Positions 1 through 64,000 are shown, numbered from the stretch's first letter. The stretch is 64,000 nt of DNA from Lingula anatina (GCA_051362555.1 JBPQGU010000016.1:1984001-2048000); one strand, 5' to 3'. Notes: a model not told the origin generated them from the sequence alone. Program-made: numbers and translations.

Positions 1-1816
1 TGTTTAGCAAGTCCAGTCTAAAGTAGGTAACAAAAACTTAAGCAATGGCTTATTCATCGTGCTCAGTTTTTTGAAACAGCGAGCAATTGCGTTAAGGCAG
101 AGGATTGCATTCAAGCGGCTCTGTAGCTATGTGACTGCTGTGCGTTCCTCTGTTATACCTGCGTCAAGACAACGCTGATACATGTATTGTCTCTTCACCG
201 AAATCAACGTTAGCGTTAAATACAGCAATTACACCAATTAAGCAATTAAGTTAACACGTTTTTAACACGTACCTGTCCAGTTGAGAGTCAGAGGGTCGGG
301 GTGTCTGGTCGTAGTCAGTGAAACAGGGTGACCACTGGCCTAGTTATTGACGCCGTTCACACAACACAATACAATGCCGCTTGGGTGGAGTCAGTGAAAA
401 GTAAGCATGTATGAAGGGACTGCAGTTTACACATGTGCTTAAAACCCGGCGTTCAGGTTACTCGCTGTGTGTACACTCTCCTGTGTCCTCCTTCTACGTT
501 AACTTTTTTATACAACAGAAAACCAATTATATCAGATTCTGTATAAGTGCTATATACATATATATATATTGTCTCAGACCTTAAAATTTGGACAGCGACT
601 GCTTTATAACCCTATACCTAATTTTTTATGTTTTTGTCTCTGCAAATATCTTTACGTTTCGTGACTTAAATGATTCACAACCTAAACATGATTTTTAAAG
701 AAAAATATTAACATTTCAAAGGGGTGAACGTCGACAATGATCAGGCTCAAGTCTCCTATTAAATATTTACATGCATATTCATTGTAAAGGGATATTTTGC
801 GAGGTGCTTACCTAAATAAAATGGAATGCTGGACGGGGAGCTAACACAAAGGGCGGTAATATAAGCGGCGGAGTTTACCCACAACTTGTAGGCCTACACT
901 CTCTAAAAGAGGCTATGACTTCGCATAACTCATTATGTGACGAAGTAGACCAAATGGATAGAAATATAATCATTATCAAAAAATCAGCCCCAAATATTTT
1001 TTTTAGCATTCTGTCCTGAGGTGACACAAGCATTAAAATATTTTCGAATAGGGAAACATTGATTGTTATTATTTTTTAACTTAATTTTTATTTTTTGAAA
1101 TATACACAGCACAGAAATAAATAAATAAATGCATGGTGGTATCTGGAAAGTTAAGACAAGCGTTGACGAGGGGGAGGGGAACGCCATTCAAACTATTGCG
1201 AAACAGCGAATAAGAAGGGGGGGGGATACATGAAGTCTTTTCTAATAATTGCTTGCTTCATAATGAATCTCAATTGAAATGATTGCGAAATTGCAGTTAA
1301 CAGTACATTCTCATATAGCATACTTAGTCTTTTCACGAACAGGAAATTTTCGACGCTTACAAACCATTTTAATGCTTAAATGCGTTGAACCATTACCCTT
1401 TTCATTGTCTTTTCATTATTGAAAGTATGAATCACGTCATGATCAGTCACGACTCTTATTTTGAGAAAAAATGTTGAGAGTTTAAACAGTTTAACAGTGT
1501 AAATAAAGCCAGAGAATCGCAAAGTGCGTTGTGCACTTTGACAAATTGCCCTGGACTCTCTCTCGGATACGAGCACGTACACATACAGAGACAGGAAGCC
1601 ATACATGTAGGTACACATGTTAATTTTCTGTCTATGGCGCCATGTTTTAGAATAGAACAGAATATCATCATATCATATCATATCTCAAGGTTCTTCTCGT
1701 TCTTTCTTTCATAATATGAGAAGTCATGTACCAGTGTGTACGATTAAGGGTATTTAATTGTTTAAAGGTGTTTAAAACGCTTGTATGAACGTTTTCTTCA
1801 ATAAATAAATAAATAT

Positions 1817-1859
<43 letters not shown>

Positions 1860-1958
1860 AAAAGGAGAAGTTTAAAATTAGAATTATATTAAACTTAAAA
1901 TAAAACTAATAAATAGCTGTATTCGAACAGCAAAATCTTCAAACTAAAAAAAAAAAAC

Positions 1959-2020
<62 letters not shown>

Positions 2021-2095
2021 CAGAAAACTATTATATACCGGGGTACATCTATACAATCGAAACCGTTTGTTTGTTGAAACGTTTCCTTTGCACAT

Positions 2096-2344
2096 CAGTG
2101 GCAGATTTAGAGGGGGGAAGGTGGGGTTTAGGGGGGTCCTGACCCCCTTTCGATTTCTGAAAAAAGCGGAAACGGATGGACTCCTCTTGAAATTAGAATT
2201 TTGACTAGCTGAATCATAGTGCTAACCCGTACTAAATGGCACCGTTCGCCCTCTAAAATACCAAAACCCACGCCAAGGGGATGGGAAAGATCAGCTTCCC
2301 ATCGGCTGACACCCCCCCTTCAAATAATCCTTAATCCGCCCCTG
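2096..2344. mobile_element. hAT-like non-autonomous element/MITE (CAGTGGCAGAT...ATCCGCCCCTG)
   Basis: Short imperfect terminal inverted repeats; the internal segment AAATGGCACCGTTCGCCCTCTAAAATACC recurs at ~25620 and ~48180. TSD not clearly seen. Confidence 0.55.
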
Positions 2345-2785
2345 CACGCTATACTTTATTTGACGTCATTTTGCACCGGTATATTACTATTTCCAGGGTT
2401 TGAGATTTTTATATGTATACATACTTATGTATGTCTTAAATAACGCAAGCCTAATAAACACCAAGAGACGTCGCCAAGCACACAGCCTAACAAACGCTAG
2501 CGTCAAGTATACCGAGTAAATTTGTATACCCTTTATAAGGCGATCATTCCTATGGCTCGTGACAAAAGTGAACAACTGTCAAACAAGAACAGTAGGTTTG
2601 TTTGGAAAGGTTTCATAAGTTGCACCTGTTTGTGCGTAAAGTTAGTATTCAAATATAAAGGGTACATTTACTAGTTTATGATTCAGCCACAGGAATGTTG
2701 ACCGCGCTGCAGCCTTCGTCCCCCTCTGTTAGAGATTACCGGTATTTCATTTTCATGCATTGGCCCGAATGGATGTATATTGTAC

Positions 2786-2788
<3 letters not shown>

Positions 2789-2828
<40 letters not shown>

Positions 2829-2908
2829 TGTAGAATATTGGCTGTGAATGTGTTTGTATATTGATGTACATGTGTGTGTGTGTGCTTGTGTGCGCGCGTG
2901 AGTGTGTA

Positions 2909-2956
<48 letters not shown>
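2789..2956. repeat. (GA)n/(GT)n microsatellites, representative of many SSRs in the window (also ~1817-2017, 3628-3692, 5133-5252, 9726-9785, 16034-16103, 25874-25941, 27257-27325)
   Basis: Directly visible di- and tri-nucleotide runs; they account for many low-complexity ORFs in the track. Confidence 0.95.
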
Positions 2957-2957
<1 letters not shown>

Positions 2958-3628
2958 CAGACATTTTCTCGGTGATCTTTTATTTACAATACATTATTCA
3001 ATCTCACGTTAAACTAAGACCCCAACCAATGACAATACAATACTTCGGATCGAACATATAAATATCGGTATAAAAGTAAAAAAAAATTAGGACATACGAG
3101 GCGGGAGCACTTTATGCCTTTATCCTACCGTTTCTACATGTAATTCATTATTTTAATTTTTATCGATCTTTTTAATTTTAATTTATCAATCATCAGAACA
3201 AAAAGAATGCTTATAATGAAATTATGTTGATTAAAATCAATAATAATAAGAAGATCAACAACAACAACAATAATAATAATGATAATGTTATTTTGTTCTG
3301 TTTGTTTATGCATTTTTATTTATCTATTTTCCTCTGTAGTGGGCCCCTATTTTCACAATTGTGTTAGGTGGGACACATCTCACCTAGCACAGCTGACATT
3401 ATTGTGGTCGTTATCTGGTAATAATTCCATGTCCTGAAATCATGTGTATAATGTTTGTGATTGTGTGAATACGTGTTTTTATGTTTTTTTTTTGTACGCC
3501 TTGTGAATGAATTGAATTGTGTGTGTAAATGTGTCAGTATGTATGTATGTGCGTGTGCTAAAGTGAGAGTATGAAGCATAGCGAATGTGCATTTTAATGT
3601 TAAAACACGCCTTTAGTCTTACGTAGGC

Positions 3629-3673
<45 letters not shown>

Positions 3674-4380
3674 TTATTATTATTATTATTATTAATTGTG
3701 TGTGTATGAATGTGTGTGTGTGCTCTCGGACGTGCGTTGAAATGTGTTTACACTTTGTCAGTAACAAGAACCTGGTTAGCCTCATTCCCTGATGAAGATG
3801 TTATGTAAGACATCGAAATACTGGAAGTAAACTATTTCAGTATTAAGCTGTTGACTGAAGAAAAATGTTACTTTATTTTAAAGTTTGCACATACCAACAA
3901 CTTTCCCATCAAAGAATATCTTATAAACGATTCAATGAAGAGAAGATGGTGATGGCATCCATGTACCACTGAGATGAACACTACAAAAACAGTTAACAAA
4001 AATTTCAGCACATAGATGGCGCCTTTGTAGGTCTAATGCACGAATTTGAGTCTACTTCCACACTTAAGAACGTTCGGCCATATCTGTTTCGCAGGAGGGT
4101 TGAGTTGTGGCCATGACTTCTAGAGACTAAATCCCCAGAACACGGGTTCTTCTTAGAGGGACAGGGCCTTGTCAGTTAGTGCCGCGGTCAAGAAGGCTGG
4201 CCAAGAAGATTCGTCCAGCAGTGGACTGTGAGACACATGCTCAACCCCTCGACCCCCTGCCTCGAAACCGGCTTTCACACCGATAAAGGACATTTAGGCA
4301 TGTACCTGGCTCTGTAGAGGACAGGTCTTTATAATAATTAAGCAACAGTGAGTAGAAAACGAAAAGTCCAAGAAACCGTA

Positions 4381-5016
4381 ATGAGCAGGAGAATGGCGTA
4401 CCAAAAGCTGGAAGAAACCAGCGTTGCCTGCCCCAGTCTGCAGGACTATAACGTGTTCATAGTGGGGTACAAGGGACACGGCAAGTCAGCCACTATGATG
4501 AACATTATTCGGGACGTAGATTATAAGGGAGCCACGGGGTACAAAATAGAGGAGAGAACGCACGAGAAATGTACATTCTATGATACGCCAGGTTTCGGCT
4601 CACTGGACACAAGGGACTCGCACGTGCTGCGCGTGATAAACGCAAAAGCCAACGCGGTCGGTGAAGTGCACGCTTTGTTATTCGTACTGCGTTATTCGCG
4701 CATCACAAGTTCCGTGATTTCTTTAATACGCCAACTTAAGGACGCATTCGGGCCAGACTACTCCAAACGCACCATCATAGTCTTTACTTTCACTAACCAT
4801 GAAGCCGACTTAAAGTTAGCCGACTATTTGAATGACAGTCCGCCGGAATTTCAGAAATTTGTCGGCTTGTGTGAGGGCAGAGTGATCATGTTGGAAAATT
4901 CTGACTTCCAGACTGGGGAAACTGCTGCCTCCCAAATTGTGGACATGATAACGAACAGGATGCATTCAGAGCCATTGATAGTCCCATGGTCTAGAGTAAG
5001 TAAACTTATTGACTAA
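4381..5016 (+). CDS. AIG1/GIMAP-family GTPase A (211 aa, apparently a single coding exon)
   Basis: ATG at 4381; G1 GYKGHGKS, G3 DTPG, conserved box VHALLFVLRYSRIT, G4-like TFTN, and CEGRVIMLEN. TTTATAA lies ~50 bp upstream. Stops 6 codons earlier than copy 2 (TAA vs GCA). Confidence 0.85.
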   Translation: MSRRMAYQKLEETSVACPSLQDYNVFIVGYKGHGKSATMMNIIRDVDYKGATGYKIEERTHEKCTFYDTPGFGSLDTRDSHVLRVINAKANAVGEVHALLFVLRYSRITSSVISLIRQLKDAFGPDYSKRTIIVFTFTNHEADLKLADYLNDSPPEFQKFVGLCEGRVIMLENSDFQTGETAASQIVDMITNRMHSEPLIVPWSRVSKLID

Positions 5017-5180
5017 TGTCAGCTGTTTAGATAAATAGGAAAGTAAGAAATTACGGAATTAATGTTCAGAAAATAATAATGAATGAATAAATGAAAAATA
5101 AATATGCGAATGAATGCACACTAGTGTGTATCGTGTGTGTGTGCGAGAGAGAGAGAGTGTGTGTGTGTGTGTGTGTGTGA

Positions 5181-5257
<77 letters not shown>

Positions 5258-5478
5258 CGTGGGGGGGGGGCCGGAGAGAATGAGTGAGAGAGGATGGGAG
5301 AGAATGAGAGAGAGAATGAATGAAAGAAAAAAGTACGGTCTGGGCCAGACAACGTTTGAATCGAAGAATGAATGAATGAATGAATAAGCTTACAAAGAAT
5401 TACGATTTATTTATTTCTTTCTCTGTCTCATTCCAGTTGAACGCGTGTTTGTGGGCGTGTCTGGACCTCGTGGTGTTC

Positions 5479-5660
5479 GTGATTTCCAGTTCATGGCAGG
5501 GTCTGTGTCACCTTTACAGGGTCGTAGTTGATTGCTGCGGTGATGTGATTTCCAGTTCATGGCGGGGCCTGTGTCACCTTTACAGGGTCGTAGTTGATTG
5601 CTGCGGTGATGTGATTTCCAGTTCATGGCGGGGCCTGTGTCACCTTTACAGGGTCGTAGT
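5479..5660. repeat. 66-bp minisatellite, ~2.8 copies
   Basis: GATTTCCAGTTCATGGC starts at 5481, 5547 and 5613; the paralogous unit-2 site (~28900-28950) has a single unit. Confidence 0.9.
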
Positions 5661-6529
5661 AGGACGGAGGTGATGGGAAAAATTGGACTGTCTTAACGTT
5701 TTGTATAAAAAATACGTCCTTTAAGAATGACTTTTTTATTAATTTAGTATAAAAAGTAAGAAAGGGGACTGATGTGGGGTGCAGGTTTTCATTTACAAAT
5801 AAATAAATAAATGAATTAATTAATGGCTTGTGCAAGTTGCATTTCCATTTGTATGAATATTGTGTATGTTTCTTGAGAACAGAAAGTAGATAATAATTTT
5901 TCTAGGAACGGTTGTTGTTTATTCAAACTGGATTTTTTCTGTTGGTATTTTAAGTTCCGTTTTATCCAACTAAAAGTACAGGTGTTTCACATTAATAGGC
6001 ATGTGATCGTAATGCGGTCAACCACTTTTTTAAATCTCACATGTACACGTGTAGACTCTAAAAGCAGAAAAATTGTGACATTCAATTGTTGACGTTCACA
6101 TTACATTGTAGCTGCATTTTTAAAGAGGTTAAATGGTGCATGTGGTGAAATATACATGAATAAATGAAATGGAATGAAAATGTCGAATATCGTATTAGTT
6201 TATGAAGCAATTTTGTCTATACCTATTTATCTTTTTTATTTCTTTTTTAATATATCTTGTGTTTTATTTAATTTACCTATTCTTGTTAGCAATTAATTAA
6301 TTTAATGTATCTAAGCGTGTTTGACTTTTTTTACTTTTCTCTGCGTACGCATCGCGTTTTAAACATTTGTTCACATCAGACTAGAAACCGAAATTTAAAA
6401 CAAATATTTGTATCCATCATTTTCACATGCAAAATTGCGGCCCACCTCTTGCTACAAATAGCGCACCTTTACACCCCCATTTTCCGCCCGCTTCTAGCTT
6501 GCAGAGAAACAAATTCCCTGTTTTGAAAA

Positions 6530-7100
6530 ATAATGCATATTAATTTCCTGCTGTTTATATCTCGACTAAATTGTGTGGAAAATTCAATACCATGGCCAGT
6601 TGTTTCGATTATACGAACTATTTTCAAGGTGGGATTTTCTGTATCAACTTTTAGTTTCGATGCATCTTCCTGGAAAACCCGCGTTCCACGTAAAACCTCA
6701 GAAGTGAGTCAGAATGCGGTCAATCACGTTCTGCACCGCTCACTAACAAGTTTAGGCCCAGGAAGTAGAGCATTTCATCAACGGGCTACATTTTTATGCT
6801 CCTCACATATAGAGAAATAATTTCCCCTAACGGCCGATTCGAAAGAAAATGCATATTAATTTCCTGGACTTTCCTGTGGTTATTTCTTGATTAGTTTGTA
6901 CAGAAAGTTCAGACTCGGTTGTTCTTATGAAAAGAGCTTTCTTCAAGGCGGGGTTTTCAGTGTCAACTTTTAGTTTCGATTCATCTTCCTGAAACCCCAC
7001 GTTCCACGTAAAGGGTCAGAATGGAGTCAGAATGCTGTTTATTCTGAACCTCTCATCAACAGGTTTAGGCTCGGGAAGTAGGGCACTTCATCATCGGGTT
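6530..7100. repeat. Local ~320-bp diverged tandem duplication containing a motif cluster (see findings)
   Basis: ATGCATATTAATTTCCTG at ~6533 and ~6849; CAACTTTTAGTTTCGAT at ~6645 and ~6964; GTTCCACGTAAA is also repeated. Confidence 0.8.
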
Positions 7101-7911
7101 ACACGGTACATTGCATTGCAGACACAAATGGGTGTGCCCATAAACTAGCTTAGATTGAAATTTCAATATTACAAAAGAAGCGTAAAGTAAATGTCATTGT
7201 AAAAATCGTTAAAACGCATTAAACGCTGTGTTTTTATTTCTTGATGATCTTTAATGAGCAAAGTCAAGATTATAGAAAGCTGGAGCTATGAACGTGTGTT
7301 TTGACAGCGCCCCTTGCAGAGTAAGGCCAGGAGGACCTGAAGTTCATGAGATAAAGATGTAGGTGTCTCGCCTACATACCATAAATTTTATAGTTATATG
7401 TGCAATGAGGACATAATTTGGTGCCCTTAAAAGGTCAATTAACGATAAATGGATTGAAGTGCCTCGCCTCTTATCGTGGACCGAGGTAGGCACGGCAGTA
7501 GGATGGGGAAAGTGCAAGGTGGGCTGGTTGCAGGAAGGGCTTTTCAGCCAACAAATAACCTTTATCGGGTGCAAGTCTAGGGAAAGGGGAGATAAACTAA
7601 ATAAAAAAACGTGAAAGGGGGGTGGGGGTGCTCGGTCGGAAAACAAATCATTTCACCTTTGTTTGGTGATTTTTCATCAATGATGACGAAGTTTTTAATT
7701 ATACAAGCCATTTTATATTTTTATGTTCGTATCATGTTGATCATAAGTGTCTCTTCAAGTTGTATGGTTATCCAATATAGCTGTTTCTTCGGAAACATTC
7801 AGACACAAGCTGGAAGTTTTACATTGAGTGTGTACACGGCTTCGTAGTCAGAAGTCGAAAATTGCCCTCATTCACTAAATTATAGCTTCTGCAATGTCAT
7901 ATCTACCTCTC

Positions 7912-8085
7912 GGGGCCGTAGCAATAGTCCGAAGGTTCAATAGTCCGAAGGTTCATTGGTCCGAATATTCACTATAGAACCTTCAGACCAATGAACCCTT
8001 GAACAAAAAATTGATGAAAATGTTACCACTTTTCGGACCAATGAACCTTCGGACCAATGAACCTTCGGACTATCGAGACGCCCCC
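7912..8085. mobile_element. Palindromic MITE with 9-bp TSD (Mutator/MULE-like)
   Basis: TSD CTACCTCTC at 7903-7911 and 8086-8094; termini GGGGCCGTAGCAATAGTCCGAAGG / CCTTCGGACTATCGAGACGCCCCC; 15-bp subterminal repeats; absent from the homologous segment at ~50720. Confidence 0.85.
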
Positions 8086-9335
8086 CTACCTCTCATTATA
8101 AGGTTATTTTCGGGGTGTATCAAGAACAGTCAAGGAATCTTGTATTGTGGTGAATTAAACATTGTGCTTCCTATAATCTTAAATTTTCCTGTTAAGGATA
8201 ATCAAAAGCGATATTTATCATGTAATATGTTTTTACTTTATTTATGAAGATATTCACGTAATATTTCTGCCGTAATACTGACATTTCAATCTACCTGGTA
8301 ATGTTTTATTCTTGAAAGTCTAATTTGACCAGGGCCAATATACAATTGACTGAATTTTAATCTGGCCTGCGACATATTAATTTTATCTGTGACCTAGACA
8401 AGCAAGACGGCTGGCGGTTGACCTTGCGCCCTGAGTGATTTGATTACAGTCAGCTGGTTGAGAACGGAACGTCAATATAGAAGAGATTATTTTTAACTCG
8501 ATTACAATGCATAAGCAATGTAGAGTAAATCAATTAAACCGCAAGTCTTGAAAATTACCGAAATGAACTCTGCAAAGCCTGCTGGAGAAGCACGTGATGT
8601 GATGTTTTCCTCTTTCTTTTTACATGCTTTTATCGTTAATATAACCCCTTCCACTCTAAACTTATACACGAAAACTTTCCATCTCTTCCAAGAACTGTTG
8701 ATGTCATTAGTTCTAAATATAACCTTCCCGCTTGGACACGAACGTACTTGAGATATACAGAATTGGGATATTTAACGTTGTTACAGTGCGCTGTATCCTG
8801 GTATTATTTCTTAAATAAAAATATTTTTCTTAACAGTAAGCAGTATTAAAAAACGTCATGTGGGCTTTCTTTTCTCTCCTTCTCTGTCTTTCTCTACTCT
8901 TCTGTTTTACAAGACCTAGTTTCACTTTGAATGGATGCATGAAAACAATTTAATATCAACATGGAAATATGATCAGCGCCGTTGCATTTTTATCAGGCAC
9001 GTTCACTGATACGTTGAAACAATGATGTTTTGACTCACTCCCAGCGCCCGAAGCCCAAACAAAATGCGCCTGGCATTTCAATCTTATTTCAAACTAGCCG
9101 AGAGAGGTCTCTTTATCATATGTCCCTACTATATGGCAGTAACTATTTCACTACTTCCATTTTGATATCAATTATCTTTTATTTAAATTGCAAAAACTCA
9201 GTTTTTGGAATACGTCTTCCTGATGAATATGTTGTTCATGACATTGCACATCTGTAATGTATTCTTTTCAGTTTGGTATTTTAAAAATCCCTGATTCTTA
9301 AGTCGATTTTAACTCAAACAAAAGGGGTTAAGTCT

Positions 9336-9505
9336 TTAAGTAAACGACAATTCTCTCGCTAATTCTTCAGTGGAATAGTTGCTGTCCTTGTCGCCATCTA
9401 TCCCTTCAAAACTAAAAAATCTAAGCAGAGACGACCATCTACTCTGAAAAAAAAAAACAATATTCAAGGTGAAAGGCTCAATCATCATCATCATCATAAT
9501 AATAA

Positions 9506-9536
<31 letters not shown>

Positions 9537-9720
9537 AATTCTGTAACGTCAGTGTCGAGTATACTGACCTTTCACGAGAAAAACATTTTTCAAAGGATTA
9601 TAAGGGAAATTAAAGCAATAAATAAAAGAGAAAACTGACGTGAAATGTAAGTGGACAATTTATAATCCATTCCGAACAGAACTGATATAATACATATTGC
9701 AAAAAAAAAAAAAAAAAAAA

Positions 9721-9789
<69 letters not shown>

Positions 9790-12119
9790 CGTTTCAAAAT
9801 TTAAAGCTTTATGTAAGAATATGGATTCTAATTTCTTGAAAACGTGTATCACTAGCTGGAATGTCTGAATTGTGTGTCATTTTAGTAATTATTAAAATGA
9901 AGCCTACCTCTAATTGGTATACCTTGGTGCACTCTACAATATTTTTAATATAGTCTTGTATGAGTTTAATTTTTGTGTTATTATCGTCATTCTTTGGTTT
10001 ATTGTTTATGACGACAACTCTGTTGTCAGCTTCTTTAACCTTGTCTCTGAAAGTCTCGGGAAATCTCTCAATGAAGTCTTGAGTCAACAGCCCGGGATAT
10101 ATGTCACCATGCGTAAATACAAAGACTGTGCTTTTTAGAAAATCCTCAAATTGAGACTCCAACAGGTTTAAGGTTACGATTTCATAATCTGTGATTCTCT
10201 TACTGCAGTTCATAACGTAAATAAACGCATTCACGTGATCAATACCGTTGGCCTTTCTTTTTATTGTTGTCATAACTTTCTCGTCTGAATATGACAATGA
10301 ACCAAACCCGGGCGTGTCTACTATCCACCATTCCCCCTCGTTCTCAGGGTACCATCGATATGTCTTCTGACAGCAGTCCTTCTTTTCAGACAAATGGTTG
10401 TTACGGGTGAGAGTGCTCACGAGGGCCGTTTTGCCTTGGTTCACACGGCCCACAACCATGACCACTGTTGGCCCTGAAAATGCACAATTACCTCTTAGTC
10501 TCGCTTAATCAGATTGTTATTGAAATGAGACGATTTCATTCGGACTCTGTACAAAGAAAGCAACATTCCTTCTGCAGATCAGTCCGGGAGCCCAGGCCTA
10601 GGACAAAGCAAGAGGCGAATGTATTCACGTCTTATCTGACGGTAAACCAAAAGTCATCAATTTCATTTATCTTTTAAACTTACAATATGAAACAACTTCA
10701 ACGGAATTGTAAAGGATATATTAAGGAGAAACTGTCGGTCACTCTAAGAGTCCAAACTTTCAACAAGGAAAAGGCAGATATTTATATTAAAATAAGTACA
10801 TGTAGAGGAGCTGCCACTTATTTAAATATTCAATTCATAATCTATGCTTTCTCTATATACGAACACCTTATTCTGAATTTTCCTTTGTAAGGATTATTTT
10901 GATATAAATATGTAACCCCCACCCCCGAAAAAATTAACACCGATCAAAACAACCTCCTTTGTTTACCAGAGGATTAAGACTTTATTTATTTAGTACAGTC
11001 TGTTCATATCATAAATAATAATAATAATTATTATCATTATTATTATTAAGTCTATGAAGTTCAGTTTAATTTCAATGTTAAAACTTTTACATATTAAAAA
11101 ATTAAAACAATATACAAAACCGCAGTTGATGCATTCTATTAAAGGGGACATTTTAAATTACACTGATCGTTTTTTACATTAAGGCACGTACACTAACATA
11201 TTTAAAGAAAGCTCTGAGTAATTAAAAAAAATCATTCTTTGACACTATTTGGCATAAACTGAGTGACAGCATGTTCCATTCCACTGGAGCCGACACTTAA
11301 AAAGCTTAGATGTCATACATTGTTAGTCTGTTCATTATCAGGAGGGTCGGAATTAATGTTCACTATATACATGTAGTATCAGTGACAACAGACACGGTCT
11401 AGACATAGCACTTATGTAATCTTCTGTAAACAAATTCGGCTCCAAAGTGTCCATAAATAATATTTACTTATCTTATCTAAATACAGATGGGGTTTATTGT
11501 CCGCTTTTACAACGTGAAAATATATGATAAAACCAAAAATCATTCCCAAGGAGACTGGTGTGTGTTTGTGTTTATGTGTGCGTGTGCGTGTGCGTGTGTG
11601 TGTGTGTTTATGTGTGCGTTTATGTGGGTGCGTTTGTGTGTGCGTGTGTTTAGGTATGTGTGTGTGCGTTTATGTGTGCGTTTATGTACGTGTGTGTGCG
11701 TTTGTTTATGAGTGTGTTTATGTGTGTTTGTGCATTTTTGTGAGCGTTTGTATGTGTGTGTGCGCTCGTGCGTTCATACGTGCGTGTGTGACACACGGTC
11801 GATGGTTTGGCCCTTTGTCCATATAGCTAAATATTTTGTCAACACTACACAAGAGACATACATGTAGCAACCTAGGTCAACGTGTAATAAATCTGGCTAT
11901 ACTCATCTTTTCCAACTTGATCCACAGAAAAACCTATTTGTCTTTCACTTATATAATTGAAATCTACAGTTCCTTGCTAGATATATTACTTTTTTTTTCT
12001 TTTCTTTTTTCCGGGGGTATTTTTTTAGTAGTAGGATTGTAGTAGGATTGTTTGGCAATTCATGCTCAACAAACCGGTGTCCTTTGTTACAGTATAAGAC
12101 CCTTTTCCTTTTGTGAACG

Positions 12120-12162
<43 letters not shown>

Positions 12163-13345
12163 GATCTCTCTTAATTTTAATAAAACGGAATCTTGGCGGC
12201 ATTGAGTTGACATTCTTCACGTCAAGCTCTTCCCCCTTTTTCTATTGAGTGCCATTGTTCTGGGTGCGTGACAAGCTTAAAGGGATAATAACTCTTCGTT
12301 TTAGCCAAAAAAATTATTTTTCCTGGAGTAAACAACAATTTTTCCATACTTACCAATGGTTAATGAATCCATTTTTACATTCAAAGTTAGTCCCTGTTTT
12401 TTTTTTTTTTTTTTTTTCTAAAAAGTTTGTCTTTTTGTTATAATCTCCTAAGAGATTATAACAGAATACAGTCATCAATGGAGGTCACGTGGTCTAAAGA
12501 CAAACTCAGATATCAGAATAATAGCTATAACTGGCGTTTTATAATTTTTTTTTTTTTGGTAAAACAGAATATATTATATGTCTATGAGTTGTTCACAATG
12601 TTTTTTAATTGTGAAATGTAGATCTCATACGAAGAGTTGTTATCCCTTTAAGTTTCTCCACGTTTTAATTTTATTTTTGTCTGCCTTTACATTCAGATAA
12701 GATACCAGTAAACACACCAAAAACAATACATAGAGCACGAGGTTTAGCCACTCTTTTAGGCCCACTAACCAAACAGTAGTTCGCTTAGCCTACCGCAAGG
12801 TTACTTATGCTATTAGGTCTGCTGTAAGAAGCAGCTACATCAGTGCACGGTGGGATCAGGATATGGGGGATATCGCTTGGGGGGTCAAAGATAAAAACGA
12901 ATGCCTCACAAAGTGAAACAGTAAACCACACAATTACATGCATACTATACTATTTATGACACAGGGTTAGGAAATGCACTTGGTTTTGTCTAAGTTCACT
13001 CAAAATAAATTTTAGGGTCATTATTTTATTAAGTGGAGGAGGAAGTGGACAAGTCCATGGGAAGCGAGTAAAAGTCGATGGTATACCTTGCTTTTGTTTA
13101 CAGCTTTGCATGCAGGACAATAACCGCAGGCAAGGGCTCATATCACCGTGTGGTTTAAACACTTGAGAACCTGTTTTTCTTCAGTTGTACCGGTAACACC
13201 TATCATTCATGAAAACCGAGACAAGAGTTCACCATGTAGGCCTACATATTACGTTCCTGTAAATGTGGGGCATTATAGAGATGGAAACCAGGAGAAACAA
13301 GCAGAGGGGAAGATGTTTCTTGTATCACTCACCTTTGGCGGTCAT
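9336..13345 (-). CDS. AIG1/GIMAP-family GTPase B; exons 13333-13345, 9908-10473, 9336-9443 (~228 aa)
   Basis: ATGACCGCCAAAG|gtgagt (phase 1) joins ttttcag|GG; G1 [23 protein letters not shown]|gtaggc donor and tttttcag|AGT acceptor. The last exon keeps frame across a 9-nt indel in copy 2. Exon 1 assignment is inferred. Confidence 0.8.
12281..12647. mobile_element. TTAA-flanked MITE with AGGG...CCCT ends (Kolobok-like) in GIMAP-B intron 1
   Basis: TTAA|AGGGATAATAACTCTTCGT ... ACGAAGAGTTGTTATCCCT|TTAA; empty site in the relic at ~56641 (AAGCTCATGTTTCTCC); family fragments at ~54497-54682 and, inverted, ~54890-55000. Confidence 0.8.
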
Positions 13346-14435
13346 TCCACTTTCCTTTTATGTATTAACCTCCTGTGATTAACCAAGTGAAGCTTAACAA
13401 AATGGCTATCTGGGAAGTGCCTATATCCAACTACAAAACTTCCTGTACTGCCAATGCGCATGTGCAAACCTGCGCTGATATTTTTGTCCTTCTTATAAAG
13501 GTTAACCCTTTGAATCCCCCCCCCCCCCCATATAGCGTTTTTATCTTATGTTTGAAAAACATAACATATGGTCTTAATAAAGATTAGTTACAGATCGGAA
13601 TGATTTTCTCCTGTTGCACCGCACGTTAATTGATCAATAAACTACATTGATTGCCATGTTTTGCATTTTTGATTTAATAATTAATGTAAAATTTTATTAA
13701 ATTATTAATTTATTTCTATTTATGAATGAATATTTAATTTTCCTTATTTCTTTATTATTTCTTTATATATTTTTTATTTTGCGTTCTTCCGAATAAAATT
13801 ACGAATTTATCCAAATAGTTATGTGTGAGTCTTTGAAAAAGCATGCAGATCCCACTACTTTCTATCTTCTAATTCCGAACTATCTTTTTATAAATCCAGC
13901 AAGTTATCAATTGAACCAGTTTGCAACCGTTTAGAAGTGCATTTATTGTCAACAAATTTATCAGTATATACATATATTCCATGCATTAAAATCAATAACA
14001 CAATGCTGTTTTTTTTTTTTTTTTTTTTTTCTAGATTATCATGCATTCAACTTATGAAGCCCTGGCTTACATATATTTCAATGTAGAGACGACAACGAAG
14101 CTTGAAAAACTGAACTAGTTATGAAGATGTCGTAGGTTCTCCAAATATTTAAAAGCCAAGCAAATCAGACCTTTAAACCGTCTCCACTTAAACCCACAGT
14201 GTCTTGCATATTGAGTAAGATCCGGGAGCAGTCAAAGTCGTTGAAAAATGCCCATTAAAAAGGATCATGAACGCCATTTAGGAACGGCGTATTAAACTAC
14301 CTGACACATGACAACTACGGAACCACAGCGGTTATTTTAATGTCGCTGTTTAGAATGTTCCCTGATTGCTGGCGTGAAAGTAAATACTGCTATTCTGCAT
14401 GGATCAGTTCAGTTGCTTTTGACCAGTATAAGTAT

Positions 14436-16031
14436 TTAACTATTGGTGACAGCAACGCCAACCGCGACGGCAACAGCGATGACAACAGCACCAACGATAG
14501 CAACAGTGACAGCAATGCACACAGCACTTTTTCCACAGCAAATCACCTGGAATAGAAATAATTACAATAACTAAAAAAAAAAAAAACGCATGTGTGGAAT
14601 GTAATGAAATCAAGTTATGTTAACAGGAACAAAAAATCCCTTCCTCATTTATAACAAAACATACACGACATGAGTACACACACTGGACAATTGAAGTGTC
14701 ACCCCCTGAATCAGAGTAATCAAAGTTATTTACCCGAAGAGGTGGAATATAAGTAATGTCAGAATATCGATACAGTTGAATTGTTCAGTCAGAACCGTTT
14801 GTTTTGTGAAATTTGATGTTAATAAAATAATACTAGGAGCATATCATTCCACAGTCATTTATCTCCCACAAAGTATTGGTTCAGTAGGGGTGACACTTCT
14901 ATTGTCCAGTGTGTGTAGAATAGATGTGCATTTAGTCCTGTTATATTAATCTTTTTTTCGGGAATTATCGGATACGGTTGTTTGACGTTATCACCGCCTT
15001 ATCCAATAATAAGTTTTGCTTAAAATCATGAACTGAATATATATGACAAGACATGTTCAATATTTTTTGGCTCATATCACCATGGCCCCCTTTAAATTAG
15101 GCTAATAACGTATGCAATTTTCAAATGTATTTGTCTCTCTTTACGTACGCTAAAACAACTAGTCGAAAGTGATGAGGTAATGTTCAATATACATAACAAA
15201 TAAAGGAGGCGAGCATTACCCTTCCAGCGCCAGGAACTTTATACGGCACCGTTTCAACAGATTTTATCAGCTCTATTAACTCTTCTTGTTTCTCTTCTCG
15301 GTCTTCCCAGTCACTGTTCTCTACACACCATATTCGTTCACCGCAATTTTTATAAAGACTCTGAAATGTCTCTGGTGAATTGGCTACAAATTCTCCGATG
15401 GAATTGTTTTTCTGTTTTATGGCATCAGCAAATGTGAGGACAATGATGCTTTTTTGAAGAAAATTGTCTCCAAAAATTTTGCAGAACTGATCTACTGCTT
15501 TTATTTGAGTGTTTTTAATTCGGTCCGTTTTAAACACAATCAATATTGCATCCACGTGCTGCAGACACCTGGCTTCATTGTATATTCTGTCCAATATCTT
15601 GTGGTCAGTTGTTGTCAGGGATCCTAAACCAGGTGTGTCCACAACATGGACAGTCGACGAGCTCGGCTCCTTGAGCCTGAAAGTCTTGCGTGTAATTTTG
15701 CCATCTTTTCCTTTATAATTAGGGTCCCCGGATAGTTTCATTACAGTTGCAGATTTCCCTTGCCCCAGATAGCCAACAACAATGACGTTGTAGGTTTTGG
15801 TGGTCGCCCTGGGAAAAACATTTCGCAATGAATTATGAAAAACTGCAGTTAAAAAACATTCAGAATAAAAACAAACAAAATCTAAATCTAATTTGAAAGA
15901 AGAGAACTGATTTTATTAATGGAAAGGGTTCGTCCGGTTTAGAATAGGATTTTTCGTTTTTTCTTTCTATCTCTTACACTATTTAGTGCTGTGTCTTCGT
16001 TCCAATGTATTGTTATTATTATTGTTATAAA

Positions 16032-16106
<75 letters not shown>

Positions 16107-16442
16107 GGCAAAGTATAAAATATCAAAATGTATAACATACAATCTAAATTGATTATATGCACAAAGAAAGATTCTAAAACATACCAACTTAAACTTCCAT
16201 AATGTTTATTAGACAATTGCCAAGGTACAGATTATAGACTCAATAATGACTAAAGCCTGTTCTTGATAATCTCCATGTGTGTGAAAGCGAGCACAGTTAA
16301 CATTAACCCTTTATAACTCTGACAGTTGAACTGAAACTACTGATCCGTTTCTTTGGCCTGAAACTGACTCCACGCACAACTCACTGTTATCTACCTTCAT
16401 TACATTAGTGACATATCATTACACGTGAATGTATACTTACAT
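14436..16442 (-). CDS. AIG1/GIMAP-family GTPase C with C-terminal transmembrane anchor; exons 16441-16442 (AT of split ATG), 15220-15808, 14436-14546 (233 aa)
   Basis: AT|gtaagt...ccag|G forms the ATG; G1 GYLGQGKS, DTPG, DRIK, TFAD, CGERIWCVEN. AGG|gtaatg donor; attccag|GTG exon encodes VICCGKSAVCIAVTVAIVGAVVIAVAVAVGVAVTNS*. All splice sites are conserved in copy 2. Confidence 0.87.
14677..14915. mobile_element. Tc1/mariner-type MITE with TA TSD in GIMAP-C intron 2 (unit 1 only)
   Basis: TA|CACACACTGGACAATTGAAGTGTCACCCC ... GGGGTGACACTTCTATTGTCCAGTGTGTG|TA; absent at ~36648 in unit 2. Confidence 0.88.
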
Positions 16443-17365
16443 TGCTGTTCCTATTTGGAGAGAATGGAGGATCTAGCGAAGTGTTACTACTGGTGCTTTC
16501 TGCTTTGACAGGGAAAAGTTGGAGATTGGCTATAAATGCCAAACTGCGCATGCCCTGGTAATTCCCGGGGCCTTCACAAAGTTCCAAGATCGACAAATTC
16601 AAGGGGAAATTGTTAACATATATCAGTTCTTTTTTATTATTTTCCCGCTATTAGCCCTTCCCTTTCATCTTCCTGTCATTATAGTGTATAGTTGCCGTGT
16701 TCAAATTGTAACTCGTATATGTATAAAACACGATAAATCATTTACTTTCAAACTCACCCAAAACAGCAACACATAATTTATAACCTGGACACTTTATTGA
16801 TGGTATTTGCGATTCTACAACTTAAAGAAAGTGGGAAACGGGCACTTTGCCACATTGCTCACATCAGTGGGAAAACATAATTTTCTTTATCCTCTTTTGT
16901 TTTAGCCAGAAATAAGTTATTTAGATGTTATGAGACGCTCCCTGAGCTCTTGACCTCCTAGGCGTTATTGATTTGCATATCAGCGGCACGAGGTAACATC
17001 CGCCCAGCCAGCCTCAACTCACGTCTTTCAGATACTCGCACAGCGTACAGCAACTGATGTTGATAGGCAGGAAGTCGTCGTTACCAAACACATACTCTGC
17101 TCATGAAGTATAGTCAACTAACAATATCAACAAGGTAAAGGGTTGATATTCTGCACTGAAATATTTACTTTAAAATCAACAGGGTAGTGCGTTATCAAAT
17201 TACTTTAAAAGAGAGGACAGGGTAGCGTTTTAATCTGGTTAACTTTGGCGAAAGTAAAACTTTCAAAACTGGCACGCTGCTAGCAGAAAAGACTTCACAC
17301 ACACTTGAACATAATCTAGACAGTATAGTTTACTGGGGCACAAACAAGCAAAGATAGACTGCACC
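16443..17365. promoter_or_regulatory. Divergent (head-to-head) 5' region shared by GIMAP-C and the MACPF-GIMAP-Hint gene
   Basis: Start codons point away from each other 0.92 kb apart; contains TATAAA (16531), TGCGCATG (16545), kB-like GGTAATTCCC (16557) and IRF-like GAAAGTAAAAC (17250). Highly conserved in unit 2. Confidence 0.55.
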
Positions 17366-19044
17366 ATGAATTCAAGCGACCCACACTGGATTAAATGCCA
17401 CGCTGACTTGCAAATAGGAGATGGATACAACTTTGATACCATGGAAAAAACACAAGCCATAATTGAGGGCATAGAAGAGGATAGTTTGGATTTCACTAAA
17501 GATCGGGATATAAAAATTCGCCAATTTACCGGGCACTTAACAGAGCGCGATACTCAGACCAGCAGCAGTGAGGGTTTTGTGAGGCTCAAGGCAAAAGCTT
17601 TCGATTTGACTATTCCTGGGGTAAACATGGGGTTGAAGGCTGAGGCAGGAGCAAGTGCTAGCTGGAAAGGAAGTGGGGAAAATACAACGGAGGGTGATGT
17701 CACCACACTGCGCCTGTCTATTCGTATGCAAACTGTGAGTTTTTATTTCTTTTTAAGAAACCAGATCAGGTCAAACATTTCTCTGAAAAGATTTTAGAAG
17801 ATTTAATCAAATTACTTCAGATTTAATCAATTAATTTGCAATGAGATAAAAAAAGAAACAAATGAATAAATTCATGCATGGATCAATGATTAAGGAAATA
17901 ATTGACTAGATATAAATGAAAAAATAAAAGCAAACGTTCAAGAATATAATTATAATATAGTTATTCAGTTTTTGTTTGTTGACATAACTATCTGAATAAA
18001 AAATGCAAAAAAAAAAAAAAATAGAAATAGTAATGTTCAATTGTAAATTGTAAAATGTTTACGAACATCAGTGTTGTGTATCACAGGTGTGTTTTACAGT
18101 TACCCTTTCAATCCATGCCTTTACGCTTATTCCGTGTGTAATTTGTACTGGCGAGAATGATTTTTTTTGCGACATATCGGGGGAAATAATAATAATAATA
18201 ATAATATTTTTGTCTCTCAGGGAATTAAGCGCCTGAACGACCGAAGACGCGGAAGTGTGAGACGAAAACCTGGGGTTCATCCTACACATTATGTGTCATC
18301 TTTAGCCTACGGTGGCTATCTGACCATCGACATAACAGCGCGCGTGAACAGTCGCAATGCGAAGGAGAACTTTGAACGGGACATGGGAGCAAACGCAGAG
18401 TTCAAATTTAAAGAATATGGCGCCGATGTAAGTGCTAACAGTAAACTGAATAACATCGAAGATTACTTGAGGAATACTCAGGAATGCACAGTGAACGTTG
18501 ACTCGAGTGTTTCAGAAATGCAGTACGACGTCCGCGAAACAAAATCAAGTGATCTCAGCAATTTGCAGAAGCTGATAAATCGCTTCGTAGAAAAAGTCGA
18601 GGAACAAAATGGCGGCAAAGGCAAGCCGATGCTGGCCAAAATTGCTCCTTTATCCGAACTTGATAATTCTGCAGAGCCATATGAATTCGAAAACAGACTG
18701 GGGAACCAGATTAAAGATCTGGAAGACAGGTATGACGACATTTGTTCAGCTTTGGGGTTTCTACGCACCTTCTTCCAAGATCACCAAACTCAGGTCCAAG
18801 ACCTTCCCCATGATATAATTAAGCTTGAGAAGGATCTTGAAAGTTTACGAGACACATTCACAGATAATATACAGGGACTCACTCACAGAAAGGCTGACCA
18901 TGCGAAAAATAAAGAAATCGTTCGACATTTAGAGGCAGCGTACACGGAATTCAGCCCTACTGCTGTTGGTCTAAGGAGATGCATCGGTAGAGTGAGGCAA
19001 ATGACCCAGAAATATATCAAGGTGAATAACTTCGTGCTCTCTGA

Positions 19045-19079
<35 letters not shown>

Positions 19080-20664
19080 CACGTCGGTTAAATGAGGCGA
19101 ATAGCTTAACACTATAGCAAGGTCAACACTCTAGTCCTTTATTTTTCAGATATTGTGCAAATGTCCTAGAATTATTGAGGACATCCCTTCATAACAATGT
19201 GTTATAAGCTTTTGAATTTAAACAGATTGGTTATATTATGGGCATCTATTACAGGTAACTGATACATATGAACAACTACCAGAAGCTTATGCTAAGGGGA
19301 AGCACACCAACATAGTCGCCGTCGGGAAGATGGGGACCGGAAAGAGCTCCACCTGTAATATGATGGTCGAAAAAGAAGGGGTTTTCCGAGCAGCTTTTTC
19401 CTCGGACGCTGTAACGAAAGACCTGTCATCGCACTGTGCTAATGTGGGTGGCCGTGATTTGCGACTCATTGATACTCCCGGCCTCTTAGAGGCTGTGTCG
19501 ACTAAGGCACAGTTAGATATTCTGCAGAAGCTGGCGAATTGTATTAGTTTGCTCGAAGGCGAGGACGGTATCGACGTGTTCTTGTTTGTCATTCGCTGCG
19601 ACGAAATGCCATCTCAAGAGGAATTGGGCGCCGTGATTCAGCTAGGTACGTTGTTTTCGGAAGTCATTTTTGAATATATGGTTGTTGTAGCTACTCACAA
19701 GGACGAACTTGAGAACAACGGAAAATCAACAGAAAGTTTCAGAAGCAATCTTCCCGACAAAATGAAGACGATCCTTCAGAAGGCCGGTGACAGGATGGTG
19801 TTCATCAACAGCGTCACTAAAGACGGGAGAGAGCGTAGAGGCTACATAAAATCCATCATACGTCACGTTGATGACATAGCAAAAGCTCATCAGGGTGAGA
19901 AATTCTCCCATAATGCAATCAACGTAGCACGCGACAAGAGACAAGTGCTGAAAGCAAAAAACCCTAAATTGAGTGATGTTGCTATACAAAACAAGTTGGA
20001 AAAAGAAGTCGAGCAATACATAACATCACAGTACTACTGTTTCGACGGCTCTTCCACTGTGCGACTTAGCAATGGGTCAGTCACACCAATGGCCAAACTA
20101 TCTCCCGGTGACAAGGTGCTTTGTGTTAGGGACGATGGCTCGGTCGGATTCGAGGAAATATTCTGCTTCGGCCATGCGGATTCCAACTGCCAGACTATAT
20201 ATGTCCACTTGGAGACCTCAACTGGGCAACGCCTTATCCTTTCTGAAGGTCATTATATCCAGGCTGTCTCCAAAACTTCAGCGTTCCCATTTTTCCTGAA
20301 AGCCGCCCGTGATATCCGAGTTGGAGATGCGGTGTTCGTTTATCACCCTGCGACTAATGCCATGTTTATGGATGAAATTGTGGCAACAGGCAGTAAGAAA
20401 GTCACCGGAGCCTTTTGTCCCCACACCATGAACGGCACCATCATCATCAATGATATTTTGGCGTCGTGTTACACCGACGCCGTAGAGCCCCTAGTGGCGA
20501 GAAAATTGCTAATGCCAGCCTGGTTCCTGTACGAAATGCTTCCACTGCGTGTGTCTGAGCCAGTGCTAAAATATGGCGTCTCAAATGCCTGTAAACTTTT
20601 AAGCGTGACGAAGAAATATTTTTCACGTGTTTACTACACCTACGCCTGCGAAAACCACTATTAA
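17366..20664 (+). CDS. MACPF/CDC(stonustoxin-like)-helical-AIG1/GIMAP GTPase-Hint(Hog) fusion protein; exons 17366-17734, 18221-19021, 19255-20664 (859 aa)
   Basis: Phase-0 introns ACT|gtgagt..ctctcag|GGA and AAG|gtgaat..ttacag|GTA join three ORFs in frame. THY-x6-GG MACPF signature (18284-18316), N-terminal IGDGYNF, NGGKGKPM..IAPLS. GKMGTGKSS/DTPG/THKD. Hint from CFDGSSTV (Cys codon 20038) to GTIIINDILASCY (20472). Confidence 0.88.
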
Positions 20665-23009
20665 TAACTCAACTTCTCTTGAAAGAGGTGGAACTCAACT
20701 GATAATTAAGATTGATAAAATGTCATCTCTATGTACATTTTCGTAACCTGCGACTAGGGTTCAACTGTTGTACGATTAAGACTATGCTGATAAAGTTTAT
20801 TTTAGCGTATATCTATTTTATATCTGTTCATTGCGTTCTATTTGGACATTGCTATTGGCACCATTTTTTTATTTGATTATGTGGTAGTGTTGTTATTACA
20901 CAGTATATGCCTATTAGTAGAGATTTTGGAAAAGAAAATAGCACAAAATAGCCCCATTCTGTTTCCTCCTCCCCCATGCACACATCAGTGTTTGCTTAAT
21001 TTTCTTGATTCCTTCTTGTTATGGTGTGCTTCTGAAATTATCTTTTAGAATTTGTATTTTTGTACATAGGTATTTTATCTTTGAAAGTGGCGGACATGTT
21101 TTATCCTTTCTATTTGAGGCAACATTAACATTAGAAATCCCACTGTATGCCAAACCGTGTTGATTAGCGTCAGACAAATACAGTTCCTAAATCAAGATAT
21201 AAGTCTTTAAGAAATTTCATAATATTTCATAATACAATCATAGTTATTATGACATTATACTTTTTCAATAGACGGGTGAAAATCTTTTTGGTAGAACGTT
21301 TTTCTTATCCAGCTGAATGGGTTGCACGACTGATGTTATGGGATGGAGATGTGATTGATATATTACAGGAGTTAATGTTTAGTTTATTTAGATTTCTATC
21401 TTTCTGTCATATGTATTAAGAGATGAAGGACATTTACAGGTTGATAAGATTTCTTTTTTTTTCTACTCCCATCTATGTCATTGACGGTATAATAGTTAAT
21501 TATTAATATTATCATTATAATTATTATGTCTGAACACGTAAACGTCAAACAATATAAATAATTTAATGTTTTAACAAATGATGCGACTCATTTTTGTAAT
21601 TAAGTCCAAGAAAATTTTGACACCACAATATATGGCACAACTCAAAGGTATTGGGTTAAGAGATTTTTGGACGATTTCTAATTTTTCTGGAGAATATAGC
21701 AATTTTTCCTACCCAAGAATCATTTATAATAATAATAATAATGATGATAATAATTTCTTAAATCCTCACTACACTACCGCCTCAGTGCTGTTTACAGATA
21801 AAATTATCAGGATTACAACTAATTATATAGATAATAAAAGCTAAGGTAAAAAAAATTAAAATAATTAAAGCTGGTTAAAATAGTAATGGTCTGAACAATA
21901 AAACTTTTTTCTGATAAAATGAGAAAATATTAATTAAAATACTGTACAAATAAGAATGTTTTTAATTTTTTGTTAAAAAACCTCAACACTATCTATAGTC
22001 CGAATGTGTGAGGGCAGTTGATTCCATAAAATTGGTGCTGAAATTGAAAATGCCCTGTGGCCATAGGTTTTGGTTGTTTTTTTATTATCATTTTTGATAA
22101 AAAACAAGGAATGGAGGTGGGTCTGGTAGACCTGGTGAGGCTGGGTGTATTTGGATGTAGCATCGAATTAAAATATGAGTGGCATTCACCTCTGGTGAAT
22201 TTAAAAACAAACAACAGTAATTTAAAAATAATAGTTAATAATTTAATAATTGCCTTGTCCAACTATTCAGCCCCCTTTTTGTAAAAAAAAAAATAAATAA
22301 ACGGTATTTTCGTTCTTGATGTCCAAGATTGGAGAAATCTTAACTTTTCAGGATATTTAGCTGTATATTTAACTTTTTTTTAATTTCGAAAGCGCACAGA
22401 ACTCATAAACTTAATAATTGAAAAAAGCAAAATTGTAAAGTTTGAATAATAAATAAATTTTAATTGGAGATGAAAAGCGCAAAGAGATTTCATTAAAGCT
22501 CACATCATCTCTAAACTTGCAGCACCACAACTTCCCTCAAGCAGTATATTTGCCTAAAAGGCGAAGTATCGGACTGTTATAAACCTTTAATACACGTTTT
22601 ATAACACATTCTTGTTATTCTATAAAGCTAGGTAAACAAACGGAACAATATGACATATGACTGAACATTTTCCATTTTTTTTTATTCCTCAGTTCTGATA
22701 AATTATGAAGATTAATTTCTTTTGGAAGATTAAGGGAATATCACAAGAAAGGATAGTTAAATTTTGAAAGCTGCCAAAGCTTGCTCAACTGAGTGATATT
22801 GGTCTCATGATAATTTATCAGTCCCAGAGATTTCCCTGAAGTTTCGTCTGACGCCAACCTTCAAAATTCAGTCTAGTTTATGATCACTTGAGACTTCCAT
22901 GACCTCATTTCAATGGAGTCAAACTACCGAAATGATCAATTTACAGTTTACAATGGCTTTTGGTGCACATGGGCTTTTGTTTGTCTATGGCATTATCCAT
23001 TACACATGA

Positions 23010-24622
23010 TCACTTTTGATTGCTGACGTCAACTTTGACCCACGTGCCAACTTTCGAGTCCACATCTTCGAAGTCCACAACGAAGAAATCATCAAAGTCG
23101 TTTTCTTCGTTTCCAGACTGTCCATTAGTGAAATATTCAAGCACGGAGATGTACTGGTAGATGTCCCACAACGATGCTTCCTCCTTTAACAAAAATAAAT
23201 ATAGTAGATGTAAAGCCTGTAGTCATATGAATAATAATAATAGTAACGTTTTCTATTTATTTTAGATTATATCTAAAATCTTTATAAAAACCTTTATAAC
23301 ATGTACAGAAAAATTAAATAATAACCAGAATATACTGATAAAATGAATATCAAATTTGCCTTAAAAATAATTTTACCAGTGCCCTAGAAACACTTGGGGA
23401 GAGGAAAAAATAATGCCCAGCCCATCTTTCTCGTATAAAAAGCATTTGAAAGAATTGTAGCAACCATTACCTTCAGAATGCACGGTTTTTCTTGTTCACG
23501 CATAATCTCTCAGACCTTTCCTCGTAGCTCCTCCTAAAAACACAGTATGCTATTTGGTTCAGCAGTGCCGACTATACAAACACGATTTCCGGCCAGTTCT
23601 GCTTTCTCCTTAAAAGTCTTTGGTAGCGAATCCATGAATTTTTGCTTTTGTTCACTGTTGAGAGCTGTTCTACCATCATGGATAAACACAAAGATGTCCC
23701 TCTTCAAAAATGTCCCGAAGAATTTATCTTCCAAGAGGTCTATAGCTTCTATTTCTGTCGATCTGACTCTTAAGTTATATCTTAACACGTATAAAAATGC
23801 GTCAACTTGCTGTACGCCTTCTCGTTGACGACGGATGGTCTCCACTATGTGCTCTTTGGTAAAATCTAAATCCCCAATTCCAGGGGTATCTATAAGTGTT
23901 AATTTCCATGTGTCATGCGCAGAGCTTTTTATGTCCCCGTGAAGTACGCAGCATTCCGTTTGGTCGGGGGAATCTGATTGGGCAAGAAGAGCATGAGCCA
24001 GAGACGTTCTCCCGTGCCCCTTTCGACCGACAAGCATCACGTTTAAGTGTTCAATATGATCTGAAATATAATTCAAACACGAGTTCATTTATTATAAATG
24101 GAAATTATCAAATACAAGCCGAAATATTTTCGTACCGTTAGCTTACGGCCAACCTGGGCGAAAGCCTTTATCAGACTGATGTATGTTTATGTTCACACTC
24201 ACTGACCGCTAGGTGGTATAGTGAACATTTTGGCTCATCTACGAATTAATTTAAGTTACAGCTTTGGGATGATCTACAAAATGTACCTTGGGCATTGGTT
24301 TGGAAACTGGGAAAATGGCAGCTGGTTCCAAGAAAAAAATATTTGTTATATGGCCATTAAACATTATGTTTGTGAAACATCGATCTTATGAGTATACGAT
24401 AAATATATTTCGTCTACTGGGTCAAATTAAAGAGAAATTCACCTCGTTAGTCAACTTAATGCCTTTTTACCTGGTCTTACCCTTGGCAAGACAAGGGAAA
24501 CACATTAACGAGAAGGGGGAGAGGGAAAGGGGGTGTCAAAATAAGGAGTCGGCGATTTACAGATAGCGAGAAGATGGTGGGGAGAAATTTTGAAAAATGA
24601 AAAACATTAACCCCCTCTATAA

Positions 24623-24659
<37 letters not shown>

Positions 24660-25064
24660 ATTTGTGTACACAATCACATGATTCGGTTAAATAGCATTAA
24701 GCGTCGTTGAATATATACATGCCATTAGCTGAATGCAATATAAGCACTGCCTAGAACAAATATTCAGGTAACTCGAACAAATTGCCTTGCCCAAACCTGT
24801 CCTAGTAGATCATAGTTCACAATATATACATGTATACATAATGTAAACATTACACTATCACAAATCGTCCTACTGCACATACGCTTGGTCTGTCTTCTAT
24901 TGTGATCATTATGTTATATATTATAATGCGTCGCACTGTACGAAATGATGTATGTGATGCACAAATTAAAAACATAATGCAATTATTTAAAACAAATTTA
25001 AGTGATGCTAGTATGTTAACAAAGGAATGCACTGCGTCTTACCATCAGCTGTAGGTTCCGCCAT
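23010..25064 (-). pseudogene. AIG1/GIMAP-family GTPase D, unit-1 copy with premature stop; exons 25043-25064, 23471-24060, 23010-23183
   Basis: Same exon structure as the intact copy at 44227-45936, but TTG>TAG at 23534-23536 removes the last helix and the acidic tail. Confidence 0.8.
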
Positions 25065-25495
25065 CTTTGTTGTTTACGTCTGTGACCTTTCAAAATATCG
25101 CTCCCTACAGTACATGCGCCAATCCATACACCATCGACCCAGTTAACGGTACAAGCGCATTATCAGGTCCAAGGCAGGAATGGGGCCTATATTAGCCACG
25201 TGGGTTTACGTTTCATGGAAGAGAGACGTGATCTTTTATGACTAACAACTACTGAGCTATGAAAGCGAAAGTAAGTCAAATGAAAGGTGTTATTTTTCGT
25301 ATTATGCACATAGCTAACTTTGAAGACAGATAATGTGTTCTGTATCCAAAAATATATACAAAGTATTACAAATAGAATGTTTTGCTTTAACGATTAACCC
25401 AAACGCACTCTTTAATTGACATGGCCAATGTCAGGATGTTCTTTTTGATAAGTGCTTCCACCTATCGCCATATCTACATATTAACGTATTATGCC

Positions 25496-25730
25496 AGTGT
25501 TGATTTAAGTGGGGTGTCCCCTTCCCCCCTCTTTGATTTCTGGAAAATATTACACCAATATTGGACCCCTTTTGAAACTAGAAATTTATCTAGATGAATC
25601 ATAGTTCTTAACCGTACCAAATGGCACCGTTCGCCCTCTAAAATACCGAACCCCACGAATATAGAAAGGAAATTAAGGGTCGGCTTTGCATCCGCTGACC
25701 CCCATTCAAATAATCCTGAATCCGCCTTTG
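25496..25730. mobile_element. hAT-like MITE, same family as 2096-2344
   Basis: CAGTGTTGATTT...AATCCGCCTTTG ends; shared internal ATGGCACCGTTCGCCCTCTAAAATACC. Confidence 0.55.
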
Positions 25731-25870
25731 ATATAATGCTTTACTTTCTCGTTCCGTTTCATGATGCCCGCGTTTTATGTCTAGTTTTATTTTCTTTCTT
25801 TTTTTATTTTTTTATTTTTTATTATTATTATTTTTTTTTTGGGGGGGGGGGCGGGGGGGGCCATAAACTG

Positions 25871-25945
<75 letters not shown>

Positions 25946-25985
25946 GACAATGAGACGTGACCATCGTCCAATAGACAAAACGCGG

Positions 25986-26067
25986 TGACAATGGTGGGAT
26001 TCAAACCCACGCCTTAGCAGAGACTGGTACCTTAAACCAGCGCCTGAGATCGCTCGGCAGCGCTACC
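25986..26067 (-). tRNA. tRNA-Leu: tRNA-Leu(AAG) pseudogene
   Basis: Minus strand GGTAGCGCTGCCGAGCGATCTCAGGCGCTGGTTTAAGGTACCAGTCTCTGCTAAGGCGTGGGTTTGAATCCCACCATTGTCA (82 nt, long variable arm, anticodon stem CTGGT/ACCAG). D-loop GG>GA, T-loop TTCGA>TTTGA and an acceptor-stem mismatch indicate decay. Confidence 0.85.
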
Positions 26068-26880
26068 GACTGGAGAATATTATTATTCTTGGCCAGATGG
26101 CTACTAGCACGTGGTGATGCTTAGAGCACCTGCCCCTTCATGTTAAATGTTCACCCATTTAAATACTTCATTCTGCTTATACATTTTTGATATTTCATCA
26201 ACGAGTACAAATTGCATTTTGTCAGTCATTTCTTAGACACCCTCGATAAACGCGCTTGCGCACACACAATCACAAACACACAAAAAAAAATCTGGTTGGT
26301 TATAAAATGTATAGCATCAATATATTCAAAAGTTTGATGACATGTATTTGTTGAAAACATCTTTGGGTATATACATGGTTGTATTCTCGAAATGTATCAT
26401 GGGTGGAATTTGACTTAAGCAAATAATAACATGACATCATATACAAATATGGGGTCAGATGTCTGAAATGTCTTTATTATAATCATTAACTCCATTCAAT
26501 TCACTAAGTGAATTGTTGCTTTTAATATCGAGGTTTTCGCCAGAGTGACAGTGACAAGCTCCACAATTAACACAGTCACAAAGAAGTACACCTTGTAATC
26601 GGTTGTAAGGTACAGACTGCCACTGACAGAGTCAGTATTTTGATGGGGGGGGGGGACGCTTAGGGGGTAAATATACGCTGTGCTCCCCTTGGGTATGCCA
26701 TCGGGATTTTAAACTCTGTCTTTCCTCCAACGCTTGAGCCCTAGATAAATTATTAAATCCTCAGCTGAAAATTATTCTTATATTGTAATTGAATGTATGA
26801 TATAAAACTATCAGTCTATATTAGTAGAATAGACAGCCTGTAAAATGTTACCTGTACACATTTCAGTGTTCGGTAAGATC

Positions 26881-26934
<54 letters not shown>

Positions 26935-26989
26935 TGTTGTGGTTGTTGTTGCTATTATTATATCATTGGGCTTTTCAGTTTGATTTTTT

Positions 26990-27113
26990 TGTGGAAGTGT
27001 GTAGGATTAGTAGACTGACAAACTCATATTAAAAATTTGGATAAAAAATAAAGAGATGACACATTAAATCATATAGCTGGGGTCGTAAATGACCCCACAC
27101 GGTCACTTGAGGG
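26990..27113 (-). mobile_element. Terminal fragment of the piggyBac-like element seen at 60814-61844
   Basis: GGGGTCGTAAATGACCCCACACGGTCACTTGAGGG|TTAA and GTGTGTAGGATTAGTAGACTGACAAACTCAT match the reverse complement of 60814-60940. Confidence 0.8.
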
Positions 27114-27282
27114 TTAAGGGCTATGATGTAACATTTTAAGTTTCTACATCATTTGTTTTGATCAATATTTCGTGTTCTGGTCTTTTTTTCTACCTTTTTT
27201 TATTATTCATTCAAGATACATTGTAAATTCTACAGAACGAATTTGTATGTTAAACTCAATAATAATAATAATAATAATAATA

Positions 27283-27328
<46 letters not shown>

Positions 27329-27847
27329 TATTTATTACTATATACCTGTATATGTCCGCGTGTGCAAATATAGTATGTTTGTACTTCACATAGCATCAAT
27401 TGTCACATCAATAAAAGTCTTATAATTTTTTTAATAAAAAGAAGATGGCGTCCAAGTGAAGAATACAAAAACACAGTTAACAAGAATTTCAACGTATAGA
27501 TGGCGCCTATGCAATGTACAAATTTGAGTGTACCCCCACACTAAAAAACGGTCGGCCATATCTGTTCCGCATGAGGTTTGTGTTGAGGCCATGACTTCTA
27601 GAGACTAAATACCCATTACACAGGTCCTTATAGGAGGGACAGGGTCTTGCCAGTTAGTGACGCAGTCAAGAAGGCTGGTGAAAAAGTGGACTGTGAGTGA
27701 CACACACGCTGAACCCTTGGGCCTCTCTATCGAGTCCGGCTGTCACACTGATAGAGGAAATTCAGACAGGTATCTGGCTCTATAAAGGGTGCAAGTCTTC
27801 ACAATAATTAAGCAACTGCGAGTAATTAATAAGCCCAAGTAGCAGTA

Positions 27848-28494
27848 ATGAACAGGAGAATGGCGTACCAAAAGCTGGAAGAAACCAGCGTTGTCTGCCA
27901 CAGTCTGCAAAACTATAACGTGTTCATAGTGGGGTACACTGGACACGGGAAGTCAGCCACTATGATGAACATTATACGGGACGTAGATTATAAGGGAGCC
28001 ACGGGATACAAAATAGAGGAGAGAACACATGTACATTCTATGACACACCAGGGTTCGGCTCGCTGGATACAACGGACTCGCACGTGCTACGGGCGATAAA
28101 TAAAAAAGCCCACGCGGTCGGTGAAGTACACGCTTTGTTATTCGTGCTGCGTTATTCGCGCATCACAAGCTCCCTGATTACTTTAATACAAGAACTTAAG
28201 GATGCATTCGGGCCAGACTACCACAGACGCACCATCATAGTCTTTACTTTCACTAACCATGAAGCCGACCTAAAATTAGCCGACTATTTGAATGACAGTC
28301 CGCCGGAATTTCAGAAATTTGTCGGCTTGTGTAATGGCAGGGTGATCATGTTGGAAAATTCTGACTTCCAGACTGGGGAAACTGCTGCCTCACAAATTGT
28401 GGACATGATAACGAACAGACTGCATTCAGAGCCGTTGGTAGTTCCATGGTCTAGAGTTAGTAATCTTATTGACGCATGTCAGTTGTTTAGGTAA
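27848..28494 (+). pseudogene. GIMAP-A copy 2, frameshifted
   Basis: 7-nt deletion (CGAGAAA) at ~28029, just before the DTPG motif, splits the gene into ORFs 27848-28099 and 28084-28494. Confidence 0.85.
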
Positions 28495-28592
28495 ATAGAA
28501 AAATAAGACATAACGGAATTAATGTTCAGAAAATAATAATGAATGAATAAATGAAAAAATATGCGAATGAATGAATGCATGCTATTGTGATA

Positions 28593-28653
<61 letters not shown>

Positions 28654-31079
28654 GGGGGGGGCGGGAGAGAATAAGTGATAGAGGACGTGAGAGAATGAGA
28701 GAGAGAGTGAATGAAAGAAAAAAGTACGGTTTGAACTATTCTTATGATATTTAAACAGGTCTGGGTCAGACAACGTTTGCATCGACGAAAGAATAAATGA
28801 ATAAGCTTACAAAGAATTATTATTTATTTATTTATTTATTTACTTGTCTCGTTCCAGTTGCACGCGTGTTTGTGGTCGTGTCTGGACCTCGTGGTGTTCG
28901 TGATTTCCAGTGTATGGCAGGGCCTGTGTCACCTGTACAGGGTCGTAGTAGGACGGAGGTGATGGGAAAATTGGACAGTCTAAACGTTTTGTATAAAAAA
29001 TACGTGCTTTAAGTATGATTTTTTTTAATTTAGTAGAAAAAGTAAGAAAGGGGACTGAAGTTGGGTGCAGGTTTTCATGTACAAATAAATAAATAAATAA
29101 ATTAATTAATAAATGGCTTGTGCAAGTTGCATTTCCATTTGTATGAATATTGTGTATGTTTCTTAAGAACAGAAAGTAGATAATATTTTTTCTAGGAACG
29201 GTTGTTGTTTATTCAAACTTGATTTTTTTCTGTTGGTATTTTAAGTTCCGTTATATCCAACTAAAAGTACACGTGTTTCACATTAATAGACATGTGACCG
29301 TAATGAGGTCAACCACTTTTTTTCAATCTCACATGCACACGTTTAGACTCCAAAAACAGGATAATTGTGATATTCAAACAGCTGTTGACGTTCACATTAC
29401 ATTGTAGCTGCATTTTTGAAGAGGTTAAATGGTGCATGTGGTGAAATATACATGAATAAATTAAATGAAAATATCGAATATCGTGTTAGTTTATGAAGCA
29501 ATTTTGTCTATAACTACTTATCTTTTTATTTTTTAATATATCCTGCGTTTTATTTAATTTACCTATTCTTGTTAGTAATTAATTAATTTAATGTATCTCA
29601 GCCTGTTTGACTTTTTTTACTTTTCTCTGCGTACGCATCGCGTTTTAAACATTTGTTCACATCAGACTAGAAACTGAAATTTAAAACAAATATTTGTATC
29701 CATCATTTTCACACGCAAAATTGCGGCCCACCTCGTGCTACAAATAGCGCACCTCTACTCCCCCCCCCCTTTCCGCCCGCTTCTAGCTTGCAGAGAAATA
29801 AATTCCCTGTTTTGAAAAATAATGCATATTAATTTCCTGCTGTTTATATCTCGACTAAATTGTGTGGAAAATTCAATACCAGTTGTTTCTATTATACGAG
29901 CTATTTTCAAGGTGGGATTTTCTGTATCAACTTTTAGTTTCGATACATCTTCTTGGAAAACCCGCGTTCCACGTAAAACCTCAGAGGTGAGTCAGAATGC
30001 GGTCAATCACGTTCTGCACCGCTCACTAACAAGTTTAGGCCCAGGAAGTAGAGCATTTTATCAAGGGGCTACATTTTTATGCTCCTCACATACAGAGAAA
30101 TAAATTCCCCTAACGGCCGATTCGAAAGAAAATGCATATTAATTTCCTGGACTTTCCTGTGGTTATTTCTTGATTAGTTTGTACAGAAAGTTCAGACTCG
30201 GTTGTTCTTATAAAAAGAGCTTTCTTCAAGGCGGGGTAGAGTAAATAAATTAAACCGCAAGTCTTGAAAAACGCCGAAATGAACTCTGCAAAGCCTGCTG
30301 AAGAAGCACGTGATGTGATGTTTTCCTCTTTCTTTTTACATGCTTTTATTGTTAACATAAACTGTCCAATCCAATCATATACACGGAAACTTTTCATCTC
30401 TTCCAAGAACTGTTGATGTCATTAGTTCTAAATATAACCCTCCCACTTGGAAACGAACGTACTTGAGATATACAGAATTGGGATATTTAACGTTGTTACA
30501 ATGCGTTGTATGCTGGTATAATTCTAAAATAAGAATTCTATCTTAACAGTAAGCAGTATGAAAAAAGCATCGTCACGTGGGCTTTCTTTTCTCTCCTTCT
30601 CTGTCTCTCTACTCTTATCTTACAAGACTTAGTTTCACTTTGAATGCATGCATGAAAACAATTTAGTATCAACATGGAAATATAATCAGCGCCCTTGCAT
30701 TTTTACCAGGCACGTGCACTGATGCGTTGAAACAATGTTTTGACTCACTCCCAGCGCCCGAAGCCCAAACAAAATGCGCGTGGCATTTCAATCTTATTTC
30801 AAACCAGCCGAGAGAGGTCTCTTTATCATATGTCCCTACTATACGGCAGTAACATACGACAGTAACTATTTCACTACTTCCATTTTGACATCAATGATCT
30901 TTTATTTAAATTGCAAAGACTCAGTTTTCGCGTAAAACTACCAAGGTTTTTGGAATACATCTTCATGATGAGTATGTTATTCATGACATTACACATCTGT
31001 AAAGTATTCTTTCAGTTTGGTATTTTAAAAATTCCCGATTCTTTAGTCTGTTTTAACTCAAACAAAAGGGGTTAAATAT

Positions 31080-34000
31080 TTAAGTAAATGGACATTCTCT
31101 CGCAAATTCTTCAGTAGAATGGTTGCTGTTCTTGTCGCCATCTATCCCTTCAAAACTCCAAAATCGGGTTAATCTAAGCAGAGACGACCACCTACTCTGA
31201 AAAAAAAAAAACAATATTCAAGGTTATTATTATTATCATCATTATTATTATTACGTAACGTCAAAGTCGAGTATATTGACCTTTTAATTAAAAAGAAAAC
31301 ATGAGAAAAGCATTTTTAGAGTTTATCAAATTAGTGTTGTTTCGTTTCCATCGAGAATTAAAGGATTATAAGGGTTTTTATAAGGGAAATTAAAGCAATA
31401 AATAAAAGAGAAAATTGACGTGAGATGTGAGTGGACAATTTATAATCCATTCCGAACAAATAACAAAGAACAAATATAATACATTTCGCAAAAGAAAAAA
31501 AATTCACGTTTCAAAATTTAAAGCTTTATGTAATAATATGGATTTCTTGAAAACGTGTACCACTGGAATGTTTGATTTGTGTGTTATTTCAGTAATTATC
31601 AAAATGAAGCCTACCTCTAATTGGAATACCTTGGTTCCCTCTACAATACTTTTAATATGGTCTTGTATGAGTTTAATTTTTGTGTCTTTATCGTCACTCT
31701 TTGATTTATTGTCTATGACGACAACTCTGCTGTCGGCTTCTTTAACCTTGTTTCTGAAAGCCTCGGGAAATCTGTCAATGAAGTCTTGGGTCAGCAGCCC
31801 GGGATAAATGTCACCATGCGTGAATACAAAGACTGTGCTTTTTAGAAAATCCTCAAACTGAGACTCCAACAAGTTTAAGGTTACAATTTCATAGTCTGTG
31901 ATTCTCTTACTGCAATTCATAACATAAATAAACGCATTCACGTGATCAATATCATTGGCCTTTCTTTTTATTGTTGTCATAACTTTCTCGTCTGAAAACG
32001 ACAATGAACCAAACCCGGGCGTGTCTACTATCCACCATTCCCCCTCGTTCCCGTACCACCGATATTTTCTCTGACAGCAGTCCTTCTTTTCAGACAAATG
32101 GTTGTTACGGGTGAGCGTGCTCACGAGGGCCGTTTTGCCTTGGTTCACACGGCCCACAACCATGACCACTGTTGACCCTGAAAATGCACAATAACCTCTT
32201 AGTCATACTAAATCAGATTGTTATTGAAAAGAGACGATTGCATTCGGACTCTATACAAAAAGCATTGACATTCCTTCTGCAGATCAGTCCGGGAGCCCAG
32301 GCCTATGACAAAGCAAGAGGCAATTGTATTCACGTCTTAGCTGATGGTTAACCAAAACTCATCAATTTCATTTATTTTTTTAACTCTTGGCTTACAATAT
32401 GAAACACCTTCAACGGAATTGTAATGTGTAGGCTATATTGAGGATAAACTGTCGGTCGCTTTAAGAGTCCAAACTTTCAACAAGGAAAAGGAAGATATTT
32501 ATATTAAAATAAGTGCATGTACATGTACATGTAGAGGAGCTGACACTCATCAAGTTCAATTCATAATCTATTCTTTCTCTTTTGACGAACACCTTATCCT
32601 GAATTTTCCTTTGTAAGGGTTATTTTGATATATACACGCACCCCCCCCCCAACAAAATCAACACCGATTAAAACAACCTCGTTTGTTTGCCAGAGGTTTA
32701 AGACTTTATTTATTTAGTACAGTCTGTTCATATCTTAAATAATAATTATTATTATTATCATTATTATTATTAAGTCTATGACGTTCAGTTTAAATTCAAT
32801 GTTAAAACTTTACATATTAAAAAACTAAAACAATATACAAAACCGCAGTTGATGCATTCTATTAAAGGGGACATTTAAAATTACACTGATAGATATTTTT
32901 TTACATTAAAGCACGTACACTAAGATATTAAAAGAAAGCTCTGAGTTATTTTTAAAAACCATTCTTTGATACTATTTGGTATAAACTGAGTGACAGTATG
33001 TTCCATTCCATTGGAGCCGACACTTAAAAAGCTTAGATGTCATACGTTGTTAGTCTGCTAATTATCAGGAGGGTCGGAAATAACGTTCACTATATAGTAT
33101 CAGTGACAACAGACACGGCCTAGACATAGCCTTTATGTAATCTTCTGTAAACAAATTCGGCTCCAAAGTGTCCATAAATAATATTTACTTATCTTATCTA
33201 AATACAGATGGGGTTTATTGCCCGCTTTTACAACGTGGAAATATATGATAAAACCAAAAATCATTCCCAAGGAGACTGGTGTGTGTTTGTGTTTATGTGT
33301 GTGTGTGTGCGTGTGTGTGTGTGTTTATGTGTGCGTTTGTGTGGGTGCGTTTGTGTGTGCGTGTGTTTAAGTATGTGTGTGTGCGTTTGAGTGTGCATTT
33401 ATGTACGTGTGTGTGCGTTTGTTTATGAGTGTGTTTGTGCATTTTTGTGAGCGTTTGTATGTGCGTGTGCGCTCGTGCGTTCATACGTGCGTGTGTGACA
33501 CACGGTCGATGGTTTGGCCCTTTGTCCATATAGCTAAATACTTTATCAACACTACACTAGAGACATACATGTAGCAACCTAGGTCAACGTGTAATAAATC
33601 TGGCTATACTCATCTTTTCCAACTTGATACACAGAAAAACCTTTTTGTCTTTCACTTATATAATTGAAATCTACAGTTCCTTGCTAGATATATTACAGTT
33701 TCTTTTTTTTTTTTTTTTCTTTTTTCCGGGGGTATTTTTTTAGTAGTAGGATTGTAGTAGGATTGTTTGGCAATTCATGCTCAACAAACCGGTGTCCTTT
33801 GTTACAGTATAAGACCCTTTTCCTTTTGTGAACGCACTCTCTCTCTCTCTCTCTCTCTCTTTGTTGATCTCTCTTAATTTTAATAAAACGGAATCTTGGC
33901 GGCATTGAGTTGACATTCTTCACGTCAAGCTCTTCCCCCTTTTTCTATTGAGTGCCATTGTTCTGGGTGCGTGACAAGCTTAAAGGGATAATAACTCTTC

Positions 34001-34237
34001 GTTTTAGCCAAAAAAATTATTTTTCCTGGAGTAAACAACAATTTTCCCATACTTACCAATGGTTAATGAATCCATTTTTACATTCAAAGTTAGTCCCTGT
34101 TTTTTTTTTTTTTTTTCTAAAAAGTTTGTCTTTTTGTTATAATCTCCTAAGAGATTATAACAGAATATAGTCATCAATGGAGGTCATGTGGTCTAAAGAC
34201 AAACTCAGATATCAGAATAATAGCTATAACTGGCGTT

Positions 34238-34280
<43 letters not shown>

Positions 34281-35070
34281 TTTTTTGGTAAAACAGAATA
34301 TATTATATGTCTATGAGTTGTTCACAATGTTTTTTAATTGTGAAATGTAGATCTCATACGAAGAGTTGTTATCCCTTTAAGTTTCTCCACGTTTTAATTT
34401 TATTTTTGTCTGCCTTTACATTCAGATAAGATACCAGTAAACACACCAAAAACAATACATAGAGCACGAGGTTTAGCCACTCTTTTAGGCCCACTAACCA
34501 AACAGTAGTTCGCTTAGCCTACCGCAAGGTTACTTATGCTATTAGGTCTGCTGTAAGAAGCAGCTACATCAGTGCACGGTGGGATCAGGATATGGGGGAT
34601 ATCGCCTGGGGGGTCAAAGATAAAAACGAATGCCTAACAAAGTGAAACAGTAAACCACATATTTACATGCATACTATACTATTTATGACACAGGGTTAGG
34701 AAATGCACTTGGTTTTGTCTAAGTCCACTCATAATAAATTTTAGGGTCATTATTTTATTAAGTGGAGGAGGAAGTAGACAGGTCCATGGGAAGCGAGTAA
34801 AAGTCGATGGTATACCTTGCTTTTGTTTACAGCTTTGCATGCAGGACAATAACCGCAGGCAAGGGCTCATATCACAGTGTGGTTTAAACACTTGAGAACC
34901 TGTTTTTCTTCAGTTGTACCGGTTGTATCATTCATGAAAACCGAGACAAGAGTTCACCATGTAGGCCTACATATTACGTTCCTGTAAATGTGGGGCATTA
35001 TAGAGATGGAAACCAGGAGAAACAAGCAGAGGGGAAGATGTTTCTTGTATCACTCACCTTTGGCGGTCAT
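31080..35070 (-). CDS. GIMAP-B copy 2; exons 35058-35070, 31615-32177, 31080-31196 (~230 aa)
   Basis: Same splice sites and motifs as copy 1; only in-frame indels (-3 nt, +9 nt); ends ...FARECPFT*. Confidence 0.8.
33984..34376. mobile_element. TTAA-flanked Kolobok-like MITE, duplicate of 12281-12647
   Basis: Same TIRs and TTAA flanks; present in both units. Confidence 0.8.
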
Positions 35071-35239
35071 TCCACTTTCCTTTTATGTATTAACCTCCTG
35101 TGATTAACCAAGTGAAGCTTAATAAAATGGCTATCTGAGAATCCAACTACAAAACTTCCTGTACTGCCAATGCGCATGTGCAAACATGCGCTGATATTTT
35201 TGTCCTTCTTATAAAGGTTAACCCTTTGAATCCAACCCC

Positions 35240-35478
35240 TGTAAAACAGCATTTTGCAACCGAGTTTCAGCATACATAGTCGAAGCAAACCCGCCCCCAC
35301 TCCAATTCTACCTGTTTCGTACTTCAAACTGTTTCAGGGACCTAGAAAAAATCCTGGTTGCAAAATGCATTGCAGTTGCAAATTGCGTTTTCACGATTTT
35401 CTTTGGTTGCAAAAAGCGTTGCAGTTGAAAAATGCGTTCAGTTGCAAAATGCGGTCGGTTGCAAAATGCGGCTCTACA
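35240..35478. mobile_element. MITE with TGTA...TACA ends inserted in a C-run upstream of GIMAP-B copy 2
   Basis: TGTAAAACAGCATTTTGCAACCGA ... TCGGTTGCAAAATGCGGCTCTACA; internal GTTGCAAAA repeats; flanked by CCCC; absent at ~13516 in unit 1. Confidence 0.8.
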
Positions 35479-36416
35479 CCCCCCCCCCACCCCCCCCACC
35501 CCCACCCCCCATATAGCGTTTTTATCTTATGTTTGAAAAACATAACATAAGGTCTAATGAAGATTAGTTATAGATCGGAATGATTTTCTCCTGTTTCACC
35601 GCACGTTAATTGATCAATAAACTACATTGATTGCCATATTTTGTACATTTGATTTAATAATTAATGTAAAATTTTATTAAATTATTAATTCATTTTTATT
35701 TATAAATGAATATTTAATTTTCCTTATTTCTTTTTTATCTATTAATTAATTAATTTTTTTTTTTTTTCGTTCTTCCGAATAAAATTACGAATTTATCCAA
35801 TAGTTACATGTGGGTCTTTGAAAATGCATGCAGATCCCATTACTTTCTATCTTCTAATTCCGAACTTTTTATAAATCCAGCAAGATATCAATTGAACCAG
35901 TTTGCAACCGTTTAGAAGTGCATTTATTGTCAACAAATATATCAGTATATACATATATTCCATGCATTAAAATCAATAACACAATGCTGTTTTTTTTTTT
36001 TTTTTTTTTTTCTAGATTATCATGCATTCAACTTATGAAGCCCTGGCTTACATATATTTCAATGTAGTGACGACAACGAAGCTTGAAAAACTGAACTAGT
36101 TATGAAGAAGTCGTTGATTCTCCAAATATTTAAAAGCCAAGCAAATCAGACCTTTAAACCGTCTCCACTTTAACCCACAGTGCCTGGCATATTGAATAAG
36201 ATCCGACAGCAGTCAAGGTCGTTGAAAAATGCCCATTAAAAAGGATCACGAACGCCATTTAGGAACGGCGTATTAAACTACCTGACACATGACAACTACG
36301 GAACCACAGCGGTTATTTTAATGTCGCTGTTTAGAATGTTCCCTGATTGTTGGCGTGAAAGTAAATACTGCTATTCTGCATGGATCAGTTCAGTAGCTTT
36401 TGACCAGTATACGTGA

Positions 36417-38164
36417 TTAACTATTGGCGACAGAAACACCAACTGCGACGGCAACAGCGATGACAACAGCGACAACAATAGCACCAGTGACAGCAATGCA
36501 CAGAGGACTTTTTCCACAGCAAATCACCTGGAATAGAAATAATTACAATTACGAAAAAACGCATGTGTGGAATGTAACGAAATCAAGTTATTTTAACAGG
36601 AACAAAAAATCCCTGCCTCATTTATAACAAAACATACACGACATGAGTTTGTGGAGAAAATCAAAGTAGAAAAGATGTGCATTTAGTCCTGTTATATTAA
36701 TGTTTTTTTCGGGAATTATCGGATACGGCTGTTTGACGTTATCACCGCCTTATCCAATGGTTAGTTTTGCTTAAAATCATGAACTGAATACATATGACAA
36801 GACATGTTCAAAATGTTTTTTTTTTTGGCTCATATCACCATGGCCCCCTTTAAAGTAATAACGTATGCAATTTTCAAATGTATTTGTCTTTCTTTACGCA
36901 CGCCGAAACAAGTAGTCGAAGGTGATAAGGCAATGTTCAATACATATAACAAATAAAGGAAGCGAACATTACCCTTCCAGCACCGGGAATTTTATACGGC
37001 ACCGTTTCAACAGATTTTATCAGCTCTATTAACTCTTCTTGTTTCTCTTCTCGGTCTTCCCAGTCACTGTTTTCTACACACCATATTCGTTCACCGCAAT
37101 TTTTATAAAGGCTCTGAAATGTCTCTGGCGAATTGGCTAAAAATTCTCTGATGGAAGTGTTTTTCTGTTTTACGGCATCAGCAAATGTGAGGACAATGAT
37201 GCTTTTTTGAAAAAAATTGTCTCCGAAAATTTTGCAGAACTGATCTACTGCTTTTATTTGAGTGTTTTTAATTCGGTCCGTTTTAAACACAATCAATATT
37301 GCGTCCACGTGCTGCAGACACCTGGCTTCGTTGTATATTCTGTCCAATATCTTGTGGTCAGTTGTGGTCAGGGATCCTAAACCAGGTGTGTCCACAATAT
37401 GGACAGTCGACGAGCTCGGTTCCTTGAGCCTGAAAGTCTTGCGTGCAATTTTGCCATCTTTTCCTTTATAATTAGGGTCCCCGGATAGTTTCATTACAGT
37501 TGCAGATTTCCCTTGCCCCAGATAGCCAACGATAATGACGTTGTAGGTTTTAGTGGTCGCCCTGAAAAAAAAATGCTTTCGCAATGAATTATGAAAAAAT
37601 TAATTAGAAAAAATGGCGGCAGAAACAATCAGAAAATTAAAAATAAAATCTAATCTGAAAGGAGAGAAATGATTTTATTTATGGAAAGAGTTTGTCCGGT
37701 TTCGAAATAGGATTTTTATTATTTTCTCTCTCTATCTGTTACACTATTTAGTGCCGTGTCTTCGTGCCAATAAATTCTTCTTTTTCTTCTTCTTCTTCTT
37801 CTTCTTCTTATTACAGTGGTGTACAATATTAAGTTTAAAAGATCAAAAGTTTATAACATACAATCAAAGATTATCATATGCACAATTAAAGATTCTAAAA
37901 CATACCAACTTACATCCCCATAATGTTATTTTAGACAATTGCCAAGGTATCGATTATAGACACAGTAATGACTATAGCCTGTTCTTGATAATTACCATGT
38001 GTGTGAAATCGAGTACAGTTTACATTAACCCTTTATAACTCTAACAGTTGAACTGAAACTACTGATCCGTTTCTTTGGCCTGAAACTGACTCCACGCTCA
38101 ACTCACTGTTATCTACCTTCTTTACATTAGTGACTTATCATTACACGTGAATGTATACTTACAT
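36417..38164 (-). CDS. GIMAP-C copy 2 (tail-anchored); exons 38163-38164, 36973-37561, 36417-36527 (233 aa)
   Basis: Identical exon lengths (2/589/111 nt); tail VICCGKSPLCIAVTGAIVVAVVIAVAVAVGVSVANS*. Confidence 0.87.
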
Positions 38165-39092
38165 TGCTGTTCCTATTTGGAGATAATGGAGGATCTAGCG
38201 AAGTATTACTACTGCTGTTTTCTGCTTTGGCATGGAAGTGTTGGAGATTTGCTATAAATGCCAAACTGCGCATGCCCTGGTAATTCGCGGGACCTTCACA
38301 AAGTTCCAAGATTTGACAAATTCAAGGGGAAATTGTTAACATATATCAGTTCTTTTCTATTATTTTCCCGCTATTAGCCCTTCCCTATGATCTTCCTGTC
38401 ATTATAGTGTATAGTTGCCGTGTTCAAATTGTAACTCGTATATGTATAAAACACGATAAATCATTTACTTTCAAACTCACCCAAAACAGCAACACATATT
38501 TAATAACCTGGACACTTTATTGATGGTATTCTGTTTGCGATTCTACAACTTAAAGAAAGTGGGAAACGGGCACTTTGCCACATTATTCACATCAGTGGGA
38601 AAACATAGTTTTCTTTATCCTCTTTTGTTTTAGCCAGAAATAAGTTAAAGATGTTATGAGACGCTCCCTGAGCTCTTGACCTCCTAGGCGTTATTGATTT
38701 GCATATCAGCGGCACGAGGTAACATCCGCCCAGCCAGCCTCAACTCACGTCTTTCAGATACTCGCACAGCGTACAGCAAATGATGTTGATAGGCAGGAAG
38801 TCGTCGTTACCAAACACATACTCTGCTCATGAAGTATAGTCGAACTAACAATCTCAACAAGGTAAAGGGTTGATATTCTGCACTGAAATATTTACTTTAA
38901 AATCAACAGGGTAGTGCGTTATCAAATTACTTTAAAAGAGAGGACAGGAAAGCATTTTAATCTGGTTAACTTTGGCGAAAGTAAAACTTTCAAAACTGTC
39001 ACGCTGCTAGCAGAAAAGACTTCACACACACTTGAACATAATCTAGACAGCATAGTTTACTGGGGCACAAACAAGCAAAGATAGACTGCACC

Positions 39093-39930
39093 ATGAATTC
39101 AAGCGACCCACACTGGATTAAATGCCACGCTGACTTGCAAATAGGAGATGGATACAACTTTGATACCATGGAAAAAACACAAGCCATAATTGAGGGCATA
39201 GAAGAGGATAGTTTGGATTTCACTAAAGATCGGGATATAAAAATTCGCCAGTTTACCGGGCACTTAACCGAGCGCGATACTCAGACCAGCAGCAGTGAGG
39301 GTTTTGTGCGGCTCAAGGCAAAAGCTTTCGATTTGACTATTCCTGGTGTAAACATGGGGTTGAAGGCTGAGGCAGGAGCAAGTGCTAGCTGGAAAGAAAG
39401 TGGGGAAAATACAACGGAGGGTGATGTCACCACACTGCGCCTGTCTATTCGTATGCAAACTGTGAGTTTTTATTTCTTTTTAAGAAACCAGATCAGGTCA
39501 AACATTTCTCTGAAAAGATTTTAGAAGATTTAATCAAATTACTTCAGATTTAATCAATTAATTTGCAATGAGATAAAAAAAGAAACAAATGAATAAATTC
39601 ATGCATGGATCAATGATTAAGGAAATAATTGACTAGATATAAATGAAAAAATAAAAGCAAACGTTCAAGAATATAATTATAATATAGTTATTCAGTTTTT
39701 GTTTGTTGACATAACTATTTGAATAAAAAATGCAAAAAAAAAAAAAAAAAAAAAAATAGAAATAGTAATGTTCAATTGTAAATTGTAAAATGTTTACGAA
39801 CATCAGTGTTGTGTATCACAGGTGTGTTTTACAGTTACCCTTTCAATCCATGCCTTTACGCTTATTCCGTGTGTAATTTGTACTGGCGAGAATGATTTTT
39901 TTTTTTTTTTTTTGCGACATATCGGGGGGA

Positions 39931-39967
<37 letters not shown>

Positions 39968-42422
39968 TTTTTGTCTCTCAGGGAATTAAGCGCCTGAACG
40001 ACCGAAGACGCGGAAGTGTGAGACGAAAACCTGGGGTTCATCCTACACATTATGTGTCATCTTTAGCCTACGGTGGCTATCTGACCATCGACATAACAGC
40101 GCGCGTGAACAGTCGCAATGCGAAGGAGAACTTTGAACGGGACATGGGAGCAAACGCAGAGTTCAAATTTAAAGAATATGGCGCCGATGTAAGTGCTAAC
40201 AGTAAACTGAATAACATCGAAGATTACTTGAGGAATACTCAGGAATGCACAGTGAACGTTGACTCGAGTGTTTCAGAAATGCAGTACGACGTCCGCGAAA
40301 CAAAATCAAGTGATCTTAGCAATTTGCAGAAGCTGATAAATCGCTTCGTAGAAAAAGTCGAGGAACAAAATGGCGGCAAAGGCAAGCCGATGCTGGCCAA
40401 AATTGCTCCTTTATCCGAACTTGATAATTCTGCAGAGCCATATGAATTCGAAAACAGACTGGGGAACCAGATTAAAGATCTGGAAGACAGGTATGATGAC
40501 ATTTGTTCAGCTTTGGGGTTTCTACGCACCTTCTTCCAAGAACACCAAACTCGGGTCCAAGAACTTCCCCATGATATAATTAAGCTTGAGAAGGATCTTG
40601 AAAGTTTACGAGACACATTCACAGATAATATACAGGGACTCACTCACAGAAAGGCTGACCATGCGAAAAATAAAGAAATTGTTCGACATTTAGAGGCAGC
40701 GTACACGGAATTCAGCCCTACTGCTGTTGGTCTAAGGAGATGCATCGGTAGAGTGAGGCAAATGACCCAGCAATATATCAAGGTGAATAACTTCGTGCTC
40801 TCTGACATCTCTCTCTCTCTGTCTCTCTCTCAAACACGTCGGTTAAATGAGGCGAATAGCTTAACACTATAGCAAGGTCAACACTCTAGTCCTTTATTTT
40901 TCAGATATTGTGCAAATGTCCTAGAATTATTGAGGACATCCCTTCATGACAATGTGTTATAAGCTTTTGAATTTAAACAGATTGGTTATATTATGGGCAT
41001 CTATTACAGGTAACTGATACATATGAACAACTACCAGAAGCTTATGCTAAGGGGAAGCACACCAACATAGTCGCCGTCGGGAAGATGGGGACCGGAAAGA
41101 GCTCCACCTGTAATATGATGGTCGAAAAAGAAGGGGTTTTCCGAGCAGCTTTTTCCTCGGACGCTGTAACGAAAGACCTGTCATCGCACTGTGCTAATGT
41201 GGGTGGTCGTGATTTGCGACTCATTGATACTCCCGGCCTCTTAGAAGCTGTGTCGACTAAGGCACAGTTAGATATTCTGCAGAAGCTGGCGAATTGTATT
41301 AGTTTGCTCGAAGGCGAGGACGGTATCGACGTGTTCTTGTTTGTCATTCGCTGCGACGAAATGCCATCTCAAGAGGAATTGGGCGCCGTGATTCAGCTAG
41401 GTACGTTGTTTTCGGAAGTCATTTTTGAATATATGGTTGTTGTAGCTACTCACAAGGACGAACTTGAGAACAACGGAAAATCAACAGAAAGTTTCAGAAG
41501 CAATCTTCCCGACAAAATGAAGACGATCCTTCAGAAGGCCGGTGACAGGATGGTGTTCATCAACAGCGTCACTCAAGACGGGAGAGAGCGTAGAGGCTAC
41601 ATAAAATCCATCATACGTCACGTTGATGACATAGCAAAAGCTCATCAGGGTGAGAAATTCTCCCATAATGCAATCAACGTAGCACGCGACAAGAGACAAG
41701 TGCTGAAAGCAAAAAATCCTAAATTGAGTGATGTTGCTATACAAAACAAGTTGGAAAAAGAAGTCGAGCAATACATAACATCACAGTACTACTGTTTCGA
41801 CGGCTCTTCCACTGTGCGACTAAGAGATGGGTCAGTCACACCAATGGCCAAACTATCTCCCGGTGACAAGGTGCTTTGTGTTAGGGACGATGGCTCGGTC
41901 GGATTCGAGGAAATATTCTGCTTCGGCCATGCGGATTCCAACTGCCAGACTATATATGTCCACTTGGAGACCTCAACTGGGCAACGCCTTATCCTTTCTG
42001 AAGGTCATTATATCCAGGCTGTCTCCAAAACTTCAGCGTTCCCATTTTTCCTGAAAGCCGCCCGTGATATCCGAGTTGGAGATGCGGTGTTCGTTTATCA
42101 CCCTGCGACTAATGCCATTTTTATGGATGAAATTGTGGCAACAGGCAGTAAGAAAGTCACCGGAGCCTTTTGTCCCCACACCATGAACGGCACCATCATC
42201 GTCAATGATATTTTGGCGTCGTGTTACACCGACGCCGTAGAGCCCCTAGTGGCGAGAAAATTGCTTATGCCAGCCTGGTTCCTGTACGAAATGCTTCCAC
42301 TGCGTGTGTCTGAGCCAGTGCTAAAAGATGGCGTCTCAAATGCCTGTAAACTTTTAAGCGCGACGAAACAATATTTTTCACGTGTTTACTACAGCAGCGC
42401 ATTCAAAAACCATTATTATTAA
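39093..42422 (+). CDS. MACPF/CDC-AIG1/GIMAP-Hint fusion, copy 2; exons 39093-39461, 39982-40782, 41010-42422 (860 aa)
   Basis: Intact and near-identical to copy 1; Hint Cys codon at 41793. Confidence 0.88.
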
Positions 42423-44226
42423 CTCAACTTGTCTTGAAAGAAGGGAAACTCAACTGATAATTAAGATTGATAAAATGCCATCTCTATGTTCATGTACGTA
42501 ACCTGCGACTAGAGTTCAATTCTTGTACGACTAAGACTATGCTGATAAAGTTTATTTTAGCATATCTCTATTTTATATCTGTTCATTGCGTTCAATTTAG
42601 ACATTGCTATTGGCACCATTTTATGATTTGATTATGTGATAGTGTTGTTATTACACAGTATATACCTATTAGTAGAGCTTTTGGAAAAGAGAATAGCACA
42701 AAATAGCCCCGGCCCATTCTGCTTCCTCCTCCCCCATGCACACATCAGTGATTGCTTAATTTTCACGATTCCTTCTTGTTATGGTGTGTATCTGAAATTC
42801 TTTTTTAGAATTTGTATTTTTGTACATAGGTATTTTATCTTTGAAAGTGGCAGACACGTTTTATCCTTTCTATTTGAGGCAACATCAACATTAGAAATTC
42901 CACTGTATGCCAAACCGTGTTCATCAGCGTCAGACAATTACAGTTCCTAAATCATTATATAAGTCGTGGTGAAATTTCATAATGTTTCATACTACAATCA
43001 TAGTTATGATTACATTATACTTTTTCATTAGACGGGAGAAAATCTTTTTGGTAGAACGTTTTTCTTATCCAGCTGAATGGGTTGTACGACTGATGTTATG
43101 GGATGGAGATGTGATTGATATTGCACGAGTTAATATTTCGTTTATTTAGATTTATATCCTATGTATTAAGATTTGAAGGACATTTACAGTGTTATTGACG
43201 ATATAATAGTTTATTATTATCATTATAATTATTATGTCTGAACACTTAAAGGTCAAACAATGTGAATTCTTTAATGTTTTAACAAATGATGCGACTCATT
43301 TTTGTAATTAAGTCCAAGAGAATTTTGACACCACAATATATGGCACAACTCAAAGGTATTGGGTTAAGAGATTTTTTTGACGATTTCTAATTTTTCTGGA
43401 GAATATAGCAACTTTTTCCTACCCACGTATCATTTATTAATTGCCTGGTCCAACTATTCAGCTCCCTTTTTGTAAAAAAAAAAAACTGTTTTTTTCGTTC
43501 TTGAAGTGTCTAAGATTGGAGAGATCTTAACTTTTCAGAATATTTAGCTGTATATTTAACTTTTTTTAATTTCGAACGCGTAGATAACTCATTATAAACT
43601 TAATAATTGAAAAAAAGCAAAATTGTAAAGTTTGAATAATAAATAAAAGAGATGAAAAGCACAAAGAGATTTCATTAATGTTCATATTATCTCTAAACTT
43701 GCAGCACATCAACTTCCCACAAGCAGTATATTTGCCTAAAAGGCGAAGTATTGGACTTGTAGCTGTTATAAACCTTTAATACACGTTTTGTAACACATTC
43801 TTGTTATTCTATAAAGCTAGTTAAGCAAACGAAACAATATGACATATGACTGAACATATATTTTAATTTCTTTTCTTATGAAATACTGGTGTTGTCCTCA
43901 GTTCTGATCAATTTTGAAGATTAATTTCTTTTGCAATATTAAGGGATCATCACAAGAAAGAATAGTTTAATTTTGAAAGCTGCCAAAGCTTGCTCAACTG
44001 TGAGTGATATTGGTCTTATGATAATTTATCTGCCCCAGAGATTTCCCTGTATTTTCCTCTGACACCATGCGCGACCTTCAAAATTCATTTTAGTTTATGA
44101 TCACTTGAGATTTCTATGATTTCTTTTCAATGGAGTCAAACTACCGAAGTGATCAATTCACAGTTTACAACGGTTTTTGTTGCACACGGGCTTTTGTTTG
44201 TCTATGGCATCATCCATTACACATGG

Positions 44227-45502
44227 TCACTTTTGATTACTGACGACAACTTTGACCCACGTGCCAACTTTGGAGTCCACATCTTCAAAGTCGACAACGA
44301 AGAAATCATCAAAGTCGTTTCCTTCGTTTCCAGACTGTCCATTAGTGAAATATTCAAGCACGGAGATGTACTGGTAGATGTCCCACAACGAGGCTTCCTC
44401 CTTTAATAAAAAATATACAGCAGACATAAAGGCTGCAGTCATATAAATAATAATACTAATAGTAACGCTTTCTATTTATTTTAGATGATATCTAAAATAT
44501 TTATAAAACCTTTACAAATGTACAGAAAAAATAACAAAATAACCAGAATAAACAAATTAAGAAAAAATAAATATCAAATTTGCCTTAAAAATCATTTTAC
44601 CAGTGTCCTAGAAACACTTGGGGAGAGGAAAAATAATGCCCAGCCCATTTTTCTGGTATAAAAAGCATTTGAAAGAATTGTAGCAATCATTACCTTCAGA
44701 ATGCACGGTTTTTCTTGTTCACGCATAATCTCTCGGACCATTCCTCGCAGCTCCTCCAAAAAACATAGTATGCTATTTGGTTCAGCAGTGCCGACTAAAC
44801 AAACACGATTTCCTGCCAGTTCTGTTTTCTCCTTAAAAGTCTTTGGTAGCGAATCCACGAAATTTTGCTTTTGTTCACTGTTGAGAGCTGTTCTACCGTC
44901 ATGGATAAACACAAAGATGGCCCTCTTCAAAAATGTCCCGAAGAATTTATCTTCCAAGAGGTCTATAGCCTCTATTTCTGTTGATCTGACTCTTAAGTTA
45001 TATCTTAACACGTATAAAAATGTGTCGACTTGCTGTACACCTTCTCGTTGGCGACGGATGGTCTCTACAATGTGCTCTTTGGTAAAATCTAAATCTCCAA
45101 TTCCAGGGGTATCTATAAGTGTTAATTTCCAAGTGTCATTCGCAGAGCTTTTTATGTCTCCATGAAGTACACAGCATTCGGTCTGGTCGGGGGAATCTGA
45201 TTGGGCAAGAAGAGCACGAGCCAGAGACGTTCTTCCGTGCCCCTTTCGACCGACAAGCATCACGCTTAAGTGTTCAATGTAATCTGGAAAATAATACAAA
45301 CACAAATTCATTTATCATAAATGGAAATTATCAAATACAGACCGAAATATTTTTCTGGTCTTACCTTGGCAAGGCAAGGGAAATATATTAACGAGAGGAG
45401 GGAGAGGGAAAGGGGTATCAAAATATGGAGCCAGCGATTTACAAATAGCGAGAAGATGGTGGGGAGAAAATATGAAAAATGAAAAACATTTACCCTCTCT
45501 AT

Positions 45503-45542
<40 letters not shown>

Positions 45543-45936
45543 TATTTGTGCACACATTCACATGATTCGGTTAAATAGCATTAAGCGTCGTTGAACATAC
45601 ATGCCATTATCTGAAATATAAGCACTGCTTAAAACAAATATTCAGGTTAATCGAACAAATTGCCTTGCCCAATCCTGTCCTAGTAGATCATAGTTCACAA
45701 TATATACATGTAGGCATAATGTAAACATTACACTATCACAAATCGTCCTACTGCACATACGCTTGGTCTGTCTTCTAGATCATTATGTGATATATTATAA
45801 TACGTCGCACTGTATGAAATGATGAACGTTATGCACAAATTAAAAACATCATGGAATTATTTAAAACAAATGTAAGTGATGAAAATGTGCTAACAATGGA
45901 ACACTGCGTCTTACCATCAGCTGTAGGTTCCGCCAT
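44227..45936 (-). CDS. AIG1/GIMAP-family GTPase D (intact); exons 45915-45936, 44694-45283, 44227-44400 (261 aa)
   Basis: AAGATGGCGGAACCTACAGCTGATG|gtaaga (phase 1) joins ttccag|AT; G1 variant GRKGHGRTS, DTPG, NLRV; AAG|gtaatg donor, ttaaag|GAG acceptor; acidic aromatic tail. Confidence 0.82.
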
Positions 45937-46354
45937 CTTTGTTGTTTACGTCTGTGACCTTTCAAAATATTGCTTCCTACAGTACATGCGCCAATGCATA
46001 CACCATCGACCCCGTTAACGGTACAAGCGCATTATCAAGTCCAAGGCAGCGATGAGGTCTACATTAGCCACGTGGGTTTACGTTTCATGGAAGAGAGTCG
46101 TGATATTTAATGATTAACAACTATTGAGCTATGAAAGCGAAAGTACGTCAAATGAAAGGTGTTATTTTTCGTAGTTTGCACATAGCAAACTTTGAAGACA
46201 GATGATGTGTTCTGTATCATAAAATGTATACGAAATATTACAAATAGCATGTTTTGCTTTAACGATTAACCCAAATGTACTCTTTAATTGACATGGCCAA
46301 TGTCACGATGTTTGTTCTTTTTGACATGTGCTACCACCTGTTGCCATATCTATA

Positions 46355-48021
46355 CAACATTGGTCAAAAAGGTTGTCCCACCCCCATTTCCATGTACTTT
46401 TATTTACAAATGATCACTTCACAGCTGTAGTTTGTTAGAAATAGTGCTTTTTATTACAGATATCGTGTCTAACATGATTAATGGTTTTAAAAAAATACAA
46501 AATAGTGGTGAAAATATACACATTTTATACCATTTAGTAAAATTTATAAGAGGCACCCCCTCAAATCCACTGTTTCACTGTGACTTCTACAGATGTACAG
46601 AAATGTCTATAAAATTGAAAGACCGCATTAAATGTCACCAAATTCACACACAATTAGCATTAGGGTGTGCTCGTTAAAGATCACGTGCCTAACAGCGTGT
46701 GCGTCTACCGCGCACTGCAATTATCTCCTGTAGACGGCGCGACAAGCCTTCAACACGGGTAACAATTATGTTATGTGGGATATTGTCCCATTCTTTTTCA
46801 ACAAGATGGGGGAGTTGGTCCACGTTTTTATGGGGTTGGTTCTCCTTTGCATTGCACACTCCAATTCATGTCACAGTTGATTAGTACAGGTAAGTTTAAT
46901 ATCAGGGCTCAAAGATGGTGGTTCCATCCTTAGAGCATTCTGTTTCTTCAACAAACACTTGCCAGGCGAGAGGTGTGAGCAAGTGTGCAGCCATGATAAA
47001 GCCTAGAGTTAACCCCAAAGTCAGTTCTTGAATATGGAATGACAAATCAGCTGAAAATGCTACGTTCAGTGATCCCACAGGCACCTGAACCTGGCCATCC
47101 ATCACTAGAAGGAAGTCGATTTTGATGCAGAATCAAATTATTTCATGTATCCCATCGATGGTCAAAGAGGGTCCATAGACATGATAAAAATGCCTCTTGG
47201 AAGGGTGTGTGTAGGATAATATCGCCTGAGGTGTTAGATCAGTCCGCATTTGGAGAACATTCCACGCCCATGTTATTAGTACATTGTTCCTTTTGGAACA
47301 AAACGTAACAGGGGCATTTTAATGTAAAATTCTTAACAGATATCTTACTCCATTTGCAAGAGATGACTTCAGGGATGCTACTGGCTTCATTGTGAAAACG
47401 CACTTGCTCACAGCTCTCGTCTTGCAAACGATTTGTTGCAGAAACACAGGGCTCTGAGGATGGGACAACCGTTGAGTCCTGATATTAATCCTACTAAGCA
47501 CCTGTGGCATGAATTGGAATGTGCATTGTAAAGGGGAACTAATTCCTAAATAATCTTGACCAATTCCCCCACGCTCTTTAGGACGAATGGGACAATATCC
47601 CACATAACATAATTGTTACCCATGTTGAAGGCTTGTCGCGCCGTCTACAGGAGATAATTGCAGTACGCGGTAGACGCACACGCTGTTAAGCACGTGATCT
47701 TTAACGAGCACATCCAAATGCTAATTGTGTTTGAATTTGGTGACATTTGATGGCGTCTTTTCAATTTTATAGACATTTCTGTACATCTGTAGAAGTCACA
47801 GTGAAACAGTGGATTTGAGGGGTTACCTCTTATAAATGTTACTAAATGGTAAAAAATGTGTATATTTTCACCATTATCTTGTATTTTTTAACCATTAATC
47901 ATGTTAGACACGGTATCTGTAATAAAAAGCACTATTTTTGACAATTTACAGCTGTGAGGTGATCATTTGTAAATAAAAGTACATGGGAATGGGGGTGGGA
48001 CAACCTTTTTGACCAATGTTG
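46355..48021. mobile_element. Non-autonomous Tc1-like element with ~440-bp inverted ends and decayed transposase C-terminus
   Basis: TA|CAACATTGGTCAAAAAGGTTGTCCCACCCCC ... GGGGGTGGGACAACCTTTTTGACCAATGTTG|TA; empty site at ~25477; remnants SPDINPTKHLWHELE (47475) and EWDNIP..RRLQEII on +. Confidence 0.9.
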
Positions 48022-48432
48022 TATATTAGCGTATTATACCAGTGCGGATTTAAGTGGGGTGTCAGGGGGTCCCGTCCCCCCCCCCCCCCCCTTCGATTTC
48101 TGAAAAAAATTACACCAATATTGGACCCCTCTTGAAACTAGAAATTAATCTAGCTGAATCATAGTTCAAAACTGTACCAAATGGCACCGTTCGCCCTCTA
48201 AAATACCAAACCGAACCCCACGACTAGGAGGGGGAAAATATACCATGTACTCTTTCTGGGTCGGCCATTGGTATTTTTAACATTGCCTTTCCTCCCACGT
48301 TTAAGCCTTAGATAAAATATGGAATCTTAAACTGAAAATTATTATTAGCAATATCTGTTTATCCTTAGCTTTTTCCCGGGCATCATGCCATATGTATTCT
48401 GTATTTAAATATATGTTATAAAAATATTAGTA

Positions 48433-50084
48433 CAGACTTGACATTTAATATGGAATATTTTTTTCCAAGTAATTTTTTCCTATTTTGCTGACTGATAAAT
48501 GAAAATAAGGATTTAAATCGTGTTTTAATAACTTTGAATTATCTCTTTGATGTCATTGTGTTATCAATTCATTAATGGAATTCGCCAGAGAAGCAAACAA
48601 AAACACACTGCCTATTCTATGTCATACGACTTCCATTAAAAGAGATATTTTGAATCTCCATATTTTCCAAATTAACGTCTGTAAAAGAGTTATACGCTCC
48701 ACAAAAGACCCTTATGTCAGTTGCTATAGTCACAGTAATGGTCGCTGTTACGCCTGGCCTCTTCTGTCTGTTGCCAGCGCTCTCAAGCGGCAAGGCATTC
48801 CTTGGGGTAGGTTTTTAGAGTTCAATCTGGAATAATATTCTAGACATCGATCTAAAAGTGTCCAATCTGGTCCAGTTTTGTTGTAGGACATATAGGCAGT
48901 TGATTCGTCGAGTAATGGCCTACCGAAATATTGTCTATGTGGTTCAAATGTGGCGATTTTGATGACCAGGGTAGCTGCTCATTCCCTTGGTTCTATAAGT
49001 TATCTGCTATTAAAAGTGCTCTGTGTGAACCTGCAACCTCACCGTGCAACCTAAAATTGTTCCTAAGGTGCCCCCTATCAAATGATAGTCAAGTGGTTAC
49101 GAGATTATTCCTTGATTTGATCTGGTTCAGGTTTTCGTCGATGACTACAATTGGTGTTTGACACCAGTGTGGTATCCACTCCAAATACTGACACCGTCAA
49201 TCACCCTTGTCACTTTAGACCCGGCATATGCTTCGTCGTAGGCCTCTTCTGGATATCTGTAAACTCTGTTTTGACTAATTGGACGGTACAGGTGAAACCT
49301 GACCTCAATAAAGAAAGCCATGCAGTTTCAGTGTTCTACCCAGAAACGGTCATGGCCCCCAATTCATTAGAGAAACAGACGACGGTGTTTTGCTGTTTAC
49401 AGTGGGTGCATCGGAGGTCATTTGGTGTTTTTACCTGCTAAACCCAGTTTGGTGTTCGCTAAGGGCTTTGAAAAACGCATTTTGGTGTGGCAATTTACCC
49501 CTCGTTCTGAACGGACTAAGTGTTTTTTGTTTAGTTGCAGCAGCGTATCCCGAAAGACAGTGGGTCTTGTACCCTGTAGGTAAGATATTGATACACTGGG
49601 GGTGACCTCTGTGTAGGAACATCAGCCTGGGCATTACTCTATAAAACTGTGGGGACCGTTCTGTTTGGCGCTATGATCTGTCTGGTAATGTCTGTCTTTT
49701 TTGCGCCATTCTGCCATAGATTAAAAAAAATTGTAATACACTACTTTACTTATCTTCCGCACTGCAAAACTGACCGCTTGCATGCAAAATTTCAAATTCT
49801 TCTATGTAGTAGTTGTCGACATATGGATACTTTTTTGACAGAACCAAGCTTTGCCTAAGCCAAGCTTTGACCAGCCCAAAGGAAGACTACCCAATTAAAT
49901 CGCTAAATATCCTTAATTAGCAGCGCAACAGACCTGAAAGTCAGTAAATTGGTAGCGACACACCTTACTACACAGTTCTCCATTAACAAATCTTATATGA
50001 GATCGGAGTTTTCTGAAAAAAGAACGCATTTTTACCTAGGTATACATTCGAAACTGAAATATTCCATATTTAATGTCAAGTCTG
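48433..50084. mobile_element. TA-flanked DNA transposon remnant (1.65 kb, ~27-bp TIRs)
   Basis: TA|CAGACTTGACATTTAATATGGAATATT ... AATATTCCATATTTAATGTCAAGTCTG|TA; empty site TTAG-TA-GAATAGAC at ~26821. Internal coding content not identified. Confidence 0.8.
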
Positions 50085-50414
50085 TAGAATAGAGAGCCTG
50101 TAAATGTAAGCTGTTCACATTTAAGTGCTCCATAAATAACTATTATTTATTAATTAATTAATTTATTTATTTATTTATTTATTTTATAATCTATTAATTG
50201 GGCTTTTAAAGTAAAATCTTTTGTTTTACTTTATATTTTTCCCTCTTTGACTTGGACATTTATTTTCACAATTGTGTTAGGTGGGACACATCTCACCTAG
50301 CACAACTGACATTATTGTGGTTGTTATCTGGGGCTGCAGCAGATAAAGTAATCATTTCATATGTTTTGCATGTATGTGTATAATATGTGTGATTGTAAAA
50401 ATATGTTAGGTTTT

Positions 50415-52079
50415 CGTTATATGTGCAATGATGTCATCATTTGGTGCCCTGAGAAAGGTATCTTAATGATAAATAGATCGAGGTGTCTCACCTCTAATTG
50501 TGGACCGAGGCAGATACGACAGTAGGATGGGGATAGGGTAAAGTTGGGTTGGTTGCAGGAAGCGCTTTCCAGCCAACAATAACCTTTGTCGGATAAAAAA
50601 ACGATTATCAACGATTATCATAGATGTTTCGTCGTATACATTTACAGTGTGTGCATGGCTTGGGAGTCAGAGGTCGAAAAATGCCTCCATTCATTAAACC
50701 ATCCAATTTCTGCAAAGTCATACCTACCACTACCAAGAAAATTATTTTCAGAATATATCAAAATTAGTCAACAGTCATGACATCTGGGATTACGGTGAAT
50801 TAAACATTATGTTTCCTATGATCTTAAATTTTCCATTTAATGATAATTAAAAGGAAATACAGCATATAATGAATTTTTAATATATTTATGATGACATTCA
50901 CTTAATATTTTTGTTGTAATGCTGCAATTTCAATCTACCTACTCATATTTTAATCTTGAAATTTGGCCTCTAATTTGTCCAGAGCCGATGTAAAATCTGA
51001 TTGTATTTCAATCTCGTCTGTGAGACATTAATTTGATTTCTGAACCAGACAAGCAAGGCGGCTAGCGTGTGACTTTGCACGTGAAGTGATATTATTACAA
51101 CCGGCTGGTTGAGAACAGAACGTCGATGTAGAGGAGGTTATTTTTTTTAACTCGATTACAATTCATAAGCGGTGTAAAGTAAATCAAACCGCATGTCTAA
51201 AAATACCCAAATAAACTCTGCAAGGTCTGCTGAATAAGTACTGATGTTTTTCTCTTTGTTTGTTTTTCTCTTTTATTGTTAAAAGAACCAGTTTACACAG
51301 AAACATTCCATCTCTTCCAAGAACTGGCGATGTTATTAGTTCTAAATATAACTCTCCCCCTTGGAGACGAACGTACTTGAGATTTACAGAGGTGGGATAT
51401 TTAATGTTGTTACAATGTTTTGTATCCCAGTTATACTTTTAAAATAAAAAAAAAAGAATAAATGAAAATTTAAATTATTAATAATTAACAGAAGGAAGTA
51501 TTAAAAGAAAAACATAATATCTTGGGTATTTTCCTCTCTGTGTTTCTCTCTTTCTCTTTCTCTTCGTTTAACAATACCTACTTTTACTTTGAATACCTGC
51601 ATGATGACAATCCAAACATTTTCAACAATATCGAAATATAGAGGTCTCTCTTGTGATCAGAAGTATGTCATAAACATGGGATTAATGGGGACTCTTTATC
51701 TACGACATATCTGTGTATGGGATTGGGATTGTTTTTCTGATTCAAAATCTATACACCTTAGAAATATGGGTAACTTTCAAAAAATAAATAATAACAACTA
51801 AATAAATGGCTATTCTGAAAGTTTCTAGTACATGTACGGCATTTTCTTTGAATGTCGGATTAGTTTCCACAGAGAATCTAATGATTATAAGAGGGGTCAT
51901 TACTGAAGCTTGGGGTTGTTCATGCTTTTTCCATGTAACTTTTAGTTAAGCAAAACATATTCTTTTGAAGTGACAACATGGAGCGGTTTCATTATTTCCT
52001 GATGTACAGGGGTTTAAACATAGAACCTGGGAATCTTTGTAGCAGTATTAGAGATCGCGTTATCTAAATATTTGTTTCA

Positions 52080-52110
<31 letters not shown>

Positions 52111-55100
52111 GGATTATATCATAAAGAGTTTTTTAATGTAATGTGGGGTCGGGGTGGTCATAAAAAGGTTCCACACAAGTAAAGTGAAGGGCTCTCACAC
52201 AGTATCACTCATTTAATGTACATGTACATTCTGACGATCCGTGGGGAATCACAACCTTCAATCTAAGATTTAAAAAACCTACTTCTTAATTAGACAAATT
52301 TACCCCTAGAGACTTTACACGACGTATTGCGAAGAATTACGACCTACATACAAAGACAGAACATAAAGTTATGAAAGTGCTTGTAAATTGTTAATTGTGT
52401 ATGCGCCCGTGTACCTGTACATGTGAGTGAGAGAGACATGATCGATGGGTTGACCTTGTCCCAAAATGGCTATATACTTTTATTATTACAAAAAATGGTT
52501 TATACTTAACCACTTTAACGTATGATATATCTGGTTTCACATACTATGGGTTTCGTCTCTTTGCAGCTTGATATACAGAAAAAAGTATTTCTTTATGTAG
52601 TTCCTATAAGTAAACCTACATACCAGTAATATAAAACGTACATTGTGGTAGAAATTTTTGGCAATCCATGCCCAACATACCAGTGTCCTTTCTTACAGTG
52701 TAAAGCCGGTTGCTTTTGTAAATGCTCCCTCCCTCTTTCTCAATCTAATAAAGGTATGTTGAAAGCGCCGCGTTGGTCTTCTTAGCACAAATATTTTTCA
52801 TTCTTTTCTTTTCTGTGCCCGTTCCTGGGTCTGGGAGAAGATCATTCTTTATTGTTATTTTTGTCTGCCTTTACAGACAGCTTACATTCGAGACATACCA
52901 CAAACAATGTGTAGATCACAAGGTTTAGCCTCTCTTTTATCTAACATGCATACCTGATTAAACACTTCAACATCCACATATCCACAATCCAAACATTTTC
53001 AACAATATCGAAATATAGAGGTCTCTCTTGTGGTGCCTCTGTGCCTGTACTGATATATCGCAAACACACAGTCTCTCCTCTCCGGGTGTGCATTCCGAAA
53101 TGGAGACTCGCCCGATTTTTATGTCCATCCCTTTGTATTACTACAAGGAAAAGACCAATGATGAATAGCATGCTTTAGTGAGCGCATATAATTTCTCCCT
53201 CAATCCCCGATTTACCGGTTTTCCTCTCTGGCATAGTGGTTATGCAGTGGAACAACATAAATCAACAGTAACTTCAGGTAATCTGATGGGAATTCGAATC
53301 CTTATAAGACAAAAGTTGCATTTTTAAATTTTGCGTAATTTGTATGCATTTGTCACTTATGCTGGCCATCTTACTTTGCCAGGCTGGAAAATTTTGATAG
53401 CGATCACAGATGTCACGCGCTTTCTTGCACTATAAAACATGTTTCACATATTCTGACCGTTATATATACACCGTTTGCCTGAGGTTATTTTATATTACTG
53501 TTGTTGCGGTGTGTACGTATGTGTATTTCTTACCTAATTGCCACTTCTATTATTAAAATTGAATTGTGATGGGAGATGAAGAAAAAAAAAACATCATTAC
53601 TAAATTATCAAACAGGTGCTAACCATAAGTACATAAACCCTTAAACAAAATTTAAGGATAACCGACATTAAAGGCAGCAAGAAAGAATCTCCCTTGTTAG
53701 GGCCATATGGAATAAAAAAGGATTTCCAAATTGAGAGCATTCATCCTCCAGATTGAAGGTGAATGCACCCTTAAATGTGCCGCCAACGGGTCAAATTTGA
53801 TAATTTATTTCACAAATTAAAAGATAGGCCTACTAAAATGAAAATAAATGTATGAAATCTTTTCATGTAGTTTTCTTCATAATGATATTTTTCATTCAGT
53901 TCGTCAATATCAAAATAATTTTATATTTTGTTAAATCAGTAAAAACTGTTCATTTGAGATTAAAAATGCCGCAAGAAATGCATTATAAACAACGCATGGA
54001 AATATCATAGGGTCCATTCCCACAGATATTTGGATCGATCTATCTCTCTGGGGAGTCTGACTAAATTGCTGTCAACTTGGCCGGCTTAAAGTCTGGCACG
54101 TTGATTTGGTAGGCTTGACAGACATTTAAGCCGGTTAGTTGATAAAATTTTAGTGAGACTCCCTTGGGAGTTAGATTGATCCAGTTGGATCAGTCTATGT
54201 TTGGGAACCCAGTCTAATATCGTATTTTACCACTTAAACGGCTGTTATTATAGTAAAACTAAAATCTGTGCTTGTCAATCGGGCTTTCGATGCCCTCCTT
54301 CCCGGTCCTCAAGTCATTCGTTGCCAGTGACAATAGGGGGGCACGCGGATTCTCGCCGTCCTTTGATACCAAAACAACAATGGCGGCAGAAGAAAGCACA
54401 CGCGTGATGCAGTCCTCAGACGTAAGTTGCGAGTTTGTGTACAGTGCGTTGGATAACGAAAAGGCCAGTGCTTCACACATTGTAGATATTAACTGGATGA
54501 AAACTCTTCCTTATGACGAAAAAACGAATTTCCTGGAGTAAACAACACTTTTATCATACTTACCAATAGTTCATTAGTTCAATAATGAATTCATTTTTAC
54601 ATTCAAAGTTAGTCCCTGTTTTTGTTCACAATGTTTTTATTGTGAAATATAGATCTCATAAGAAGAGTTTTTATCCCTTTAATGCGTTTTAAGTAATAAG
54701 ACGAATATATCTTATAAATCGTATATTATTTACATGTAGTGTTGTTGCTGTCTGCTTTTCCCGCAGTTCTAAGTAGGTCACCACAAAATCTCGCTCGATA
54801 TCGTGTGACTACGCAATGTCGGAAAGGGCTCCGTCTGTTATAATTTCTTAAGATATTATAAAAAAAAAACGTTTAAGAAAAAAAAAAGGACTTACTCTGG
54901 ATGCAGGAACGGAGTCATTTACCATTGGTAAATATGGGAAAATTGCTGTTTTCTCCAGGAAAATCCAACTTTTGGCCAAAAGGAAGACTTATTATGCCTT
55001 TGAGAAAGAAAAATAGATTAATAATACTTTTGTTCACTTCTGTTTGATTGTCAATAACCTAGAAGTCATTGCATAACTCCATTGCTTTAATTAAGATTCC

Positions 55101-57093
55101 CCTTTTTTATGTTCACTAACGAGTTCAAAGGTAAAAAGAGCATTAGGTCAATCGATATCGTATACGATTTCATCTTTTATTTGATTTTTCTTAACCGTAC
55201 GAAAAGCACCAAAACTTTTTCGGGGCCCCTAATTTAACGCCAAGAGGGCTATGGTTGGCTTCGCATGCGAGGCCTCCTCCCAACCCCCTTCAAATAAATC
55301 TGAATCCGCCCCTATTGATCCTTTTTGGTTGCTGAAAGTGCAGTTGCTTTTTTATTAGCACAAATAACCGCTTGGTGCATTCTCCATTTTGTTTGCGGTG
55401 AGATCAAAGTCACTAAATTTCTAACTGCTGTTACGGTTATGTCTTACCATAAAATGATAAATAAATAACTTATTTGAACTGAAGGTTTGTTAATGTCTCA
55501 CGGAAGAGGTTGCAAGCTTTTATTTACTCCGTTATTCAAACTCTTTAAAGCAATAAAAGAAAAAAAAAAAAAAAACTTTACGAGCCCGTGATTGTTGTTT
55601 CCGGTTAAATCAAATTCTGCAACGTATCAGTCGAAATGAAGGTTCATTTTCTGCATGGATATGTGGCCAAATACGAGACAATGTGGGAAGACGTACGTGC
55701 TATAAAGAAAACTGGACCCTTTGACACTATGTGACACAAAATGTAGGGCAGTATGTTCCATTCGTACGTAATCTTTTATCACAAATTTCCCTCCAAAGAT
55801 TACATAAAATCAACACTAAATACTATTTACTTATATAATCTTAATACAGACAGGCTTCTTGTCCGACTTCATAACGTGAACATATATGATAAAAAAGTAA
55901 ATTCATTTCCAAGTAGACTCCTTCGTGTATGTGTAGGTGCGTGTGTCTGTGTGTGTGCGTGTACATGTGTGTGAGAGAGACATGATCGTGGGTTTGAAAT
56001 GTCCCCAAAAGTGGCTATATATTTTATCATCACTACACAAGAGTCATACATACAGTAGTTTATTACAACGTATGACATACTTTGCTATGCGTAATAAAGA
56101 TTTAATCTCTTTGCAGCTTGTTATAATGAAAAGAAAAGATTTTCCTTCTTAGATAAAGTTCCTATCAAACTGGGTTCCTATACTTAGCTCGATCCATCTG
56201 GATCGACCTGACTCCCTGGGGTTCAGGCTTAATTGCTATCAGCTCAAAAGGCTTAAATGTCTGTCAAGCCTACAGAATCAGCTAGGGGTAAAGGTAATTA
56301 CCCCTAGCATTTTTACTGGGAGTGACAGACGTTTAAGCCGGTTAAGCTGACAACAATTTACTGATAGTCCCCAGGGAGATAGATGGATCCAAATATCTGT
56401 GGGAATGATCCCTAAGTGATACAGGTTCACTTGCCACAGGTACAGTGTGGTAGAAATGTTGGGAATTCATGCGCAACATAGCAGTGTCCTTTGTTACAGT
56501 ATAAGGCCGTTTTCTTTTGTGAATCTTCTCTCCCTTTCTCGCAATTCAACAAGATGGAATGTAGGAGGCGCTGCGTTGGCATTCTTCACACAAAGCTTTT
56601 CCATTATTTTGTGTGGTCTGTCAGTGTCTGGGTCTGGGAGAAGCTCATGTTTCTCCTTCCTTTTTTTTTTTGTTTTTGTCTGTTTTGACAGACAGGTTCG
56701 TATAAAACATACTACAAACAATATATACAGGTAGAAGACGATGTTTAGCCCTTCTTTAATTCATTAACCACATCTTAGATCCCTATTTCTGGGACACAAC
56801 ATGTTCATAACCTTTGGCAACCTTTCGCAAATTGTTTTCATGATTATGTTGTTCATGATATTTCACCCCTGTGAAACATTCTTTTAATCAACTATCTAAA
56901 GGAAAATTGATTCTGAGTCTATTTCAAATAAACGAGGGATTAGATGTTTAAGCAAATGGTCATTTTCTCGCAGAATCCTCATTGGAACAGCTGCCGTCAT
57001 TCTCGCCATATGTCATCAAGGCGGGTGAATTTACCCACATCTGGCAATCTTTTCTTAAAAATAAATTTAAAAAAATCTTAGGTGAAAGGGTTG

Positions 57094-57135
<42 letters not shown>

Positions 57136-59041
57136 TGTAAGGTATCTGATGAGTTGAAGCCAAGTATACTTACATTTTTAAAAATGCAAGAAAACAGGTG
57201 AAAAAAAAAACATTTTCAGAGTGAATCAAATTTGTTACGTTTTCATTGAAAATCCAAAAATAAAAGAATTATCAGATAAATTAAACCAATCGATAAAAAA
57301 GGAAATTGACGTGAGATAGTTTGAATATGTTGCCTAGGAATTAGAGCAGTTGACACATCCAGTTAAAGGATACATTTTAAATAACATTAATACCTTCTTA
57401 CATTAAATAACTTACTCTAACTTAAAAGAAAATGCTCCGAGTTCTTTTTTAAATCTGGTGCTCTGAATTAATGTTTACCACAAAATATCAATGTCAGCAG
57501 ACAAGGTCTAGACATAACGCGAATGTGATCGTTTGTAACAAATCTGCCTCCAAAGATTAAATAAATATCCACACTAAATACGATTTACTTATATAATTTA
57601 TATTCAGAGAGGTCTTCTTGACCGACTCCATAACATGAACACGTATGATAAAAAGTGAATTCATTGTCAAGGAGACTAGTTTGTGTGTATCTGTGTGTGT
57701 TCTCGCGCGATTGTGTGTCTGTGTGTGTTTTTGTGTGCATAAAACTCATCCAGAACCGACTTAATATAACAAAGAAAAAGAAAACTTTCAAACAAGCTCA
57801 AAATGCTGACACCGTTGTAAAAGTTTAGGGGTGACAAAGCGTCAATACTACTTTCCAGATTCTTGCTAAAATCTGAAAACATACATCCGTCTGAGGGTAT
57901 CCAACACAGACAATGATAGCCTGTTTGACTCATTAAAGGTTCACTTGCTCATTCAATGTATGATATATATGGTTATACACAATGTAGATTTCATCTCTCT
58001 GCAGCTTGTTATACAGAAAAAAATGAGTTTTCTTCTTTGGCGTACAGTTCCTTTAAATATAGCTACATGATACAACAGGTACATTGCAATAGAATTGCTT
58101 GCGAATTCATGCGCAGCACACCAGTGTCTTTTGTTACAGTAAAGGGCCGTCTTCTTTTGTGAATCTTCTCTCCCTCTCTCGAAATTCAATAAGATGGAAT
58201 GTTGGAGGCGCTGCGTTGGCATTCTTCACACAAAGCTTTTCCATTATTTTTATGTTGTGCGTCACTGTCTGGGTCTGGGAGAAGCTCATGTTTCTCCTTT
58301 CTTTTATGTTATTTTTTGTCTGTTTTTACAGACAGGTTGCATACCAATAAAACATACAACAAATGATATGGGGAACACGAGGTTTATCCCTTCTTTTACC
58401 CCTCTTTGATTCACTAACCACACAATAGTTCCCTAAGTCTTGGACACACCGTGTTCATAACCTTTGGCAACCTTTTACCAGCCACAAAACCTGACTGCCG
58501 CTTGCGATCACTTTGCGAGCTGAAGAAGAAGCTTTGGCATTTATGTCTCCTCCATCTCAGCGTACCACAAACTTTTATAGTCTCATTCATAACAATAAAG
58601 AAGGCAACAAGGAATATTGATTGTTCATGATTTGGCCAAACAAGGCCGCTTTTGTTATATAACCCCTACTATCCTAATCGTTTTAACAATAAAAAACCAT
58701 GTAGCAAACTGTTGCCTGTATTAAATGTTATGGCCTTAAGGATAAAATTATAAATCAAATATTCAATACGACTCATCATCCTAAAAATTATGAAGTCAAC
58801 AAAAATTATTATTTACCTTCAATTTAAATATTTACACGAAAACTTGTCATCTCTTCTAAGAACCGTTGATGTTAGCCATAGATATCCTGCTTGGAAACGA
58901 ACATACTTGTGGTATACAGAATAGGGATATTTAACGCTGTTACAGCCCTTGTATTCTGGTGTTAACTCTAAAATAAAAATCCTATCTTAACAGTAAAACG
59001 TTTATAAAAACGGGCCTGGGAAATATTGTTCTTCTCTTTCT

Positions 59042-59095
<54 letters not shown>

Positions 59096-59520
59096 TTCAC
59101 AACCCTTAGTTCCAATTTGAATACCTACAATAAGGCCCCCTCTTTTTTCAGGAAAAGCTAGAATAAATATAAATGTCTAACTTGTGATCTTTATAATTTA
59201 TTCTAAGTGTGGCTACCTCTATTTTGATATTGATGTTCTTTCATTTCAATTGCACAGGGTTAGTTTTCTACCCAGGTTGTGGAAAAAATTGTTGCCACGA
59301 TGATGTTCTTTATGATATTACACTTCTGTGAAACATTCTTTCAATCTACAATCTAAAGGAAAACTGATTCTTGGTCCATTTTTAATCAAACGAGGGGTTA
59401 AATCTGTAAGTAAATTGCCGTTTTTCTCTCCATTTGTCATTAAGCGGGAGAATTTAGCCAGATCTGGCAATCTATTCTTAAAAATAAATTTTAAAAATCA
59501 TAGGTGAAAGGGTTGATTAT
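50415..59520. repeat. Degenerate copies of GIMAP-B locus non-coding scaffold (no GTPase exon)
   Basis: 50415-51605 resembles 7393-8940; ~52300-52940, ~55725-56760 and ~57360-58400 resemble 11140-12760; ~56830-57010 and ~58830-59430 resemble 8660-9400. Continues at 63470-64000. Confidence 0.75.
54007..54215. mobile_element. Palindromic MITE-like repeat; related inverted copy at ~56170-56413
   Basis: CATTCCCACAGATATTTGGATC at ~54016 is the reverse complement of GATCCAAATATCTGTGGGAATG at ~56386; internal inverted AACTTGGCCGGCTTAAA / TTTAAGCCGGTTAGTT. Confidence 0.6.
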
Positions 59521-59532
59521 TATTATTATTAT

Positions 59533-62500
59533 TAATAATAATAATAATAATATTTATTTCTTATATAGCGCATTCCATTTTTTACATTTCAATGCACTTT
59601 ACAAATAATTAAAAAGTCTAAAAATAACAATACTAAAATACTTTAACATTTACTGATAAAATTAATTAATTAAAGAAAGCAGAGAAAATTTATTGATATA
59701 ACTTAAAAATACTACTAAAATTAACCCAAGCTCACTCTTAATAAATGATAAACAACTAAAAAGTTTAAAGGAACACTAACCATAAAATTCTTTAAAAAGA
59801 TGAGTTTTAAGACAGGCTTTAAAAGTATTATAGTCACTTTCAGCTCTGATACTAAAAGGCAATTTGTTCCACAATTTTGGAGCATAAACAGTAAAAGCCC
59901 GGTCTCCATAGAATTTGTTGCATTTTCTGTCTATTTCACAGTGATTGGGTATAAAATTGTTTTCAAAAGAGTTTCTTGTTAACCTGCGTGGTTCAGATGA
60001 CTGAATAAGATGTGCAATATAACCAGGTGTGTTTTCTTTAAAAGCTCTAAAAATTATGCACAACACTTTGAATAAAATTCTTTGTTTGATTGGCAGCCAG
60101 TGCAATTCCTTTAATACTGGAGTGATATGATCCAAGCTCTGGTTCCTTATCTTTTTAACTAATCTGGCCGCTGAATTTTGAATCAATTGGATTTTTTTCA
60201 ATTTGCTGTCACTCACCCCAAAAAGAATACTGTTGCAATAATCTAATTTTGATGTAATAAAAGCATGAACTAATTTTGTAGTTGTTTCTATATTTAGTAA
60301 ATTCCGAATCTTCCCTATTCTCCACAGTGAAAAAGATGCCGACTTACAAACATTGTCTATATGCTTGTCAAAGATCCCAGCTGAATCAAAAAACACACCT
60401 AAATTTCTAGCACTGACAGATGCTTTCACAGACACATTGCCAATGCGAACATAAGTGTTAGTAGCACAGTCCTTTCTATCTTTAAATTTAGATGAAAACC
60501 AGATTATTTCCGTTTTAGTGTCATTTAGAGCCAGCTTATTTGAAAGCATCCACACCCGGATCTCATCAATACATTTCTCTATGTCTGACACTACAGAATA
60601 ATCACACCGACTGTCACAAGTTACATAAATCTGAGTATCATCAGCAAAAATTGTGGTCTGAAGATTGTGCTTAGAAATGATCTCCTCAAGAGGCACCATA
60701 TAGAGTGAAAAAAGTAGTGGGCCTAACACCGATCCCTGCGGAACACCATATTTCAGGGTTTCAGGGGCAGAAAGAAGGGAATTAATTTCCACTTTTTGTG
60801 TTCTTCCCTTTAACCCTCAAGTGACCGAGTGGGGTCATTTACGACCCCAGTCATATGATTTAATGTGCCATCGCTTTATTTTTTATTCGAATTTTCTTTC
60901 CTTGCATGAGTTTGTCAGTCTACTAATCCTACACACTTTCACAGCTTTTTGTAGGGATCAACCAATTAGTATGGCGTATACATCACAAACTCTTGTGGGG
61001 TCATTTATGACCCCAAAAAGAAGCATTGGCTTTTAAATATTAGTTTTTAAATTTTATTCAAATGTTTTGCCCAAGCAACACTGACAGGAAAATATCACAT
61101 GCATGTGTTTCATGCAACCAGCCACTGTGCCCAAAACAGGCACAAATAAGTGGTTTGTGAAGATTGTGCTTGAAGTGTTACTAACAGTGCATCGCTGAAT
61201 CTAATTTCAGTAGCTTTGTTGGAACGTGTTCTTATAATTGGGTCTCTCATTTTGACGGTTACAATTTTCCGGTATTTTGGAAATCTAAAGAATTCTGTCA
61301 ATATCATATTATACATAAATTAACAAATTGTTTGTGTGGATTTTGTTTTATACACAGATGCGGTAGTAACATACATGTAGGTTGATTGAATGTGTTCTGA
61401 GTAGTATGACTTCCTTACCAGCATTAGGTATTCCCTACTCAGCAAGTCAGCTAATTATTCTTATTGAAGTTAGCAGGATACTATCTCAACATAAGTCAAA
61501 ATATTTTTACTCAAAGTAATTTTGTACTGTACTTTTTTCATTTAGTGTGGCAAATAAAAAGAGAAATATTTCTGCAAGTAGAAACGGACAAGGACTGTCT
61601 AAATACCGGTGTAATGTTGTTCTTAAAATCTGTGCTTGGTTATTCCATGCAATAAAAGTATTATTAACGAATACTTATTACATTAGATCATTATAAAATA
61701 CTTGTCTTAAATTCTGGGAGTAGTATAGGTGTGATAAACCATCAACAGCCTTTTATAATAAGGATCCCTGTACAGAGCATAATGGGGTCTTAGATGACCC
61801 CACTTGGTCATTTCCGTCAGTAAAATAGCTTGGTCTCTTGAGGGTTAAGTAAGAGCTCAACCAATCAATCGCCATTCCTGTAATGCCAAACCTGCACTGC
61901 AAACGTTGTAGTAAAATATCATGGTCAATCGTGTCGAAAGCAGCAGAAAGATCCAAGAGGACCAAGATGACATCACAGTGATTGTTTAATGAGAGCATGA
62001 TATCATTTTGAACCTTTAGCAGGGCTGTTTCAGTACTATGACCCGTTCTGTAGGCTGATTGGAATTTACCATACAGAGAATGTGCTGTTAAGTAGTTGTT
62101 CAGTTGCGAGAATGCCATTTTTTCCAGAAATTTACTAATGAAAGAGCAGTTGGAAATTGGTCTATAGTTTTTCAGCTCGTTTCTTTCAAGACTGCTCTTC
62201 TTTAAGAGAGGCTTAACAACAGCAGTTTTACAGAGATCAGGAAAAATTCCAGACTCAAAAGATGTATTTGTTATTTTCATGAGTGCTGGAGATACTGCTT
62301 CTATGCAATCCTTTACTAAGTATGTTGGTATTGGGTCCAGTGAGTAGGATTTTGCTGGCATGGCTTTCATCATGGCAACTACTTGTTCGATACTCACTTG
62401 GGTGAATTTTGTCAGTACTGTTTGAGAAGAAACTGGTGACTCTATGAGCTTTGGATCATGTTTATCTAGGGTACATCTTATGTCCTGTATCTTTTTAGTA

Positions 62501-63469
62501 AAGAATTGTGCAAAAACTTGAGGTAGTAAGTTTTTCTCTAAATCAGGCAGTACTCTAAGTTGGGTGGATGAAGAGTTAGAGATGTTATCAACAATTCTGA
62601 ATAGGGCTTTCTGATCGGCAGAATCAATACAATTTCGGTGGTATTCTGCTTTGCATGTGTTAAGACGAAAATTATACTTGGATCTGGCATCTGTGAAAAT
62701 CTGTTTATGTATTTCAAGTCTAGTGCCAAGCCATTTTCTTTCCAGCTTACGGATTTCCTTACGCTCTTCTAACAACTCTGGTGTGATCCATGTAGCCTTT
62801 GGCTTTACTGTCACTCTCTTTTCCTGTAGTGGAGCCTGGTTATCAATGGCCTTTGATAACGAATTATTGTAGTGAGTAACTTGTAAATTTATGTCAGATA
62901 TGCTGACCATCTGACTTAAAGCATTTGAAAGATCCCTGTTTAAGATGTCACTGTCAATTCTGGAAAGTAGCCGGCTCTGTTTGACTACTTTAGTTGGCGC
63001 TGGGCGGTTGGCATTGGCTACGAAATGAACTGCTGCATGATCAGAGGGCAAAGTGTGATCTACGAAGAAGTTACTGAGACATGAGTTTTTTCTTGTCAAA
63101 ACAAGATCTAAAACATAACCTTTCGAATGAGTAAAACTTTCAACATGCTGTTCAAGTCCCACTGAGGATAACAGATCATTGAATTTTTCCACGTCACTAC
63201 ATTCGTTGTCATCCACATGGATGTTGAAGTCCCCTGCAATTACTAAGTGACCAGATGAAACAATAGCTGTCTCCAAAAGTACAGAAAATTCATCAATGAA
63301 ATAAGGAATTGTATACTTGTGTTTTGCTGAGTACGGTGGCCTATATATTACAAATAGACGCAACAGTTTCTTTCTAATTTGCACCGTTAGGTCCATTATC
63401 TCAAACGAATTGAATGAATGATTTATGTTTTTTGCAACTTTCATGTTATTTCGCACAACTACAGCAATT
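59533..63469 (-). mobile_element. 5'-truncated non-LTR retrotransposon (CR1/L2 clade), ORF2 APE endonuclease + reverse transcriptase, interrupted
   Basis: APE motifs IYRPP, GDFNIH, LDLV, SDH; RT motifs LKNYRPIS, QSAYR, DLSAAFDTIDH, YGVPQGSVLGPLLF, FADD; L2-type LHWLP...RAF..AP.LWN.LP; stop at 59776; 3' end GCGCTATATAAGAAATAAA(TAT)n. Confidence 0.93.
60814..61844. mobile_element. Non-autonomous piggyBac-like element inserted in the LINE RT
   Basis: TTAA TSD at 60810-60813 and 61845-61848; termini CCCTCAAGTGACC / GGTCTCTTGAGGG; subterminal GTGGGGTCAT repeats; removal restores frame WLSSYL|KGRTQKVEIN. Confidence 0.9.
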
Positions 63470-64000
63470 ATTATATTTTGTAAATTTTCTGAATTTATGA
63501 AAGCAAAGTATACCGACATTTAAATACAAGAAAACAGGTGAAAAATAATTTTCAGAGTCAGTCAAAATTGTTACGTTTTCATTAAAAATTTGGAAAAAAA
63601 GAATTATCACAGAAATTAAAGCATTCTATGAAAGAGGACATTGACGTGAAATAGTTTGGCTATGTTACCGCGAAATGTGAGCAGTTGACACATCCAGTAA
63701 AAGGACATATTTTAAATAACATTGATAAATTCTTACATAAATAACGTACTCTAACTTAAAAGAAAATGCTCCTAATTCTTTTTTAAATCTGGTGCTCTGA
63801 ATTAATGTTTACCACAAAATATCAATGACAGCAAACAAGATCTAGACATAACGTGTATGTAACCTTTTGTAACAAATCTGCCTCCAAAGATTAAATAAAT
63901 ATGCACACTAAAAACTATTCACTTATATAATCTATATTATGACGAGGCTTCTTGTCCGACTTCATAACATGAAAATATATAATAAAAAGTGAATTCATTT

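What the first reader, a model, noticed from the sequence alone, without database searches (positions are those of the whole stretch)
4381..25064. Five-gene GIMAP cassette that looks like a division-of-labour immune module
Seen: four mutually divergent small GIMAPs surround the fusion gene (A+, B-, C-, fusion+, D-) and were duplicated with it as a block. Each has a different tail: none (A), amphipathic/acidic (B), transmembrane (C), LIR-like (D). Inference: membrane anchor, autophagy adaptor, regulators and pore effector could assemble through G-domain heterodimers, analogous to IRG/GBP coats on pathogen vacuoles.
Basis: partly seen in the sequence, partly recalled or inferred. Interest (0 to 1): 0.8.

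Follow-up and report, generated by a model that had tools for sequence, protein, structure and literature searches.

The report
Brachiopod GTPase cluster around pore-forming fusion
In a brachiopod (Lingula) genome, four small immunity-type GTPase genes flank a gene that joins a stonefish-toxin-like domain to a GTPase and a Hedgehog-type domain; the small proteins likely sit on membranes and likely switch the predicted pore-former on or off, which would be a GTPase-controlled immune pore not found in my literature searches.

Summary
The five genes, their orientations and the ~22-kb tandem duplication are real, and all five are transcribed. Near-identical RefSeq proteins point to Lingula anatina.

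Corrections:
- A is not tailless: a spliced exon adds a hydrophobic, Cys-rich tail.
- D's LIR motif is at chance level (35% of shuffles).
- Neither block is intact: D1 has two stops before its tail and A2 is frameshifted.
- Copy number differs from the RefSeq set, and I found no A–D-type protein outside Lingula.

The fusion gene F is stonustoxin-type MACPF + helical + GIMAP + Hedgehog Hint; abalone and mussel proteins share this architecture. F lacks the conserved-box Arg (R/K in 64 of 67 other G domains), which A–D keep. D has a degenerate P-loop, G4 and G5, so it is likely a pseudo-GTPase. That fits trans-regulation of F by its neighbours, as in human GIMAP2/6/7, but binding is untested.

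Tandem GIMAP clusters, varied tails, heterodimers and GIMAP–Hint fusions are known; the scan noted a diatom GIMAP–Hint fusion before. I did not find the MACPF–GIMAP–Hint fusion in print. The vacuole-coat analogy has no direct support.

Verdict: new variant of a known kind, interest 0.55.

The parts
3888..25476 (.). Block 1 of the tandem duplication (A1 B1 C1 F1 intact, D1 broken)
   Evidence: self-BLAST; gene models
27387..46352 (.). Block 2 of the tandem duplication (A2 broken; B2 C2 F2 D2 intact)
4381..5673 (+). A1, small GIMAP, 283 aa; exons 4381-4995 and 5437-5673 (hydrophobic Cys-rich tail, 22-aa unit x3)
   Evidence: AIG1; splice reads table 5c; RefSeq P0005 with tail
9336..13345 (-). 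B1, small GIMAP, 228 aa; exons 13345-13333, 10473-9908, 9443-9336 (amphipathic then acidic tail)
   Evidence: AIG1; intron 1 in all 4 RNA runs; intron 2 inferred from GT/AG and an open frame in both copies
14436..16442 (-). C1, small GIMAP, 233 aa; start codon split by intron 1; exons 16442-16441, 15808-15220, 14546-14436 (transmembrane tail); head-to-head with F, start codons about 0.9 kb apart
   Evidence: both introns in 3 of 4 RNA runs; hydropathy
17366..20664 (+). F1, 859 aa fusion: stonustoxin-type MACPF + helical domain (about aa 1-395), AIG1 G domain without the conserved-box Arg (about aa 405-645), Hedgehog-type Hint and C-terminal helices; exons 17366-17734, 18221-19021, 19255-20664
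23010..25064 (-). D1, degenerate GIMAP with two in-frame stops (codons 183 and 191) ahead of the acidic tail; exons 25064-25043, 24060-23471, 23183-23010
   Evidence: introns seen in RNA; every RNA read covering the two sites lacks the stops
25261..25272 (+). IRF-element-like 12-mer about 200 bp upstream of D's start codon, kept in block 2 (46133-46144); weak lead
   Evidence: 2 matches (one duplicated site) against 0.26 expected; consensus recalled
27848..28965 (+). A2, frameshifted by a 7-nt deletion near codon 60; 34-aa tail exon 28858-28965
31080..35070 (-). B2, intact, 230 aa
36417..38164 (-). C2, intact, 233 aa
39093..42422 (+). F2, intact, 860 aa, 98% identical to F1
44227..45936 (-). 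D2, intact, 261 aa; P-loop Lys is Arg, G4 and G5 degenerate; 99% identical to RefSeq P0004

Best explanation
This is a transcribed, tandemly duplicated Lingula GIMAP cluster in which four small GTPases with exon-encoded tails flank a MACPF-helical-GIMAP-Hint fusion gene, and it likely works as a membrane-bound GTP switch in which at least one small GIMAP likely pairs with the fusion's arginine-less G domain to control a predicted pore-former. SHOWN: gene models, tails, domain homologies, residue states, transcription, duplication and reciprocal loss. INFERRED STEPS: (1) F likely cleaves itself at the Hint Cys1 and may attach a lipid, giving a cytosolic MACPF-helical-G fragment. (2) C (transmembrane tail) and A (hydrophobic Cys-rich tail), perhaps B, likely sit on an organelle membrane and recruit F through G-G interfaces. 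(3) A, B or C would supply the catalytic Arg in trans, as GIMAP7 does for GIMAP2, and so time F's oligomerisation. (4) D, likely unable to bind GTP, would inhibit, like GIMAP6. (5) The MACPF part would then perforate that membrane or an engulfed microbe. It is a loose, copy-variable network rather than a fixed five-part machine.
For: The conserved-box column is R in 50 and K in 14 of 67 non-window G domains. It is R in A, B, C and D, but M in F and T in its paralogue P0002, while the four molluscan fusion relatives keep R or K. The same column is the Arg of GIMAP7, GIMAP4 and GIMAP1. D has Arg for the P-loop Lys (K in 66 of 67), Ile for the G4 Thr and Thr for the G5 Asn. Human precedent: GIMAP7 activates silent GIMAP2; GIMAP6 binds no GTP, inhibits GIMAP7 through the G interface and coats bacteria (PMC9111091 passages); 'catalytic arginine finger' (PMC8066113 legend). 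The fusion profile matches stonustoxin alpha and beta at E 2e-9 and 6e-9, and the Atlas model of aa 1-395 matches SNTX MACPF clusters at TM 0.71-0.72 over 352-362 residues. Hint keeps Cys1 (24 of 26), block-B His (26 of 26) and the C143 equivalent (24 of 26), with His at D46 (26 of 26). It matches Hedgehog D46H (6TYY) at TM 0.94, and D46H still accepts sterols (PMC8529194 passage). dN/dS between blocks is 0.13-0.35 for all five genes. Exon-corrected depth per Gb is 10-28 for all five in X17 and X18, and 0-3.6 for all in X11. C and F are head-to-head, and A and F share a RefSeq scaffold.
Against: F's G domain is only 15-22% identical to A-D, and A-D form their own long-branched clade (99/99). 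Keeping the Arg does not prove activity: GIMAP2 and GIMAP5 do not hydrolyse GTP alone. That this column is the catalytic finger (GIMAP7 R103) is recalled; the primary papers were not held. A-D have a shortened switch-I region and A has Asn for the G4 Asp, so they may be poor enzymes. A:F is 19 in X14 against 1.1-1.8 in X17 and X18, and B is seen without F in X11; four runs from three studies are few, reads at 88% identity or more include paralogues, and neighbouring genes are often co-expressed anyway. No A-D-type protein was found outside Lingula among 174 hits (120 listed), although the fusion architecture is wider. Another A paralogue, P0124, has His at the Arg position. Membrane-inserting hairpins could not be assessed: pLDDT is under 50 for aa 26-111. 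No strict kappa-B site lies directly upstream of any gene's start.
Confidence: 0.42

Rival explanations
1. Ordinary birth-and-death GIMAP array: the genes lie together because of duplication history and shared regulation. A-D may pair among themselves, while F acts alone as a GTP-locked scaffold or pore-former that needs no hydrolysis.
For: Tandem AIG arrays in mixed orientations, with TM or Hint additions, are common in Biomphalaria (50 AIG footprints in arrays; PMC7053062 passages) and in coral. GIMAPs are often dispensable in lancelets. Reciprocal pseudogenes, extra A paralogues beside a D2-like gene on one RefSeq scaffold and a second F paralogue on another, F distant from A-D, variable ratios.
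Against: F and its paralogue lack the Arg while its four neighbours keep it, and the molluscan fusions, for which I found no A-D-type proteins, keep R or K. Purifying selection on all five genes. Near-equal levels in two runs.
Confidence: 0.4
2. One reading: a fixed five-part coat (anchor, LIR autophagy adaptor, regulators, pore) that assembles on pathogen vacuoles like IRG/GBP.
For: Tail diversity and a pore-type domain are real. Human GIMAP6 binds an ATG8 protein and coats bacteria, and D resembles it in being degenerate.
Against: The LIR is at chance level, and GIMAP6's own LIR-like motif is dispensable for GABARAPL2 binding (PMC3804274 passages). The unit is not fixed. There are no infection data. 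These are AIG1-family GTPases, not IRG or GBP.
Confidence: 0.12
3. On the duplication only (compatible with the other readings): the two blocks are divergent alleles of one five-gene locus placed in tandem by the assembly.
For: 27 of 36 selected variant letters in reads match block 2. No read or contig listed at D's two stop sites carries the stops. F is almost identical between blocks, introns included (99.6%).
Against: dS is 0.10-0.23 for A-D and flanks differ by 3-10%, against a reported genome heterozygosity of 1.6% (PMC4595640 passage). In DNA run X1, contig depths of about 56 and 93 at one D site and about 158 on F look like more than two copies (the tool warns this is no copy number). 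RefSeq also has D next to A-like genes, as at the block junction here.
Confidence: 0.15

Closest known systems
Human GIMAP cluster (GIMAP1/2/5 anchored, GIMAP7 activator, GIMAP6 inactive inhibitor bound to GABARAPL2)
   Same: Clustered AIG1 GTPases with different C-terminal anchors; activity set by homo- and hetero-dimerisation; an inactive member (PMC9111091, PMC8201404 passages). F's G domain matches GIMAP7 (3ZJC) at Z 27.8, rmsd 1.9 over 232 residues.
   Different: Independent expansion: A-D form their own clade. No human GIMAP in the passages read carries a pore or Hint domain. A-D lack the long helical extension. Interactions here are untested.
Stonustoxin-type MACPF/CDC proteins (4WVM; PF24674 + PF21109)
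   Same: MACPF plus helical (FAT-like) domain over about 395 aa (domain layout from PMC8704401 passages).
   Different: THX and PRYSPRY, the targeting part, are replaced by GIMAP + Hint. Below Pfam cut-offs. No signal peptide by inspection. Pore activity is untested.
GIMAP-Hint fusions (fungal GmGIN1; Biomphalaria AIG1-Hint; lancelet CARD-AIG1-Hint)
   Same: AIG1 domain followed by a Hog/Hint domain, no signal peptide (PMC2362128, PMC7053062 passages; PMC12373286 section 10). 34 of 273 proteins in hand have both domains.
   Different: The N-terminal partner is a MACPF domain rather than a death-fold domain or nothing. This is seen in Lingula (2 proteins), Potamilus streckersoni (1), Haliotis cracherodii (2 genes) and H. 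rufescens (1).
Invertebrate tandem AIG/GIMAP arrays (Biomphalaria, Acropora, lancelets)
   Same: Tandem, mixed orientation, one exon per G domain, copy-number turnover.
   Different: Members are very divergent (23-33%) rather than recent near-copies, and they surround a pore-type fusion.
IRG/GBP coats (recalled; not tested)
   Same: Idea of active and regulatory GTPases cooperating on a membrane.
   Different: Different GTPase families; no localisation evidence here.

Membership tests
GIMAP/AIG1 GTPases (A, B, C, F) | AIG1 domain above Pfam cut-off | tested here: met
   78, 71, 101 and 133 bits against 27
GIMAP/AIG1 GTPases (A, B, C, F) | G1 Lys-Ser/Thr, G3 DTPG, G4 Thr..Asp, G5 Asn | tested here: met
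   A has Asn at the G4 Asp. F's G5 Asn lies one column off in that alignment and in register.
GIMAP/AIG1 GTPases (A-D) | Conserved-box Arg | tested here: met
   R in A, B, C and D
Self-activating GIMAP (F) | Conserved-box Arg | tested here: not met
   M in F, T in P0002; R or K in 64 of 67 others
Active GIMAP (D) | Intact nucleotide-binding motifs | tested here: not met
   P-loop K is R, G4 T is I, G5 N is T; still AIG1 at 54 bits
GIMAP heterodimer network | G-domain hetero-dimerisation that changes GTP hydrolysis | not tested
Stonustoxin-type MACPF/CDC | MACPF + helical domain homology | tested here: met
   below Pfam gathering scores
Stonustoxin-type MACPF/CDC | Two membrane-inserting hairpin regions | tested here: inconclusive
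   model pLDDT under 50 for aa 26-111 and 180-193
Stonustoxin proper | THX and PRYSPRY domains | tested here: not met
   AIG1 and Hint follow instead
Stonustoxin-type MACPF/CDC | Pore formation | not testable with these tools
   needs a liposome or cell assay
Hedgehog-type Hog domain | Hint fold with Cys1, block-B His, C143 | tested here: met
   TM 0.94-0.95; Z 25.9; block B reads SxxH rather than TxxH
Hedgehog-type Hog domain | D46 general base and sterol transfer | tested here: inconclusive
   His instead of Asp in 26 of 26; D46H is reported active; the adduct is unknown
LIR/AIM autophagy adaptor (D) | Acid-preceded W/F/Y-x-x-L/I/V above chance, and ATG8 binding | tested here: inconclusive
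   present, but in 35% of shuffles too; binding not tested
Conserved five-gene cassette | Linkage of the same five genes in related genomes | tested here: inconclusive
   A and F share a RefSeq scaffold with two index numbers between them; D lies on another scaffold with two A paralogues; B and C were not retrieved; no A-D-type protein found outside Lingula; no other brachiopod genome held
IRG/GBP vacuole coat | IRG or GBP family GTPase recruited to pathogen vacuoles | tested here: not met
   the family is AIG1; recruitment is not testable here

The most novel reading that the evidence does not exclude
A GTPase-gated, self-lipidating intracellular pore: a stonustoxin-type MACPF protein that cuts and anchors itself with a Hedgehog-type domain and, in Lingula, has handed its catalytic arginine to neighbouring membrane-anchored GIMAPs, with a pseudo-GTPase brake. 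This would give invertebrate GIMAPs a direct killing effector, in an architecture shared by brachiopods, mussels and abalone.
Probability: 0.25. Interest if true: 0.85.

Novelty: new variant of a known kind. Interest (0 to 1): 0.55.

Why it matters
What GIMAPs do downstream of GTP binding is an open question, above all in invertebrates, where they are among the most expanded and immune-responsive families. A GIMAP fused to a pore-forming domain names a candidate output. The complementary loss of the catalytic Arg (F) and of nucleotide-binding motifs (D) gives a small, cheap mixing experiment. If it holds, the human GIMAP logic of anchor, activator and inactive inhibitor evolved twice. If it fails, the cassette is an ordinary variable immune array, and only the fusion remains of note.

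Tried and rejected
- No whole genome is held for this window, so synteny could only be read from RefSeq scaffold lengths and index numbers.
- Complex prediction of F's G domain with C was not available: no verdict.
- Single-sequence folding of F failed (pLDDT 34.5). The 26-row model (pLDDT 67.9) resolved the G and Hint domains, but both fold searches listed only those domains, so the MACPF part was barely tested there. phmmer of F exon 2 alone against PDB gave nothing meaningful.
- No RNA holder was listed in the run index; raw RNA runs of the same species label were laid instead.
- A search with the seven-sequence G-domain alignment did not return B or C orthologues; word sampling or missing annotation may explain it.
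- Promoter motifs: strict kappa-B gave 3 hits, two inside F's coding sequence and one at 25520, about 460 bp upstream of D. Loose IRF-type hits number 22 in 64 kb. Not used as evidence.
- 'A is tailless' is rejected. 'D's LIR is significant' is rejected.
- One origin for the G domains of the Lingula and molluscan fusions was rejected by an AU test (p 0.018, LG+G4, 35 of 75 rows). F is long-branched, so domain swap, convergence and artefact all remain open. F grouping with A-D was not rejected (p 0.24).
- Two primary GIMAP structure papers were not held. PMC13121700 and PMC8857920 had no relevant passages for my terms.
Full report
ORGANISM AND LAYOUT. The window is intron-containing animal DNA. 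Its proteins match RefSeq Lingula anatina models closely: D2 is 99% identical to P0004, A1 94-97% to P0005, and F differs from the 859-aa P0001 at 2 of its first 450 residues. I take the source to be L. anatina or a close relative (inference). Five AIG1 domains lie in 4381-25064 in the order A+ B- C- F+ D-, all above Pfam's cut-off. The stretch 3888-25476 recurs at 27387-46352. tblastn with nine cluster proteins finds no GIMAP sequence outside these two blocks.

GENE MODELS. I built models from splice signals kept in both copies and tested them with four RNA runs. Reads confirm B intron 1 (2, 4, 22 and 13 reads in X11, X14, X17, X18), C intron 1 (0, 2, 11, 10), C intron 2 (0, 1, 12, 22), D intron 2 (0, 2, 9, 12) and D intron 1 (16 reads in X17). 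C's start codon is split by its first intron. B intron 2 and F's exact introns are not among the listed joints (68 were not shown). F's model is backed by P0001 and by reads of diverged paralogues across both junctions (5 and 2 reads). The stranded run X14 puts each gene on the expected strand. In each small gene a phase-0 intron follows the G domain, so the tail is a separate exon.

A has such an intron too (4996-5436; 16 reads in X17 and 5 in X18, with a few variant letters after the joint). Its tail is hydrophobic and Cys-rich: 34 aa in A2, two units in RefSeq P0005 and three units (78 aa) in A1. An unspliced 211-aa form is not excluded. D1 has stops at codons 183 and 191, ahead of its tail, and A2 has a 7-nt deletion near codon 60. 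Each block therefore lacks one gene, and a different one. RNA reads over D's two sites all carry sense codons: 7 of 7, 16 of 16 and 24 of 24 at 23535, and 8 of 8, 12 of 12 and 21 of 21 at 23512 (X14, X17, X18; X11 has no cover). D's acid-preceded LIR core arises in 35% of 10,000 shuffles of that tail, and in human GIMAP6 a similar motif is not what binds GABARAPL2 (PMC3804274, passages).

DUPLICATION. Between blocks, dS is 0.12-0.23 (A, in two parts), 0.16 (B), 0.10 (C), 0.16 (D) but 0.026 (F); dN/dS is 0.13-0.35. Identity climbs from about 92% at the block edges to 99.6% in F's first intron, which suggests recent homogenisation of F (inference). These values exceed the 1.6% heterozygosity reported for Lingula (PMC4595640, passage), so a true duplication is more likely than a haplotig, though not proven. 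Of 36 variant rows that I picked (leaving out rows in high-copy repeats and one run's paralogue rows), 27 match block 2. In RefSeq, A and F share a 232,901-bp scaffold with two index numbers between them; a D2-like gene shares an 81,194-bp scaffold with two further A paralogues; a second F (P0002, 77%) lies on a third scaffold. B and C were not retrieved. The set is therefore copy-variable, as GIMAPs are in lancelets (PMC12373286, section 10).

THE FUSION. F's first 395 aa are homologous to stonustoxin's MACPF and helical domains: profile E 2e-9 and 6e-9 against 4WVM; Atlas model TM 0.71-0.72. Pfam gives no hit in F and only sub-threshold MACPF hits in two molluscan relatives. The G domain matches GIMAP7 (Z 27.8) and the C-terminal part matches Hedgehog Hint (Z 25.9; TM 0.94 to the D46H variant). 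Cys1, the block-B His and the C143 equivalent are kept, and D46 is His in 26 of 26 aligned proteins; that substitution still allows sterol transfer in Hedgehog (PMC8529194, passage). Among 273 proteins in hand, 5 matched all three parts: two from Lingula, one from Potamilus streckersoni and two from Haliotis cracherodii; a H. rufescens protein was added. An Atlas cluster with AIG1 or MMR_HSR1 domains, mostly from rotifers among the members with known taxa, also matches the N-terminal fold (row 10), so MACPF-GTPase fusions may be wider still.

CATALYTIC COMPLEMENT. In a 75-row G-domain alignment the conserved-box column is R or K in 64 of 67 outside sequences and R in A-D, but M in F and T in P0002. 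It aligns with the Arg of GIMAP7, GIMAP4 and GIMAP1; its role as the trans-acting finger is recalled and supported only second-hand (PMC8066113, figure legends). D has Arg for the P-loop Lys and degenerate G4 and G5. In humans, GIMAP7 activates GIMAP2, and GIMAP6 binds no GTP, inhibits GIMAP7 and coats bacteria (PMC9111091, passages; PMC8201404, passages). This is the best reason to think the neighbours act on F. Against it: F is 15-22% identical to A-D; A-D form a separate clade, ((B,D),(A,C)), with support 99/99 (35 of the 75 rows; the quick 75-row tree, agrees but pulls in one long-branch outsider); and their switch-I region is shortened.

EXPRESSION. Depth per Gb, corrected for exon share, for A/B/C/F/D: X11 0.5/3.6/0/0/1.3; X14 11.4/2.4/2.3/0.6/3.5; X17 28/14/11/15/10.5; X18 21.5/11/19/19/13. 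All five rise together, but ratios to F vary by 6- to 17-fold. X17 and X18 are from one study, tissues and treatments are unknown to me, and paralogue reads are included. This is weak support for co-regulation and says nothing on immune induction.

WHAT IS KNOWN. Tandem GIMAP arrays are described in coral (PMC3723955, passages) and snail, including mixed orientations, TM tails and a Hint fusion (PMC7053062, passages). AIG1-Hog fusions are known from a fungus (PMC2362128, passage) and from lancelets. I did not find a MACPF-GIMAP-Hint protein or a Lingula GIMAP cluster in print. The searches were (listings and abstract starts; passages of the papers named above and of PMC8704401, PMC3417536, PMC8857920 and PMC13121700). 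The library lacks most subscription journals; I recall a 2018 survey of Lingula immune genes that did not appear, and I read no supplements, where domain tables could list this fusion.

VERDICT. The division-of-labour idea is plausible and now has a residue-level handle, but its general form is known from mammals and its specific claims (fixed five parts, LIR adaptor, vacuole coat) are unsupported. Best reading: a loose GIMAP switch network around a pore-type effector (0.42), close to an ordinary array with an independent fusion (0.40). New variant of a known kind; interest 0.55, carried mostly by the fusion.

Noticed in passing
window 12277-12651 (B intron 1): High-copy element with inverted ends (MITE-like). 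In runs X17 and X18 a copy is joined at 21400 in F's 3' region, so this insertion is polymorphic.
   Followed up: no
window 46351-48025: 1.7-kb palindrome (arms about 715 bp, 85% complementary) exactly at the right edge of block 2; possibly a transposon at the breakpoint.
   Followed up: no
window 48086-51611: Four collinear pieces resemble 2143-2265, 3314-3418, 7393-7568 and 8125-8949 at 74-86%: perhaps a relic third block with A deleted, or dispersed repeats. No GIMAP coding sequence remains.
   Followed up: partly
window 59776-63519: Broken LINE with endonuclease and reverse-transcriptase ORFs on the minus strand.
   Followed up: partly
window 5479-5660: A 66-nt coding tandem repeat sets A's tail length: one unit in A2, two in RefSeq P0005, three in A1.
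   Followed up: partly
window 16441-16442 / 15808: C's ATG is formed only by splicing; intron supported by RNA reads.
   Followed up: yes
window 17735-18253, 19022-19295, 23139-23186: RNA reads show further diverged F and D paralogues not present in the window, one with a P0002-type linker.
   Followed up: partly
P0001 against window F1: Mosaic identity: 2 differences in the first 450 aa but 68-82% identity over aa 551-650, suggesting recombination among F paralogues.
   Followed up: partly
P0003, P0161 and 32 other proteins in hand: GIMAP-Hint fusions with DED, CARD or unannotated N-termini from snails, mussel, lancelet, Lingula and unnamed records: a wider family than the papers I read describe.
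   Followed up: partly
PDB 9UJ0 (Aeg-L): Weak match (E 0.0015) to the fusion profile's first 198 positions; no listed paper held the name.
   Followed up: partly
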